Below, piece by piece: positions 1 through 64,000 of a stretch of DNA of 64,000 nt. Source of the DNA: Clostridia bacterium (GTDB lineage Bacteria > Bacillota > Clostridia > UBA1212 > DUPL01); the NCBI GenBank assembly GCA_050951325.1, contig JBMNIW010000011.1, positions 64,001 through 128,000 of the forward strand, read 5' to 3'. The stretch's first letter is position 1. Each line of letters starts with the position of its first letter. The notes under the pieces are model-generated. The model searched no databases. It worked only from the letters and a program-made list of their open reading frames with translations, and had not been told where the DNA came from. The translations under genes and the position numbers were made by a program.

Positions 1-237
1 GTCACCGGTCCCATGCCATAAGAAGTAGAAGACACCTACATATTTGTCTTCCCTGTATTCTTTGGGAATCCGCTTGTCTCCCGGCATTGCAAGGATTCTA
101 CCAAGATCATCTACGGCAGCGTAAGTACCGTTTTTCTCTGAAAACTCTGTTCTTTTCTTTTCAAATACAGAACAACTTGAAAGAATAATTGCGAGAATCA
201 TAAACAATGACAAAGCCAATGTCGTTTTTCTGTACAT
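1..237 (-). CDS. N-terminal part of a GH99-like family lipoprotein (runs off the window edge)
   Basis: Not in the ORF track. Hand translation: MYRKTTLALSLFMILAIILSSCSVFEKKRTEFSEKNGTYAAVDDLGRILAMPGDKRIPKEYREDKYVGVFYFLWHGTGD. Lipobox LSSC; DDLGR and YVGVFYFLWHG motifs shared with the ORFs at 20614, 22319 and 37362. Confidence 0.85.
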   Translation of the reverse strand, partial: MYRKTTLALSLFMILAIILSSCSVFEKKRTEFSEKNGTYAAVDDLGRILAMPGDKRIPKEYREDKYVGVFYFLWHGTGD

Positions 238-327
238 GTCGCAAGCCCCTTTTCTAACTATTTCTGATGAGTATATATTAATAGATATTTCATAAAGGGT
301 CAACAGGTAGCGATTTGAAAATTTCTT

Positions 328-356
328 GTATAAAAATTCCGAATATTGCAATAATA
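328..356 (+). promoter_or_regulatory. Putative sigma-F/sigma-G forespore promoter for spoVT
   Basis: GTATA-N15-GCAATAATA resembles the sigF/sigG consensus; spoVT is sigG-dependent in B. subtilis. Confidence 0.4.
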
Positions 357-411
357 GACCATGTAAAGTTGTTTTACAAAGAATAATTACAATTATGGAG
401 GACGAGATTTT

Positions 412-963
412 ATGAAAGCAACAGGAATTGTAAGAAGGATAGATGATCTCGGAAGAGTCGTTATCCCTAAAGAAATACGTAGAAACTTCAGAATCAGAGA
501 AGGAGATCCTCTTGAAATATACACAAATGACGAGGGATTGGTAATCTTAAAGAAATACTCCGCAATGAGCGAACTTGCTGACTTTGCCTCTCAGTATGCG
601 GAAAGTCTGGCAAAGACATCGGGATACATTACATGTATTACAGACAGAGATTCTGTTGTAGCGGTTTCGGGTGCTCCAAAAAAAGATTATCTGGATAAAA
701 GAATTACTCCCGAGCTTGAACGGATAATGGAAGAGAGAGTCACTGTAATAGCCAAGAACAAAAGCGAACGCTCAATACCTGTTCTTGAAGGAATAAGCCA
801 TGATGAGTATTCCGCACAGGTGATTACCCCCATCATTTCTCACGGCGACCCCATTGGAGCTATTATCATGCTTACGACCGACACCCAGGCTACAATGGGC
901 GATCTTGAAAGCAAACTGACTCAAGCCGCTGCAAATGTTATTGGCAGCCAGCTTGAGCAATAA
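412..963 (+). CDS. spoVT: Stage V sporulation protein T (AbrB-like N-domain plus GAF domain)
   Basis: MKATGIVRRIDDLGRVVIPKEIRR...GDPLEI AbrB signature; 183 aa with C-terminal PII.GDPIGA. Confidence 0.95.
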   Translation: MKATGIVRRIDDLGRVVIPKEIRRNFRIREGDPLEIYTNDEGLVILKKYSAMSELADFASQYAESLAKTSGYITCITDRDSVVAVSGAPKKDYLDKRITPELERIMEERVTVIAKNKSERSIPVLEGISHDEYSAQVITPIISHGDPIGAIIMLTTDTQATMGDLESKLTQAAANVIGSQLEQ

Positions 964-968
964 GAATA

Positions 969-999
969 AAGGAGACCCGAAATAAGGTCTCCCCTGCTT
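969..999. terminator. Hairpin terminator between convergent spoVT and prsA
   Basis: GGAGACC-cgaaataa-GGTCTCC stem between two stop codons. Confidence 0.7.
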
Positions 1000-1006
1000 T
1001 ACATAT

Positions 1007-2197
1007 TTATTTGTCATCATCTTCGTCGGTGTTGAACATTATTGTAATGTAATCTTCCACACTCTTTTTGATAACATCATCGTTTCTTTCTGTAAGCTCA
1101 TACGTCTTGTCTGTAAGGAGCTGTTTTGTCTGCTTGTCAAAGGTATCGTTCTTGTACCCTTCCAGAACAGTATTCTTTACTTTTTCATCCTCAATGGTCT
1201 TAATCTCTTCACACATCATGACATGATAGCCAAACTGTGTTTCAACAATCTCTACCACATCAGTAACTTCCGTCTGCTTAAGAGCCCACTCCTTGAACTC
1301 CTTTACAAAGTTTGAGTTCTTGGATACATCATAAAGGCCAAGATTCGAAAGGTCTGTATCATCTGAGTATCCTTTAACAAGAGCATCAATCTCATGTTCT
1401 CCAGATTCAACCAGTTGTTTTACCCTTTCAGCCCTTTCAAGCTTCTCAGCTTTTTCCTCATCATCCAATGGCTCGCCTTCCTCGTCCATGGTGGATATGA
1501 GTATATGCCTTACTGTAACAATTCTATAGGTATCTTCATGCTCCTCATAGAATTCCTTGAGTTCGTCATCCGAAGGCTTGAATCCCTCCATTACATCCTT
1601 TGCGTAATTGTTGGCACATTCCTGCTGGATTGCGAGTCTCTTGTAGTCATTGACATTCATGCTGTACATAAGCCTCATCATTTCGTCCCTTGTTTCTACG
1701 CCATACTCCTCTCCATATACTGAAAGGTAGTAGTTGACAAACTCGTTTATGGAATCATATTGCTCCTGTTTTTCCTCATCAGAAAGCTCATGACCTGCTT
1801 TCACACCTTCCAGGTACGCAATTTTGAATAACGAACAAAGCTCCACAGCTCTTTCAACAGCCTTGTCAAGACGGGAAACGCCGTCATCATCCTTTTCGTT
1901 AAGAAAACCCAACATTAGCTCGTATGTTTCTTTTTCAGATGCATCGTCCGGTATTTCGAGGTCGGTATAGTCAACTTCCTTCAATGCATCATACAAAAAG
2001 TATTTGAACTCACTGGCATAAATCTCAATACCACCTATTTTAGCAATATATTCAGTTGTTGCGGGTTCGTCATTTTCCGAAGGATCAGCTGTTGCAGTCG
2101 GAGTAGGGTCGCCATCTTTATCATCCTTGTTGCAGCCAGCCAAAAATGTAACACCCATTACAATAGCAAGTAAAATTGCCAAAACTCTTTTTCTCAT
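1007..2197 (-). CDS. prsA: PrsA-like parvulin peptidyl-prolyl isomerase lipoprotein
   Basis: Start MRKRVLAILL; lipobox LAGC; VRHILI, YSDD, FVKEF, ETQFGYH parvulin motifs. Confidence 0.85.
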   Translation of the reverse strand: MRKRVLAILLAIVMGVTFLAGCNKDDKDGDPTPTATADPSENDEPATTEYIAKIGGIEIYASEFKYFLYDALKEVDYTDLEIPDDASEKETYELMLGFLNEKDDDGVSRLDKAVERAVELCSLFKIAYLEGVKAGHELSDEEKQEQYDSINEFVNYYLSVYGEEYGVETRDEMMRLMYSMNVNDYKRLAIQQECANNYAKDVMEGFKPSDDELKEFYEEHEDTYRIVTVRHILISTMDEEGEPLDDEEKAEKLERAERVKQLVESGEHEIDALVKGYSDDTDLSNLGLYDVSKNSNFVKEFKEWALKQTEVTDVVEIVETQFGYHVMMCEEIKTIEDEKVKNTVLEGYKNDTFDKQTKQLLTDKTYELTERNDDVIKKSVEDYITIMFNTDEDDDK

Positions 2198-2213
2198 GTT
2201 TTTCTCTCCCTTG

Positions 2214-2459
2214 TCATTTTTCAATAATCCTGTACATCTCACCGACTTCGTCTTTCCTGACGGTCTCGGAAACCTTAAGTATCTCAATTTTAGTACTTCC
2301 ATTTGCAAAGCCTATTTCAACCATGTCGCCCACCTTTACATTATAGCTTGCCTTGGCGACCTGCCCGTTTACTTTCACCCTGCCTGCATCGCATGCTTCA
2401 TTAGCTACTGTGCGCCGCTTTATAATTCTCGAAACTTTAAGAAACTTGTCCAGTCTCAT
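2214..2459 (-). CDS. yabO: S4-domain RNA-binding protein (YabO/RqcP, Hsp15 family)
   Basis: MRLDKFLKVSRIIKRRTVANEACDAGRVKVNG. Confidence 0.9.
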   Translation of the reverse strand: MRLDKFLKVSRIIKRRTVANEACDAGRVKVNGQVAKASYNVKVGDMVEIGFANGSTKIEILKVSETVRKDEVGEMYRIIEK

Positions 2460-3109
2460 AAGCATTTATGTTGCTCTATCTTTTCCTCCAGCACATTTGT
2501 CAGCGCAAGAAACGGATCTATGCCTTTTTCCTCAGCTATGGCGCATATGGAATAAAGCATTGCTCCTACCGACTTGCTGTCGGAAAAGTCTATCTCAACA
2601 TCCTGTCCCTCCTTTCTGTGCCCCGCCTTCCTGATTTTCCTTGCCACCTTTTCAGCCCTCATTAGTGCGGGAAGGTTCTTTGGTATATCCTTAAGCTCTT
2701 CATAAAGAGAACTTATTTCCTTCTCCTTTATCTTCATCTTTTCCCAGTTTGCAAGAGCCTCTTTAGGGTTATTGGCAACCACATCTCCAAATACATGTGT
2801 ATGCCTGAATATCATTTTTCTTGCACATTTGTCGGTAACATCCTCAAATTCAAATTCGCTGTTTTCCTCAGCAATAATGCTGTGGAATATAACCTGTAGG
2901 AGAACATCGCCAAGTTCCTCTATTAGTTTGTCCTTATTACCACTGTTGATGGCATCCACCGCCTCGTATGCCTCCTCAATCATCGGCTTTACAAGGGACT
3001 CATGGGTTTGCTCTCTGTCCCAGGGACAGCCCTCGGGTGACCTCAACACTCTTATAATCTCATACAGTTCGTCCAATGTATATTTCTCGTTTGAATCCTT
3101 TATCTTCAT
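2456..3109 (-). CDS. mazG: MazG-family nucleoside triphosphate pyrophosphohydrolase (short form)
   Basis: LRSPEGCPWDREQTHESL, EEAYE, EELGDVLLQV, RHTHVFG; probable start MKIKDS. Confidence 0.9.
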   Translation of the reverse strand: MKIKDSNEKYTLDELYEIIRVLRSPEGCPWDREQTHESLVKPMIEEAYEAVDAINSGNKDKLIEELGDVLLQVIFHSIIAEENSEFEFEDVTDKCARKMIFRHTHVFGDVVANNPKEALANWEKMKIKEKEISSLYEELKDIPKNLPALMRAEKVARKIRKAGHRKEGQDVEIDFSDSKSVGAMLYSICAIAEEKGIDPFLALTNVLEEKIEQHKCL

Positions 3110-3226
3110 ATTCCTCACATTTGCCTTTTTGTTATAAATAACTATAATTATATTGTTAATCGATTGTTTCTTAGGTGTAACTTTTAAAAGTATACCACAA
3201 AACACAGGAAAGGTTGTAAATAAAAT

Positions 3227-3667
3227 ATGTTTTTTTTATATAAATTCATGTCAGAAGCTCTTACCGAGGCTTACAAATGCAAACAATCAGGCGACATTCC
3301 TGTAGGTTGTGTAATTGTAAAGGATGGAAACATAATCGCCAGAGCACATAATACCAGAGAAAGGGACAAAAATCCACTTGGCCATGCAGAAATCAACGCC
3401 ATTTATAACGCAGCAAAACATGTAGGTGACTGGCGGCTTTCCGGCTGCGATTTGTATGTAACGCTTGAGCCTTGCACAATGTGCGCCGGTGCAATTCTCT
3501 CTTCCAGAATCGAGAACGTTTTTTTCGGTGCCTTTGATAAAAAAGAAGGTGCCGCCGGCTCGCACACCAATCTTCTTTATCCTAACGTCAATGTTTACGG
3601 AGGAATAATGATTGAAGAATGTGTGCGCCTTCTGGACACCTTCTTTAAGCACTTGCGCTCGAATTAA
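3227..3667 (+). CDS. tadA: tRNA adenosine deaminase TadA-like
   Basis: PVGCVIV, HAEINA, WRL, TLEPCTMCAGA zinc motifs. Confidence 0.85.
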   Translation: MFFLYKFMSEALTEAYKCKQSGDIPVGCVIVKDGNIIARAHNTRERDKNPLGHAEINAIYNAAKHVGDWRLSGCDLYVTLEPCTMCAGAILSSRIENVFFGAFDKKEGAAGSHTNLLYPNVNVYGGIMIEECVRLLDTFFKHLRSN

Positions 3668-5177
3668 TTATCACATCCATTATGTACCACTCATTATCCA
3701 AGTACGCCAGATAGAATGTAAAATTGGACGGGAATGTGAAAACTTCCTTTTCCGTCTTAATAATTATATGATCAAAGGAAATATCGCAGGATATAAAATT
3801 TTCATTATACATCTGCAGATTTCCCATTTTCACATTCTCGAACTCATAGCCAATATGGTCGGTATACATCCACTGCTGTGTTTCAAGATCCTTGTATACC
3901 ACATAAACCTGCGTGTCAGTTTTCAACACTTTTGACAGCTGCGCCATCTTCAGGTCATTGGCAACAAACTTTGCGTGCATGAAAGCCCTTTCCTCAACTA
4001 TTGGGTAGTACTCTTGTGCAACGTTCTCGGGCACCTGGAATCCCGCCACTGCTTTTTCATTATCCGTTTTTGTCGTAACTTCAAATCCATCATTGTTCTT
4101 TACAACCACCTCAGGGACAATCCCGAGTACCGCAACCTCATATCTGTCATATGTAGGCTTTTCAACATATTTTTCAGGGATGTACTTAAGCTCGTCCACT
4201 TCCACTCCAGTTTCCTTAAGATACTTCCTATCAAGTTTTTTACCGTTAACATAAACATCAAAACCTTGAGGAGCATCTATTAAATACTTTATCTTCTTAA
4301 GGCAAACAGTATCGTTCTCTTCCTCAAGAAGCATGTCCCTGTCCTTCTCATCCCTGACACAGTACTCAAAATCATTGAGTATTCCGTCTACGGCATACTT
4401 GTTGAGTGTTACTCCCTCCACATCGGATTCAACAGTGTCGGTTATGAAAGAAGAATCAACCTTCTTGTCATTTATGTAAACCGCATTGTCTTCAGGTACA
4501 AGGAAAGTAACTTTCTTGTACGAAACACGAAGTTCGTCCCCAAGAACAAGAGGCACTTCTCTGCCGTCATAGTCGCAGACCCTTACATGGCTTTCTCTTA
4601 GCAGACCCAATATGCTATAGTGCTCAAAAACCTTATCCTTGTCCTGCATGCAGAAAAGATTCTCAAAACCGGCATCTTCCTCGCCAATCTCGTGGTCCAC
4701 CCACTTTTTTGATACCTCAATGTCATTAAGGTACACTGTAAATCCTTTAGGAACCTTTATATCTATTCCAATCTCTGTATTCAAAAGCAAATGAGAAACC
4801 GTGTAGCCCTTTTTTTGTTTTTTCAAATTTACTGTCAAAACCGCTTTCTCATCCGCATATATGGAGAACCTCTCACCGGTTCTGGAGTACATTTTTTTAT
4901 AAGTCAACTTCTTTACATCCTTGAAATTCTCTTCAAGGTAATTTATCACGTTTTCCTTATCTTCGAAATCAGTGATATAGAAATCATAGCGGCTGACAAA
5001 ATCATTAAAATCACCCGCTTTAATTTCTTTTACCAGTTCATCCATTCTGCCAACCGGCAGACCTTCCTGATAATCCTTGAGCCAGTCCCATAAATAGATC
5101 AGCGAGACACATATGAAAAAAACAAGGACACCGATTACTATCAATAATATTCTATAAAACAAAGGAATCTTTCTCAT
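3645..5177 (-). CDS. Membrane-anchored hypothetical protein with three internal beta-rich repeats
   Basis: N-terminal TM helix; repeats VPKGFTVYLND, VPEDNAVYIND, APQGFDVYVNG. Confidence 0.7.
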   Translation of the reverse strand: MRKIPLFYRILLIVIGVLVFFICVSLIYLWDWLKDYQEGLPVGRMDELVKEIKAGDFNDFVSRYDFYITDFEDKENVINYLEENFKDVKKLTYKKMYSRTGERFSIYADEKAVLTVNLKKQKKGYTVSHLLLNTEIGIDIKVPKGFTVYLNDIEVSKKWVDHEIGEEDAGFENLFCMQDKDKVFEHYSILGLLRESHVRVCDYDGREVPLVLGDELRVSYKKVTFLVPEDNAVYINDKKVDSSFITDTVESDVEGVTLNKYAVDGILNDFEYCVRDEKDRDMLLEEENDTVCLKKIKYLIDAPQGFDVYVNGKKLDRKYLKETGVEVDELKYIPEKYVEKPTYDRYEVAVLGIVPEVVVKNNDGFEVTTKTDNEKAVAGFQVPENVAQEYYPIVEERAFMHAKFVANDLKMAQLSKVLKTDTQVYVVYKDLETQQWMYTDHIGYEFENVKMGNLQMYNENFISCDISFDHIIIKTEKEVFTFPSNFTFYLAYLDNEWYIMDVIINSSASA

Positions 5178-5180
5178 TTC

Positions 5181-6248
5181 TTACTCCTGTTCATCATCCA
5201 CTCTTGAGACAAGTATGGCTGTTGCCATGCGCCTTGGCTGGTACAAGGAAGCACGGGTGGTTATGATTTCGTTCTCATAAACCATATATGAGGAGGACCC
5301 TCCGTCCAGATTGGCGGCATTCACCGCTCCAAAATCCAGCATTATGTCAATCAAATCCGTATATGTAGCCCCAAGACTGTTAGCCTGCCTTCCATCCACC
5401 ACAAGAAGCAAAACAGCTCCATCCGCCCTTTGTCCGATTGCAGTTCTGGGGTTGTATCCACCGCCGGTGCCCTTTATCTCACAAGGCTCGCCATTAACAA
5501 TGAGAATAGGTCCGAAAGTTACAGCGTCCCTTATTCCCTTGTCCATTGCCTGTCTGGGTGTCATGTATCCTACATTTAATATGTTGTTGTTGTCAAAGCC
5601 GATTACCTCGTAATATTTGTCCATTTCACCCCACATAAGTTTGCCTTTTGATATAACTATTCCAATGGGGATGCCGCCGTTTCCTCTTCCGTTTGTATCC
5701 TCAAAACCTCCACCATTGACAGCACCAATAGCATTGTCCCTTATGGCCATGTCAATGACTCTTACTCCTTCCTTGTCTTTCCCATAGGCAGTAGGTGTGC
5801 CTACATAGACTCTTGAAGGATCGTATACAATCATCATTTTCCCTTTGTAGGTTTTACCGGATACGTCAACAATCTCTATTTTGTTCTTGTCAAATTTGGG
5901 GTTGTCTTCATCGTTGTCATCGTCATCATTGTCATCATTCCAGTCGGGAATTTTGATTAAGTCAGGATTTGTGGCAACGTCAGTTGGAACAACGGAATTA
6001 TCTTGAATGATTCTGTCAATTTCTTCTTTTGGCAAAAACCATGTTGCAAGAAAATGACCTGCACTCGTTTCCATTGCGGAAAGAACCAGCAAATCGCGTG
6101 CAGCTTCGGAAGGACCATAGTGAATTATACTTAATGCTCCCACAAGACCCAAAACAATTACCAATAATACAGAAAAAAAGGCAATAACAACTCTTAGTAT
6201 TATTGTTTTGGGCTTCAGTTTGGGTTTCATATGTACGTTATCCGACAT
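5181..6248 (-). CDS. Phosphodiester glycosidase family (NAGPA/EpsL-like) membrane-anchored protein
   Basis: AVNGGGF, FGPILIVNG, NPRTAIGQ, VDGRQ, AANLDGGSS. Confidence 0.9.
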   Translation of the reverse strand: MSDNVHMKPKLKPKTIILRVVIAFFSVLLVIVLGLVGALSIIHYGPSEAARDLLVLSAMETSAGHFLATWFLPKEEIDRIIQDNSVVPTDVATNPDLIKIPDWNDDNDDDDNDEDNPKFDKNKIEIVDVSGKTYKGKMMIVYDPSRVYVGTPTAYGKDKEGVRVIDMAIRDNAIGAVNGGGFEDTNGRGNGGIPIGIVISKGKLMWGEMDKYYEVIGFDNNNILNVGYMTPRQAMDKGIRDAVTFGPILIVNGEPCEIKGTGGGYNPRTAIGQRADGAVLLLVVDGRQANSLGATYTDLIDIMLDFGAVNAANLDGGSSSYMVYENEIITTRASLYQPRRMATAILVSRVDDEQE

Positions 6249-6278
6249 TTTCCCACCACTTTCAAAAATAATATAAAA

Positions 6279-6303
6279 AGCTCAAAAATATCCTTTCTGA
6301 GCT
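6279..6303 (-). terminator. Probable terminator after the tRNA pair
   Basis: AGCTCA...TGAGCT stem followed by a T run on the minus strand. Confidence 0.45.
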
Positions 6304-6313
6304 TCTTATTTTG

Positions 6314-6388
6314 TGGTGACCCCTACGAGAATCGAACTCGTGTCTCCGCCGTGAAAGGGCGGTGTCTTAACCTCTTGACCAAGGGGCC
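6314..6388 (-). tRNA. tRNA-Glu(TTC)
   Basis: Reverse complement GGCCCCTTGGTCAAGAGGTTAAGACACCGCCCTTTCACGGCGGAGACACGAGTTCGATTCTCGTAGGGGTCACCA; cloverleaf, TTC anticodon, CCA end. Confidence 0.97.
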
Positions 6389-6405
6389 ATAAATATTAAG
6401 TTTGC

Positions 6406-6481
6406 TGGTAGCGGCGGTGGGATTTGAACCTACGACCTACCGGGTATGAACCGGGTGCTCTAGCCACTGAGCTACGCCGCC
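6406..6481 (-). tRNA. tRNA-Met(CAT), elongator type
   Basis: Reverse complement GGCGGCGTAGCTCAGTGGCTAGAGCACCCGGTTCATACCCGGTAGGTCGTAGGTTCAAATCCCACCGCCGCTACCA; lacks initiator features. Confidence 0.95.
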
Positions 6482-6516
6482 GTGTTTTGTGCTCCAGCGG
6501 TGCTGAGCACTTGTTC

Positions 6517-6544
6517 ATTATACCATGTAATAATTATTTGTCAA
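6517..6544 (-). promoter_or_regulatory. Consensus sigma-A promoter for the tRNA pair
   Basis: TTGACA-16 nt-TATAAT with extended TG on the minus strand. Confidence 0.85.
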
Positions 6545-6596
6545 CACCCAATTTTAATTTTTTACGCATCCTAATTTTAAATTATTTGTAACATCA

Positions 6597-8036
6597 CTAT
6601 ATGCGCTTAACAATTATCTTTAGTACGAAAACCACCATTATCAAAACCACCACTATGACCGCAGCGTAAAGAACCTTTTTCCCAATATTATTATCTCCAC
6701 CATTCTCCGGGGTATTGGTTGGTTTATCTGTCTTTTCCGGAGTAGAAGTTTCAGTAACTTTTGGCGTAGGTGTCACGGTAGGCTCAGGTGTTGTCGGCAC
6801 CGGCGTTTCATCCACGTGAGGTTCCACGTTTTCAAAGAAGTCATTTTTAAGCACATCCTCTCCCACAGTGGATCGATACAATCCATATTCACAGGGGCTG
6901 TACTCCGCTATATCGCTGGCCTTGTTTCTTTCTTTTCCGTTGTATACGCCCATAAACCATTTTGTAAACCAGGTCCCGTGTTGTGACTTGTGTTCATTGT
7001 ATCCAAGTTTTGAAACTTCATAAGCAGTAAGTCCACCAAACTTTGAAAGAGGCACATCCCAGTCCATTACAATTCTATTCTCTTCCCACAGGTGAAGATA
7101 CGTTTTTGGCACATCCCAAAGCCCATACTTGTCATACGTCTCCTTGTGATATTCAGGGTCATTGGAAAGTTCAAGAGCTTTCATAAGAGTGAACGCATTT
7201 ACCATATGGGCCCCATGTTTGTACTCACCATTTATGTCATGTCCAACAATAACTTTTGGTTTGAACCTTCTGATATTCTCCACATGAAACCTCGTTACTT
7301 CTTCTTCATCGTACAGAATTAGAGCTCTTTTAAGTACAGTCTCCACATCCTCTCCCTTTTGCCCTAAAGAACCTGCCAGATCAGGAAAATCAGATATTAC
7401 AGGATAGTGCCTTATCCCCACCACCCAAAGACCATTCAAAAGCTCATGAGGCCTTGACTGCGTATCGTTATGGTTGGTCATATACACAACTTGGACTTTG
7501 AGACCTCTTTCCACAGCGTAATATGGAAGGACTCCTGCGAAAAACAAATGCTCGTCATCAGCATGGGTAGACAAAAGAAGAAGGTCCGCCTTATCATGAG
7601 ATTCTTCCCAAACCTGCACCCAATTGGGCAAAATTCCTTCTCCAAACACATATATTTCACAAATCCTTGCACTTTCAGAAAGAGTAATCTTTAATTTCTT
7701 TGTATTTTCAACTTCTACAAATTCATGCAAAAATTCCTTCTCCCCATATGTGTAGGTATTGCCATCTGATTCCATTGTCCATATCGGCGCCTTCTTGTCC
7801 CATATTATGTATATGCCAGCAATTTCTTCTTCGCACTCAATCTCAAACACGGTACCGCTTTGATACCATTCAGAGCCATACTGGCTTCCATCTACAATTA
7901 CATCAACAGATTGGCCACCAGATACCTTAATGTCGCACATCGAGGTAAGGTTCTTGCTTTCTGCTTCCTCACTGTTTGAAACAAACAGACACATGACTGC
8001 CAAAAGAATTGCAAAAGACAAACAGATACGTTTCAT
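6597..8036 (-). CDS. Secreted, C-terminally anchored PIG-L/LmbE-family deacetylase
   Basis: Signal peptide; STHADDE and GEYKHGAH metal motifs; PT-rich linker, TM helix and basic tail. Confidence 0.85.
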   Translation of the reverse strand: MKRICLSFAILLAVMCLFVSNSEEAESKNLTSMCDIKVSGGQSVDVIVDGSQYGSEWYQSGTVFEIECEEEIAGIYIIWDKKAPIWTMESDGNTYTYGEKEFLHEFVEVENTKKLKITLSESARICEIYVFGEGILPNWVQVWEESHDKADLLLLSTHADDEHLFFAGVLPYYAVERGLKVQVVYMTNHNDTQSRPHELLNGLWVVGIRHYPVISDFPDLAGSLGQKGEDVETVLKRALILYDEEEVTRFHVENIRRFKPKVIVGHDINGEYKHGAHMVNAFTLMKALELSNDPEYHKETYDKYGLWDVPKTYLHLWEENRIVMDWDVPLSKFGGLTAYEVSKLGYNEHKSQHGTWFTKWFMGVYNGKERNKASDIAEYSPCEYGLYRSTVGEDVLKNDFFENVEPHVDETPVPTTPEPTVTPTPKVTETSTPEKTDKPTNTPENGGDNNIGKKVLYAAVIVVVLIMVVFVLKIIVKRI

Positions 8037-8056
8037 TCGAACCTCCATAAAAAAGA

Positions 8057-8083
8057 ACCGGAGGTTTTTAATCACTCCGGTTT
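8057..8083 (-). terminator. Terminator after the transketolase genes
   Basis: AACCGGAG...CTCCGGTT stem with flanking A/T runs. Confidence 0.65.
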
Positions 8084-8090
8084 GTTTTTG

Positions 8091-9026
8091 TTACTTTTTT
8101 TTCATTGCTTCCATGGTCTTCTTGGCAATAGCTTCTGCATTCAGACCGTATTTTTCAAGCAGAGCAGCAGGTGTGCCAGACTTGCCAAACTTGTCTTCAA
8201 CACCAATTCTCAGAACTCTGCAAGGATAGTTCTCGGAAAGCGCCTCGCACACTGCGCTGCCAAGGCCGCCTACAATGTTGTGCTCTTCAACAGTTACAAC
8301 AAATCCGGTTTCTTTTGCTGCTTTAACAAGAATATCCTTGTCGACAGGCTTGATTGTGTGCATGTCGATTACTCTTGCATTGATTCCATTCTCCTCAAGA
8401 ATCTTAGCTGCTGCCAAGGATTCCTGAACCATGAGTCCTGTCGCCACCAAAGTTACGTCATTTCCTTCCCTAACTTCAATGCCTTTACCAATTTCAAACT
8501 CAAAATTGTCAGGATCATGAACAGCCTCTACAGCAAGTCTTCCAAGCCTTATATATACAGGGCCGTCATGCTCAATAGCCGCCTTGATTGCACGGTTTGT
8601 TTCTATCTCGTCACAGGGGCTAAGTACTACCATGTTTGGAAGAGATCTCATTACTCCCAAGTCTTCAACGCACTGATGGGATGCTCCGTCTTCTCCAACA
8701 GTAAGACCTGCATGGGTTGCCGCCACCTTTACATTCAATTTGGGATAGCAGATGGAGTTTCTAATCTGCTCACACGCTCTTTCCGATGCAAAGATTGCAA
8801 ATGTGCTGGCAAACACTACTTTGCCTGTGGATGCAAGACCTGCTGCAACGCACATAAGGTTGCCTTCTGCAATTCCCATGTTGAAATGTCTTTCAGGATA
8901 AACCTGTCTAAATGTATCTGTTTTAGTTGACTTTGAAAGGTCGGCATCAAGAACAATAATTCTCTCATCCGCACCGTACTGAGCCAACGCCTTGCCATAT
9001 GCTTCTCTAGTCGCTACTTTTGCCAT
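8091..9026 (-). CDS. Transketolase, C-terminal subunit
   Basis: DADLSKST, GIAEGN, GEDGASHQ, VEEHNIVGGLG. Confidence 0.95.
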   Translation of the reverse strand: MAKVATREAYGKALAQYGADERIIVLDADLSKSTKTDTFRQVYPERHFNMGIAEGNLMCVAAGLASTGKVVFASTFAIFASERACEQIRNSICYPKLNVKVAATHAGLTVGEDGASHQCVEDLGVMRSLPNMVVLSPCDEIETNRAIKAAIEHDGPVYIRLGRLAVEAVHDPDNFEFEIGKGIEVREGNDVTLVATGLMVQESLAAAKILEENGINARVIDMHTIKPVDKDILVKAAKETGFVVTVEEHNIVGGLGSAVCEALSENYPCRVLRIGVEDKFGKSGTPAALLEKYGLNAEAIAKKTMEAMKKK

Positions 9027-9030
9027 ATTC

Positions 9031-9876
9031 TTAAGCCTCCAATCCTGCCAGGTATTCGTCCAATTCAGCTATAGCTTTGTCTCTCTGCTCCTGGTTAGGC
9101 GCAGTTCCATGCCAGCTGTAGTCGTTCTCCATAAAAGAAACACCCTTACCTTTAATACAATGGCATACGCACATTGTAGGTTGTCCTTTTACTGTTTTAG
9201 CCTTTTCAATAGCTGCCTTGATTTCAGCGTGGTCATGTCCGTCTTCCACAACAATAACATTCCAGCCGAATGCCTTGAACTTGTCAGCTATAGGTTCAGG
9301 ATTCATTACATCTGTAATATTTCCATCTATCTGCAGACCGTTGTAATCAACAAAAGCGGTCAAATTATCGAGTTTGTAATGAGCTGCAGCCATAGCCGCT
9401 TCCCAAACTTGTCCTTCCTGAAGTTCACCATCACCCAATATTGAGTAAACCCTGTAATCCTTGTTGTCAATTTTGCCTGCCAGCGCCATTCCTACTGCTG
9501 TTGAAATGCCCTGTCCAAGAGAACCAGTGGACATGTCAACACCTGGAACATAGCTCATGCTTGGGTGACCCTCGAGATAACTGTCAATTTTACGGAAGGT
9601 CTTCAAATCTTCTTCAGGTAAAAATCCTTTCAATGCAATTGTTGCATAAAGTGCAGGTGCGCAGTGACCTTTTGACAAAACAAAACGGTCTCTGTCCGCC
9701 CACCTCGGATCTTTTGGATTGACCCTCATTTCATCAAAATACAGTACTGTCAATATATCGGTACATGATAATGAACCACCTGGATGACCTGACTTTGCAG
9801 AAAACACTTGCTCAATTATATGTTTTCTGATTCTGGTCGCTGTCTTTTTTAGCTCCAGCGCTTTTTGCTTGTCCAT
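9031..9876 (-). CDS. Transketolase, N-terminal (TPP-binding) subunit
   Basis: SGHPGGSLS, RDRFVLSKGH, STGSLGQG, GDGELQEG. Confidence 0.95.
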   Translation of the reverse strand: MDKQKALELKKTATRIRKHIIEQVFSAKSGHPGGSLSCTDILTVLYFDEMRVNPKDPRWADRDRFVLSKGHCAPALYATIALKGFLPEEDLKTFRKIDSYLEGHPSMSYVPGVDMSTGSLGQGISTAVGMALAGKIDNKDYRVYSILGDGELQEGQVWEAAMAAAHYKLDNLTAFVDYNGLQIDGNITDVMNPEPIADKFKAFGWNVIVVEDGHDHAEIKAAIEKAKTVKGQPTMCVCHCIKGKGVSFMENDYSWHGTAPNQEQRDKAIAELDEYLAGLEA

Positions 9877-9900
9877 ATACTACACTCCTTCATAAATAAT

Positions 9901-10350
9901 TTATTTCATATATTTCTCTTCTATGTCGGAAATCATGCCAACTCTTCTTGCATGACGTCCACCCTCATATTCAGCATTAAACCACTCGTCAACAATCATT
10001 TTCGCAAGTTCGGATCCAACAACTCTAGCTCCTATGCACAGAACATTTGAATCGTTGTGCATTTTCGAAAGCTTTGCAGAGAATGGCTCTGAACAACAAC
10101 AAGCCCTTATCCCTTTTACCTTGTTGGCTGCAATGGATACCCCAACTCCGGTTCCGCAAATCAGGATTCCCGCTTCGCATTCGCCGGAAGCAACACTCTT
10201 TGCCAATTCCTCCGCAATCAAGGGATAGTCACTGGCGCTTCTTGACTGTGTGCCAAAATCTTTAACCTCAACACCCTTTTCCTCCAGATGCTTTTTTATT
10301 ATTTCTTTCAAATCAACTCCGGTATGGTCGTTCCCTATAGCGTACACCAA
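9901..10350 (-). CDS. rpiB: Ribose-5-phosphate isomerase B
   Basis: GNDHTG, DYP, CGTGVG, HNDSN, GGRHARRV; AAGGAGG RBS before a TTG/GTG start. Confidence 0.95.
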   Translation of the reverse strand: MVYAIGNDHTGVDLKEIIKKHLEEKGVEVKDFGTQSRSASDYPLIAEELAKSVASGECEAGILICGTGVGVSIAANKVKGIRACCCSEPFSAKLSKMHNDSNVLCIGARVVGSELAKMIVDEWFNAEYEGGRHARRVGMISDIEEKYMK

Positions 10351-10500
10351 ACACACCTCCTTAAACTAATTCACCAGGCATTATGTTCAAAAACCATGCC
10401 AATTAAAAATTATACACTTTATTTAACTAAAAATCCAGTGTTAAATCCAAATCATGTAACACCAATATATTTTAACACATCCTGGCGTTTTTGGGAAATT

Positions 10501-10530
10501 AAAAAAAGAAGGGAGGCGATCCCCTTCTTC
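10501..10530 (-). terminator. Rho-independent terminator after ohr
   Basis: AAGAAGGG...CCCTTCTT stem with a T run on the minus strand. Confidence 0.7.
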
Positions 10531-10559
10531 TATATTAAAGCTCTTTCATATCAATATAT

Positions 10560-10985
10560 CTATGACTTAACAACTTCAAGCGTCACTTCCACATTGCCCC
10601 TTGTCGCCTTTGAGTATGGGCAAATCTCATGCGCAAGTTTTACGTACTTCTCAGCCTCTTCCTTGCCGATTCCCTTGACGCTGGCCTGCAAATGCACGGC
10701 AATCTTGAAGCCATTATCCTCAGGATCTTCCAAAAGTGAAACGGAAGCAGCCACCTGTGTTGATTCAAACCTTACCCTGTTCTTTCGAAGCACCAGTTCC
10801 AAAGCTCCGTTGAAGCAGGAACTGTAGCCTGCTGCAAAAAGCTGCTCCGGATTAGTAGCATCAGGATCCTTGCCACCCATCTCAACCGGCGTGGCAACAT
10901 TTACTTCGAATTTACCGTCCGATGAATAAGCCTTGCCGCTTCTACCACCTGTATTCGTAACAACTGCAGTATATAATACTTTCAT
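10560..10985 (-). CDS. ohr: Organic hydroperoxide resistance protein (Ohr)
   Basis: GGRSG, TNPEQLFAAGYSSCF, CPYSKATRGN; start MKVLYT. Confidence 0.95.
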   Translation of the reverse strand: MKVLYTAVVTNTGGRSGKAYSSDGKFEVNVATPVEMGGKDPDATNPEQLFAAGYSSCFNGALELVLRKNRVRFESTQVAASVSLLEDPEDNGFKIAVHLQASVKGIGKEEAEKYVKLAHEICPYSKATRGNVEVTLEVVKS

Positions 10986-11067
10986 GTCGTTCTCCTCCTT
11001 TTTCATGCTATAACCTATTATACCATAGTTTTCTGAAAAATTAGATTCATCTAACAATTTTTTTATT

Positions 11068-12117
11068 TCACAAATTCATTATTATCACAACCACCAAATA
11101 GAACACAAACAATATCAGACTTGAGGCAATCAAGAGTTTTGGCATAATTTTCTTCTCCGCAGTCCCAACAAATGCAAACGTAAAGAAAAGGTTAATCGGC
11201 AATATGCCCAGAATACTTAATTTCGATATCAATCCCGCCAAGGCATAAGACATGGTCATATTGGTTACTATTGAAGGAAAAACGGTAAGATACAGACAGA
11301 CAGAAAAGAGATGCGCAAGATGGAAAAGGACAAGATGTCTGTACTTGAAACCAGGGATGCATTTCCTTAACACAAAAAAGCATCCTGCATGCAGGCCAAA
11401 GAAGCCAAAAGCTGCAAGACCAATCAGTATGCGAAAATCAATTTCCTCATTTTTCTCCAGAAGCCCAAGGTCCCACAATACATCATTTCTAATGCTTGAA
11501 GGAAGATACCATGTAATATCCTTTGCAAAATCAAGGTCAACATCATACCTCAGAGTTATATTTTTGTTTGTTACCCTTTCAAGTGTCCTCCCACCATCCA
11601 GATAGAATGAAACAGAGTCTATAGGCACCAAAATTGCCTTGTCCCCAAGTTCTACCTCTAAGCTTTCTTCAACGTCTATTGTCAGTTCGATTTCATCAGG
11701 AGAAGGAAAAGTTGATCTTGCCTCCTTTTTCCCTTCTGAATACACCACCTTCTTTATTCTGTCAATCATCGATATGTAAATCTCATGCAGTTTTAGATCT
11801 TCAATATCATAAGGCGAGGATTCCTCCCGGTTACCTCTTTCATCATATTTATACATGGTACCATCGTAGTAAAAGAACTTTTCCTTTTCAGTGATATCTT
11901 TATATAGAACAAGATTATCAAGCCGGAATATCTCAATATATTGCTCGTCATTTCCAAAGTATAAATAATACCTGCTGCTTTCCTTGTTCTGTTCCAGTTC
12001 TTTTAATACGACACTTTCAGCTTTCACTACTTCTTTTCCTGTAAGTTTAAGCTCTCTACCACACCCGCATAGAAATAACGATATGAGTGCAAGCAGGATT
12101 ATACATATCTTTTTCAT
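11068..12117 (-). CDS. Hypothetical lipoprotein with about four C-terminal TM helices
   Basis: Lipobox LCGC; hydrophobic C-terminal third. Confidence 0.65.
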   Translation of the reverse strand: MKKICIILLALISLFLCGCGRELKLTGKEVVKAESVVLKELEQNKESSRYYLYFGNDEQYIEIFRLDNLVLYKDITEKEKFFYYDGTMYKYDERGNREESSPYDIEDLKLHEIYISMIDRIKKVVYSEGKKEARSTFPSPDEIELTIDVEESLEVELGDKAILVPIDSVSFYLDGGRTLERVTNKNITLRYDVDLDFAKDITWYLPSSIRNDVLWDLGLLEKNEEIDFRILIGLAAFGFFGLHAGCFFVLRKCIPGFKYRHLVLFHLAHLFSVCLYLTVFPSIVTNMTMSYALAGLISKLSILGILPINLFFTFAFVGTAEKKIMPKLLIASSLILFVFYLVVVIIMNL

Positions 12118-12293
12118 AATATTCCCTCGTTCTTAGTCAAATTAGATAAATAATATATGTTAATACATTATCTGTCAACCGAATATTGATGTATTTGAAA
12201 ATGTCTTGATTTTGTTCCCCAGAATACCAATATTGCTTTCCTTTTTTTTTGGTGTTAAAATATGCTCAAAATATTGCATAAGGATGTATTTGA

Positions 12294-13616
12294 TTGAACA
12301 TCAAACGTATAAGAAACAGTAATTTTTTCAGAATATTCAACCTAAAAGATGACCTGGCCAAAGGAAGGACATCCATGCTTGTTTCAAGCATCATTGTCAC
12401 CAGCAACACCTTCCTGACGGCGGGTATTTTTCATACTGCTTTCCTTATTGCAAACGACATCGACATTGTAAAGGTGGGTATTATCTCTTTCATCCCCTTT
12501 TTAGCCAACACCTTCAGTATTTTCTCACCCTTTATCCTGGAGAGATTCGAAAGAAGAAAAGGCATCCTCACCTTAGGCCGCCTTTTGTATTACACGTTGT
12601 ATATACTGGGAGTTACCCTTCTTCCACTGGTTGTAAAGGAGCAGAACGCAAAGGTAATATCTTTTGCCGTTATTGTATTCATCTCAAATGTCATAAACGC
12701 CCTTACAGTAACAGGATACGCAGCCTGGCATGTAAACTTCATACCCAACAAGGTAAGAGCCGACTACATAAGCTATATGCAAACTTTGTCGTACGTGTTT
12801 ACAGGCATTGTATTAATTGCATCCAGTCTGATTGCCGACAAGTTAAGAGGATCTGCATATGAAAATACAGTATTGTTTTCAATACGTATTTTTGCATACA
12901 TAATTGCCATTGTGGATGTGGCTGTACTTTCGCTTCCAAAAGAGTTTCCTTATGCAAAGAAAGCAAAAATAAAGCTCAAGAATGTATTTGCGCTGCCTTT
13001 TTCATACAAACCTTTCATCTACACGATGCTGATAACTTTTTCCTGGACCTTTGTCCAGAACCTTACATATTCCCTGCTCGACTATTATCTCCTCAACGAT
13101 GTAGGAGTTGAATACATATTTATTAATGCGATAAATGCAGGCTATGCCATATTCCTGCTGGTATTCTCAAGATTCTGGAAGAGATTTCTGGCAAAACACA
13201 GCTGGTTCAAAACCTTTGGCATTGCTGCCATAATGTACTCTCCCACCACCTTTTTATACTCCTTTGCAACAAAAGCAACATATATCCCAATAATGTTGGT
13301 AGTAAGGCTGTCACAACACTTTATAGGAGTTGGACTTAACCTCACTTTTGCCAACATGGTGTATGTTAACCTTCCCGAAGAGGACAGGACAAACTACACC
13401 TCCTTTCATCAGTTTGGAGCAAACCTGTCAGCCTTTTTAGGGATGCTAACCGGCACCACTTTCGTTGCAGTAACAAAAAACTTCGTTATTAACTTAGGTA
13501 ACTTTGGCTTTACCAGCGTACAGCAGTTGCTTGTGATTCAATCAATCTGCCAGTTGCTGGTAGCTCTAATGGTATTAAAGCTTTTGCCAAAGGTTGAAGT
13601 TAATAACGAAGATTAG
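12294..13616 (+). CDS. MFS transporter
   Basis: 440 aa, about 12 hydrophobic segments, ERFERRK loop motif. Confidence 0.8.
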   Translation: MNIKRIRNSNFFRIFNLKDDLAKGRTSMLVSSIIVTSNTFLTAGIFHTAFLIANDIDIVKVGIISFIPFLANTFSIFSPFILERFERRKGILTLGRLLYYTLYILGVTLLPLVVKEQNAKVISFAVIVFISNVINALTVTGYAAWHVNFIPNKVRADYISYMQTLSYVFTGIVLIASSLIADKLRGSAYENTVLFSIRIFAYIIAIVDVAVLSLPKEFPYAKKAKIKLKNVFALPFSYKPFIYTMLITFSWTFVQNLTYSLLDYYLLNDVGVEYIFINAINAGYAIFLLVFSRFWKRFLAKHSWFKTFGIAAIMYSPTTFLYSFATKATYIPIMLVVRLSQHFIGVGLNLTFANMVYVNLPEEDRTNYTSFHQFGANLSAFLGMLTGTTFVAVTKNFVINLGNFGFTSVQQLLVIQSICQLLVALMVLKLLPKVEVNNED

Positions 13617-14141
13617 TTAATCTTTCGACTCTTTAATTATTCTGCCATCTTTCAAATACAAAAGTCTTTGGTTGGAACTGCCCCTGAACATAAGATTCAG
13701 GCTTTTCTTTTCAATCACAAACGGACCGTCCACCAGGATGTCGGTTAGTTGAAGAAGTTTCCTTCTTGCTTCATTTACCTCTTCACTTTCATCCACACCT
13801 TCTGATATTTCCTCGTAGGTAAACCCCGTATAAGTCATCACCTCAAGACCTCTTTCCCTGGCACCTTTTGCGATCTCGCAACAAGCATCAGGCTGTAGGA
13901 AAGGCTCTCCCCCCGACAGGGTTATACCGTCGAGGAGAGGATTTTCATCCAGCATTTTCAGAATCTTGTCTATTTCAACAATTTTACCTCCATCCAAATC
14001 CCAGGTTTCTTCATTGTGGCATCCCTTGCAGTGCCTTTTGCAACCTTGGGTGAAGACAACAAACCTGAATCCAGGACCGTCCACAATAGACTCTTCTATG
14101 ATTCCTGCTATGCGTATGTATCTATTTTCTTGTGACGTCAT
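13617..14141 (-). CDS. nrdG: Anaerobic ribonucleotide reductase activating enzyme
   Basis: SIVDGPG, CKRHCKGC radical SAM motif, SGGEP, RGSSNQR. Confidence 0.95.
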   Translation of the reverse strand: MTSQENRYIRIAGIIEESIVDGPGFRFVVFTQGCKRHCKGCHNEETWDLDGGKIVEIDKILKMLDENPLLDGITLSGGEPFLQPDACCEIAKGARERGLEVMTYTGFTYEEISEGVDESEEVNEARRKLLQLTDILVDGPFVIEKKSLNLMFRGSSNQRLLYLKDGRIIKESKD

Positions 14142-16479
14142 GTTTAACCCTGTCCCTTACTTCTGCACGCTTCGCATCATTAAACCTGTCAAGAGTTCCT
14201 ACGAGATATCCTGTAATTCTCCTTATTCTCTCCACAGGCACCGTGTCGTCCGTGCATTCCCTATCGCACTTTGGACAAGTGTCGTTAATTATTCCTGTAT
14301 AGCCGCATACCGGATCTCTGTCAACAGGATGATTGATGCTGCCATACCCAATGCCCGCCTCATGCATTGCACGGATGATCTTCATAAAAGCAGCCAGGTT
14401 TTTGGATGGATCACCGTCCAGCTCCACATACGTTATATGGCCTGCATTTGTAAGCTCGTGGTATGGAGCTTCAACCTGTATCTTTTTAAGTGCATTTATT
14501 TTGTAATATACAGGAACATGGAAACTGTTTGTATAGTATTCCTTGTCGGTAATTCCTTCAATAACTCCGTATCTCTTTCTGTCCATTCTCACAAACCTTC
14601 CAGAAAGACCTTCCGCAGGGGTGGCAAGGAGCGTAAAATTCATCTTTCTCTTCTGGCTTTCCGCATCCACTCTGTTTCTCATGTGCCTAATAATCTTAAG
14701 GCCAAGTTCCTGAGCTTCTTCGGATTCTCCGTGATGTTTTCCAATAAGAGCAACCAAAGTCTCGGCAAGTCCTATGAAGCCTACCGAGAGGGTTCCGTGC
14801 TTAAGCACTTCCCTTATCTCGTCTTCATTGGAAAGCTTCTCACTATCAAGCCATACACCCTGACCCATAAGGAAGGGGAAGTTCTTAACCTTTTTCCTTG
14901 CCTGTATTTCAAACCTCTCCATAAGCTGATCTATTACCAGATTCATCAATCTGTCAAGGGAGGCAAAGAACTTGTCAACATCACCCTTTGCTTCTATTGC
15001 AAGTCTTGGCAGGTTTATGGAGGTAAAGCTAAGATTTCCTCTGCGGGCTGAAATCTCCCTTTCAGGGTCATGCACATTTCCAAGGACTCTTGTTCTGCAT
15101 CCCATATATGCAACTTCCGTCTCATAATTTCCAGGCTTATAATATTTGATATTGAAAGGAGCGTCCTGGAACGCAAAATTCGGGAACAGCCTTTTTGCAC
15201 TTACTCTGCAAGCCAGTTCAAACAGATCGTAACTTGGATCCTGCGGGTTGTAGTTGATGCCATCCTTCACTCTGAAAATATGAATCGGGAAGATGGCGGT
15301 CTCACCGTTGCCAAGACCGGCTTCTGTTGCCAGCAATACGTTTTTAATAACCATTCTGCCTTCCGGACTTGTGTCAAGTCCATAGTTGATTGAGCTGAAC
15401 GGGGTTTGCGCACCTGCACGGCTGTTCATGGTATTCAAGTTGTGAATGAGAGCCTCCATGGCCTGGTAGGTGGCATTGTCCGTCTCTTCATGTGCTTTTC
15501 TTGATGCGAACCTCTGGCATCTTGCAATCTCGTCAACTGTAAACAGACCGTACTTGTCCAGAGCATTTGTAAGGTATTTCTGCTCCGCCTCAAAATATGC
15601 CGGATTCGTCTCAAGAGATGGGAACAGCCCCGTTTCCTTTCTTATACTCTCTACACATTCGCGCATAATCGGCTCTGTATCCACCACATTGTCAAGGCTG
15701 AGAAGAAGCTCCAAAGACCTAACCATGTTTGCCCTGTACCTCTTCATGTAAGTCTTCCTGACACCGTCCGCCATTCCATAGTCAAAGTTTACTATGGACT
15801 GTCCGCCATGCTGGTCGTTCTGATTGGACTGAATTGCAATGCATGCAAGCGCTGCATAGGACTGAATATCGTTTGGAGTCCTTAAGTGACCATGTCCCGT
15901 GCTGAATCCATTATCAAACATTGTAATAAGGTCTATCTGACAGCAGGTGGTGGTCAAGGTCAGAAAATCAAGGTCGTGAATATGTATGTCCCCATCCTTG
16001 TGAGCCTGGGAATGCTGAGGTTTAAGAACAAAAAGCTCATAAAAATGCTTTGCTCCTTCGGAACCGTACTTCAGCATGGTTCCCATGGCGGTGTCTCCGT
16101 CAATGTTTGCATTCTCCCTCTTCACATCATTCTCTTTTGCCTCTTTGAACGTAAGGTCGGCAAAAGTGTTCATGAGCCTGTTGTTCATCTCCCTTATTCT
16201 TGTACGCTCCGCCCTGTACAGAATATATTTCTTGGCTATTTCCACATAACCTTTATCCATCAGGACGTACTCAACCTTGTCCTGTATGAACTCAACAGTA
16301 GGCGTATCACCGTTTACTTCTTTATCAATTATATCTACAACACCGGTTGCAAGCTCAAAAGCTTTTTCATAGGAAATGGGATTTGTAGAAGCCTGACCCG
16401 CTTTATATATCGCGTTGATGATTTTTTCTATGTTAAAAGGTACTTCTCTTCCGTCCCTCTTTTTAATTATAGTCAGCAT
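14122..16479 (-). CDS. nrdD: Class III anaerobic ribonucleoside-triphosphate reductase with ATP cone
   Basis: IKKRDGR ATP cone, IHIHDLD, TTCC, YMGCRT, ATPAEG, YTNSFH, CxxC...CxxC, RRITGY glycyl-radical site. Confidence 0.97.
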   Translation of the reverse strand: MLTIIKKRDGREVPFNIEKIINAIYKAGQASTNPISYEKAFELATGVVDIIDKEVNGDTPTVEFIQDKVEYVLMDKGYVEIAKKYILYRAERTRIREMNNRLMNTFADLTFKEAKENDVKRENANIDGDTAMGTMLKYGSEGAKHFYELFVLKPQHSQAHKDGDIHIHDLDFLTLTTTCCQIDLITMFDNGFSTGHGHLRTPNDIQSYAALACIAIQSNQNDQHGGQSIVNFDYGMADGVRKTYMKRYRANMVRSLELLLSLDNVVDTEPIMRECVESIRKETGLFPSLETNPAYFEAEQKYLTNALDKYGLFTVDEIARCQRFASRKAHEETDNATYQAMEALIHNLNTMNSRAGAQTPFSSINYGLDTSPEGRMVIKNVLLATEAGLGNGETAIFPIHIFRVKDGINYNPQDPSYDLFELACRVSAKRLFPNFAFQDAPFNIKYYKPGNYETEVAYMGCRTRVLGNVHDPEREISARRGNLSFTSINLPRLAIEAKGDVDKFFASLDRLMNLVIDQLMERFEIQARKKVKNFPFLMGQGVWLDSEKLSNEDEIREVLKHGTLSVGFIGLAETLVALIGKHHGESEEAQELGLKIIRHMRNRVDAESQKRKMNFTLLATPAEGLSGRFVRMDRKRYGVIEGITDKEYYTNSFHVPVYYKINALKKIQVEAPYHELTNAGHITYVELDGDPSKNLAAFMKIIRAMHEAGIGYGSINHPVDRDPVCGYTGIINDTCPKCDRECTDDTVPVERIRRITGYLVGTLDRFNDAKRAEVRDRVKHDVTRK

Positions 16480-16490
16480 AAGCAAGCTCC

Positions 16491-16541
16491 TTTCCATATT
16501 TTGTGTTTAACTATACTAGCATATACAATATATTGTGTCAA
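16491..16541 (-). promoter_or_regulatory. Tandem NrdR boxes overlapping the nrdD sigma-A promoter
   Basis: Minus strand ACACAATATATTGTAT (16523-16538) and ACACAAAATATGGAAA (16491-16506), 32 bp apart; TTGACA-17 nt-TAGTAT. Confidence 0.8.
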
Positions 16542-16556
16542 TACTTTTAACAGAAA

Positions 16557-18211
16557 TTAATTTGTTAATTTTCCAACCGGCAACACATCATGTCTTCCAG
16601 TAACTTTGTTCTTTCCGGAATAGTCAAAAACATAAAACTCTTCTCCGACAAATCTGACAGAATTGACAAAAGACTTGTCCATATTAGCATCCTTTGACAA
16701 CTTCCTTCCCTTCCACAAATACTGAAGAGTCATCGGGGGATAGTTGGATGAATCCGACGCATGGTAGTCAAACAGCATCAGGTGCGCAAACTCATCTTTT
16801 TTCTCAAGAAAATTCAAACTTACAAACTCAAACAGTATGTCATACAGCTCCCTTGACGAAATACTCCTAAAAAGATTGTTTGTCTTTTCAAAATACTCAG
16901 CAATCATCTCATACATGTCAAAAGGAGTATCAAAATATTCGATTAGGTTTCTAAGTGTTTTATAGAACCTGCCTGAATTGTAATACTTTTCGAGTATGAA
17001 CTCAACCCTTTTCAGAGGCAGCCAGGTCGTCGTATGACAGGTATCTGCTTGACAGAATCTCATAAGGTGGATGATTCCGAAAACACATAACCATGTTTTT
17101 CCAGCATATCATTCATCCTGGTTCCAGGAAGCAGCTTCAAAAATCCAAGTTGGAGCTGATGCGAATAAAGAAGGTAGGCCTCATTGAAGGACTTTTTGAA
17201 AATGGCAAGAGTCTCATAAGGAAGCCCTGCAATCAAGTCAACATGCATGTGTATATTCCCCATCCTTGTTATCCTTTCAATATTCTGAAAGCACCTATCA
17301 AGATTAGTCTTTCTTACACTTTCCATCAAAGCTTTTTCATACGTCGACTGTATTCCGGCTTCAAACTGAATTAATCCGGAGGGGGCTTTTGCCAGCAAGT
17401 CAAGAACCTTATCCGTAAACAAATCAGCACCCACTTCAAAGTGAAAATTAATATCCTTATCTTTTGCATTTTCTATGATAAAGGATAATATTTTGTATGC
17501 CCTGTCATTGTCGCAGTTGAAGGTCCTGTCCACAAACTTGACCTGTTTTACCCCAGATTTAATAAAAAAGGACAAGTCATTAAAAACCCTGTCAAGGTCC
17601 AGATATCTGACTCCCCTTTCAACAGAGCTCAAACAATATGCACAGCTGTAAGGACAGCCGCGTGAAGATTCATAATATATTATCCTGTTGTCAAACCTGC
17701 TTATATTTTCCTCGTTGTATATAAAAGGGATGCTTGCAAGATCCTTTATTCTTCCTGTAGCAACCTTCTTTCCATCAACTTGAAACTCAAAAGGAAGTTT
17801 GACATTCTCTTTTTTAACAAGGGAAACCATAAGAGCGTAAAAAGCCCTCTCACCTTCTCCCTGAACCACATAATCATAAACAAGGCTGGTATGCTCCGTG
17901 CCATAACCAACCTCGGGACCTCCTATGATTATTATACATTCAGGGTTTACCTTTTTTATATCCTGCGTCAGCCTCGATACATATGCCACATTCCAGATGT
18001 ACACCGAGAAACCAATAACATCGTATTTATTTGTCAATATATCGTAAAGTACATTTTCATAAACATCATTTACAGTATACTCCTTTATAACTATTTCACC
18101 TATATCAAAACCATACGTTTTCTCAAATTCCCTTGCCTGAGTATAGATGGACCATACAGCAGGGTTTGAGTGTACATATTTTGAGTTGACAGCACAAAGC
18201 AGCGTTCTCAA
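16557..18211 (-). CDS. B12-binding radical SAM protein with DUF4080-like C-terminus, apparently frameshifted twice near 17075 and 17023
   Basis: NSKYVH, GFSVYIWN, GGPEV, SRGCPYSCAYC, DRTFN. A third reading frame supplies HPPYEILSSRYLSYDDL, bridging to LKRVEFILEKYYNSG. Confidence 0.85.
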
Positions 18212-18235
18212 TAAAACAACCTCCAAAAAACTATA

Positions 18236-19306
18236 CTACAATTGCAAATTCAATCCACCCATGTCATTCAGCATGGCATTTCTGTGCATCTTCCTGTATT
18301 TGTACGGGGTGGTGCCAATTTTTTGCTTGAACACCCTGTTGAAGTATGCAACATTGTCATAACCCACCTTTCCAGGTATGTCGCTAATCCTCATATTCGT
18401 TGTTGCAAGCAGATGACATGCTTCCTTCAACCTGGTAGTCTGCAAGATATTTACAAACGACATCCCGGTAAGTCTCTTTATATATTTACTGAAATACGGC
18501 TCAGAATAATTAAAATGCCTTGCCACATCCGACAAAGTGACACATGCATGATTCCTCTGTATATACTCAAGAATACTGTGTATTACTTCATTCTTCTCAG
18601 AAACCTCATCGTCGTAATCTTCCAGGTTTGCAAGGTAATTGAATATCGCTATAACCAAAGCTTTCTTGACGGGAAAACTGTTTCTTCCCTTGAAGGATTC
18701 TGAAATCAAAACAGCAAGAAGATTCCTAAGCGGAGCATTATGAAGCGCATGAAACATAAGAAACTTCTTTTCTCCCAGAGGATGCATGTACAGATTCTGT
18801 TTAATAAATTTGATGAGCATGCTTCCTTTGGTTATCTCATTTAAAAAGTTTTCGTCAAACAGTGACTTTTTCATTATTATGTTGATAACAACGCTGTCAT
18901 CGCCCACCCAGAGCTTGTGAAATACATTTGGAGGAATCAGGCATATGTCCCCATCCGACATCTTGTAAAGCTTGTTCTCGATTGTGTTGTCGGCCTTTCC
19001 TTTCAAAACGTAGATCATCTCAAAAAAAGTATGGTCATGAGCTAAATCAGGACTGTATCTTGTATGCTTCCTGATAGTTATGTCATGCTTGTACCTATCA
19101 GCGAACAAGGTTCTTACCTTCAGCTCCCCCAGATCCTCCTCGAAAACTTCCGCAAGAAGATACTGTCTCAAGTCGCCTGTCATTTTCAGCACTTTTTGAA
19201 GTTTTTCCTTATCGTGCCTGACTTCGTGATATGCCTTGTAAAATTTTTCAATTTCATCATATTCAATAAGATACTCGAAAGTGTCCGGCGGAGATGTATG
19301 AATCAT
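18236..19306 (-). CDS. AraC-family transcriptional regulator with cupin sensor domain
   Basis: HDHTFFEM...PPNVFH cupin; C-terminal VGYDNVAYFNRVFK..GTTP. Confidence 0.93.
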   Translation of the reverse strand: MIHTSPPDTFEYLIEYDEIEKFYKAYHEVRHDKEKLQKVLKMTGDLRQYLLAEVFEEDLGELKVRTLFADRYKHDITIRKHTRYSPDLAHDHTFFEMIYVLKGKADNTIENKLYKMSDGDICLIPPNVFHKLWVGDDSVVINIIMKKSLFDENFLNEITKGSMLIKFIKQNLYMHPLGEKKFLMFHALHNAPLRNLLAVLISESFKGRNSFPVKKALVIAIFNYLANLEDYDDEVSEKNEVIHSILEYIQRNHACVTLSDVARHFNYSEPYFSKYIKRLTGMSFVNILQTTRLKEACHLLATTNMRISDIPGKVGYDNVAYFNRVFKQKIGTTPYKYRKMHRNAMLNDMGGLNLQL

Positions 19307-19384
19307 TCCAAAATCCTCTCTGTATTTTTATATATTATATCCTCCATGAAGAATATATTCAACCGGACAAAAACAGGATGACTT

Positions 19385-20455
19385 TCACCACCCTGGAATC
19401 TCTTTTGTCTGCACCAATCCTTTGAATCCACCTTCCCTTTTAACATCCGCTTCAGCCGTTGAACGTTTCAGCTCAATTATGAACAGCCCCTTGTCCACCG
19501 TGTTCTTATATATCTTCTCCATGTCGTTGTAATGGGGTTGGGAAAGATTTATTCCGTAAAGCTTAGGTATGGTACTCATGTATTCTATGTAATGATCGCC
19601 TTTTCCACAGAAGTGTACAATTCCTCCGTCATAATAGTCAAGGATTTTTGCATCATAAGGCATTGCAAACTCCTTGTAAAACTCCCCGGATATATTCATT
19701 GCACTGTCATTTCTAAGAAGAACCTTTCCCTTGAACATACAGGTCCAGTGAGCGTTGATGTTATCTTCGTAATGGTACATTTCAAACCACTTGTCCATAA
19801 ACCTTATATACGTGTCCGTTATTAGTGACAGCATATCATGAACCAACTCTTCATCATCATACATTGCATAAAACATCCCGCCTCCCCATAGAAGCTCGCA
19901 TATATCAAGAGGTCCTTGCAAGTCAGGATGATAGACATGCACGTACTTGGATATCTTGGGATAGTCCTTCATAACTTCCTTGTATACTTCTCCCATCTCA
20001 AACACTTTATGTCCGAACCCGCTTTTTAAATCAGGCACTCCTTTTTCAACTATCTCCCTGATTTTCATAGTATCATTGATTGCACGCGTAGTCGGAAGTG
20101 TTTTCATTTCATATGGCATGACAAATACTTCTGCTCCAAACAGCGATGACAAAATACCGGTTCCGTAGTTTGCACGAACACAAAGCACATTGTATGGAGT
20201 TCCAAGATTCAATGAGACATTGTTAAACTCATACTGAAGCATTAGATCATGGTCGTTTATCGCATCATTAATATTCACTCCCAGAATATCCATCTTCGGT
20301 TTTGAGACCTTTTTTCTTCTCGGGTAGAAAATCTCATCCTTGCATTGACCGTTATAGAATTTACGCCACTGGTTTAAAAAATCTTCCTCAACCTCCACAT
20401 CGATTCTCTCCTCGATGTCATTCAAAAGCCTTCTTGTGTAATCGCTTATCTTCAT
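19385..20455 (-). CDS. Uroporphyrinogen decarboxylase/MtaA-CmuA superfamily (URO-D-like) protein
   Basis: DLQGPLD...L.GG.MFY.MYD..E.VH and HFCGKGDH (HxC) motifs. Confidence 0.7.
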   Translation of the reverse strand: MKISDYTRRLLNDIEERIDVEVEEDFLNQWRKFYNGQCKDEIFYPRRKKVSKPKMDILGVNINDAINDHDLMLQYEFNNVSLNLGTPYNVLCVRANYGTGILSSLFGAEVFVMPYEMKTLPTTRAINDTMKIREIVEKGVPDLKSGFGHKVFEMGEVYKEVMKDYPKISKYVHVYHPDLQGPLDICELLWGGGMFYAMYDDEELVHDMLSLITDTYIRFMDKWFEMYHYEDNINAHWTCMFKGKVLLRNDSAMNISGEFYKEFAMPYDAKILDYYDGGIVHFCGKGDHYIEYMSTIPKLYGINLSQPHYNDMEKIYKNTVDKGLFIIELKRSTAEADVKREGGFKGLVQTKEIPGW

Positions 20456-20613
20456 TCTTTCACCTCAAATAACTACTTGCGTTAAATTCTAGTACACATT
20501 TTAAACAATATCAACACACACCACAAAAAAAGTATGTATTTTGGATAATTTGCTTACTATATTTCACTCTCTCAATGAAGTATAATATCAAAAAAAGTAT
20601 AAGGGAGAGCGTG

Positions 20614-22302
20614 ATGACAAGAAAAACAGTGAACAACATCGTAGCCATCGATGACTTTGGGCGAACCATCGGCCCAATAAACGGAGTCAAAAAGGACAAA
20701 TACGTCGGACTCTTTTACTTTGCATGGCACGGGCAGTTCGGCACTCAAAGAAAAGTTTATGATGTGACTAAAATCATGAGGGACCACCCCGACCAGCTTT
20801 TCACCACCGACGAAAACAGCCCCATTGCCCCATTGTACAACAACTACTACTTTAACGAACCACTGTACGGATACTACAACGCAGCAGATCCGTACGTTAT
20901 TAGAAAACATATTGAGCTGTTCATAGCTTCTGACGTAGACTTCATAGCCTACGACTTTACAAACTCAAAAATTTTCTGGCAGCCGCTTTATACAATGCTT
21001 GAGCTTCTTGATGAATATTATCAAAAGGGTTGGAGTGTTCCAAAAGTAACATTTTTTACAAAGCGAAAATGCGATATTCTCATATCCGATTTGTATAAAA
21101 ACATCTATATAAAAAACCTCTACCCGCATTTGTGGTTTACCGGCAGCGGCACCAAGCCATACATAATTGCAGTAAAGGAGGATGTACCTGAAGATATCAG
21201 GGATTTTTTCAACATAAGATACCCGCAGTGGCCGGAGGAAGAGTTCAGACCCGATGGTTTTCCGTATGTTGAGAAAGTAAGACCGCAAAGACTCTATACA
21301 AATCTTGTAAACGTGTCCGTTGCCCAGCATACAGGCGGGGCTTTCAGCTGGTCGTTGGAAGGTCCGCATGGAATCAAAAGAATTAGCTGGGGGCGCGGAT
21401 ATACTGTAAAAAGGCCTGAAAACGGTAACATAGAGGCAATTGCTCGCGGAGACAACTTCCAGGAACAATGGGACCATGCTATTTCCATTGACCCTGAAAT
21501 AGTGTTTGTTACCGGATGGAATGAATGGATAGCAGGCAAATGGTACAAACCACATTTGCAATCTTACGGAAATATCCCCTACTGGGTGGATTCATTCAAC
21601 ACCGAGTTTTCCAGGGACATTGAGATGACAAGGGCAAGAGGTTATGTGAAAAACGAACAAGGCAAGTTTGTAGAGGAAGGATATGGCGACAACTTTTACC
21701 TACAGCTGATACAGAATGTAAGGAAGTATAAAGGCATACATGAAGGAATCATTCATGCATCCTCTAATGTTGAAAACGTATATTTGAACGTATCAACAAA
21801 AAAGATAGAAAGGAATTTTTCTGATTTCACATGTGTAAACCACTACAAATTGGCAAAGCCTGTGAACCATATAACAGAAATTAGGGTTACGGATGACAAG
21901 GAGAACATATACTTCTACATAAAGACGGAAAAAGATACGGTTTTGATAAAGCACGAAAAGTCAAATTTGATGAATTTGTATTTCGGTTTTGACATGAAGG
22001 AAAAAGACTCATTCCACAGCTACAAATATGTGGCAAACCGATATGTGGGGGATAAAACCACTTCCATAGAAAAGTATGAAAATGGATTTGTAAAATATTC
22101 CGAGGCCGAATACAGACTGGACAAAAACATTATGCAGATAAAACTACCAAAGAACCTGTTTGATGTTGAAGCCGATTTCGACATGCATTTCAAGGTGGCG
22201 GACAGTGTAGAAAAGGAAGACGATATTCTCGACTACTACGTCTCGGGAGATTCGGTACCATTGGGCAGATTGTCCTATTTGTACTCAAGAAAAAAACAGT
22301 AA
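20614..22302 (+). CDS. GH99/GH71-like putative glycoside hydrolase, no signal peptide
   Basis: DDFGR, YVGLFYFAWHG, EPLYGYY, FVTGWNEW, FSRDIEM, GDNFY; probable start GTG/ATG at 20611/20614 after GGGAG. Confidence 0.7.
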   Translation: MTRKTVNNIVAIDDFGRTIGPINGVKKDKYVGLFYFAWHGQFGTQRKVYDVTKIMRDHPDQLFTTDENSPIAPLYNNYYFNEPLYGYYNAADPYVIRKHIELFIASDVDFIAYDFTNSKIFWQPLYTMLELLDEYYQKGWSVPKVTFFTKRKCDILISDLYKNIYIKNLYPHLWFTGSGTKPYIIAVKEDVPEDIRDFFNIRYPQWPEEEFRPDGFPYVEKVRPQRLYTNLVNVSVAQHTGGAFSWSLEGPHGIKRISWGRGYTVKRPENGNIEAIARGDNFQEQWDHAISIDPEIVFVTGWNEWIAGKWYKPHLQSYGNIPYWVDSFNTEFSRDIEMTRARGYVKNEQGKFVEEGYGDNFYLQLIQNVRKYKGIHEGIIHASSNVENVYLNVSTKKIERNFSDFTCVNHYKLAKPVNHITEIRVTDDKENIYFYIKTEKDTVLIKHEKSNLMNLYFGFDMKEKDSFHSYKYVANRYVGDKTTSIEKYENGFVKYSEAEYRLDKNIMQIKLPKNLFDVEADFDMHFKVADSVEKEDDILDYYVSGDSVPLGRLSYLYSRKKQ

Positions 22303-22318
22303 CGGAAAGAGGTATGGT

Positions 22319-24274
22319 ATGATGAAACATTTTCTCTCATTAATATTAACAATTCTCTTAGTATTAACTGTGTTGTTTGCACAGGTTTCCAGTGTAGGAA
22401 ACTCGAACAATGCAAACAAATTATCGGTAACATACATTACAGGAACCGATGCTTTGGGAAGAAAAATCAAACCAGTAGCTGATTTCAGAGAGGACAGGTT
22501 TGTCGGAATCTTCTACTTTGCCTGGCATAACTCAGACCAGCATAAAGTGTTTGACGTAACGAAAATTCTTAGGGAAAACCCGGATGATTTGTGGAGCATG
22601 GATCCTAGAAACACCGTAGCTCCCAGAGCAAACTACTATTTCAATGAGCCCTTGTACGGCTACTACAGCTCATCCGACCCTTACGTAATCAGAAAGCATA
22701 TTGAGCTTTTCATAGCAGCTGGCATTGATTTTATCGCCTATGACTTTACAAACTTCAAAATTTACTGGGATCCGTTGTACAGAATGCTGGATCTGCTAAT
22801 TGAATACGACAATGCCGGCTGGAAGGTTCCACAGGTTATGTTCTTTACAAAGAAAGACTGCGCAAATCAGATCCCACAGTTGTATGAAAAACTGTATATG
22901 GAAGAGAAATACTCCCATCTTTGGTTTAGAGGCAGTGGCAGCAAACCCTATCTGATAGGAGAACCAAAAGACATACCTGAGGAATATCACGACTACTTCA
23001 ATCTAAGGTACTCCTTCTGGCCTTCCGATCCATACAGAGAGGACGGCTGGCCTTATGTGGACAAGGTACGACCGCAAAGGGTGTTTACAAACCTTGTCAG
23101 CGTATCTGTAGCCCAGCATACAGGAGGTGCCTTCAGCTGGTCAATAAAAGGACCGAACAACCAGCAAAGACCGAGTTGGGGAAGAGGATATACGCTTGGC
23201 AACCCTACCAATGGAGATCCGGAAGCAATTGTTCGGGGAGACAACTTCCAGGAGCAGTGGGATACAGCTATAGAGTTGGATCCGGAAATCATTTTCGTTA
23301 CTGGTTGGAACGAATGGATTGCAGGCAAGTTCATCGACGAGGATCCGAAATACGGCGGCGTCCCCTACTGGGTGGATACCTTCAATACCGAATTCTCAAG
23401 AGATGCGGAGATGACCAAATCAAGAGGGTATGTGGTGGATGAGAAAGGCAACTTCCTTGAAGAGGGTTACGGCGACAACTTCTACATGCAGATGGTTGAA
23501 AATATTAGAAGGTACAAAGGCTTACCCATTACCGAATCAAATTATGTGGAACCTTTGTCAAAAACAATAGACATCTTTGGCGATGTTTCTCAATGGAATG
23601 ATGTCAATAGAGTCTACTTAAGCCACGCTACTGAGAAGGTTGAAAGGGATTTTAGAGGATATGTAGCAAGGATGAAGTACACTCAGGCAAAACCTGAAAA
23701 CGTTGTAAAGGAAATACGCGTAACTCACGATAATGATAATTTGTACTTCTATATAAAGACTGAAAACGACATTACTGATTACGAGGGCGGAAAAACCAAC
23801 TGGATGAATCTTTTTATTGGTATTGATGGCAGGAAGGGCAATTCCTGGGAGCACTACCACTACGTTGTAAACAGGCACCCTCAAGAGAAGAGCACTTCCT
23901 TGGAAAAGTTCACAAACGGTTACGAAGGCGAGGTTGTTTCCGAAGTTAAATACAGTGTTAAAGGTAATGTTATGCAGCTGGAGATACCAAGGAAAAACCT
24001 GGGCCTTGATGACGACTTCTCCATCTATTTCAAGGTTGCAGATTCCATCGAGAAAGAAGACGACATTATGGACTATTACGTTTCCGGAGAATCCGTGCCT
24101 TTAGGAAGACTCTCTTTCAGTTATTTCGGCAGTCTGGAAGCTGTGAAAAATTTGGATGAGGAACCCGCAAGTTCTCCCCAAATACTTAAGTGGATTATTC
24201 TTATTGCTTGCACGATTATTATTTGCGCTTGTATTTTAATCCTTGGATTGGGAACAAAGAAACAAAAATTGTAA
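22319..24274 (+). CDS. GH99/GH71-like putative glycoside hydrolase, secreted with C-terminal TM anchor
   Basis: Same motif set as 20614; signal peptide; C-terminal hydrophobic helix and KKQK tail. Confidence 0.7.
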   Translation: MMKHFLSLILTILLVLTVLFAQVSSVGNSNNANKLSVTYITGTDALGRKIKPVADFREDRFVGIFYFAWHNSDQHKVFDVTKILRENPDDLWSMDPRNTVAPRANYYFNEPLYGYYSSSDPYVIRKHIELFIAAGIDFIAYDFTNFKIYWDPLYRMLDLLIEYDNAGWKVPQVMFFTKKDCANQIPQLYEKLYMEEKYSHLWFRGSGSKPYLIGEPKDIPEEYHDYFNLRYSFWPSDPYREDGWPYVDKVRPQRVFTNLVSVSVAQHTGGAFSWSIKGPNNQQRPSWGRGYTLGNPTNGDPEAIVRGDNFQEQWDTAIELDPEIIFVTGWNEWIAGKFIDEDPKYGGVPYWVDTFNTEFSRDAEMTKSRGYVVDEKGNFLEEGYGDNFYMQMVENIRRYKGLPITESNYVEPLSKTIDIFGDVSQWNDVNRVYLSHATEKVERDFRGYVARMKYTQAKPENVVKEIRVTHDNDNLYFYIKTENDITDYEGGKTNWMNLFIGIDGRKGNSWEHYHYVVNRHPQEKSTSLEKFTNGYEGEVVSEVKYSVKGNVMQLEIPRKNLGLDDDFSIYFKVADSIEKEDDIMDYYVSGESVPLGRLSFSYFGSLEAVKNLDEEPASSPQILKWIILIACTIIICACILILGLGTKKQKL

Positions 24275-24286
24275 GGAGATGATGGT

Positions 24287-25135
24287 ATGAAAAAGATTTT
24301 TCTTGTTTTACTAGCTACATTAATATTTGCCATGTCTTTTTCTGTACATGGTGAAGAAGAAAGAGTAAATCTCATAAACGAGCATACGGAGACCCTTGAA
24401 ATGATTGATGCAGAGTTTGACGACGGGGTATTTAGAATAACGAACCCCAACAAACCAGTTCTGGCACTTTTTGGAATCCCAGGTCTGACAAACAACTATA
24501 CTTGGTCAGGAGACGTCAAAATCATTGAGTATGGTGATGATAGAACTCCAAATGGAGTGAGACTCTGCGTAGGATACGATGTTGATACAGGAGCGTATCT
24601 TAACCTTATCATCACCCGAAGCATAGGCATTGCAGCTGAAGTTCGCGGAGGAGGAACTTATATTCCCGATGTATATAAGCTTACAAAGGAACATTTTGAC
24701 AGGATACTTGACCCAGGCGCCGAGTTCCACTTTGAAGTTATTAAAAATGGTACTCATGTTATCCTGAAGATTGACGGAGATGTGGTAATGGATTATGTCT
24801 TCCCAGAAGAGTATGACTACTTCACAGAAGACGATGACTACCAGATTGGATTTCATGCGGAAAAGTGTGCCATTGAGGTTAGAAACCTGGCAGTTTACTG
24901 CGAGGATGTGGAGATTACACCAGAACCTACGGAAACTCCAGTTCCTGAGGAAACTGAAACTCCAACCCCAACCGAAGCACCAAAAACGACACCAACTCCA
25001 AAGAAAGGAAAACCAGCTACGGAATCAGATAAAGGAAATGAAGTTGATCCATTTATAATTGCAGTGATTGTCGCAACACTTGTTATAATTTCCGTTACTG
25101 TGGCCGTGGTGGTTATTAGAAGGAAAAAGAACTAA
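24287..25135 (+). CDS. Secreted concanavalin-A-like (DUF1080-like) domain protein with PT linker and TM anchor
   Basis: Signal peptide; FHFEVIKNGTHVILKIDG..V and IGFHAE..IEVRNL beta-sandwich pattern; RRKKN tail. Confidence 0.6.
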   Translation: MKKIFLVLLATLIFAMSFSVHGEEERVNLINEHTETLEMIDAEFDDGVFRITNPNKPVLALFGIPGLTNNYTWSGDVKIIEYGDDRTPNGVRLCVGYDVDTGAYLNLIITRSIGIAAEVRGGGTYIPDVYKLTKEHFDRILDPGAEFHFEVIKNGTHVILKIDGDVVMDYVFPEEYDYFTEDDDYQIGFHAEKCAIEVRNLAVYCEDVEITPEPTETPVPEETETPTPTEAPKTTPTPKKGKPATESDKGNEVDPFIIAVIVATLVIISVTVAVVVIRRKKN

Positions 25136-25256
25136 ATGAGCACTAGATGTTAAAAATAGTATAACTTTTGGTTAATTTATATACTACTTTTTACAACCTG
25201 ATTTATCTATAATATTTATAGAGACAAGTTGTAGATTAATAAATGGGAGGATTAAA

Positions 25257-26825
25257 ATGAGAAACTCTTTAATTAAAATCTTGGTAATCAGTTTAATTCT
25301 GTGCCTTGTTATTCCCACACTGCCAACAGGCGCACAAGAAAAAAAGAATCTGGTAACTGACAGCACTACTCTCATAGGTAGTGAAAATGGAACCTTTGAG
25401 GATGGCGTGTTCAAGCACACCAACCCAAGCGGCGAGCACATGACATTTCTCAATATCCCAAATCTGATTAACCAGTATTCTTGGTCAGGAGATGTTAAAA
25501 TCCTAGAATACGGCACCGACTCCCCAGCAAACGGAGTAAGGTTCTGTATCGGACATGACAAAGACAAGAATGCCTATCTCAACCTGATACTTACCCGCAG
25601 CGTAGGTATTTCTGCAGAGAAAAGAGGCGCAGTTTATGAGAGCGACGTTTATCCTCTTTCCAAGGAAAGCTTCGACAGAGCGCTTGAACCGGGTGACGAA
25701 TTCCATTTTGAAATCAGGAAACAGGGTAATTATGTAATGATGCTTGTTGACGGAGAAGTTGTTATGGATACAGCATTCCCAAGCAGATACGACTTCTTTA
25801 CCCCTGGCAACGAGGCAAACATAGGATTCTACAGCGCAAACTGCTCTTTTGAAGTTAGAAACATTGAAGTATATAACGAACCTGATCTTCTGTTCAGCAA
25901 TCAGTACACTTTGACATTCAATGATCTGGCACTGGGCGAACTGGCAAGAGGCAGATATGACAACTGGTTTATTGAATGGCCTTCAAGCAATATTTCCTCG
26001 GTTGGAGAAAGCGGCGACCTGAAATATCTTGAGGTTAAAGGATACTTCCAGACAGTATTTGCTTATCCTGTGGCGGAAAAGTACACAGTGGACATGAAAA
26101 TGCTTGCTACAAACCTTTCATCAAATGCTGGTTTGTTTATAAGGTCAAGCCATGACAGATTCCTTGCAAACAGCAAGAGTGCACCTAATGCCGAATACTT
26201 TGAAGCTGATGGTGCAGGCTCAATTGGCGGAACTGGTCTTTTCCTGAAACCATTGCATGATAAAAATGTTATGCAAATCGTTATAAAACAATACGACGAA
26301 TCTGCCGCCAAGAAAATAGCGGCCCCGGCTGTAACAATAGATATCTCCAGCATCATGGGAGAAAACGACCAGACAACCGCAATTACAAATATTCGTTTTG
26401 CTGACGAAGGTTCAGTTATAAAGGCTTATGTAAACGACACCCTGATTGCTACTATTGAGCTTTCAAGCGAAACAATTACATATCCTGATTTCGACCAGAT
26501 AGCAAATTTTGGCAAGAGCACCGAAACATATGTAAAGACAGCCACAGTCAAGGACGCCAACGGTGAAGTATTGCTTACCATAAACAATACCCTTGTTTGT
26601 GCTGAATACAGCATTATGGGATTTGCTACAAGAAATCAAAGCCAGGATCATCCTCTTTTCATAGATGACTTGAATGTGGAAATCGACATGGTAAAATTGG
26701 ATGTTCCACAGGAACCTGAAACAGAAGAACCAATTCCTGAAACAGGGGATGTGTTTGCTCTTTTCCCAATGATTACATTACTTGGACTTGCTGCGGTTCC
26801 TGCAAAGATTAGAAAGAAGAAATAA
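25257..26825 (+). CDS. Secreted two-domain ConA-like protein with sortase-type anchor (IPETG)
   Basis: N-domain paralogous to 24287; C-terminal IPETGD, hydrophobic helix and KIRKKK. Confidence 0.65.
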   Translation: MRNSLIKILVISLILCLVIPTLPTGAQEKKNLVTDSTTLIGSENGTFEDGVFKHTNPSGEHMTFLNIPNLINQYSWSGDVKILEYGTDSPANGVRFCIGHDKDKNAYLNLILTRSVGISAEKRGAVYESDVYPLSKESFDRALEPGDEFHFEIRKQGNYVMMLVDGEVVMDTAFPSRYDFFTPGNEANIGFYSANCSFEVRNIEVYNEPDLLFSNQYTLTFNDLALGELARGRYDNWFIEWPSSNISSVGESGDLKYLEVKGYFQTVFAYPVAEKYTVDMKMLATNLSSNAGLFIRSSHDRFLANSKSAPNAEYFEADGAGSIGGTGLFLKPLHDKNVMQIVIKQYDESAAKKIAAPAVTIDISSIMGENDQTTAITNIRFADEGSVIKAYVNDTLIATIELSSETITYPDFDQIANFGKSTETYVKTATVKDANGEVLLTINNTLVCAEYSIMGFATRNQSQDHPLFIDDLNVEIDMVKLDVPQEPETEEPIPETGDVFALFPMITLLGLAAVPAKIRKKK

Positions 26826-26844
26826 TTGCTGACTAACTAGAATA

Positions 26845-26877
26845 AGGCCCCGACATTTTGTCAGGGCCTGATTTTTA
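26845..26877. terminator. Hairpin terminator between convergent genes
   Basis: AGGCCCCGACA-ttt-TGTCAGGGCCT followed by a T run. Confidence 0.7.
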
Positions 26878-26881
26878 TACT

Positions 26882-27772
26882 CTATTTCAAAAAGGACTCT
26901 TGAAAAACTGGCTGAAAGTATAGCATTGCGCCGTTCTCGCCTATTGCCTCCACCCTTACATACTTCTCACCAGTCAAGTTATACACTCCTTCTTTTCCAA
27001 ACTGCACATCCAGAACTTTTCCATTCTCGCTTATGAATCGGTAAGTAAACTCATCCACATAAGTTGCAATGGGATATCTTGCCTTTACTCTTATGATGTT
27101 GTCCTCCAGATGGAGATACTCGGGATACAAACCACTGGATGCACAAAAGCTTCCCTTGTCTATGGATTCTTTTAATGCCCTAAAACTTGGTTCCTTTGCA
27201 AAAATTACGTTAAAGCTTCTTCCTGCATCAGGGATTGCATGAAAGTCATCATTTCCAAAACCATATACCAGTCTGCCATTTGAGAGTAAATAATCCCAGG
27301 CATCTGCTGCAAGGCCTGAACCTGACAAGCGATAAATGAGCATGTTTAAAACCTCAATGCCCTTGTAGCCTTGCAGGCTCATCATTTTATCATGACTCCA
27401 GTACCCTTTTCTTCCCCAGTTTGGGTGACACAGTACCGTAAATCCTCCTATTTCGTTTGTAATATCTATTGCGGTTTGATGAACACTTTCATGCAGGGAT
27501 CTATCAACACCAATTGTGAGCATGTGCTCGGATCTTGAATATTCAACACCAGGAATCATTAAAATCCTGTCATCCGTATACTCGCTTGTATCTGTAAATA
27601 AATCATGGTTTGAAATACATAAGACATCATATTTCAAATGCTTGTATGTATTTACAACCACATCGATGGGATTGGCTCCGCATGTGCCAGGACCTGTACC
27701 TGCATGGGTGTGGAAATTGGCTTTCATCCATTTGCCGTCCGTCAAATTCTCGTATGGATTTACATATTCCAT
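26882..27772 (-). CDS. PHP-domain metallohydrolase (CehA/McbA-like)
   Basis: KANFHTH, SNHD, PGVEY, CHPNW, GIEV, GNDDFH; start MEYVNPY. Confidence 0.85.
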   Translation of the reverse strand: MEYVNPYENLTDGKWMKANFHTHAGTGPGTCGANPIDVVVNTYKHLKYDVLCISNHDLFTDTSEYTDDRILMIPGVEYSRSEHMLTIGVDRSLHESVHQTAIDITNEIGGFTVLCHPNWGRKGYWSHDKMMSLQGYKGIEVLNMLIYRLSGSGLAADAWDYLLSNGRLVYGFGNDDFHAIPDAGRSFNVIFAKEPSFRALKESIDKGSFCASSGLYPEYLHLEDNIIRVKARYPIATYVDEFTYRFISENGKVLDVQFGKEGVYNLTGEKYVRVEAIGENGAMLYFQPVFQESFLK

Positions 27773-27915
27773 ATCTACCAGTCCTTTCAATTCACAACTT
27801 AACAACACCGATATAATATACACATCATATCGATTTGTCCATGAGATTTTAAAAAGTAAATAAAAAAACCAGTAATAATGTTGAAAATACATATTTTCAT
27901 TTTGTTTCTTTATAA

Positions 27916-28062
27916 GCCAATTTTGACAATGTTATTCTGACAATCGAAAAAGAAGATGCACCACAGAATCCTGAGACAAGCGATGCAATTAGCGTTATGG
28001 CATTCGTAATTTTAATGGCTTTCATATCTATTCTGATTAAGAGAAGATTTGCTTATAACTAA
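27916..28062 (+). pseudogene. Start-less 3' remnant of a sortase-anchored surface protein gene
   Basis: Frame reads ANFDNVILTIEKEDAPQNPETSDAISVMAFVILMAFISILIKRRFAYN*; in-frame TAA immediately upstream; no credible start or RBS. Confidence 0.6.
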
Positions 28063-28091
28063 AAAACGAGGCGTTTCGCCTCATTTTTTTC
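28061..28091. terminator. Bidirectional terminator
   Basis: AAAAAA-C-GAGGCG-ttt-CGCCTC-A-TTTTTTT. Confidence 0.75.
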
Positions 28092-28093
28092 AA

Positions 28094-28582
28094 CTAATTT
28101 GAGTTATTGTTGTTATCATGGAATATCTGGTCAAGAACAATTACAAGAGCCAGCATTAGCACTTGGTCTTCACCATCGTCAACATATACCTTGTAGCTAT
28201 CCGTCCATGAGAAGAACTTCTTTGATACTGATGCCACAATACTTCCATTCTTCCTTACATTGAAATCGTAGGCAAACACATTACCGTCCACATCAAATCT
28301 ACCCAAATCGCTCTCAATGTACAACTTGGGTCTGAAGAAGGAAAACTCTTTCTTTACCATTGCAACATGAGCATTGTTCATATATATGTGATACTCCGGA
28401 AGGAATCTGAATATTCTCTGTTCAATGTATACAAGTTCCCTGTTCTGTAAATCCAATATTCTCAATTTGTTCCCTATTGCAAATATCTTGCCCTGCACAT
28501 AATACATGTCATTGTCATTTATGTCTTTTATCGTAAACCTGTCGCCAATGGAAAAAATCTTCTGTCTTATCTTGTACTCCAC
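28094..28582 (-). CDS. LURP-one/Tubby C2-like (YxjI-like) protein
   Basis: IRQKIFSIGDRFTIKD, VQGKIF, KKFFSWTDSY. Confidence 0.85.
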   Translation of the reverse strand: MEYKIRQKIFSIGDRFTIKDINDNDMYYVQGKIFAIGNKLRILDLQNRELVYIEQRIFRFLPEYHIYMNNAHVAMVKKEFSFFRPKLYIESDLGRFDVDGNVFAYDFNVRKNGSIVASVSKKFFSWTDSYKVYVDDGEDQVLMLALVIVLDQIFHDNNNNSN

Positions 28583-28594
28583 TTAACACACCTC

Positions 28595-29455
28595 CTATCT
28601 TTTGCTACCCTTTAATGGATTTATCCTTTTCATACTTGTCAATAACGAAAAAGAGGAAAGAACAAATAAAAAGATTACATTCACAATTACCAACGTATAC
28701 AATTGATACGAAGTTACAGCAAAAATGTTTGATCCTGTGGAGCCCTGCAATGCAAGGGACATTGCTCCCAAAAAGGCTATGAAGGGATTAAAGTAGAAGG
28801 CCTTTGCAAAATCCGGGTAAACGCCTCTCTGACTTAAAAAGAACAGCTCTGCATAACCGATTACCAATGACAATATGAAAATTAGGAATATGGTCAAATA
28901 AGCCATGATAGAGCTGGTGACCGTTCTTTTAAATACCGTTGAGTAAAACAGACCAATGCTTCCTGCAGTCAGGGATACCAGAAAATAATACAGCATGACT
29001 GTAACAACCGCCATGGGGTTTACACCTCCGAACAGAAATGCGATGCTGTACAAAGGAATGGATGCTACAAACATCAATAGTATCCACAGAAGAGAAGATA
29101 CGAGCTTGCCAATCACAATCTTGGCAGGGCTCATCTGAGTACATAGAAGAAGATCCAATGTCTGCTTTTCTCTTTCCGAGGAAATTGCACCAGCCGTTGA
29201 TGCGGGCGCAACCAGAACAATTATGAAGAACTGCACAATTGAAAGTGTGTAGAAAATGACAAGACCCACCTCGCTGTAATCTGCAGAGCTATATCCATAG
29301 CGCATCGTACTCAAAGCCATGGATGCGAATATTAACAGAAAAATAACCAGAATGAAGATGTAGACAAGTAGAGCTATGGGTGACCTCCAGCTTCTCATCC
29401 TGATTTTCATTTCTGAAGATATTATGGGATTATTCACTTTAATTTTAATTTTCAT
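28595..29455 (-). CDS. ABC-2 type exporter permease
   Basis: AGAISSEREKQTLDLLL..MSP.KIV.GK motif; multiple TM helices. Confidence 0.9.
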   Translation of the reverse strand: MKIKIKVNNPIISSEMKIRMRSWRSPIALLVYIFILVIFLLIFASMALSTMRYGYSSADYSEVGLVIFYTLSIVQFFIIVLVAPASTAGAISSEREKQTLDLLLCTQMSPAKIVIGKLVSSLLWILLMFVASIPLYSIAFLFGGVNPMAVVTVMLYYFLVSLTAGSIGLFYSTVFKRTVTSSIMAYLTIFLIFILSLVIGYAELFFLSQRGVYPDFAKAFYFNPFIAFLGAMSLALQGSTGSNIFAVTSYQLYTLVIVNVIFLFVLSSFSLLTSMKRINPLKGSKR

Positions 29456-30377
29456 TGCCAATTACCTCCAGGAAGATTTGTTCAAGGGATTGAACCGTCT
29501 TGCTAATTGACACTATCCTTACATCGGACAGCGCAAATGCTTTTATGAGTTTTGAAATATCCTCATCAGTACCGTTAAACACTGCTTCAACATTGTTTCC
29601 TTCCCTTACCATTTCACCTACCAAGTCATTGGTACGCATTACAGCAACGCCGTTCTGCAAGTCCTCATCGGCAAGGAAGCCTATTGTTATTTTAGCACGT
29701 CTGCCCATCGTATCCATAATTTCATCAATATTTCCGGAAACCACTGCCTTGCCTCGTGAAAGAATGCAAACCCTGTCGCACATTTCAGAAAGTTCGGGCA
29801 GTATGTGGGAGCTTATGAGTATGGACTTGCCCTGAGCTTTTAATGCTTTTAGTATGAATTTCATTTCCGCTCTTGCCTGTGGGTCCATGCCTGATGCCGG
29901 TTCGTCCAGGATAAGGAGCTTGGGCTCGTGGATAAGGCTTCTGGCAAGACACAATCTCTGCTTCATTCCCCTTGAAAGGGTATCAACATATTTGTCCTTC
30001 TTGTCTGCCAGGTTTACAAGGCGAAGCAGGTCGTCTATAAGGGGGCCTCTTTCACCCTTTGGCACATTGTGAGCATCTGCATAAAAATCCAGATACTCAT
30101 CCACTTTCAAGTTGTCGTATACTCCAAAAAAGTCCGGCATGTAACCGATAAGTTTTTTTGCTTTTGCCGGATTCTGCATAATGGATATTCCATCTATGTA
30201 GGCTTCACCAGCTGAAGCATTCATAAGGCATGCCAATATCTTCATCGCAGTGGTCTTTCCAGCGCCGTTTGGACCCACAAAACCATATATCTCGCCTTCC
30301 CTGACTTCTATGTTCAATTTGTCAAGAGCAAGGAAGTTACCGTAATATTTAGTCAAATTAACTGTTTTTAATAACAT
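29445..30377 (-). CDS. ABC transporter ATP-binding protein
   Basis: GPNGAGKT, LSRGMKQR, LILDEP, SSH. Confidence 0.95.
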   Translation of the reverse strand: MLLKTVNLTKYYGNFLALDKLNIEVREGEIYGFVGPNGAGKTTAMKILACLMNASAGEAYIDGISIMQNPAKAKKLIGYMPDFFGVYDNLKVDEYLDFYADAHNVPKGERGPLIDDLLRLVNLADKKDKYVDTLSRGMKQRLCLARSLIHEPKLLILDEPASGMDPQARAEMKFILKALKAQGKSILISSHILPELSEMCDRVCILSRGKAVVSGNIDEIMDTMGRRAKITIGFLADEDLQNGVAVMRTNDLVGEMVREGNNVEAVFNGTDEDISKLIKAFALSDVRIVSISKTVQSLEQIFLEVIGNEN

Positions 30378-30392
30378 ATATCTCAACCTCAC

Positions 30393-32909
30393 TTATTTAT
30401 CCGAAAATTCATACGTCACAGATTCTATGGTCAGTGGCTGACTCTTGTCTATTGGCTCTATCCTTATATGGAAAAATACATATTCGCGGACAGGTTCATA
30501 AATGTAGCTTCCTCTCACAGAGTAATCTCTGTAAGTGAACTCGCTCATTAAAAATTTGAATGGCGATCTTCCTTTTCCAATGTATTCCAAGGTATTGGAG
30601 TCGAATAAAAAGTTGTTGACAACAATATCAACGTCCTCCACTGTGCTTATATTCAGAACAAGCTGCTTATGCATGATATACTCCCTGGGTGCACTTATCT
30701 CATAAATGGCATAATGCTGGGGATCATCAAGAAACACACTGTCGCCCTTAACCTCTCTAACATAACTGAAGTCTTCTATGAAATTGGGCAGATATTTTTC
30801 CTCGGATTGCAGATCCACATATCCATGCAGGCTTACACTCTGATGAACTATTGTGTTGTTGTATGTCTTGGATGGTTTTCTATCATTAATCATGACATTC
30901 ATATCCGGTCCGTCAACAACAAATCCTGCAATATGCATCTGGGGAGACATGGAGAACTCGGTTGCCCCAAGCTTTCGAGTAAGCAGTTTCAACAAAAGAC
31001 CTGCCTTGATACCTTCTTCTCTCCCCAACTGATCTATCAAACTATTTATATGCGGGTCTCCATAGTATCCATATCCATGATTGTATGCGTTGAACATGGA
31101 CATTACCCTGTTGCGAACTCTGTCCTGATAGCTATTTTGGATGGTACGTACAGGCGAGTAATTTATATCCACAGTATCAAGGTATTTGAAATAGTCGAAT
31201 GTATTCACCTTATCGTAAATTGTTACAACCACCTTTTCCAGGTCATAACCTGTATTGTTCTTTAGCCTGATTGTCATGTTGCCGTTTTCCCTAACAATGA
31301 ACTCGGTTTCTATTCTGCCATAGTTCTTTACATCCACAACGGATTCCGCATTGATAAACGACCACATGGTTGCACCTTTGACGGTCGCACTGGATTTAAT
31401 ATCCTGTCTGTATTCAACCGATTTGGACTCTTCACTTGTCATATAGTGGTCCGATTCATACTCAAAAAGGTTTGACCCAAACAACGCATCATTGTCATAG
31501 GAAATCTTGTAATTTCCATTAGAAGAGGTCATGACGGTTGTAGCGACATAGGCAGGCTTTTGCAAATCCGAATACGGATTAAGTTCTACAATAGTCAAGG
31601 TGCTGGCAACATTGCCGCCTCCTCTAGACAAATAACCGTACATAAAGATGGTTACGGAAAATACTACCACCACTATTGGTATGATTATCCACATCAGCTC
31701 TCGTTTGTCCTTTTTCTTCAGTATTGCATAGGAAACAGGACCAACTATGAGCATGTATACTACAATTATCACTACTATTAGCAGTATTGACGGCAGGAAG
31801 TTTTCACTCGAATGGCCAAGTATGTTAGCCACAGTATTTCCTGCGGTATAATAGTTATTACCGTCACCATAACCCACAAGGGCATGGGTGTTGTTCAGAA
31901 GAAACTCAAATATATATTCATAGTTGAATGCCCAACTGGTAAACTCGTTATCAGCCAAGGAAAAAGTCAGATAATAAAGGTTGTACTTGTCATGCTTGTA
32001 TGCAACAGGCACGCCCTTTACTTCATTTAGTAACTTAAGGTTATTGTCCTTTATTTCAACAATATTCAGCGCTATGTCTTTGGGTATGCCCCCACCCTGA
32101 TTGAACCTTGAGACCCACAGCATAACGTTTTCCCTGGTCAGCTCTCCCACATCATTCTCCACATATTCACTCATACCTGAAAAAGCATAAGTACTGGAAC
32201 TTCCGGTGCCGAATATTACATATCCACCAGTTTTAATGTAATAGTCAAAAGCATCCTTCTGTTCGCCTGTTAGCGAAGTAATATCGAAATCATTGACAAA
32301 GATTGCATCGAAAGAATCTATTGCGACCTTGGATACAGGAAAATTATCTGCATCCAGCGCTTCCACCCTCACTGCACTGTTCACATTAAACTTGCCCAAC
32401 ATATTTGAATATGCATTAAATTGAATATGCTCCATCTGCATCATATAGTTGAGCGAGTCCCTGTTTTCGGTCATTATGCCTATGTAGGTTACAGACATGA
32501 CACCATTGTTGCCTGATTGCACATTGTGGCGGGTGGTTTCATACAGGGTTTTGCCCTTGTCGTTTTCCAGAGTTATTCTATACCTCGTGTGACCTTTATA
32601 ATAAACATAAAGGGTTGTTGTCTTGGCTACTTTAGGTGGCAAAACAATAGGAGCGGACGTTCTTACTTCGCTTTCTCCTTCAAAGCTCAACACCAGGTTA
32701 CCTTCAATATTCTTGTTCGTTTTGTTTTCGATAGTAAGATTTACCGGCATCCATCTACCTTCGATTGGCCGATTGTTGTAGCCCATCTCGACAGATATGT
32801 CAAGATCATCCTTGTCCAGTTTGTCTGAAGAAAATAAAGCGTTGACTGAAACTACTGAAGACAATAACACAAGGATAAACACAAGCGCGATTGTGACAAT
32901 TCTTCTCAC
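30393..32909 (-). CDS. Large secreted/membrane protein co-transcribed with the ABC exporter
   Basis: Signal peptide; FDAIFVND...GGYVIFGTG GATase-like segment; central TM pair (LIVGPVSYAILKKKDKRELMWIIIP). Confidence 0.75.
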   Translation of the reverse strand: MRRIVTIALVFILVLLSSVVSVNALFSSDKLDKDDLDISVEMGYNNRPIEGRWMPVNLTIENKTNKNIEGNLVLSFEGESEVRTSAPIVLPPKVAKTTTLYVYYKGHTRYRITLENDKGKTLYETTRHNVQSGNNGVMSVTYIGIMTENRDSLNYMMQMEHIQFNAYSNMLGKFNVNSAVRVEALDADNFPVSKVAIDSFDAIFVNDFDITSLTGEQKDAFDYYIKTGGYVIFGTGSSSTYAFSGMSEYVENDVGELTRENVMLWVSRFNQGGGIPKDIALNIVEIKDNNLKLLNEVKGVPVAYKHDKYNLYYLTFSLADNEFTSWAFNYEYIFEFLLNNTHALVGYGDGNNYYTAGNTVANILGHSSENFLPSILLIVVIIVVYMLIVGPVSYAILKKKDKRELMWIIIPIVVVVFSVTIFMYGYLSRGGGNVASTLTIVELNPYSDLQKPAYVATTVMTSSNGNYKISYDNDALFGSNLFEYESDHYMTSEESKSVEYRQDIKSSATVKGATMWSFINAESVVDVKNYGRIETEFIVRENGNMTIRLKNNTGYDLEKVVVTIYDKVNTFDYFKYLDTVDINYSPVRTIQNSYQDRVRNRVMSMFNAYNHGYGYYGDPHINSLIDQLGREEGIKAGLLLKLLTRKLGATEFSMSPQMHIAGFVVDGPDMNVMINDRKPSKTYNNTIVHQSVSLHGYVDLQSEEKYLPNFIEDFSYVREVKGDSVFLDDPQHYAIYEISAPREYIMHKQLVLNISTVEDVDIVVNNFLFDSNTLEYIGKGRSPFKFLMSEFTYRDYSVRGSYIYEPVREYVFFHIRIEPIDKSQPLTIESVTYEFSDK

Positions 32910-33120
32910 AAATTTTCCTCCTTTGTCATTATGGCATAAACTAGTATATATTCTTTTTGTACCAATTACAATATTATTAGAAAAGATTTTACAATTTAAG
33001 CATCTTCACTTAACAAGATTAGAGCATTATAATACTATGGGGAGAATTTCTCCCTTTAATTTCGACATGTTATATATATTGCATATATAACCCATATTTT
33101 TAGTAACAAGGAGTAGTATT

Positions 33121-34065
33121 ATGAGAAAGAAAATCAGTATAATAGGTGCCGGCAATGTCGGCGCAACAATTGCATTCACTTTGGCCAGCCATGGAATTGC
33201 ATCAGAAATAGTTTTGATTGATATCAATAAAAACAAGGCAAGAGGAGAAGCCATGGATATACTCCAAGGGCTTGTCATGAACACTCCAATTGACATCTAT
33301 GCCGGCGAATATGAATGCGTAAAAGATTCCGACATCGTTATTGTCACAATGGGGCTTGCAAGAAAACCTGGACAGACAAGACTTGATCTTGCCCAGCAAA
33401 ATGTAAACATAACAAAAGATGTCATGGCGAATATAATAAAATATGCTCCGGATGCATTATACGTTGTAGTAAGTAATCCAGTGGATATAATAACATATAC
33501 ATTGATAAAGGCTTGCGGCATTCCTGCCGAAAGAGTTATTGGAACAGGTACGCTTCTTGACACAGCCAGACTTCGGTCTATCATTGCAGACAGAGTAAAT
33601 TTAAGCGGCCGAAACGTGCACGCTTATGTGTTTGGAGAGCACGGAGACACCTCCGTTATCCCCTGGTCCATTACATCAATCGCAGGGATTGACCTTGTAA
33701 CCTTTATAAAGGAGGACAAGGATATTCCAAACCAATATCTTGAACAGCTTCAACTGATTGAGAAAGATGTGAGAACGTCAGGAGCAAAGATAATTGAATA
33801 CAAGGGAGCAACTTTCTATGCAATATCCCTTGCAGTCAAGACTTTGTGCGAAAGCATCAAGATGGACAATAATTCAATACTTACTGTATCCACCATGCTC
33901 TCAGGACAATACGGCATAGAAGATGTTTGCCTGAGTATCCCAACCGTTATTGGAGCAAAGGGAGTTTTGAGATATATAACCCCCGCACTAAGCGAAGAGG
34001 AGCACAAAGCACTTATGCACAGCGCAGAGAGCCTTAAAAAAGTCATAAAGGAACTAGATATATAA
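33121..34065 (+). CDS. L-lactate/malate dehydrogenase family enzyme
   Basis: GAGNVG, ARKPGQTRLDL, SNPVD, GTLLDTAR, GEHGD, KGATFY. Confidence 0.92.
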   Translation: MRKKISIIGAGNVGATIAFTLASHGIASEIVLIDINKNKARGEAMDILQGLVMNTPIDIYAGEYECVKDSDIVIVTMGLARKPGQTRLDLAQQNVNITKDVMANIIKYAPDALYVVVSNPVDIITYTLIKACGIPAERVIGTGTLLDTARLRSIIADRVNLSGRNVHAYVFGEHGDTSVIPWSITSIAGIDLVTFIKEDKDIPNQYLEQLQLIEKDVRTSGAKIIEYKGATFYAISLAVKTLCESIKMDNNSILTVSTMLSGQYGIEDVCLSIPTVIGAKGVLRYITPALSEEEHKALMHSAESLKKVIKELDI

Positions 34066-34088
34066 ACACTCGCAAAGGAGCGACAAAG

Positions 34089-35468
34089 ATGGAGCAGAAA
34101 TACAGGGAATTTCAAGCCAAAAGGATGAAGATATTTGGCGAACTAGTAAAAAGATACTGGAACAACGAACTTACAACATCTTCCGATCTCGAAAAGCTTG
34201 CTTTGGATGTAAAGAGCACATTAGGTTTTTCAGACGATGATTTACCCTTCATTAAAGAACATATAAGGATTGCTATGGGACTTGACCCAAGAGGAGACAA
34301 GGCTTTTGAAAACGAGCTTGACCTGGTAAGGAAATCAAAATCCGTAGGACTTCCTGTAGTCTCCAGAATCGGATTGGTTTGCGAAAACTGCAACAACGAG
34401 ACATGCAGATGCACCACCTCATTGTATGAGTCGGACATATACAGAAAGCAGGCTGCAGAGGACGATTGTATTGACTGTGGCAACTGTATCCCTTCCTGTG
34501 ATTTGGGAGCCATTGCAGACAAGATTGAGTTTCTTCCGGTAATTGAACTGCTTAAGAACAAGCAGCACCCTGTATTTGCCGTTGTTGCTCCATCCATAGC
34601 AGGACAGTTTGGTGACAATGTCCAGCTGGGGCAGCTTAGAACCGCTTTTAAAATAATGGGCTTTGACGATATGATTGAGGTATCCTTGTTTGCGGACATA
34701 CTAACCATCGTTGAAGCCTTGGAGTTCAACAAACTGGTTACAACACAAAAGGATATCTTTCTAACCAGCTGCTGTTGCCCTGTGTGGTTCAACCTGATAA
34801 AGAAAGGATATCCGGAACTGGTTGACAGAATGTCACCTTCAGTGTCCCCTATGATTGCATCCGGAAGAATCCTTAAAGAGCTGTACAAGGATGCAAAGGT
34901 TGTATTTTTTGCTCCATGCATTGCAAAGAAAGCTGAAATGAAGGAAAAGGACCTTGTAGGTAGTATAGATTTTGTAGTAAACTTTACAGAACTCGCAGAA
35001 ATATTCAAAGCTCTTGAGATAAATGTCTCCACCTTGCCTTCAGACGAAAAGGATCAGGCTTCCTTTGTAGGAAGGCTTTATGCCCGTACTGGCGGAGTAA
35101 GTCTTAGCGTAAAGTCTGTAGTTAACAGACTTGAACCTACAAGACTTATTAAACTAAAGGCAAAACAGGTCGATGGAGTTAAAAACTTGCGAGAGGCTTT
35201 GAACTCATTAAAGGAAAACAAAGAAGAACCTCATGAGTTCAATTTCCTTGAAGGCATGGGATGTCTCGGAGGATGCGTCGGTGGTCCGAGAACCGTAATT
35301 GATATGGAATCAGGAACAAGGTATGCAAACCAGTTTGGTGAAGACTCTGTTATTATGACTCCTTTTGATAATGTAAATGTTATGAAGATACTTAAACAGC
35401 TGGGCATTAACTCGATTGAGGAACTCATAACGAATGAAAGAGCAAAGAAGCTTTTAATTAGAGAATAA
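34089..35468 (+). CDS. Monomeric [FeFe]-hydrogenase-family protein (TSCCCP type)
   Basis: H-cluster motifs TSCCCPVW, APCIAKKAE, EGMGCLGGCVGGP; CIDCGNCIPSC ferredoxin motif. Confidence 0.88.
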   Translation: MEQKYREFQAKRMKIFGELVKRYWNNELTTSSDLEKLALDVKSTLGFSDDDLPFIKEHIRIAMGLDPRGDKAFENELDLVRKSKSVGLPVVSRIGLVCENCNNETCRCTTSLYESDIYRKQAAEDDCIDCGNCIPSCDLGAIADKIEFLPVIELLKNKQHPVFAVVAPSIAGQFGDNVQLGQLRTAFKIMGFDDMIEVSLFADILTIVEALEFNKLVTTQKDIFLTSCCCPVWFNLIKKGYPELVDRMSPSVSPMIASGRILKELYKDAKVVFFAPCIAKKAEMKEKDLVGSIDFVVNFTELAEIFKALEINVSTLPSDEKDQASFVGRLYARTGGVSLSVKSVVNRLEPTRLIKLKAKQVDGVKNLREALNSLKENKEEPHEFNFLEGMGCLGGCVGGPRTVIDMESGTRYANQFGEDSVIMTPFDNVNVMKILKQLGINSIEELITNERAKKLLIRE

Positions 35469-35475
35469 AAATTTA

Positions 35476-35507
35476 AAAGGATGCATCTTGAATTTGATGC
35501 ATCCTTT
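35476..35507. terminator. Bidirectional terminator
   Basis: AAAGGATGCATC-8 nt-GATGCATCCTTT perfect 12 bp stem between convergent genes. Confidence 0.8.
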
Positions 35508-35517
35508 AATCTTTCCC

Positions 35518-37362
35518 TTATTTCTTAACTTCACTGAAGATATAGTTAAGTCTTCCGTAAGGAGCGCAGTCACCGTGGAGGTAGAAGGAGAATATGTCTC
35601 CTTGATCGTTTTCAAGCTGATAATTGTCAGCCCATTTGAACCTTATATCCACAAGTTCGTTGCTGGAAATATCCAATAAGGATTTCGGCACTTTCAACAT
35701 GAGCTTGTTGCCTTCAACTTTCATCTCAGCCTTGCCTACCTCTGTCCAGTTCCAGCCACCTTCAGACTTTTCAACCACTGCTTCATTTTCTGACGGGGAC
35801 TTGCGGTTAATGACAAAGTCGTAGCCTTCCCAGTTCTTTTCTCCACCCGTACTTATAAACAGATTCATCCACTGTGGATCTGATGACGGTGTTATATCCT
35901 CAACAGTCTGAACATAGAAGTAGATGTTATTCTTGTCTCTTGCCACCTTCATCAGTTCAAAGTCATTCCTACCGGTTTCGTCAGTATATCTGAGTCTGTT
36001 CTTTCCAACACCAAAACCATTGGCATCTCTGTCTACTGTATCGCCTGTATAGTCTTTGTAAACTGCTGGGACATTGTTCCACTGTTCAAAGCCGCCATTA
36101 ACGTCAATTGTAATATTGTCCCCCACATTGACTCTTGGTGCCACACCTTTGAACTTCCTTATGTAATACATCATCTGCATATAGTAGTTGTCGCCAAAAC
36201 CGCCTTTCATTGGCTCTGCGTCACGGCTGTTATTGGGGTCGGCACAGTCAACAAAAACGATAGGCTCATTTGGGTTATTGGATGGCTGACGCTGTGCAAC
36301 CCATTCATTCCAACCGGTTATGAAGATTATCTTTGGATCATTCTGGATTGCATATTCAAACTCGTTTGCAAAATTGTATCCATACAGGAATGCATCTGGA
36401 GACTGATCATTTTCTCCGTCACGCCAGCTTCTGGTTCTGTTGTCGGTTGGATCATACCATGCAGAACGACTGAATCTAACCGACTTATTGTGCTGTGCAA
36501 GAGACACGCTCATTACCTCGGCTTCTCCCTTGCTGTTTCTGAATACCCATTGTTTTTCCTCGAAGTTCATCCATGGGAATCCGTCTTCATGGTGCACAAA
36601 CTCTCCGTCTTTAACTTCATTTGGCCATTGGGATTTCTTTATTCTGAAGAATTCCTTTACCTCCGGTTTCAGTGTAGCATCATCAGGATGTCCAATAGCA
36701 AGAGGTTTTCCTTCCCAGAAGAACCACAAATGTTCATATTCAGGATACTTTTCGTAAATATCCTTGTAAATTGTATTTAATGTTTGCCCGGATGCGGAGT
36801 TGGTATAAAATGATATTTTGGGAACATTCCATCCTTGCTGATAGTAGTGGTCGAGAACCTTGAGCAGCTTTAAAGCTTGTGCGGAATATGTATAACCGTT
36901 AGTTGTGTCAAAGGTTAGGAAATCAACTCCAGCATCAGTCAGCATCTGCACATGCTTATGCATTACCCAAACGTCATCCGATGTGTAGTAGCCAAACAGT
37001 GGTTCAGCCCAGAAATGATGTGCTCCTACAGGACCGCCGCCTGCTGCTATCCAGTTCTTTTCAGAAAGTATGGCATCAGGATTATTCGTTACTATCTTCC
37101 AGTTGTCATGCGGACCTGACAGCCCATGCTGGCCTTGCCACAGGAAGTAAAATACGCCTACATACCTGTCTTCTCTTGGCGCAGGAGCCTCTCCGTACTC
37201 AGGCAGCACTCTTCCTAAGGAATCCACGCCTGCCAAGGTACCGTTTTCTTCTGCAAATGGTCCTTCATATTTTACCGGACCCTTTTGTCCTCCTACACAG
37301 CCAACAAAAGTGACCAACATTGTAATCACAATTAAATACATTATCAACCTTTTGCGAGCCAT
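35518..37362 (-). CDS. GH99/GH71-like putative glycoside hydrolase lipoprotein
   Basis: Lipobox FVGC; DSLGR, YVGVFYFLWQG, EPLFGYY, FITGWNEW, SRDAEP, GDNYY. Confidence 0.7.
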   Translation of the reverse strand: MARKRLIMYLIVITMLVTFVGCVGGQKGPVKYEGPFAEENGTLAGVDSLGRVLPEYGEAPAPREDRYVGVFYFLWQGQHGLSGPHDNWKIVTNNPDAILSEKNWIAAGGGPVGAHHFWAEPLFGYYTSDDVWVMHKHVQMLTDAGVDFLTFDTTNGYTYSAQALKLLKVLDHYYQQGWNVPKISFYTNSASGQTLNTIYKDIYEKYPEYEHLWFFWEGKPLAIGHPDDATLKPEVKEFFRIKKSQWPNEVKDGEFVHHEDGFPWMNFEEKQWVFRNSKGEAEVMSVSLAQHNKSVRFSRSAWYDPTDNRTRSWRDGENDQSPDAFLYGYNFANEFEYAIQNDPKIIFITGWNEWVAQRQPSNNPNEPIVFVDCADPNNSRDAEPMKGGFGDNYYMQMMYYIRKFKGVAPRVNVGDNITIDVNGGFEQWNNVPAVYKDYTGDTVDRDANGFGVGKNRLRYTDETGRNDFELMKVARDKNNIYFYVQTVEDITPSSDPQWMNLFISTGGEKNWEGYDFVINRKSPSENEAVVEKSEGGWNWTEVGKAEMKVEGNKLMLKVPKSLLDISSNELVDIRFKWADNYQLENDQGDIFSFYLHGDCAPYGRLNYIFSEVKK

Positions 37363-37477
37363 CTTAATACTCCCTTCACTTATTATTCAACTAAATTATA
37401 TAACATTGTTGCGAGTATGTAAACTAATATAACTGTTTAATAATTGGTAATATCAACTTTTTAATATGCAAATAGTA

Positions 37478-37543
37478 TTGACATAATATTATAGGTAATA
37501 TAATATATTGACAGAATAATATTATACGGCGTATAATATTATT
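37478..37543 (+). promoter_or_regulatory. Tandem sigma-A promoters with a 13 bp inverted-repeat operator (probable PadR site)
   Basis: TTGACA at 37478 and 37508; TATAAT at 37532; AATAATATTATAC-ggc-GTATAATATTATT at 37515-37543. Confidence 0.65.
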
Positions 37544-37574
37544 GAATTTTATCATTAACACATGAGGTGACGAC

Positions 37575-37901
37575 ATGGCATTTAATGTAACCACAACTCT
37601 GTTGGATGCGCTTGTTCTATCCGTGGTTTCCAAAGAGGATACCTATGGATATAAAATAACACAGGAAGTAAAGGAAGCTATCGACATTTCCGATTCCACG
37701 TTGTATCCTGTACTGAGGAGGCTGCAAAAAGACGACTGTCTTAACATCTACGATGTGGAGCATTCAGGCAGAAACCGCAGATATTACAAAATCACCAACA
37801 AGGGAAAACTCCAGCTCGCCTTATACAGGGAGGAATGGGAAATCTTCAAAAAGAAAATCGACTATGTGCTAAAAGGAGACGATGATGATGAACAGGTTTG
37901 A
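37575..37901 (+). CDS. PadR-family transcriptional regulator
   Basis: YGYKI, STLYPVLRRL, GRNRRYYKIT.KG. Confidence 0.93.
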   Translation: MAFNVTTTLLDALVLSVVSKEDTYGYKITQEVKEAIDISDSTLYPVLRRLQKDDCLNIYDVEHSGRNRRYYKITNKGKLQLALYREEWEIFKKKIDYVLKGDDDDEQV

Positions 37902-38583
37902 TGAAATACCAAACAGCAAGGATGAATTCCTGCAAAGCTTGGAGATGCTGCTTGCTCCCCTTTCTGAAACCGAGAGAAAGGATGCCTTGTCATTTTACCT
38001 GGAATACTTCGATGAAGCAGGTTCCGAGAATGAAATGAGCGTTCTCAATCAGCTGGGCTCTCCAAAGTCTGTTGCAGACAAAATCCTTTCAGAAAGCGGA
38101 TATGTCACGGAGGTGGATGAGGAAAAGAATGAGGGTGAAAATGATAAAAAGGAAGAAACCATAAAATCAAACACCCCCATTTCAAATACAAAATCCTCCA
38201 TCAAAAAAAACCCTGCATTACTCATACTTATTGTAATTGCAGCAATACTTACATTCCCCATATGGATATCCGTTATTGGAGTAATAATCGGGTTGATTGG
38301 TGCTTTAATAGGAATTTTGTTTGGCATATTTGGAGCCGCCCTGGGTCTTCTTATTGGTGGTATTGTAACATCAATTGTAGGTGCGGTGGCTATTGCAAGT
38401 TCAGTATTTGACGGTCTTTTAGCGCTTGGAATAGGACTTGTAATGTTCGGCATAGGGCTTTTATTAATACCACTACTGGTAAAGTTATGCGTTACAGTCA
38501 TTCCCGCAGTTATCAGATTCGTTATAGATATTGTCAAATTACCCTTTAGAAGGAAGGTGAATATACATGAAAACGTTGTTTAA
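37882..38583 (+). CDS. DUF1700 (HAAS-domain) membrane protein
   Basis: FL..L..LL..L...ER.DAL.FY.EYFDEAG...E..VL..LGSP..VA; Gly-rich TM region. Confidence 0.85.
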   Translation: MMMNRFDEIPNSKDEFLQSLEMLLAPLSETERKDALSFYLEYFDEAGSENEMSVLNQLGSPKSVADKILSESGYVTEVDEEKNEGENDKKEETIKSNTPISNTKSSIKKNPALLILIVIAAILTFPIWISVIGVIIGLIGALIGILFGIFGAALGLLIGGIVTSIVGAVAIASSVFDGLLALGIGLVMFGIGLLLIPLLVKLCVTVIPAVIRFVIDIVKLPFRRKVNIHENVV

Positions 38584-39343
38584 AGTCACTATTATTGCCG
38601 CATGCGTTTTTATTATCTTCGGCATTGCACTTTCTATTGTTGCATTTGTACACGGAGGTCGTTTGATTGGCAACCTGGGATACTACAAAACCGGTTCTTT
38701 TGAAAAAGAGTATACCGATGTATCCTCAATAGACTTTGACTTTGCTGCCTGCGATGTGAAGATAAAGACAGGCAGTGGTGATACTTTTAAAATCAAGGGG
38801 AAAAATATTCCGCTTGACTTGTTGCACTCCAAGGTTGAAAATGGTACTTGGTCAATAGAGTTCAAAGAGACCAGAAGAAGCTGGAGAAGATTTTTAGGAA
38901 TAAGCATATATAATAGCATGAGTATTGAAATTACTCTTCCGAAACACCATTCCTTTGATGAGGCAACCATAAGCGGAGGTGCAGCGGCTATAGAAATTGA
39001 GAACCTGAATGCCAAAGAAGTGGAACTTGACATAGGCGCTGGTACCATACATGTTGACAAACTGTATGCAAAAGAGCTAAAGTCTGCAACCGGTGTTGGC
39101 GATACAATAATCGAAGGCAGAATTGACGGCGATGTGGAAATTTCCTGCAGCGTTGGAAATGTGGAACTTGAACTCGACAACCATCCCAAAGATTTCAACT
39201 ACAAGATAAATGTATCAATTGGAACGGTTGATGTTGAAGGTGTAAGTCTATCCAAATCTTCATCCCAGAATATTTTCAACGATGCGGATTACACTATGAC
39301 GATTGACTGCAGTGTTGGTTCTGTGGATATTAAATTTGACTAA
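38567..39343 (+). CDS. DUF4097 beta-strand-repeat (adhesin-like) protein
   Basis: N-terminal TM; repeated GAGTI/GVGDT/SVGNV/SIGTV units. Confidence 0.8.
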   Translation: MKTLFKVTIIAACVFIIFGIALSIVAFVHGGRLIGNLGYYKTGSFEKEYTDVSSIDFDFAACDVKIKTGSGDTFKIKGKNIPLDLLHSKVENGTWSIEFKETRRSWRRFLGISIYNSMSIEITLPKHHSFDEATISGGAAAIEIENLNAKEVELDIGAGTIHVDKLYAKELKSATGVGDTIIEGRIDGDVEISCSVGNVELELDNHPKDFNYKINVSIGTVDVEGVSLSKSSSQNIFNDADYTMTIDCSVGSVDIKFD

Positions 39344-39359
39344 GGAGGAATGTATTTAA

Positions 39360-39557
39360 ATGGAAACAAAGAAACTTTACAAAAGCAGAGAAAAAATGAT
39401 TGCAGGAGTGTGTGGGGGTATTGCAGAATACATTAACATAGACCCCACATTGGTAAGGCTTGCATGGGTGCTTTTGTTTTTTGCAGGCTGCACAGGTCTC
39501 CTTGCATATATTGTTGCTGCAATAATCATGCCAGAAAAACCTGCGGAATTAAATTGA
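39360..39557 (+). CDS. pspC: PspC-domain protein
   Basis: KKLYKS.EKMIAGVCGGIAEY.NIDPTLVR...LLAYIVAAIIMP. Confidence 0.92.
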   Translation: METKKLYKSREKMIAGVCGGIAEYINIDPTLVRLAWVLLFFAGCTGLLAYIVAAIIMPEKPAELN

Positions 39558-40445
39558 ATGCACGCAGATTTCTGGTCTCGACCTAAAGCGGAGTGGCAAT
39601 AATGTGCACCCTACTCCACTTGTGATATACATGTTATTACCATTGTATTCATACCTACCGTAAACATATCCCTGATGCGGCAGTTTGTCTCCTCTTAGCA
39701 GTTTGAATTCCAATCTGAAAGGAAGCCAGATCTGCCCGCCGTGGGTATGGCCGAATAAGAACAAATCCGCTTTTCTCTCATTTATATATATCATTACATC
39801 CGGATTGTGGGATGCAACTATTAAAGTTGCATTCTCTTTTTTTGCCTTCTTGTTCCACAAGTCCAAAAATTCACCAATGTACTCTTCCTTGTCCTTTCCT
39901 TCTCCCGGAACTTCATAGCTTTTGTCGTCCCGATGATCGCATAACCCTGCGATAACAAACTTTCTTTCATAAGTTTCGTATATGCAATAATCATTCTCCA
40001 ATACTCTAATGTATGGCGATATATTTTCCAAGGCATTTATATACGCACTCTTGGCCAAGGGTTCATCGTTGAACAATATATTGTCGTGATTCCCCAGGGT
40101 TATGTATATGGGGCATCTTGCGCTATTTGACAGCATGTACAAAAAAGTTTCCAGTTTTCCCAGATGTCCTTTTAAACATAAATCCCCCGTTATTACCACA
40201 AAGTGCGGTCTTTCATCATGTATTATTCCGCAAATTTTCTTGAAACTTACCTGATGCATCGGGATATGAAGGTCGGATATGTGTATGAAGTTGACAAGGT
40301 TGTCTCCTTCTCCAAACCTCGTCCTTGTGATCTTCACATTCGACGCCTGCTTCTTCATAATGATAATCACCATGAGTGCCACCATTACAAGACAGAAAAG
40401 CAAAATCGCAATGTTCTCAAGAAAAACCCTAAGCGTATTTTCCAT
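39549..40445 (-). CDS. Calcineurin-like metallophosphoesterase (YkuE-like)
   Basis: SDLH, TGDL, GNHD, HNPD, GHTHGGQ. Confidence 0.92.
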   Translation of the reverse strand: MENTLRVFLENIAILLFCLVMVALMVIIIMKKQASNVKITRTRFGEGDNLVNFIHISDLHIPMHQVSFKKICGIIHDERPHFVVITGDLCLKGHLGKLETFLYMLSNSARCPIYITLGNHDNILFNDEPLAKSAYINALENISPYIRVLENDYCIYETYERKFVIAGLCDHRDDKSYEVPGEGKDKEEYIGEFLDLWNKKAKKENATLIVASHNPDVMIYINERKADLFLFGHTHGGQIWLPFRLEFKLLRGDKLPHQGYVYGRYEYNGNNMYITSGVGCTLLPLRFRSRPEICVHSI

Positions 40446-40507
40446 ATTTGAAATCTTTCCCCCTATTTAAATATCCCTCCATTTAAAACAGAGGGATACG
40501 TTAAAAG

Positions 40508-41089
40508 TTATTTCTTCTTTGCCTTTTTCTTTTTACCCTTCTTTTTCTTGTTTACCTGGTGTTTGGTCATTGAAACAATGTAATATGCGACACCGTATAC
40601 AAGGATAATTGCCGACGCTGCGTACAAAAGATACGAAAGTATTTTAAGTACATCGGAGAAAGTAAACTCGTCATCCTCAATGTCTACCGTCGGTGTATTC
40701 GTAGCCTCATCCGTCTCTTCAGGAGTTGGTGAGGGTTCCAATTCTTCCGTCTTTTCGGGAGTTGCAACTCCCGGTGTCAGCTTGCCTATGGTAGGTGTTG
40801 CAGACGGAGTTGGTGTGGGCGTATCTGTAGGTTTGGGTGTTGGCGTCTTAGTAGGTTCCGGTGTTTTAACCGGTTCAGTTGTAGGTTCCGGTGTTTCAGG
40901 TATTTCAGTGGGCTCAGTTGTAGGATCAGGTGTTTCCGTAACGTCCGGAGTCTCTTCCACTTCCTCGGTAACCAAAGGTGTCTCTTCCGGAGGCACAGGA
41001 GTATTATCCTCTTCAGTGCCGTATGCCATAAAAGAGAACACAAACACCAGTATTAATATTAGACAGAAAAATATTTTCGCTTTCTTCAC
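40508..41089 (-). CDS. Secreted Pro/Thr/Glu-rich protein with C-terminal TM and Lys-rich tail
   Basis: Signal peptide; almost entirely a PT/E linker; TM; KKKKGKKKKAKKK. Confidence 0.75.
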   Translation of the reverse strand: MKKAKIFFCLILILVFVFSFMAYGTEEDNTPVPPEETPLVTEEVEETPDVTETPDPTTEPTEIPETPEPTTEPVKTPEPTKTPTPKPTDTPTPTPSATPTIGKLTPGVATPEKTEELEPSPTPEETDEATNTPTVDIEDDEFTFSDVLKILSYLLYAASAIILVYGVAYYIVSMTKHQVNKKKKGKKKKAKKK

Positions 41090-42103
41090 TTAATACCTAC
41101 CCCTATAACTAAACATACTCTTTTTACTACGTTTTCCCCAAATCATATATCCAATACCTATTCCTGCCCACATGCCAATTATTATTGACACAAACCCCCA
41201 AAATACATACGCCCATATGTCAATATTGTCATCTCCTCCATTGCCGATAGGAACAGAAGGTTCCGGACTCTTGGTTATTGCCGGAGTTTTATCGCTAATT
41301 GCAGGCGTCTTCGTTTCCAAGTTCGTCGGTTCCGGTGTCAAATCTCCTGTTTCAAGTGGTGGTGTTTCTGTTTCATTCACCGGTGTTGGCGTTTCAGTAG
41401 GAGCTGGAGTACTAGGTTTTGGCGTATCCGTCGGTTTTGCTGTTGTCGGTTTTGGCGTATCTGTAGGCTTGGCCGTTGGCTCCTTTGTAGGTGTAGGTGT
41501 AGGTGTAGGTGTGGGAGTCGCCGTTGGCGTTGGTGTGGGTGTCGGTGTCGGTGTGGGAGTGGGCGTTGGTGTCACAACATTAAACATCAAACCTTTCACC
41601 AAAAAGGACGTCCTTGGTATTAATCTGAAATCCGCAGTCGATCCGTTGGGGACATCTTCTCCTTGTTCATATACAAACCAGATATCATCACCATGCTGCA
41701 CATTGTCCTTGACCTTGAACTCAAGCGTGCATATCGTAAGGGAGCTTTTTGGATTTTCAAACCCCACCCAGATATCTCTGATGTTATCCGTTTCCTTCCT
41801 CACATCCACGGTATCATCCGCACCAAGGCTTTCATTTTTCTGATACCCAACATATTCCACCTTGTCATGAGGATACCACACAAAAAATCTCAGGGCCAGT
41901 ATGTCATGAATTGAGCTGAACTTAATCTCAAGTTTTATAGTATCTCCAGGCATGATGGTACTATTTGGAGATGACATTGACAGTGTTATAACCGCCGCAT
42001 GAAACAGTACCGTACCTGCTCTTCCAACTATTGCTACAGCTATTATTACAATTATTAATTGAACTGTTCTCTTAAATATTATGTTTGCTATATTCTTGTT
42101 CAT
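41090..42103 (-). CDS. Membrane-anchored cohesin-like domain protein with long PT linker
   Basis: PGDTIKLEIKF...LRFFVWYP.DKVEYVG...ICTLEFKVK cohesin-like pattern; PT linker; C-terminal TM. Confidence 0.6.
   Translation of the reverse strand: MNKNIANIIFKRTVQLIIVIIAVAIVGRAGTVLFHAAVITLSMSSPNSTIMPGDTIKLEIKFSSIHDILALRFFVWYPHDKVEYVGYQKNESLGADDTVDVRKETDNIRDIWVGFENPKSSLTICTLEFKVKDNVQHGDDIWFVYEQGEDVPNGSTADFRLIPRTSFLVKGLMFNVVTPTPTPTPTPTPTPTPTATPTPTPTPTPTKEPTAKPTDTPKPTTAKPTDTPKPSTPAPTETPTPVNETETPPLETGDLTPEPTNLETKTPAISDKTPAITKSPEPSVPIGNGGDDNIDIWAYVFWGFVSIIIGMWAGIGIGYMIWGKRSKKSMFSYRGRY
41483..41573 (-). repeat. Low-complexity Pro-Thr codon repeat (linker)
   Basis: gtaggt/gtcggt/gttggt hexamer units encoding (TP)n. 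Confidence 0.85.
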
Positions 42104-42116
42104 ATAATTACCCCTA

Positions 42117-44249
42117 TCATTTTTGCCCTATCGTATAATTGCCTATAATATGCTGCCTTATCATTGAGAAATCCGCCAGATTAATATCTTCCTTGTCTCT
42201 TTCGGCAATATTTGCAGCTTTGAATCTTATACCATCTATTGTCACTTTCTTGAGAATATGCTGTCTTATGTACGAGTAGTCAGGCAGGTTTATGTCGCCA
42301 TCACCATTAACGTCCCCGTACAGTATTACAGTATACCTGTCATACACCGTGTCTTTCTTGAAAAGTTCAATAACCGCACCTGTACCAACATAGCTTTTTC
42401 CTGAAATGAGGTTTTCAAAAATATCGGTCACCCTGATTTCGAGTCCTGAAACACCTTCATCCTCTATTACAAAGTTTTCAAGGAATGCATCAACTGTTGT
42501 TTTGGGCACAAGATTGCATATAGTCTTGGATACGCTATCAACAGCGTAATCCGATGAAGGTTTCAAATCCAGGTATGGGTTTTGAATGTTTTCCAGCATC
42601 AATTCCGAAACATACAGATTCATGGTTGCAGCACCAATCACTGTGTCCTTTTCAGCATCAAGAGCCACAACACTTATTTCATACAATCCCGTAGTCTCAG
42701 GATTCCAGACAAGGGAGTTGTCTTTTCTTGATATTATGTAATTCGTCTCACCATATCTGCTAAATTTGTAGGAGTATAGTATCTCTCCTTCATAATCCGC
42801 ATTTGCTTCCAGCACGATATGGGCACCTTCCTGTACCAAGGCGCTTCTGTTTAATTTCGAATAGGATATCTCAATATTGCTGTCGTATTGCTGCTTTGTG
42901 CTCTTGTCCGACAAAAAGACATCATCCAGCATTACATGCACAGGCACAGCTACAGGAGTCTGCACATATGCATCGTCAACAAACAGTTTGATATTGGCAA
43001 GACAGTAGTATATTCCCGGAACTTCCAGGTCTATTGCGTTAAAACTATCTGTATCCACTTCTATGCTTGCTTCCTCATCCCTGCAAACTATTGCTGATTT
43101 TATCATTTCAATGCTTATTGGTTCACCTTTTGCAGGGTATATGGGATAGACTCTTGCAACAGGCGAGGAAAAATGCTCAACATCGGAAAACTTGAGGACC
43201 ATTGTCTTTTCGATGGAAAGTCCTGCCTTGTTCATAACAGAGACCTTTACCTCCTGGCCGTCATCCTGCCTTACTGCAAGTTTTGGCTCCGTATGAATGT
43301 ATTCAATGCCATAATTGTCCCTTACCACCACATATTTTGATATATCGTACACATCATCAAATGATACAATTGGTATGATTATTTCATCACCGGAGATAAT
43401 CGGATTGACATGGGGTACTACATGCACCTTCATGATTTTCTCGGTCTTGTTTCCCGTGGCATCGCTGACAACAATAGTCAGGTTGTACTCCCCTATTTTT
43501 GATATGTTAATTTCATCCATGTCAAAGGTTATGGTACATGCGCCCTTGCTGTTGTCCATATATTTAATGTTTCTCAATATTTTTTCTTCACTCAGCACAT
43601 AATCTTTTGCTATGTAAGTATCCATTACTTCCACTTCAGGAGGTGTTGTATCATTTTTTACAATATTGTCCGGCACGACATTTATTTCATCCTGCAAAGA
43701 TTCTTCACTCGATGCATGCAAAACGCATACCGTATAGGCTCCTGTCATGGTTTGAAATTGGACAATGCTGACTCCTATCGATTTAATACCTGGATTTAAC
43801 AAAATTCTTCCACTGGAAAAACTGGTTTCCAAAGTCCTTGAAAAATAAGTGGCAAGGCTTTCATCCGAAGTATTACCACCACTAAGCATATACAATATTT
43901 CTTCTTTTTCCACATAAGGCAATATATCGTTCAAACTTTTGTCTTTGAGAGGTCCTGAAACAAATTCTGTTTCATTAATGTTTTCAGGATACTGGGATAT
44001 GTATAAAGATTTGTACTTTGCACTTTTGACCAGTATATTGGATTCACCAAGAGGCGCAAGTCCATGCAAAGCCCTAATATTGTTCACTTTTTCAACAATC
44101 AGGGCTGATGCATTTTCTCTTGTTTCGTATGGATTAATGAAGTCCAGTTCAGGAAGATAGTCAACACTAGAAGATGAAGGCATTGCAAGAAGGCCTATTA
44201 TCAAGGCCATTAACACCACTATGCTGCATATACCTCTTCTTGCTTTCAT
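42117..44249 (-). CDS. Secreted CAP-like plus Ig-like repeat protein with C-terminal dockerin
   Basis: VNNIRALHGLAPL and LLNPGIKSIGVS (CAP-like); DTTPP and GEYNLTIVVSDATGN (Ig-like); YGDVNGDGDINLPD and DINLADFSMIRQHI (dockerin). Confidence 0.8.
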   Translation of the reverse strand: MKARRGICSIVVLMALIIGLLAMPSSSSVDYLPELDFINPYETRENASALIVEKVNNIRALHGLAPLGESNILVKSAKYKSLYISQYPENINETEFVSGPLKDKSLNDILPYVEKEEILYMLSGGNTSDESLATYFSRTLETSFSSGRILLNPGIKSIGVSIVQFQTMTGAYTVCVLHASSEESLQDEINVVPDNIVKNDTTPPEVEVMDTYIAKDYVLSEEKILRNIKYMDNSKGACTITFDMDEINISKIGEYNLTIVVSDATGNKTEKIMKVHVVPHVNPIISGDEIIIPIVSFDDVYDISKYVVVRDNYGIEYIHTEPKLAVRQDDGQEVKVSVMNKAGLSIEKTMVLKFSDVEHFSSPVARVYPIYPAKGEPISIEMIKSAIVCRDEEASIEVDTDSFNAIDLEVPGIYYCLANIKLFVDDAYVQTPVAVPVHVMLDDVFLSDKSTKQQYDSNIEISYSKLNRSALVQEGAHIVLEANADYEGEILYSYKFSRYGETNYIISRKDNSLVWNPETTGLYEISVVALDAEKDTVIGAATMNLYVSELMLENIQNPYLDLKPSSDYAVDSVSKTICNLVPKTTVDAFLENFVIEDEGVSGLEIRVTDIFENLISGKSYVGTGAVIELFKKDTVYDRYTVILYGDVNGDGDINLPDYSYIRQHILKKVTIDGIRFKAANIAERDKEDINLADFSMIRQHIIGNYTIGQK

Positions 44250-44329
44250 ACCATTAACCCCTTGTCATTTGTAAAAACTCACGAATATTATAGCATAAGC
44301 GGAATGCATATACAATAAACAAGCTTTGC

Positions 44330-46953
44330 CTATTTTCGCTTCATAGCTTTCTGGTGAAGATTGAATAAAACATTCAAGGCTTCTATAGGTGTTATCGTCT
44401 GGACATCCAGATTCTTGAGCTCTTCCACTATTTCATCCCGCATAACGGTGTTTGCTGCATAGGTAAACAAGTCAACCTGTCCTTCGCCGTCCTTGTTCCT
44501 CCTCTTTAATCTCCTTATTTCCTTTCTGCTTATGTCCTGTTCCTCAAGAATGGATAAAGAGTTCCTTCGCTCTTATTGTAACAGCCTGGGGAATACCGGC
44601 CAGCTGCGCTACCTCAATTCCGTAGCTGCCATCGGCCCCTCCCCGCTTCAGTTTTCTAAGGAAAACAATGTCGTCTCCCTTTTTCAGAACATCAACGCAG
44701 TAGTTTTTAACCCCCTGTATTTTCCCTTCCAACTCGGTTATCTCATGGTAATGGGTTGCGAACAATGTCCTGCTTTTTATGTTCTCCAATATGTATTCAA
44801 GCACAGCCCATGCTATTGATAGACCGTCAAAGGTACTTGTACCCCTTCCTATTTCATCCAGGATCAGGAGACTTCTTTCAGTGCTGTTTGATAGAATATT
44901 TGCTACCTCGCTCATTTCCACCATGAAGGTACTCTGACCTGATGCAAGGTCGTCTGATGCTCCAACTCTTGTAAAGAGCTTGTCCACAATACCAATAACA
45001 GCGCTTTCAGCGGGTACAAAGCAGCCAGCCTGAGCCATTAGAACAATTAGGGCAACCTGCCTCATATATGTGGACTTTCCGGCCATGTTTGGTCCTGTGA
45101 TTACCAGCAATGTATCGTCCTCCGGTGCAACATATGCATCGTTCGGTACGAATTCACCGTCAGAAAGCATCTTCTCCACCACAGGGTGTCTTCCCTGTAT
45201 TATGTCAATAACAGGCTCCTCGGTCATTTCAGGCTTTACATAGTTCTCCCTGTCGGCTACTTCCGCAAAGCATGCAAGTACGTCAAGGATTGCCACTAGC
45301 TGTCCTGTATGCATGAGTCTTTTCACGTTGCCTGCCACGCTCTGACGTATTTCTACAAATAGTTTGTATTCAAGTTCCGTCAGTTTTTCATCTGCCTCAA
45401 GGATGGCCTCCTCAATTTTTGCGAGTTCTTCCGTTGTATATCTTTCGCTGTTTGCCAGCGTTTGTTTCCTTATATAGTGTTCAGGAACCAGGTCGTAATT
45501 GGCCTTTGTCACTTCCAGGTAATATCCAAAGACCCTGTTGTACCCTATTTTCAGATTCTTGATTCCCGTCTTTTCCTTCTGCTCGCTTTCATAATCAGCA
45601 AGCCATTTCTTTCCGTCCCTTGCTGCTACCCTGTACAAGTCAACCTGGTTGTTGTATCCATCCTTGATCAACCCGCCTTCTGTTACACTTATCGGCGGTT
45701 CTTCCACTATGGCCTTGTCTATGAGTTCATATATGTCTTCAAGGCAATCCAGGTTTTCATATATCTCCCGCATTATGGCGGATTGGCATGCATTTATTGC
45801 GTTTTTGACATAAGGCAGCTGACCCAGAGATTGTTTGAGCGATATCAAATCCCTGGCATTTACATTTCCCAAAGATATCTTTCCTGTAAGGCGTTCAATG
45901 TCGTAAACTCCGTTCAATATTTCGCGTATTTCGCTTCTTGTCATGAACAGTTCTTTCAGTTCTGCAACGCCGTCAAGTCTTTTGTTTATTTCAGCTATAT
46001 TCAAGCAAGGGTTTTTCCAGCCACTTTTTTAGTTCACGGCCTCCCATTGCAGTTATGGTCTTGTCCAAAACCCATAAAAGGGAACCTTTTTTCTTCTTGT
46101 CCCTCATGGTTTCCGTTATCTCAAGATTCCTTCTTGAAGATGCGTCTATGGACATGTATTCATCTATTTTATAAAAATTAATAGTGAGCAGGTGATCCAA
46201 ATTGTTGTTTTTTTGCGTATTCATTATGTACGAGTACAAGGCACCCGCACTGTTTACGGACAAATCATACTCGCTAATCTTTTGATCCTTTATGTACTCG
46301 TTGATAAGTAGTCTGCCCTTGTCGTAGTCAAATTCTTCCTCAGGTATTGTACTTATGTACGCTCCTGTCAGGTTTGATATGAGTTTTTTTATTCTATCCA
46401 GATCTTTTGCATCTTCATTGATTATGACTTCCTTGGGGGAGTATCTTGCCACCTCGTCCGCAAGACGGTTTATGCTGGCGCCTATGGATAGCGTCGTACA
46501 GTACATCTCGCCCGTGGATACGTCTGCGGAACTGATGCCATACATGCCCCTGAAGCAATAAATGCACATAATATAGTTGTTGGATTTCTGATCAAGCATC
46601 TGCTCCTCGACTATTGTGCCGGGAGTATATATTTTTACAATCTCTCTTTTTACTATGCCTTTAGCAGTGGCAGGATCCTCTACCTGCTCACAGATGGCCA
46701 CCTTGTATCCATTTGATACAAGCTTGCTTATATACGACAGAGCAGCATGATAAGGCACGCCGCACATAGGGGCACTTTCGGAAAGCCCGCATTGACGTTT
46801 AGTCAACACGAGCTCGAGTACTTTTGATGCAACTATTGCATCATCAAAGAACATTTCATAAAAGTCCCCCAACCTGAAGAAAAGTATACAGTCTTTTACC
46901 TGCTCCTTTATGGTCATATATTGCTTCATCATAGGAGTCAGCTGCTCTGTCAT
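44330..46953 (-). CDS. mutS: DNA mismatch repair protein MutS, with two apparent +1 frameshifts (near 46002 and 44557)
   Basis: TPMMKQY, FRLGDFYEMF, GRHPVVE, TGPNMAGKSTY, GQSTFMVEM, DEIGRGTST. The missing C-terminus (LSILEEQ...QVDLF...ITPIEALN) lies in another frame and ends at 44330. Confidence 0.93.
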
Positions 46954-46986
46954 TATATATTTCCTCCAAATTTCAGTATTCAGCAA

Positions 46987-47364
46987 TTAGCAACCGGAAC
47001 AACCGCTGCAGCTGCCGCTGCATCCGCCTCCGCTGCCGTTTACATAGAATGATACTACGTCGTTGATGTTTCGCATCATGTTTTCAAATACATCCTTGGC
47101 ATGGAAATAGTTTTTTGTCAACTCGTACTCATTGAGTTCCCTTTGCTTCTGAAGAAGCATCTCTCTGCATTTCTCAATTTCTTCCTGGCCAAGTCCTTCT
47201 CTTGATGCTCTAACCATCTTCATTTGAGCATCCCTGTATTCCTCCATAAGAGTATTTCCTTTTTCGTCCTCCATGAGTGCAGCTTCAGCATCCTTCCATG
47301 CCTTCATTTCACTACTGTTTGCTATTGCCTGCCCCAGCTGGGCAGCAGCTTCCATGTAATCCAT
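46987..47364 (-). CDS. YlbF/YmcA (Ric) family regulator
   Basis: Helical protein starting A.QLG.AI..S.E; C-terminal CSGSCSGCSGC; lies between miaB and mutS. Confidence 0.85.
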   Translation of the reverse strand: MDYMEAAAQLGQAIANSSEMKAWKDAEAALMEDEKGNTLMEEYRDAQMKMVRASREGLGQEEIEKCREMLLQKQRELNEYELTKNYFHAKDVFENMMRNINDVVSFYVNGSGGGCSGSCSGCSGC

Positions 47365-47387
47365 AATTTCTATCTCCTTTTCATATT

Positions 47388-48881
47388 TTAATTTTTAGAA
47401 TTAACCAAAGTTCCATTTAGCGACCAGGTCTGGGCAGAATCTATCCTTACTGTTACTATCCTGCCAGACAGGTCGATATTTTCATCCATGCGGTCAAAAT
47501 TTACAACCTTGTTGCCTTCCGTGCGTCCGGTATACTTCTTGTCATTGGTACGGCTCAAACCTTCCACCAAAACTTCCACATTTCTGCCTACATATGATTC
47601 ATTTATTTCCCTACTTATACTATTCTGCAGCTCCAAAAGTCTGTTAAACCTTTCTTTTGCCACTTCCTCAGGAATTTGATCTTCGAATCTTGCAGCAGGA
47701 GTTCCTGTCCGTTTGGAGTAGATGAAGGTAAAAGCACTGTCAAACCTGACTTCCTCCACCACACTCAGCGTCTCATTGAAGTCTTCTTCCGTTTCGCCGG
47801 GAAACCCTACAATGATGTCTGTTGACAAGGCAATACCTGGGATCCTTTCTTTTACCTTTTTAACCAACTCAAGGTACTTCTCCTTAGTGTACTTCCTGTT
47901 CATCTTTTCAAGTATTCTTGTACTTCCGGACTGAACAGGCAGATGAAGGTGCCTGCATATTCTCTCGTTGTTTGCCATTACCTCAATGAGTTCATCCGAT
48001 AAATCCTTTGGATGGGAAGTCATGAACCTTATCCTTGGAATACTCGTACTGTCACATATGAGTTTCAGTAAAGTTGCAAAGTCAACGCCATCCCTTCTGT
48101 CATGACCGTAAGAGTTTACATTCTGTCCAAGGAGTGTTATTTCCTTTATGCCTGCCTTGTCCAGTTCTACCACTTCCGCAAGAATGTCGCATACTGCCCT
48201 GCTTCTTTCCCTGCCTCTTACATAGGGAACTATGCAGTAGGAGCAGAAGTTGTTGCATCCATACATTATTGTTACCCATGCCTTGAAATCACTATCCCTT
48301 AAAACCGGAACTCCTTCGACAACCTCGCCGTCCGTATTTGAGATCTCAAAAACACGGGTATTGGTAAAAATGCATTTGTGTAAAAGCTCAGGAAACCTGT
48401 GCAAATTATGCGTTCCAAAAACAAGGTCCACATTTTCGTACTTTTTCCTGATTTCCTGAACAACATGTTCCTGCTCGGTCATGCAGCCGCATACGGCAAT
48501 TATCATATCTTCCTTATCCCTCTTCAGACTCTTTAAGGCACCGATATGACCATATACCTTCTCCTCTGCATTTTCACGCACGCAGCATGTATTGAACACA
48601 ATCAAATCAGGCACTTCGTCCTGATTGGGTACATACCCCATTTCGTGCAGCATTCCACGGAGCTTTTCAGCGTCATGCTCATTCATCTGACAGCCAAAAT
48701 TACGTACTTCGTAGGTTCTTTTCCTGTTCTTTTCTGCAAAGTACATGTCATTCCTGTCCCTTATTTGCTCCATGTACAAGTGCTGTTTTTCTATGTCAAT
48801 CTGGCCTGCATTGATGTTTTCTTCTGCACTGCCAGAAAAATCATCCAAATCCGGGACACTTATTAGAGTCCTGTCCTGCAA
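47388..48881 (-). CDS. miaB: tRNA methylthiotransferase MiaB
   Basis: FGCQMN, NTCCVRENAE, GCNNFCSYCIVP, TSHP, HLPVQSGS; C-terminal TRAM domain. Confidence 0.97.
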   Translation of the reverse strand: MQDRTLISVPDLDDFSGSAEENINAGQIDIEKQHLYMEQIRDRNDMYFAEKNRKRTYEVRNFGCQMNEHDAEKLRGMLHEMGYVPNQDEVPDLIVFNTCCVRENAEEKVYGHIGALKSLKRDKEDMIIAVCGCMTEQEHVVQEIRKKYENVDLVFGTHNLHRFPELLHKCIFTNTRVFEISNTDGEVVEGVPVLRDSDFKAWVTIMYGCNNFCSYCIVPYVRGRERSRAVCDILAEVVELDKAGIKEITLLGQNVNSYGHDRRDGVDFATLLKLICDSTSIPRIRFMTSHPKDLSDELIEVMANNERICRHLHLPVQSGSTRILEKMNRKYTKEKYLELVKKVKERIPGIALSTDIIVGFPGETEEDFNETLSVVEEVRFDSAFTFIYSKRTGTPAARFEDQIPEEVAKERFNRLLELQNSISREINESYVGRNVEVLVEGLSRTNDKKYTGRTEGNKVVNFDRMDENIDLSGRIVTVRIDSAQTWSLNGTLVNSKN

Positions 48882-48965
48882 ATGTTCAACCTCCTTTCAA
48901 AAAGACTCCCATTTTGAGGATACTAGTATATTATATACCTCAAAGCGGTTTATGTAAAGTAAAGG

Positions 48966-50281
48966 TCACAGTACCAGCAAAAGGCCGAAAAGCGCAGCTA
49001 TAAGGACAAACGGGACACTGTCACAAGGCCGTATTTTATGAAGTCCCTGGTTTTGTATGTTATGTTTTCCCTTGAAAGAATATTTGTAAACATTATCCCT
49101 GCCAGTGCTCCTATTGGTGTAAGGTATGCACCCAGATTCGATCCTATTATGCTTGCATATACTCCAAAAGATGCAAGATGATCAGGGAGGGCTGCAAGTA
49201 TCTTCGACACTGTCAGCGTCATCGGTATGTTGTTCAGAATGTTTGACAAGATGGTTGACAAAACTCCATATGTAGCTATTGTCGTTATGCTATCGGTCGT
49301 CAGACTGTTCAACTTCTCGCCCATATTATACAGTATGTTGTATTTGTCCAAGGCAAGGATAATGATAAACATTGAGACAACAAAGGGAACCAAATCCCAA
49401 GGAGCTCTTCTCAAGGAGCTTTTCAAAACATTAAGATCTTTGTTAATCAAACCATATACCAGGAGAATCAGCATAAGACTCATGGCAAAGCCAAGGCAGA
49501 CAAGCCACATCTCCACTCTTATGAAACCCGACACTGACAAGGTTATTGTACAGAGTACAAGATGGATCAAAGATACTGTGAGAATGAATTTATCTTTTAT
49601 ACCCGTCTCTTTTTCCTCCACCTTGATTTCTTTTTTCAACTCCTTTCTGAAAATGAGAAACAGTAATAAGAAGGCTGACATGCCTGCAAAAACAGTTGGC
49701 ACAAACATGACCTTCAAATATTCAAAAAAGGATATGCCGTAAACACTGGAGATATATATGTTGGTTGGGTTGCCTATGCTCAACATCATGGAGAAGGTGT
49801 TGGCACTGACAAACTCAGCTACAAGATACGGGATGGGATTTATGTTTGCCCTCTTTGCAAAAGCACATATGAAGGGAGTAAACGTCAAGATGAGTATGTC
49901 GTTCGATGTAAATACTGTAAGAATGGAGATGACAGCATAAAGAACGACAAAGAGTGTAGTCTGATTCTTCTTGCCAAGTTTCAGTGCCTGGTTTGCAAGG
50001 TAACTGAAGAATCCAACCTCATCAAGAGCAATTGATAGAATACTTACAGAGATGAACAATACCAATATCTTCAACGGGTTTAAAGGTGTGTTCGAAAAGA
50101 GCACACTTGTCACTTCGCTTACCCCAATCAGGTTAAAAAGTAGAAGGATGATTGCGCCCATTGATGTTACAAGGAAGAAGGATTGAATTTTTCTCTCTTT
50201 TATTTTTATATATGGGTATTTTACTATTGAAAGTACAAGACAGATTATTGTTGCTCCACTTATTGACAATGTCAAGAACAT
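48966..50281 (-). CDS. ArsB/NhaD-type anion permease; last helix apparently frameshifted near 49017
   Basis: FTSND..ILTFTP, IGNPTN, NNIP, GSNLG..LTPIGALAG. Another frame gives VPFVLIAALFGLLLVL* ending at 48966. Confidence 0.85.
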
Positions 50282-50313
50282 ATGCGTGTTTATCCCCCAG
50301 TTTTACATTGTGA

Positions 50314-50340
50314 AACCCACACATTTGTCATGTGTGGGTT
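50314..50340 (-). terminator. 11 bp hairpin: operon terminator or leader element of the permease gene
   Basis: AACCCACACAT-ttgtc-ATGTGTGGGTT. Confidence 0.5.
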
Positions 50341-50433
50341 GATTTGTCTAACAATATATTTTATATCGAACATGGGGAAAATGCAATTATGTTTTAAAGT
50401 TTAACAATGTTCACGGATATGTAAAAGCGCTTA

Positions 50434-52305
50434 TTAGTCTTTGTTATTCATGATGATCTTCAACGCTTCCTCTACGGGTAAAGGTTGATAATAGTAGTAT
50501 CCTTGAATGGCATCGCACCCCAGTTCAATAAGATTTTGAACAGTATCCAGGGTTTCAGCACCTTCTCCAAAAACGGTCATGCTCATCTCATGGCATATAT
50601 CAATAATACCTTTGACCACTACTTTTCCTCTTTCCGTTTCAACTCTGTTTATAAGTTTTCTATCAATTTTCAGACCTTCAAACTCATATTCGTACAAATC
50701 ATCAAAAGAGGAGCCATAACCGAAATCATCCAGAACCACATGAATGCCGTCCTCCTTGATTCGCCTCAAGTTCTCATATGTTTTTGACATGTCCTTTTGC
50801 AGATAGCTCTCCGTAACTTCAAGTATAAGGGTGTCGTGTTTGAAATTATGTTCATTTATTATACTCGTAACAGTTTCTACAAGTTTTTCGGACTCCAGAG
50901 TCTTCCTGGACAGATTAAAGGAAATAAAGAAGTCATCTATTCCTTGCTGATACAGATACTCAAGCAAAGAGCAGGTTCTATTCAGGATGTGGTAGTCAAG
51001 AATGGATGCCTTTCCTTCCCTCTCCAGTGCGTGAACAAATCTTTCAGGGAGAAGAATTCCCAGTCTTGGGTGGTGCCATCTGGCAAGAGCTTCAGCTCCA
51101 ACGATTGAGTTGCTTTTGGGATCCACAAAGAAATGAAGGTAAAGCTTTATTTCTTCATTATAAATTGCCCTTTCAAAATTTTTCAAAACTTCGGATTCTT
51201 CTTCCAGAGTATTAGCAATACTGTTGGAAAAGAAAGAATACTCTTTATCATTTCTTGCAGCATGCATGCACGCCTGCTCGGCTTTGAACGCGATGTCCAT
51301 TATGTCTTCATTGTGACTTTCCATGTTGCACACACCTGCATAAAAACAACTTGTTGCACCAGCCTGCCCTGCAATAAGATTATTAACCTTTTCTATGACA
51401 GAGGATAAAAATTGCTCCAGCTTAATATCACTGACACACATTTTAAGCATTAAAAAGGCATCGTCCTTTGCCCTTACCAGCAGATCGTACTCTCCTTCAT
51501 GGTCCGTCAGTACTCCTGCAGTTTTCTTGAGGATGTTGTCAATTTCACTACGGGAGCATAGTTCACCCAGCTTCCTCAGATCTATCCTGTAGTAAATGGC
51601 CTTGTATAGTACACAATTGTGTCTATTGACAATTTTTCTGTATATTCCCTCAAGTCCTGCCATGTTCACCATGTTTGTCAGAGAATCTGTTTCCAGAAAC
51701 TTTTTTAAATTCCTGTACTTGCTACCTGTTACCAGAACAACAATAACAAGTGATGCAAGAAGAGCAAAGACAATGCTACCTGCTATCATCTTGACAAGTG
51801 TGTTATTTCTAGCCTGGAATGAGTCAATACTTTCTAGCATTAGTCCATTCATCTTCTTCTCACTGATGTTGGATAGATATTCGGAAAGAGAGTTTGCCAG
51901 GTTATCATCCACAATTTCCGTAAGAAGAATGCGTATCTCTTTGTCTATACCCTGTCTTTCCGCACGAATAACCGTTATTCCTGCATTCCATAACTCCTCG
52001 TCAAATCCGTCCTGCAGTTGACATCCTGAAACAAGCTCCACCTGCAGATTCTTCAACAGGTACTTTCTGTTGTCTTCTTCTCCCGGACGCAAATAGACGA
52101 TTTCATACTGTGAGTTGTCCGAGAACTCTTTCAGAAGCTGCGGAATAACCCCTTTATATTCTTTATCCTTTGAGTCATAGTACTCAATTGGATAAAGATT
52201 CGGATTTCCCGCCACATACACCAGGGTTTTCTCCGCACCCCAAGTATCAGAAACCATTACAGTCAGCAATACAATTGCAATAATCAGTGCTGAAATTCTT
52301 TTCAT
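50434..52305 (-). CDS. Extracellular sensor, TM, degenerate GGDEF and EAL c-di-GMP phosphodiesterase
   Basis: Signal peptide; NPNLYPIEY...YKGVIP.LL solute-binding-like domain; RAKDDAF in place of GGDEF; AEALARW, NLS, EVTES, DDFG, KIDR, EGAE, QGYY. Confidence 0.9.
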   Translation of the reverse strand: MKRISALIIAIVLLTVMVSDTWGAEKTLVYVAGNPNLYPIEYYDSKDKEYKGVIPQLLKEFSDNSQYEIVYLRPGEEDNRKYLLKNLQVELVSGCQLQDGFDEELWNAGITVIRAERQGIDKEIRILLTEIVDDNLANSLSEYLSNISEKKMNGLMLESIDSFQARNNTLVKMIAGSIVFALLASLVIVVLVTGSKYRNLKKFLETDSLTNMVNMAGLEGIYRKIVNRHNCVLYKAIYYRIDLRKLGELCSRSEIDNILKKTAGVLTDHEGEYDLLVRAKDDAFLMLKMCVSDIKLEQFLSSVIEKVNNLIAGQAGATSCFYAGVCNMESHNEDIMDIAFKAEQACMHAARNDKEYSFFSNSIANTLEEESEVLKNFERAIYNEEIKLYLHFFVDPKSNSIVGAEALARWHHPRLGILLPERFVHALEREGKASILDYHILNRTCSLLEYLYQQGIDDFFISFNLSRKTLESEKLVETVTSIINEHNFKHDTLILEVTESYLQKDMSKTYENLRRIKEDGIHVVLDDFGYGSSFDDLYEYEFEGLKIDRKLINRVETERGKVVVKGIIDICHEMSMTVFGEGAETLDTVQNLIELGCDAIQGYYYYQPLPVEEALKIIMNNKD

Positions 52306-52814
52306 ACACCCACCATCGTTTTCTTTTTCTTAAACAAGGTCAGCCTTTCTTTGGGCTCCGGTTCACTTATTTCCATCTCACTCTTAATATCATGCATGTC
52401 TTCAAGCTTTTCATTTAATTCTTTGTCAAACTTCTCAAGAAGATTCCTTATATCCTCCCGTATACAACTTATTGATTCTTCATAAGATTCAAGCCTTTTC
52501 TTCTCCAAGCCATACTTTGACCTTAGTTTGGCTCTCATATCCTGTTCCATCTCATGTGTATCCTTCTTAATTTGAGATGCAAAATTTCTTGCTTCAACAA
52601 TTGTCATAGATATAGCTTTCTGTACACTTTTCAATTCCTCGTTCTCCATCTCCAGCTCAATAATTCTCTGCTTAAGTTCCATGATTTCCTTTTTGTGAAG
52701 CTCTTCCTTTTCTTGAATTCTTTGCTCATACTTCTCGTTGAGTTTCATTACGTACCGGTATACACTCTCTTTGTTGTAGCCAAACAATCCTTTCTTCAGC
52801 TCGCTTAACAGCAT
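52302..52814 (-). CDS. Coiled-coil protein with DivIVA-like N-terminus
   Basis: LKKGLFGYNKESVYRYV followed by a long E/K-rich coiled coil. Confidence 0.65.
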   Translation of the reverse strand: MLLSELKKGLFGYNKESVYRYVMKLNEKYEQRIQEKEELHKKEIMELKQRIIELEMENEELKSVQKAISMTIVEARNFASQIKKDTHEMEQDMRAKLRSKYGLEKKRLESYEESISCIREDIRNLLEKFDKELNEKLEDMHDIKSEMEISEPEPKERLTLFKKKKTMVGV

Positions 52815-52829
52815 GATTTCATCCCCCCA

Positions 52830-54242
52830 TCAGTTGTAGTCGATTTTCTTTCTCTCGATTCTTCCCCAAGTCCTTTTTACTTTGCGATACCTGTTAATGG
52901 CAGTCATCCTCACCCATGAGATTATGAATCTCAGGAAGGACACTTCCACAACACTTAACAGGATTGCTTTACATGCATCTCTAAATCCTATTTTAAGATT
53001 GATGGTTTGAACTCTTGAAAAAAAGGCTGTCAATGACAATATTGCTGCATAAAGAGCATATACAAGAAGAAACAGTATCATGAACCTTGTGTTCAATATG
53101 CCAACGACACCAGCCAGGAATATTGAAATCACTCCAAACACCTCAATGTATGGAGAAAGCAGCTCGTATATAAGAAAGTAGAGGTAAGATACAAAACTCA
53201 ACAACCCATATCCGGGGTTGAAGAACATTGTCTTATGAGTCATAAGGCTTTGAAGCAGACCAATCTGCCACCTTCTCCTCTGCTGCATAAGGTCCTTCAT
53301 CTTTTCAGGTACCTGACTCCAACAGATGGCATCAGTCGCGTATCTTACCTGATAGTCAATATTGTGCTTCCTACAATACACATGAAGCTTTACCACCAGT
53401 TCCATGTCCTCTCCCAGAGTCCTGTCGTCATAACCTCCTGCAGCAATCACCACATCCTTCTTAAAGAGTCCGAAAGCTCCGGATATGATCATGCTCCCGT
53501 TGAACTTGTCGAAAAATATTCTTGCAGCCAGAAACGATCTGTCATATTCCAGGACCTGCATGCATGCAAGCATGTTTTTAGGGAGTTTGAAGTCAACAAC
53601 ATGCCCGTCCACCAGTATTGCACCATTGCTAGGTCTAACAGCGCTGCCTACAGCAATTACTTTGTCGCTCATCAGTATCGGCTTAACTATTTTTTCCAAA
53701 GAATCATACTGAAGTATTGAGTCTGCATCTATGCAAATAAAGTATGGGTAATTCGAAGAATTTATGCCCATGTTTAGAGCATCCGCCTTGCCTCCATTTA
53801 CTTTCTTAATCAAGGTTATCGGAACTTTATACATATGGGTTTCATATACAAACACTTCAGGCTGGCATTCTATCTGAATCCTGATAGGCTTTTTTATCTT
53901 CTTCATGGAAAACTTTTCAATAAGGACTTCCGAAGTCAAATCGGTGGAACCGTCGTCAATAACGATAATCTCATACAACCCGTAGTCAAGAGCAAGAAGA
54001 GACTGTACCGTGGATACAATAGTCACTTCTTCATTGTGTGCGGGAACAAGTATGCTTATTGGTATGTACTGCGCATTGTCAAGCTCGTTTCTAAGAACAT
54101 TCTGCCTTCTGTTTTGATATAGAGTGGTGGAACCCACTATAACCGAAAGAAACATGAATGTGGAATATCCAACAAGGTATATTATGAAAAAAAGCGCTAT
54201 GTAATCGTATATCAGTTTAATAATATCAATATAGTTTTCCAT
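52830..54242 (-). CDS. Processive GT2 glycosyltransferase (PgaC/IcaA/BcsA-like)
   Basis: VPAHNEE, DDGSTD, NGGKADALN, IDAD, SGAFG, EDME, QRRRW; TM helices at both ends. Confidence 0.93.
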   Translation of the reverse strand: MENYIDIIKLIYDYIALFFIIYLVGYSTFMFLSVIVGSTTLYQNRRQNVLRNELDNAQYIPISILVPAHNEEVTIVSTVQSLLALDYGLYEIIVIDDGSTDLTSEVLIEKFSMKKIKKPIRIQIECQPEVFVYETHMYKVPITLIKKVNGGKADALNMGINSSNYPYFICIDADSILQYDSLEKIVKPILMSDKVIAVGSAVRPSNGAILVDGHVVDFKLPKNMLACMQVLEYDRSFLAARIFFDKFNGSMIISGAFGLFKKDVVIAAGGYDDRTLGEDMELVVKLHVYCRKHNIDYQVRYATDAICWSQVPEKMKDLMQQRRRWQIGLLQSLMTHKTMFFNPGYGLLSFVSYLYFLIYELLSPYIEVFGVISIFLAGVVGILNTRFMILFLLVYALYAAILSLTAFFSRVQTINLKIGFRDACKAILLSVVEVSFLRFIISWVRMTAINRYRKVKRTWGRIERKKIDYN

Positions 54243-55348
54243 TAATTCACCACCTTGCTGTTACCATTGCTAATATTTGTCTCAATGCGATACATTAGCA
54301 TCTCTCTTGCATACTTGTCATATCCGTTTATTATATCAATGAGATTCAAATACTCCACTCCCAGAGACTTGAGGCTCTTTGCGGCATTGTACCTTACATG
54401 CCAGTTTGTGCTTTTCAATGCCTGCTTCAATGCATCAATCGATTCCTGCTCCCGGTAGCTGCCAAGACTCACCGCACTTATGGCTGCATATTCCCAGTTG
54501 TCTTCCGAGTTTTTAACGAAGTTTATTAAAAGGGGCAGACTTGGCTTATACGCATGTCTCCCAAAGTATCGAATAGCCGAAAAGTGCAGTTCCTTGTTAA
54601 CAGACTCATCCTTTAGTATTCCCAGCATCTCCTCGTTGTAGCTTGAACTTACAAACCTTATGTAATTGAGAATAACCAACTTGATTTCATCACTGAAACC
54701 ATCAAGGTTGTCATACAGGATTCTGGTTAGATTTTCGTGGTCTCCAGTGAACTCGATTAGCATGTTTGTCAGTAGCTTTCCATGTATGTACAGTTTTCTT
54801 CTGTCAATTATCTTCAACGCTAAAAGAACTTTTTCCTCATTACCGAAACTTATGAGTGCCTTTAGTGTATTCTGTCTTGTGTAGATACTGTCAAACTTCA
54901 AATATGCAAGCATTACCTCACCTATGGGATCGATAGGAAGGTCTTTTGCTATTCTGTACTTGCCAAGTACATGTGCAAGATATGCAGCTTTAATTGAATC
55001 CTTCTCAAGGTATTCAAAACCCAGGTGTATAAAAACCGAGTAAATCTCCTTGATGTATTCTTGCGCCAGTTCTGGTTTGTCCTGAAATGCTCTTTCCAAC
55101 GCCCTGTCAAAAACCAAAAGATTGCCGACATGCACCAATGTCCTTTTCAAATATTTTTCATGGTACATGCATACAGGTTTTGATATGGCAATTTCATCCA
55201 TCTGACATTTTATTTCATTGTACATTTTTACACTTCTTTTGCTTCTGCTTTTCTCCCGGTACCTGATTGCTACAGCGCAATATATGTTGAATAATATCAT
55301 GGATACGCATATGATTAAATAACTGTATACCAGTATAAGAATATCCAA
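54242..55348 (-). CDS. Membrane-anchored HEAT-repeat protein
   Basis: N-terminal TM; AIRYFG, AVSLG, L.STNWHVRYNAAKSL; TTG start after GGAGGAG. Confidence 0.8.
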   Translation of the reverse strand: MDILILVYSYLIICVSMILFNIYCAVAIRYREKSRSKRSVKMYNEIKCQMDEIAISKPVCMYHEKYLKRTLVHVGNLLVFDRALERAFQDKPELAQEYIKEIYSVFIHLGFEYLEKDSIKAAYLAHVLGKYRIAKDLPIDPIGEVMLAYLKFDSIYTRQNTLKALISFGNEEKVLLALKIIDRRKLYIHGKLLTNMLIEFTGDHENLTRILYDNLDGFSDEIKLVILNYIRFVSSSYNEEMLGILKDESVNKELHFSAIRYFGRHAYKPSLPLLINFVKNSEDNWEYAAISAVSLGSYREQESIDALKQALKSTNWHVRYNAAKSLKSLGVEYLNLIDIINGYDKYAREMLMYRIETNISNGNSKVVN

Positions 55349-55366
55349 CTCTACTCCTCCCAAACC

Positions 55367-57490
55367 TTATGAATTTCTCCAATACTCCTGAAGTATGTAA
55401 TATGAGGATTTAAGCCTTTCATGCCATGTTACCTTCTTACCCCATCCTTTCAGTTTGTACTCTCCCATTGGAATCCTCTCAGTGGAATCACCAACGCCCA
55501 CGTACATTCTGTCTATGGTAATATATTCAACTCCGTAGTGTTCGTAATAGTCGTCATGTATCTTCATCTCTGAAGGGTTTGCAAAGTTCAGAATCTGCCA
55601 GGGTAGTTTAAGCTCTATGTACTCCCCGTTGAAAATGTAATCTGCAAGGGAGTTGAAATCCTCTGATATAGGATTTGCATTTCCATAAATGAGATGACCG
55701 GTTTCATACACCTCTGCCGGAGCATCAATATCGTCTGTAAGGAGGACCGTGGCCGTTTGCAGCATCAAGTTTATCTCCTTGAACATAGGAGTGTTTTTAT
55801 CGATAATGTTCACATATGGGTCCTTTTTATGTGTTTCATGATAGTACATCGCTCTTAATACCTCATATCTCTCCTGAACCAGCACCCTTGAATTTTCATA
55901 GCCATCAATTACGATCACGAAATCACTTTCCCTTTCAAATTTAAGGTTGTAATTCAGACAATAATTACTTCCGGTTTTGGGTGTCGTATCGATGGGAATG
56001 TATATCTTGTCCGTTTCAGGATTGAACCTGGGTTTATGTATGAGAAAGTATATGAACCGCTCATCATACATCATTGACAAACTCATGTTTTTGTTTTTAC
56101 ATACAATATGAGAGTCCTTCCATTCACTGATGTCTCCATCAACATAACATATGCTTTTTTCATCACCAGGATCAAACGACAGAAGACCGAAGTACTGCTC
56201 GTTTGTTTGATAGTCGCTCCAGTATGGGGTTTTATGCAAATCAACCGCATGCATGGTGTTCCAGGTTCTTTTGAACCATTCATCCTGCCATGTAAAAACA
56301 CAACCACCTGCAGCCCCTGCTTCCCTTATATCCTCAAAACAACGAACCAAAGCTTTTCCCTGATCTTTTTCAGACATGTATCCCTGGTTTCTGCCTGTAT
56401 TTCTGTCCTTCTGCGCCATACCTCTACCTGTTGACACACCGAACTCGGCAATCACTACAGGTATGGCATGGTGCTCTACCAGCATTTTCAGATATGCAAG
56501 GTATGTGTTCAGTTCACCTTTTTCATCGATGAAACCGCTTTGGTCATCAAAATAAGCAAGATAATCCGGATAGTAAGGATATACATGATATGAGGCAAAA
56601 AAACCGGAAATAAACTTATCAGTAGTCCTTATGTTTTCAACATCAACCTTGGCACATTTCATGAAGAAACTTTCAATATCCTTTGGATAATCAAACGGAT
56701 CAGTGGTTGGCCAGTTAGTGAAAGCCACAAGTCTTTGCTGCTTGTATCTGACTGTCTCATACTCAATAATTTTATCTCCCACCTCGGCAAGAAGGGCTTC
56801 AAAGGGCGATGCATTTTCATCAGTGTACATATATTTACCCTGGTATCTGTTCCTCTCGGGATATTTTCTGTTTGTATACTCAACCGTTACATCCTCCCAC
56901 TCGACACCCAGGATATAACCTATCACCCATTGTGATATGTCCTTTAGATATCTGCCGGACCCGTAGGACGAGTTGTTGTATATCTTCTTATTCCCATGAA
57001 TTATGTCCACCACTGTTTTACAGTCAGATATGAACTTTTTTCTAAAGTCATCATGAAATGCATCCCGGCGGGAATTCTGAACATAGTCGTTGACCCACAC
57101 TCCCTGAATCAGATACAAAGGGTCTTCCCTGTCTTTGTTGAACTCATAAAAGGCATTGTAAAAATCATCGTGCAGAACAGTGTACACCCTGATTGTGTTG
57201 GCACCCATATCCTTGATGTATTCAAACCATCTGATAAAAGTCTCTTTATCTATGGCGTAATCCGTAGCCCATTTACCCGGAATTCCAAGACCCATGTTGA
57301 CACCCTTTATTTCAAGTATCTCATACACTCCATCCTTGTTTATGTATATATTTTGGCCCTCCGTTTTTATAAAGGTCTCCGGTGGTTTGTTCGGATTGAA
57401 ATCGATATATATACCCCATCTGTAATAAGCCATATCTGAGAGAACAAGCAAAAACACCACCAGGGATACAATAATTATGAATTTCTTCAT
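55367..57490 (-). CDS. Secreted clan GH-A-like (GH2/GH5-like TIM barrel) putative glycoside hydrolase
   Basis: Signal/anchor helix; KGVNMG, MGANTIRVY, GVEW, HVYPYYP, IAEFG, FTWQDEW, NEQYFGL. Confidence 0.75.
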   Translation of the reverse strand: MKKFIIIVSLVVFLLVLSDMAYYRWGIYIDFNPNKPPETFIKTEGQNIYINKDGVYEILEIKGVNMGLGIPGKWATDYAIDKETFIRWFEYIKDMGANTIRVYTVLHDDFYNAFYEFNKDREDPLYLIQGVWVNDYVQNSRRDAFHDDFRKKFISDCKTVVDIIHGNKKIYNNSSYGSGRYLKDISQWVIGYILGVEWEDVTVEYTNRKYPERNRYQGKYMYTDENASPFEALLAEVGDKIIEYETVRYKQQRLVAFTNWPTTDPFDYPKDIESFFMKCAKVDVENIRTTDKFISGFFASYHVYPYYPDYLAYFDDQSGFIDEKGELNTYLAYLKMLVEHHAIPVVIAEFGVSTGRGMAQKDRNTGRNQGYMSEKDQGKALVRCFEDIREAGAAGGCVFTWQDEWFKRTWNTMHAVDLHKTPYWSDYQTNEQYFGLLSFDPGDEKSICYVDGDISEWKDSHIVCKNKNMSLSMMYDERFIYFLIHKPRFNPETDKIYIPIDTTPKTGSNYCLNYNLKFERESDFVIVIDGYENSRVLVQERYEVLRAMYYHETHKKDPYVNIIDKNTPMFKEINLMLQTATVLLTDDIDAPAEVYETGHLIYGNANPISEDFNSLADYIFNGEYIELKLPWQILNFANPSEMKIHDDYYEHYGVEYITIDRMYVGVGDSTERIPMGEYKLKGWGKKVTWHERLKSSYYILQEYWRNS

Positions 57491-57512
57491 TTTTCGTGGT
57501 TCCCTCCTGCAG

Positions 57513-58976
57513 CTAGTGATTGAACTTCTTGACTTTTGACTCATGGCCATATTGCTTTATGACCTCAATATGCTCATCCAACCATGCTCCTCTTATCATA
57601 ATATGTTGTCGCATAAGCATGACCGCCTCTCCGTGACTTTTGGGATTTCGATCCTCACCAGCAACCAGATCGAGATCAAACGAATATCCCCAAACATCGA
57701 AATTTCTAACGATGGCTTCTCCCAGATATTTGATAACACTGTCGATATAATTGGCAAGGTACTCGTCACTAAGGACCCATTTTCTTAACTCTCTGTATCG
57801 GTCAATTACCTTGTTACAGAAATACTCATCCTTCATTAGCATGAAGTACCATACCTTGTTTGGAAAAGCGAACTTAAAAGGATCCAGGATGTCGTCCTGA
57901 TAGTTGTTATGGGCAGAGTTGAAGTCCCAGATTACAAACTTGTATTTACCTCCCACATCCTTGTAAATATATGTTGAATATGCCACCGCATCGTAATTGC
58001 TGGTAAACTCGTTGATAATAAAATAATCGACAAATGAATCCACATCGACGTACTTACGGTAACCATGTTTCTTTGAATCATAATCGTAGGAGTACAGTGC
58101 TTTTTCAAAATCTGAAAACTCTCTTTCAATAACTGTTTTCATCTCCTGTGTAAGGGTTGATGCCCTTGGATACTCGACGTCTAAAACATGGTAATTTCTG
58201 AGTGCGTAGTTTGTAAATGCAGTTATATTTTTAAATTCATTTGTACTGCCCCTGTCAAGCCTGATAACATAACCTGTCTTGCCTGTATTGCCTATCGGCT
58301 CAGACAACTTCAACCTTGCATTTTTCGAAGAAGTTATTGTCTCTGTCATCAAGTACAGACCTAGGTACTCTCCGTTCAGAATAACTTCACAAAATCGAAC
58401 ATTTGGGGCGTAGTCCATTATCTCTCCTGCTATGTTGTACCACATGTAATTCCTTATCAATGTCTTGTCAAGATACGGACCATGCAGCACCCATTCATAA
58501 TGGGGCTCCATGCCCATTACTTTAACATGTTTGTAACCCTCTCCGTTAACAAATCGTATTAGATAGTTTTTCTTGTCGAAATGTCTCGAGGTGTTTCCTC
58601 TAATACGTATTAATGCAGTTGAATCTATTGCAGGTTCATCACCCGGATGATTGTAGCTCTTTTCATTGTCTATAATCCTTATGGAGCTCGCAAGCATCCT
58701 CTCCCCGTCTTCTGTTAATGTGTATTTGATTCTGCCATCTTCTTTATACACTTCTCCGGGTATGTCAATGCCGCTGGTGTCGATTATCACCAGTGGCAGG
58801 TGGGTGCAGAGTTCTTCATCCGTGTGAAGACATGCCTCTGTCGGTTTGGGGTAATGAAGATGCTGATGTATTCGTTTTGAGCTCTTACCTTTGGACATGT
58901 TGTTTGCAAAGGCCGACACGAAAATGACAAGGACAAAAAGGACAAATGCAATCAGTTTTTTCTTCAATGCAATCAA
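57513..58976 (-). CDS. Secreted CotH-family kinase
   Basis: Signal peptide; IRIRGNTS..FDKKNY, DKTLIRN, NGEYLGLY..E, NYD, IWDFN. Confidence 0.9.
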   Translation of the reverse strand: MIALKKKLIAFVLFVLVIFVSAFANNMSKGKSSKRIHQHLHYPKPTEACLHTDEELCTHLPLVIIDTSGIDIPGEVYKEDGRIKYTLTEDGERMLASSIRIIDNEKSYNHPGDEPAIDSTALIRIRGNTSRHFDKKNYLIRFVNGEGYKHVKVMGMEPHYEWVLHGPYLDKTLIRNYMWYNIAGEIMDYAPNVRFCEVILNGEYLGLYLMTETITSSKNARLKLSEPIGNTGKTGYVIRLDRGSTNEFKNITAFTNYALRNYHVLDVEYPRASTLTQEMKTVIEREFSDFEKALYSYDYDSKKHGYRKYVDVDSFVDYFIINEFTSNYDAVAYSTYIYKDVGGKYKFVIWDFNSAHNNYQDDILDPFKFAFPNKVWYFMLMKDEYFCNKVIDRYRELRKWVLSDEYLANYIDSVIKYLGEAIVRNFDVWGYSFDLDLVAGEDRNPKSHGEAVMLMRQHIMIRGAWLDEHIEVIKQYGHESKVKKFNH

Positions 58977-58981
58977 TCCTT

Positions 58982-59659
58982 TCAGCCTGAAATGTCTTCA
59001 TTTTGAGCAATTATGTTTACATAGTCTACATTGCCAATCTCGTATATTGCATCCGTTATGCTCTTATCTTCTTTGTCGGAGTTTTTAAAGGTCTTCTTCG
59101 ACATCTCGTAGATGTATTCAACTGTTTCTTTTCCTGTGTTTTTCGCCTTAAGGTTTGCCTTGTGCATGAAATATTGGAAAACCACAGCTTCGATTCTCTT
59201 CTCATTGGAACGTGACGCTCTAATGACCAATATTACACGATCATCATTTTTAAGTCTTCCAAAGAATAAAAGAATCAAGAACACAAGGAAGCTTCCCAAT
59301 GACGCAACAATAAAATCACCCACTCCACAACATATGCCGACAATTATGGTCCAGAATATGAACACGGTATCTCTAGGATCCTTTATTGCGGTTCTGTATC
59401 TGACTATGGACAGTGCACCTACCATGCCTAAAGATAGGACAATATTGTTTCCTATAACCAACATTACCGTAGTGGTCAGCACGGTTAGCACAACCAAGGA
59501 TACATTGAACCTCCTGCTGTAAACACTCAAGTCATGAGAAAGCCAGTAGGTAAAATATATTATTATGGCAATTACTAGAGAAACCAGCAATCTAAGCAGA
59601 ATATCCGACGCTTCCAAACTGCCTGTCTGTTCAAACAACTGGTATATGTACTGTCTCAT
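58982..59659 (-). CDS. DUF4956 membrane protein
   Basis: IGNNIVLSLGMVGALSIVRYRTAIKDPRDT.FIFW. Confidence 0.92.
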   Translation of the reverse strand: MRQYIYQLFEQTGSLEASDILLRLLVSLVIAIIIYFTYWLSHDLSVYSRRFNVSLVVLTVLTTTVMLVIGNNIVLSLGMVGALSIVRYRTAIKDPRDTVFIFWTIIVGICCGVGDFIVASLGSFLVFLILLFFGRLKNDDRVILVIRASRSNEKRIEAVVFQYFMHKANLKAKNTGKETVEYIYEMSKKTFKNSDKEDKSITDAIYEIGNVDYVNIIAQNEDISG

Positions 59660-59691
59660 ATGTCACAATTCCTCTCCTTCGCTATATGTAT

Positions 59692-60375
59692 TTATCTTAA
59701 AATGACTCTTGCCATGCAATATTTGCTGATTGACAACTCCATTTTATTAGAAATGCTTGTAATGTCTTTAATGTAACCCGGTAGAAAACCATTGAACTTT
59801 ACTTCCAATATATCGTTGAATTTCTCCGCAACCGGATATAGAAGCAGATTTTCAGAAAACAGGTTATAACATGACTCAGTCGCTTTTAAATCCGAGTCTA
59901 TGGTTATGCGGACGTCATTTTCATTTGCAACGAATGCGGTTCTGTTATACTCAACTATGATTCTCGGCCGGTAACAGTATGTGTTTAAAATGTAGAAGAG
60001 TTCTGTTGCAAGGCTTTCTTTATACTCAAGCAGAACATGATATTTCCCGCTGACTACTGCCTGAGCATCTTCCCTGCTGATAGCAAGGGATCTTTTTCTC
60101 TGATACGAACCTTGCTTTTGCTTGATTTCAAATTTCGCAATTTCGCTGTCAGGACTGTACGTTCTTAACCTTATTTTGTGTCTATTAAAAACACCCATGT
60201 CCTTTTCCTGATAATCCTTGTCATATGGAGTGTCAAAGTACAACGTTCGAACCATGTAGCCTGTATCTTTATTATGCTTGTCTTCCATCATTATTCTTTT
60301 CATTATGGCTATAAGTTTTGAAGATTCAATCTTGTTTATCTGATACTTCTTCTCCTGTCTTAATACTTCCTTCAA
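59692..60375 (-). CDS. VTC-domain (polyphosphate polymerase/CYTH-like) protein
   Basis: RQEKKY, RTLYFDT, RHKIRLRTY, EIKQK, YNRTAF, RITID, ILEVKF, SKY; TTG start at 60375 after GGGAGG. Confidence 0.92.
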   Translation of the reverse strand: MKEVLRQEKKYQINKIESSKLIAIMKRIMMEDKHNKDTGYMVRTLYFDTPYDKDYQEKDMGVFNRHKIRLRTYSPDSEIAKFEIKQKQGSYQRKRSLAISREDAQAVVSGKYHVLLEYKESLATELFYILNTYCYRPRIIVEYNRTAFVANENDVRITIDSDLKATESCYNLFSENLLLYPVAEKFNDILEVKFNGFLPGYIKDITSISNKMELSISKYCMARVILR

Positions 60376-60394
60376 CTTAACAACCTCCCGAAAC

Positions 60395-60432
60395 AAAAAA
60401 AGACTGCAATTATTATTAAAATAATTGCAGCC
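60395..60432 (-). terminator. Intrinsic terminator forming the riboswitch expression platform
   Basis: Minus strand GGCTGCAATTATT-ttaat-AATAATTGCAGTC-TTTTTTT, just upstream of the VTC RBS. Confidence 0.85.
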
Positions 60433-60510
60433 TGTCGATCATAGCATTATGCTTTAGATACATGGCTTTGCGTCTCCACCTTTCGGAGGATTTGCCTTTT
60501 GTATAAGTTT
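60423..60510 (-). ncRNA. Cyclic di-GMP-I (GEMM-I) riboswitch
   Basis: Minus strand AAAAGGCAAATCCTCCGAAAGGTGGAGACGCAAAGCCATGTATCTAAAGCATAATGCTATGATCGACAGGCTGCAA: GGCAAA, GAAA tetraloop, GACGCAAAG, TCTAAA/TATG receptor. Confidence 0.92.
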
Positions 60511-60530
60511 ACATTTTGATCTACTCATTG

Positions 60531-61457
60531 TCAATACCCTTGAATAAATTTTTTGATAATTTCTTTTTTTACTTTTCTTTCCTTTATAATTTCATCTTTA
60601 ACATTCCCGAACAACATCTCTCCAAGGGGATCATGTTTTATAAATCTTGCCTTGCAACTGTCAATACTGTAATTGGCGTAACAGTATATACATCCATTCA
60701 TACATGTATTATACACACCAATATCGATACTCTCCACGCATCCGCAGTTTTTTCTCTGGCTTCTGTCTTGTTTAACGTTCAAGCCATATCCACATATGGA
60801 CTCAACCAGCTCCTTGTCAATGCAACTTGACTTCTGTATACCATATGCGGTCAAATCCAGTTCTTCACAACAAGCTTTTGGAGCAAGACCATATTCTCTT
60901 GCAGTTTTACCCATGAACTCAGAAAGTTCGAAAATCTCCTCAATTGCAATGTCACGAACATAATCACTTTTAATCTTTGAGTACCTGTCTACATAACTGA
61001 CTACAACGATTTTTGTGTGTGAAGCCAATCTTTCACAAAGATATGCAAACTGTCTCTTGTGATAATCAATATCAATATAATGTGCAAGAAGAACAGGGTC
61101 GTATCTCCACACAACCTTATCCTTGCCTATCATTTCAGACAGCTCGATGAACGTTTTGACTACATCATTCTTGTCTCGCATGTTTCGTTCAATATCCTTA
61201 CCGTAAGGCGTAAGTGTAAACTGAAAATAGTATTTGTAACCCATGTCATCTACTTCGGAAAGATACGGGAGAAAGTTTTTAGGATCCTTTGTCCAGAACA
61301 CAATACAGTCCACCACATCACTCCCAAGAGGTGTTTTGTACACCTGAGAATGATTGAAAGGGTTCCTTACGAGCACGTATCCTTCTTTCAGTCTGTTTAA
61401 AAACCACTGTCCGTAGTGACAGGGAATGTCGGTCCACCTTGATGCAGATATTATCAT
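60531..61457 (-). CDS. DUF1848 family protein
   Basis: MIISASRWTDIP, IVFWTKDP, QFTLTPYG, WRYDP, QRKNCGCVESIDIGVYNTCMNGCIYCYAN. Confidence 0.92.
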   Translation of the reverse strand: MIISASRWTDIPCHYGQWFLNRLKEGYVLVRNPFNHSQVYKTPLGSDVVDCIVFWTKDPKNFLPYLSEVDDMGYKYYFQFTLTPYGKDIERNMRDKNDVVKTFIELSEMIGKDKVVWRYDPVLLAHYIDIDYHKRQFAYLCERLASHTKIVVVSYVDRYSKIKSDYVRDIAIEEIFELSEFMGKTAREYGLAPKACCEELDLTAYGIQKSSCIDKELVESICGYGLNVKQDRSQRKNCGCVESIDIGVYNTCMNGCIYCYANYSIDSCKARFIKHDPLGEMLFGNVKDEIIKERKVKKEIIKKFIQGY

Positions 61458-61544
61458 TCTATCAATTCTTCTCCCCTGTTGTTGATATCTACTCACAGAC
61501 AGTATATACTTTTTTTGTATTTTACGAAAGTCCGAGGTGATAAC

Positions 61545-62648
61545 ATGAAGGAAGTTCATCCAAAAACAGTTCATGGTATTGTAAACAGACGTACAGGAAC
61601 TTTCTCCTACCAGGCATGGCCTACAATATGCAGGAATGACAAGGGAGAGCTTTTTGTCGTCTACTCCGGCATGAGAATAGGTCATATCTGTCCCTTTGGA
61701 AAAACCATATTGCAAAAGAGTTCCGATAGCGGCAATACATGGTCAATGCCTGTCATCGTAAACGACAGTGCCCTGGATGACAGAGACGCTGGCATTGTAA
61801 GTCTGGGAGAAGAAAAACTGCTTGTCACCTGGTTCTGCCATCCAGCAAGGATGTATTTGGAAGACTACTACGAAAGTATCAGGATGACAGGAACAGAATA
61901 TGAGAGTACAATCTCCATGATGCAGCTGGAAACATTCAAGGATCTCGAGAGAGAAGAAGGTGCGGGCGGCTCGTTTATTCGAATCAGTAAAGATAACGGT
62001 ATGACTTTCGGTGACGCTATAAAAGTCCCGGTATCCTCTCCCCATGGTCCTAATATACTGTCAGACGGAACTATTGCCTACCTTGGCAAATCCATGTATA
62101 CGGATCAGGAAGAAGACGGAGTAATCGCACTATACACAAGCAGTGACGGAGGAGCAACCTGGACACGAAAGTCATACATAGACCTTCCCGAGGGATACTC
62201 CTTTGACAACTTTCACGAGCCTCACATCCTTGAACTTTCAAAGGGTGTTCTTCTCGGGGCAATCAGGTGCCAGTCCACTCCCAAAGACAAAGACCAAAAC
62301 ATGTTTACCGTCTTTACCTACTTCTCCTATGACAGCGGTAACACGTGGACCGTTCCTAAGCCTACCCATTTGAAAGGCTCTCCCCCTCATTTGATGCTGC
62401 ACTCCTCTGGCGCAGTAATAATGAGTATTGGCAGAAGAGTAGCGCCTTTTGGCATCAGGACGGTTGTCAGCTATGATGGCGGAAATACATGGCAGGATGA
62501 GTATATCCTAAAAGACGATGCTCCTGATTGGGATCTTGGATATCCTGCAACTACAGAGCTGGATGACGGTTCTCTAATCACAGTGTATTACATGAAATGC
62601 AAAGGAGACAGAAAAACCTCCATTCTGTATACAAAATGGAGGCTTTAA
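61545..62648 (+). CDS. BNR/Asp-box sialidase-like beta-propeller glycoside hydrolase, no signal peptide
   Basis: Five S.D.G.TW/F Asp boxes; HEP and GYP motifs; start MKEVH after GAGGTG. Confidence 0.85.
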   Translation: MKEVHPKTVHGIVNRRTGTFSYQAWPTICRNDKGELFVVYSGMRIGHICPFGKTILQKSSDSGNTWSMPVIVNDSALDDRDAGIVSLGEEKLLVTWFCHPARMYLEDYYESIRMTGTEYESTISMMQLETFKDLEREEGAGGSFIRISKDNGMTFGDAIKVPVSSPHGPNILSDGTIAYLGKSMYTDQEEDGVIALYTSSDGGATWTRKSYIDLPEGYSFDNFHEPHILELSKGVLLGAIRCQSTPKDKDQNMFTVFTYFSYDSGNTWTVPKPTHLKGSPPHLMLHSSGAVIMSIGRRVAPFGIRTVVSYDGGNTWQDEYILKDDAPDWDLGYPATTELDDGSLITVYYMKCKGDRKTSILYTKWRL

Positions 62649-62649
62649 T

Positions 62650-64000
62650 CTAGATTGTTCCAAGTATGTATCTTCTTGCAAAGAACTTCATACTTCCCAT
62701 TCGTTTTCTTTCAATATTCGCAAAGTCGTTGTATGTGTCAAGCATTGCCTTTGCATCCTGCTTATCAATGGAATCCCGAGAGTATCTAGCCTTGTTAAAC
62801 AGCAGGGCTGCCCTCTTGTAAACTTCCCGCATTCCCTCGGCTTCAAAGAAACCACTGTTCTCAAGGAGATGTTCATACTCCGGAAGGGTAAAGGATGGAT
62901 TCCTCTTGACATAATATCGTCCTATGACCTTCTCCATCCGTTTGAATACATAGATAACATAGCTTCTGCTGTCCATTTTGGTGATTTTACCGAAGAACCA
63001 TTTTACTCTCAATACCATAACAGATACACACAGGGCAATGACAGCCAAAACCATAAGCATTATCTTCAAGAACTTGATTATTGCTTCGTTAAAAACCGGT
63101 GTCGGGTCATCAACATCATCATCAGGTGTTGGACTTGGTTTAGGAGAAGCTGTTACCGGTGCTTCCGTCGGCTCCTCGGTCGGGGTTCCTTCCACAGTTG
63201 GTTCCGGTGTTGGCTCAGGTGTCAGCTCAGGTGTAGGACTTGCATCAGGTACTTCTACAGGATTCGGTCCCTCAAAGGAAGCAGTTGGCTCAAACTCCAC
63301 AAATCCTAAACCTTCAAGATACACTTCAGGCCATGCATGCGCATTGGAACCAGGCACATCGAACCTGCCTCCGCCCTGATAGTTCTCATCCTTAACTACA
63401 AAACCCTCAACGTATCTGGTAGGTACGCCCACACATCTCAATAGAATAGTCATCGCTGTTGCATAGTAGGTGCAGTAGCCTTCCTTTGACTCGAACAGGA
63501 AATAGTCAACAAAGTCATATCCTTTTGGAACATCTCCTGGTGTAAGGGTATATTTATAGTTGTTTTTCAAATACTGCTCGATTGCTATTGCCTTCTCGTA
63601 ATCGGAGTTTGCATTCTTTGTTAACTCATGAGCAAGTACGCGGACCCTGTCAGGCAGGTTAACAGGCAGCTGCAAATATTTCTTGTAAAACGCCTTGCTC
63701 CTGTTGGATAGATTTATCACGTCGGTGCCAATATCTGCCGGACTTTTCAAGGTTACACTTTCATAGTCAACGTATACGGGGCGTCCCAGCCACGGGTCGT
63801 CAAAGTATCCCTGTCCTGCAAGATTCAATACTTTTTTGTAATATGGCGATGTTTCGTTGTAGACGTACGCTTCTACAAAATATGCACCGTGTTCGGGAAT
63901 TGCAAAGTTGTATCTCAACTTTTCATGTCCATCAAGAAACAGTTCCCTAACCTCATTCTGCCATGGAACACCCTTGAAATATACATCTACCCTTGTTCTT
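62650..64000 (-). CDS. Transglutaminase-like (TgpA-type) membrane protein, 5' end outside the window
   Basis: GYCTYYATAM, HAWPEVY, FEPT; PT linker and TM; frame is open to the window edge. Confidence 0.88.
   Translation of the reverse strand, partial: RTRVDVYFKGVPWQNEVRELFLDGHEKLRYNFAIPEHGAYFVEAYVYNETSPYYKKVLNLAGQGYFDDPWLGRPVYVDYESVTLKSPADIGTDVINLSNRSKAFYKKYLQLPVNLPDRVRVLAHELTKNANSDYEKAIAIEQYLKNNYKYTLTPGDVPKGYDFVDYFLFESKEGYCTYYATAMTILLRCVGVPTRYVEGFVVKDENYQGGGRFDVPGSNAHAWPEVYLEGLGFVEFEPTASFEGPNPVEVPDASPTPELTPEPTPEPTVEGTPTEEPTEAPVTASPKPSPTPDDDVDDPTPVFNEAIIKFLKIMLMVLAVIALCVSVMVLRVKWFFGKITKMDSRSYVIYVFKRMEKVIGRYYVKRNPSFTLPEYEHLLENSGFFEAEGMREVYKRAALLFNKARYSRDSIDKQDAKAMLDTYNDFANIERKRMGSMKFFARRYILGTI

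Follow-up and report, generated by a model that had tools for sequence, protein, structure and literature searches.

The trio of genes described here, and the type of locus in which it stands, are already in the literature, as the NELoc-2 locus (2010) and as an accessory set in the Pel loci of Gram-positive bacteria (2020, 2025). NELoc-2 is the necrotic-enteritis-associated locus 2 of C. perfringens (Lepp et al. 2010, PMC2879425), for which the accessible part of that paper gives VTC proteins of 230-232 amino acids (aa), a membrane protein of 222-226 aa (mis-named 'tubulin/FtsZ'), a CotH protein of 497 aa, a hypothetical protein of 685 aa, a HEAT protein of 377 aa and a GT2 protein of 466 aa (named 'chitin synthase'). 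The accessory genes of Gram-positive pel loci are given by Whitfield et al. (2020, PMC7112168), in the available text, as cotH, a 'polyphosphate polymerase', DUF4956 and DUF4832, and those of S. intermedius are SIR_1591-1594 according to the accessible sections of a 2025 paper (PMC12345266).

The window, as we call the whole stretch of 64,000 nucleotides analysed, belongs to a strictly anaerobic, probably spore-forming member of the Clostridia (genome 96% complete) with habitats of the digester type. Its VTC, DUF4956 and CotH genes follow one another head to tail on the minus strand (57513-60396) and head an operon of eight genes behind a c-di-GMP-I riboswitch; 3' of CotH follow genes for a protein of ~707 aa, a HEAT protein, a PgaC-like GT2, a DivIVA-like protein and a protein with a degenerate GGDEF and an EAL domain. 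From the leader downstream, the features are:

60423..60506, minus strand: c-di-GMP-I (GEMM-I) riboswitch aptamer, operon leader (Rfam RF01051)
60394..60433, minus strand: intrinsic-terminator-like hairpin with U7 tract (ViennaRNA fold, 14 bp, -17.3 kcal/mol)
59692..60396, minus strand: VTC-domain protein, 234-aa ORF (Pfam PF09359, E 2.9e-39, 135 bits)
58982..59659, minus strand: DUF4956 / MgtC-like membrane protein, 225 aa (Pfam PF16316, 42.1 bits, above cut-off)
57513..58976, minus strand: exported CotH-family kinase, 487 aa (Pfam PF08757, E 4.5e-55, 187.8 bits, above cut-off)
55367..57490, minus strand: ~707-aa membrane-anchored protein of a Pfam-less family, start ATG 57490
54242..55363, minus strand: HEAT-repeat protein, 373 aa, N-terminal TM segment 1-35 (Pfam HEAT_2, E 6e-11)
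52830..54242, minus strand: processive membrane GT2 synthase, PgaC/IcaA-like, 470 aa (Pfam, motifs, TM segments)
52302..52814, minus strand: DivIVA-like coiled-coil protein, 170 aa (Pfam DivIVA, E 3.7e-5, below cut-off)
50434..52305, minus strand: membrane sensor with degenerate GGDEF and EAL (Pfam EAL E 1.8e-51, GGDEF E 3.3e-6)

The trio is confirmed as a real, tightly linked gene set, and it forms the opening part of an eight-gene exopolysaccharide operon of the NELoc-2 type. Gene order and sizes (234, 225, 487, ~707, 373 and 470 aa) agree with those available for NELoc-2, a likeness of order and size, not of sequence, and the same order (VTC, DUF4956, CotH, a ~700-aa protein, HEAT, GT2) recurs in 7/50 trio loci of the class sample described below. 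NELoc-2, as far as its accessible description goes, differs in that its VTC and membrane-protein genes form a duplicated pair flanking a resolvase, and in a sigma/anti-sigma pair that lies upstream, whereas the window has the upstream riboswitch and the downstream DivIVA-like and GGDEF-EAL genes.

The riboswitch matches the full RF01051 covariance model (1-87) with E 6.1e-14, and its 76.8 bits exceed the gathering score of 35. Because the 5' arm of the terminator hairpin and the 3' end of the aptamer overlap at 60423-60433, we infer a switch of the ON type, in which high c-di-GMP would probably relieve the terminator and turn the operon on. An RF01051 RNA also lies 5' of VTC in the related loci L019 and L023, and the riboswitch core pattern is matched in L035, L041 and L044. 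Metatranscriptome contigs from four runs (at least 99% identity) fall on parts of seven of the eight operon genes, HEAT excepted, and one RNA-library contig covers 60231-60480, across the terminator; since such libraries may contain DNA, these contigs were set aside as proof of expression, and the stretches they leave uncovered are uninformative.

The VTC domain (13-230, in the numbering of the 234-aa ORF from 60396) is the sole Pfam match of its protein: the Pfam scan of the 234 aa gives no SPX domain and a hydropathy scan shows zero TM segments. This bears out the stand-alone cytoplasmic domain of the initial annotation, whose motifs are also in place (RQEKKY at 13, KIRLRTY at 74, EIKQK at 90, EVKF at 198, SKY at 224), and the likelier start of the gene, the TTG at 60375 (227 aa), which follows GGGAGG at a distance of 8 nt and is not part of the terminator, agrees with the end that this annotation had given to the trio. 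A profile of 51 bacterial VTC sequences, in whose alignment 22 tunnel residues are invariant, aligns with Vtc4 (3g3q) at E 1.2e-17, placing K17 onto K200, R76/R78 onto R264/R266, K92 onto K281, K101 onto K294, Y150/R152 onto Y359/R361 and R163 onto R373 (Vtc4 numbers counted from the native offset of 8i6v). K17, R78, K92, Y150, R152 and R163 are invariant in the 51 sequences, and R76 is at least 90% conserved. The profile alignment ends at profile position 169; since the Pfam VTC model is matched over 2-231, the invariant E198-V-K200 is likely the counterpart of Vtc4 E426. Impaired catalysis is reported for Vtc4 R264A/R266A/E426N in the available text of PMC9911596. Judged by these residues, the protein appears to be a Vtc4-like triphosphate-tunnel enzyme of the cytoplasm, and a candidate polyphosphate (polyP) polymerase.

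Its neighbour is multi-TM in the hydropathy scan, as initially annotated, with five predicted TM helices and a C-terminal ACT-like domain. The MgtC model of Pfam reaches 26.7 bits on it, below the cut-off of 31.4, and no membrane family other than DUF4956/MgtC matches in Pfam at E up to 10. G81, R87, R89 and G108 are invariant in the alignment, and a conserved loop, R87-x-R89-x-x-x-K93-x-x-x-D97, is predicted to be cytoplasmic; by a positive-inside count the K/R-rich loops are those bearing R87/R89 and the ACT-like domain, and both this basic loop and the domain are predicted to face the cytoplasm. The top Foldseek row for the AlphaFold model (pLDDT 78.6) is the MgtC C-terminal domain 2lqj (E 8.7e-3), to which the C-domain aligns over 85 residues (Z 9.4, rmsd 3.6); a Rel ACT domain ties with it (Z 9.4 each), and 7qa5 gives Z 8.8. 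For the TM part the fold searches return nothing above background and list no Vtc1 row, although the folds may still agree, and neither Pfam nor these searches found a likeness to the Vtc1-type membrane domain. A single 5-TM DUF4956 protein is not an obvious conduit for polyP.

The CotH protein carries, as its sole N-terminal hydrophobic segment, residues 1-29 ending VSAFA/NN (hydropathy scan), together with WDFN at 350, so that both the signal segment and the motif first noticed in it are present, and NYD at 327. It matches the B. cereus CotH 5jd9 at only E 1.5e-4; D329 and D351 align to two Asp of that structure, equivalent to D228 and D251 of B. subtilis CotH, which are the catalytic and the metal-binding Asp, respectively (PMC7821199). 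Among 49 CotH sequences D351 never varies and D329 is kept in at least 90%, and the protein is predicted to be exported with both catalytic aspartates kept. We think it very improbable that this CotH is a spore-coat kinase of the usual kind, at work in the mother cell, with its proximity to VTC and DUF4956 incidental. The host probably forms spores, with SpoVT encoded within the window, and its genome has nine CotH-family matches, as would suit such a kinase, but the signal/anchor segment does not, nor does the strand of CotH, which is that of VTC in 51/51 CotH-linked pairs, nor the trio of non-sporulating streptococci (available text of PMC7112168). A coat role is moreover unlikely, as the initial annotation had it, because the gene belongs to a c-di-GMP riboswitch-driven operon with polysaccharide-synthesis genes.

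As to the downstream genes, the start of the ~707-aa protein is placed at ATG 57490 because its homologues begin MKKF. It has no match in Pfam (E up to 10) or NCBIfam, DUF4832 included in the Pfam search, and in the Atlas it stands in its own family of ~727 aa, with no named family above 0.86. Its model is poor (pLDDT 53.9, built from 8 sequences), and among the 47 Foldseek matches at E <= 0.001 the rows listed belong to glycoside hydrolases, for the most part GH157/GH5/GH2/GH158; their TM-scores of 0.14-0.24 by query length make them a lead only. On this model the protein is probably a clan GH-A-like TIM-barrel glycosidase with a beta-sandwich, and it may be an analogue of the DUF4832 glycoside hydrolase. 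The GT2 synthase has DAD at 172 and QRRRW at 321, and its match to NCBIfam TIGR03937 (E 1.2e-39) is far under the equivalog cut-off. The GGDEF-EAL protein, in which a motif scan finds no GG(D/E)EF, has EAL at 405 and DDFG at 526 in an intact-looking EAL domain, and is by these motifs probably a c-di-GMP phosphodiesterase.

In a sample of 200 genomes of the class (100 VTC-positive, 100 VTC-negative), DUF4956 lies within 3 kb of 113/128 VTC matches, on the same strand and downstream in 112 of these 113, and all DUF4956-positive genomes have VTC (96/96). The two are a near-obligate pair, linked far beyond chance. CotH is found within 5 kb of 51/113 pairs, and a Cthe_2159 beta-helix protein within 5 kb of 33/113, with 84/113 having either, 29/113 neither and 0/113 both. 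New here is thus that the exported neighbour of VTC-DUF4956 is CotH or Cthe_2159, never both. By genome, CotH is present in 69/100 VTC-positive versus 8/100 VTC-negative members of the sample, Cthe_2159 in 62/100 versus 7/100, and at least one of them in 96/100 of the VTC-positive. VTC clades track the type of partner: in a quick tree (SH-aLRT support) one clade of 46 rows is entirely CotH-linked and another, of 26 rows, contains all 13 Cthe_2159-linked rows. Because the pair occurs without CotH, beside Cthe_2159, 'feeding a kinase', as the initial annotation put it, does not hold as its general role. The host genome has a second VTC-DUF4956 pair, with neither CotH nor Cthe_2159 within 5 kb.

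A glycan target is not general either, since in 37/50 trio loci the flanking ORFs scanned include no polysaccharide synthase; PelF/PelG stand alongside in only 5/50. The accessible part of the 2025 paper reports no synteny of the three genes away from Pel loci (PMC12345266); in our survey the trio stands outside them as well. Membership of the present locus in the Pel group was rejected: it has no pel neighbours, and a search of the 96%-complete host genome for PelG (PF16933) gave no match. PPK1 and PPK2 were not found in that genome either. The idea that VTC replaces PPK1 is also rejected, because the class counts (VTC+PPK1+ 35, VTC+PPK1- 65, VTC-PPK1+ 18, VTC-PPK1- 82, in related and so non-independent genomes, for which a Fisher p-value has no meaning) show no complementarity.

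How might such a cassette work? The mechanism that we favour, while putting it at a little below an even chance, takes the trio as one copy of a widespread, portable cassette, here in a riboswitch-gated operon. VTC, at the membrane, would build a phosphate chain out of a nucleoside triphosphate; it would act jointly with the MgtC-like DUF4956 protein, which would hand this chain across to the outer face or transfer its phosphoanhydride energy there; and the exported partner, CotH here and a Cthe_2159 protein elsewhere, would use or handle the chain beside the nascent polysaccharide. The domain identities, the conserved catalytic residues, the topology and the gene linkage are observations, and the anatomy (VTC cytoplasmic, DUF4956 in the membrane, CotH exported) supports a layout from cytoplasm to outside. 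The linkage of VTC to DUF4956 and of the pair to an exported partner, the split of the VTC clades by partner and the failure to find PPK1 or PPK2 in the host genome speak for the mechanism as well, as do the S. intermedius deletions of DUF4956 or CotH, which are reported to alter Pel level and aggregation (PMC12345266). Synthesis of polyP, contact between VTC and DUF4956, export, and both the substrate and the donor of CotH are what we infer. Of the 'split VTC machine' proposed at the outset, the Vtc4 tunnel residues of the VTC protein stand, but DUF4956 is MgtC-like, and because no Vtc1 likeness was found in it the pair can only be said to work like that machine, not to be a member of it. A kinase-fold enzyme that uses polyP is not known. 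The 29/113 pairs with neither exported partner within 5 kb count against the mechanism, as do the 37/50 trio loci in which the flanking ORFs gave no synthase, and so, weakly, does the lack of VTC-DUF4956 fusions: among longer VTC relatives (594 candidates, two at E <= 1e-5) none was found, these two being a GGDEF-VTC ORF and a coiled-coil-VTC ORF, both without DUF4956. A strict line from VTC through DUF4956 to CotH would also be hard to fit, by analogy, to S. intermedius, in which deletion of VTC is reported to leave aggregation unchanged, and deletion of DUF4956 or CotH to change it, these two acting in opposite directions on Pel level (available part of PMC12345266). A broader proposal, that VTC and DUF4956 are a two-protein engine making polyP at the inner face and supplying this polymer, or the energy of its bonds, to exported clients that can stand in for one another (CotH or Cthe_2159), we regard as possible but rather doubtful.

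We also considered that polyP may itself be the product, an exported anionic component of matrix or wall that binds cations or cross-links a partly deacetylated, cationic polysaccharide, with CotH or Cthe_2159 binding, anchoring or trimming it and polyP not serving as phosphoryl donor of CotH. This is unlikely in our view, even though the pair also has a non-kinase partner in Cthe_2159, a beta-helix protein said in the accessible text of PMC6712302 to bind cellulose and the polyanion polygalacturonic acid, the trio adjoins Pel and PgaC-like synthases, and a deacetylase gene lies inside the related locus L041, with another reported for NELoc-2 (PMC11677781, in part). The conservation of both CotH aspartates in 49 sequences argues for catalysis over mere binding, the 37/50 trio loci with no synthase in the scanned flanking ORFs sit badly with a cross-linked polysaccharide, and the export step is on the same footing as in the mechanism that we favour.

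The other alternative dispenses with export altogether: VTC would be a cytoplasmic triphosphatase, an enzyme of polyP or phosphate homeostasis, or a sensor; DUF4956 an MgtC-like regulator whose ACT-like domain acts on a membrane machine (e.g. the synthase or ATP synthase); and CotH an independent exported enzyme living on ATP from lysis or leakage. Triphosphate-tunnel enzymes do include hydrolases and cyclases, and the C-domain of DUF4956 is as close to ACT regulatory domains as to the C-domain of MgtC (Z 9.4 each). The S. intermedius deletions, opposite in their effect on Pel level for DUF4956 and CotH and without effect for VTC, likewise give the system a regulatory look (PMC12345266, available part). 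We nevertheless judge this alternative improbable, for a cytoplasmic role leaves unexplained the tie to an exported partner (84/113 pairs, 96/100 genomes), and the VTC family model is matched at full length with the Vtc4 residues kept.

Synthesis of polyP in bacteria is usually credited to PPK1 and PPK2. VTC-domain genes are present in 100/200 of the sampled class genomes, and PPK1 was not found in 65/100 of those; a 2023 review, in its available portion, maps the VTC domain across eukaryotes only (PMC10657179). If the pair makes and exports polyP, it would represent a third, widespread bacterial route to this polymer and a possible source of phosphoryl donor for exported kinase-fold enzymes. 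Were the two-protein engine true, it would provide bacteria with a general means of driving or supplying phosphate chemistry in the ATP-free space beyond the cytoplasm, and the two VTC proteins would be the sole recognisable polyP synthases of a host genome without PPK1 or PPK2. Since published work connects this type of locus with biofilm and aggregation (Pel loci) and with a necrotic-enteritis-associated island, its chemistry bears on matrix biology. The window itself adds one more riboswitch-gated operon of the NELoc-2 type, a modest practical result, and the survey indicates Cthe_2159 proteins as the alternative partner of VTC-DUF4956.

Set beside the systems already known, the locus resembles the Pel accessory set, in its available descriptions, by the contiguity of the three families on one strand and by the membrane-anchored glycosidase that follows them (probable here), and differs from it by the lack of pelDEADAFG contiguity, by its HEAT, GT2, DivIVA-like and EAL neighbours, and by a synthase that is a PgaC-like GT2. 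The CotH protein shares with the spore-coat CotH of Bacillus (5jd9; PMC7821199) the family model and both catalytic aspartates, and is set apart by its export signal and its vegetative-type, riboswitch-controlled operon. With MgtC (2lqj, 7qa5) the DUF4956 protein has in common a multi-TM N-terminal part and an ACT-like C-terminal domain, although it scores under the MgtC cut-off, is a member of DUF4956 and is the near-obligate partner of VTC. Finally, compared with the eukaryotic VTC complex (Vtc4/Vtc3/Vtc1; PDB 3g3q, 7ytj, 8i6v; PMC9911596, in its accessible text), the catalytic protein of the window has no SPX and no TM domain, and its membrane partner is MgtC-like where the eukaryotic one has a Vtc1-type (DUF202) channel domain; the tunnel domain with its mapped Vtc4 residues is shared, as is the pairing of an enzyme in the cytoplasm with a component in the membrane.

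The VTC, DUF4956 and CotH genes, which the initial annotation had read as a possible split VTC machine that could deliver polyphosphate (polyP) or another phosphoryl donor to an extracellular kinase, lie where it had placed them, head to tail on the minus strand, and all three are identified by Pfam. Every motif that it had named in VTC and CotH is found in their sequences; VTC has no hydrophobic segment, DUF4956 is a multi-TM protein, and the N-terminus of CotH is a signal/anchor segment ending VSAFA/NN. The VTC start is likely a TTG at 60375 behind GGGAGG, which is the end coordinate first proposed. The genes belong to an operon of eight co-oriented, tightly spaced genes running from 60396 down to 50434, with the trio at the front and intergenic gaps of 32, 5 and 22 nt.

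Riboswitch and operon genes
60423-60506, upstream of VTC: full-length c-di-GMP-I riboswitch (76.8 bits against a threshold of 35)
59692-60396, minus strand: VTC (Pfam, 135 bits)
58982-59659, minus strand: DUF4956 (Pfam, 42 bits, with an MgtC match below threshold)
57513-58976, minus strand: CotH (Pfam, 188 bits)
gene 4, after CotH: membrane-anchored protein of ~707 aa, assigned to no Pfam or NCBIfam family
gene 5: HEAT-repeat membrane protein
gene 6: processive GT2 synthase resembling PgaC/IcaA (motifs DAD and QRRRW)
gene 7: DivIVA-like coiled-coil protein
gene 8: membrane sensor whose GGDEF domain is degenerate and whose EAL domain looks intact

The ~707-aa protein has Foldseek matches to GH157/GH5/GH2-type glycosidases, but since its predicted model is poor (pLDDT 53.9) and the TM-scores are low, a putative glycosidase is a lead only.

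The riboswitch is followed by a 14-bp hairpin and a U7 tract. Because the 5' arm of this hairpin overlaps the 3' end of the aptamer, we infer an ON switch, in which the bound ligand would withhold the terminator arm. Of the 7 other loci with the gene order of Clostridium perfringens NELoc-2 (VTC, DUF4956, CotH, ~700-aa protein, HEAT, GT2), 5 likewise carry this riboswitch ahead of VTC, recognised by Rfam in L019 and L023 and by its core pattern in L035, L041 and L044; none of the 5 Pel-linked loci has it there. Two tRNA genes lie immediately upstream of the riboswitch in L019 (3486-3654) and L023 (15350-15518), and may mark an integration hotspot of the operon. Short contigs (156-321 nt, at least 99% identity) from four biogas/digester metatranscriptome libraries, with possible DNA carry-over, fall on 7 of the 8 operon genes (50300-60700); one of them, subject to the same possible carry-over, runs from 60231 to 60480, crossing the terminator and reaching the aptamer.

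In an alignment of 51 VTC proteins (the window's own, its paralogue in the same genome and 49 of other genomes), 22 positions do not vary; most of them carry a charged or aromatic residue and they alternate, as expected if they lined a triphosphate tunnel. The profile of this alignment matches yeast Vtc4 with an E-value of 1.2e-17, and Vtc2 and Vtc3 more weakly. Counting Vtc4 residues from the natively numbered chain 8i6v, K17 corresponds to K200, R76/R78 to R264/R266, E90/K92 to E279/K281, K101 to K294, Y150/R152 to Y359/R361 and R163 to R373, while E198 is probably the equivalent of E426. Apart from R264, R266 and E426, the mapped Vtc4 residues reportedly have the roles given in the 2009 Vtc4 structure paper. 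Unlike eukaryotic Vtc4, the VTC protein of the window has neither an SPX nor a TM domain. Catalysis is impaired in the Vtc4 mutant R264A/R266A/E426N, according to passages of PMC9911596. Two long VTC relatives (P0001 and P0002) came to light as well: a GGDEF-VTC ORF of 520 aa, perhaps a gene call that crosses the leader from the GGDEF gene found upstream in L035, L041 and L044, and an ORF of 695 aa that joins an N-terminal coiled coil to a VTC domain.

The AlphaFold model of DUF4956 (51-sequence alignment; pLDDT 78.6, pTM 0.62) predicts helices at 17-41, 49-69, 73-90, 95-113 and 116-134, after which residues 141-218 form a beta-alpha-beta domain. This domain resembles the C-terminal domain of MgtC (2lqj; Z 9.4 over 85 aligned residues, rmsd 3.6) and ACT domains to the same degree, and 2lqj is also the top Foldseek row; no link of the membrane part to Vtc1 was found. 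G81, R87, R89 and G108 are invariant, and K93, D97 and W103 nearly so. Over the 51 sequences, mean K+R is 3.3 in the R87-x-R89-x-x-x-K93 loop and 2.4 in the stretch after the last helix, and K+R are almost absent from loops 2-3 and 4-5, so that the positive-inside rule would put both the conserved basic loop and the ACT-like domain in the cytoplasm, on the same side as VTC.

The host is an anaerobic, probably spore-forming member of the class, since the window also encodes SpoVT, an anaerobic ribonucleotide reductase and an Fe-only hydrogenase, and near-identical DNA occurs in bioreactor and anaerobic-digester metagenomes (14 runs with at least 95% of the sampled words). The window's mutS (44544-46986, minus strand) reads as two overlapping ORFs, with domains I-III at 45991-46986 and III-V at 44544-46004, an arrangement that points to a frameshift, an error in sequencing or a gene split in two. 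Elsewhere the genome brings the total to nine CotH matches, several of which lie in 600-1070-aa open frames, and two VTC-DUF4956 pairs. The second pair (contig C5, 25380-26697; L013:9330-10899) has neither CotH nor a Cthe_2159 protein alongside; just upstream of it are a 125-aa ORF and a 237-aa protein whose N-terminal domain is that of purple acid phosphatases. PPK1, PPK2, PelG and Cthe_2159 were not found in this 96%-complete assembly, so that, for want of PPK1/PPK2 matches, the two VTC proteins are its sole recognisable candidates for a polyP synthase.

The CotH of the trio aligns with Bacillus cereus CotH (5jd9, E 1.5e-4), its D329 (TSNYD) and D351 (WDFN) falling on two aspartates 23 residues apart. 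Their B. subtilis equivalents are D228 and D251, and mutation of either inactivates the kinase, as stated in a portion of PMC7821199. Among 49 CotH proteins of trio loci D351 is invariant and D329 at least 90% conserved; with both catalytic aspartates aligned and conserved, this CotH looks active. In a probably spore-forming host it could be an ordinary spore-coat protein, a reading to which we give hardly any credence.

Gene linkage was counted in a sample of 200 genomes from the host's class, to which the host's own was added (G107 being unscored in most family searches); related genomes are not independent, and we therefore give counts and no probabilities. Of 200 genomes, 100 have VTC, 77 CotH and 53 PPK1; DUF4956 is present in 96 of 201, each of which also has VTC. 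DUF4956 lies within 3 kb of 113 of the 128 VTC matches, in 112 cases downstream on the same strand, the remaining VTC matches being mostly partial or at contig ends. CotH lies within 5 kb of at least 51 of the 113 pairs (at least 39 downstream and at least 12 upstream), on the same strand in all among the matches listed, and is missing from 31 of the 100 VTC-positive genomes, again among the matches listed.

Fifty trio loci of other genomes were surveyed for context, typing same-strand neighbours (up to three upstream and four downstream) with custom HMMs and, for 183 of 497 unlabelled ORFs, Pfam. Seven have the NELoc-2-type order, five adjoin PelF/PelG, one has a PilZ-bearing BcsA-like synthase with MBOAT and AlgX, 14 have an adjacent two-component system without a synthase, and in 23 these same-strand flanks held no recognisable context. 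The 14 adjoin an OmpR-type response regulator and a HisKA histidine kinase, with no polysaccharide genes nearby (for example L021, L024, L025, L034, L037, L042, L047-L049, L053 and L057), which suggests that dedicated two-component control substitutes for the riboswitch there. In the NELoc-2-type locus L041, a 584-aa polysaccharide deacetylase with SLH domains (4685-6439) sits between the VTC and DUF4956 genes.

What stands beside pairs without CotH? We fetched 20 of the 61 such pairs of other genomes, the best-scoring with room on the contig, and in 13 (L064-L066, L069, L070, L073, L075-L078, L080-L082) a Cthe_2159 (PF14262) protein with a hydrophobic N-terminus is the pair's immediate same-strand neighbour, in the position taken elsewhere by CotH and often accompanied by a response regulator and a histidine kinase. 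The excerpted text of PMC6712302 describes Cthe_2159 as a beta-helix, polysaccharide-lyase-like domain binding cellulose and polygalacturonic acid; a literature search returned no paper joining it with 'VTC domain', DUF4956 or polyphosphate. Class-wide it occurs in 69 of 200 genomes, namely 62 of the 100 VTC-positive and 7 of the 100 VTC-negative ones. Counting linkage with the 75 rows at E <= 6e-18, 33 of these lie within 5 kb of a pair; among the matches listed, the 113 pairs have CotH (at least 51), Cthe_2159 (33) or neither (29) within that distance, and none has both. Of the VTC-positive genomes, 34 hold CotH only, 27 Cthe_2159 only, 35 both and 4 neither among the matches listed, so that 96 of 100 hold one or the other.

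We also built a quick maximum-likelihood tree from 72 VTC sequences, with support given by SH-aLRT alone; it falls into two clades with 99% support. All 46 rows of one are CotH-linked, and a 10-row subclade within it (99%) places the window with every NELoc-2-type locus (7), the BcsA-type locus and one more. The 26-row clade holds all 13 Cthe_2159-linked pairs, 5 CotH-linked ones and all 8 without partner, among them the second pair of the host genome, apart from the window's VTC.

We favour, tentatively and with less than even confidence, a module of three steps, the chemistry of which is inferred throughout: VTC would make polyP at the membrane, DUF4956 would couple this synthesis to the outside, and an exported client, here CotH, would use or handle the product beside the nascent polymer. 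The anatomy, conserved residues and gene linkage of the trio are matters of observation, the split-VTC exporter first proposed is supported in part, and the strongest new point for the three-step module is that its exported partner is exchangeable (CotH or Cthe_2159). The strongest points against it are the lack of a Vtc1-like channel and the phenotypes of Streptococcus intermedius. There, according to the accessible text of PMC12345266 (2025), deletion of DUF4956 or CotH costs more than half of the aggregation seen in artificial sputum, the two deletions shift the Pel level in opposite directions, the VTC deletion retains aggregation, and the fourth accessory gene encodes an active glycosidase.

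PolyP might instead be the exported end product, CotH not using it as donor. At many loci the partner is a lyase-like Cthe_2159 protein, at others a CotH whose catalytic aspartates are kept; on balance we find this unlikely. It is also improbable, in our opinion, that VTC and DUF4956 are purely cytoplasmic or regulatory, since the pair is found time and again beside an exported protein.

A literature search, supplements aside, returned no paper proposing polyP export by VTC/DUF4956/CotH proteins. The locus itself is a further case of a known, published kind. C. perfringens NELoc-2 has the same gene order, with its DUF4956 genes mis-named tubulin/FtsZ in the part of Lepp et al. (2010, PMC2879425) available, and a 2024 survey (PMC11677781, in excerpt) re-annotates those NELoc-2 genes as polyphosphate-polymerase-domain proteins. 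Whitfield et al. (2020, PMC7112168, likewise in excerpt) count cotH, a polyphosphate polymerase gene, DUF4956 and DUF4832 among the accessory genes of streptococcal, clostridial and bifidobacterial Pel loci. The accessible text of the 2025 S. intermedius paper (PMC12345266) states that the three-gene synteny is absent outside Pel loci, and our class sample contradicts this restriction. What the window itself adds to these known systems is limited to a non-Pel context, the riboswitch and the Cthe_2159 lead.
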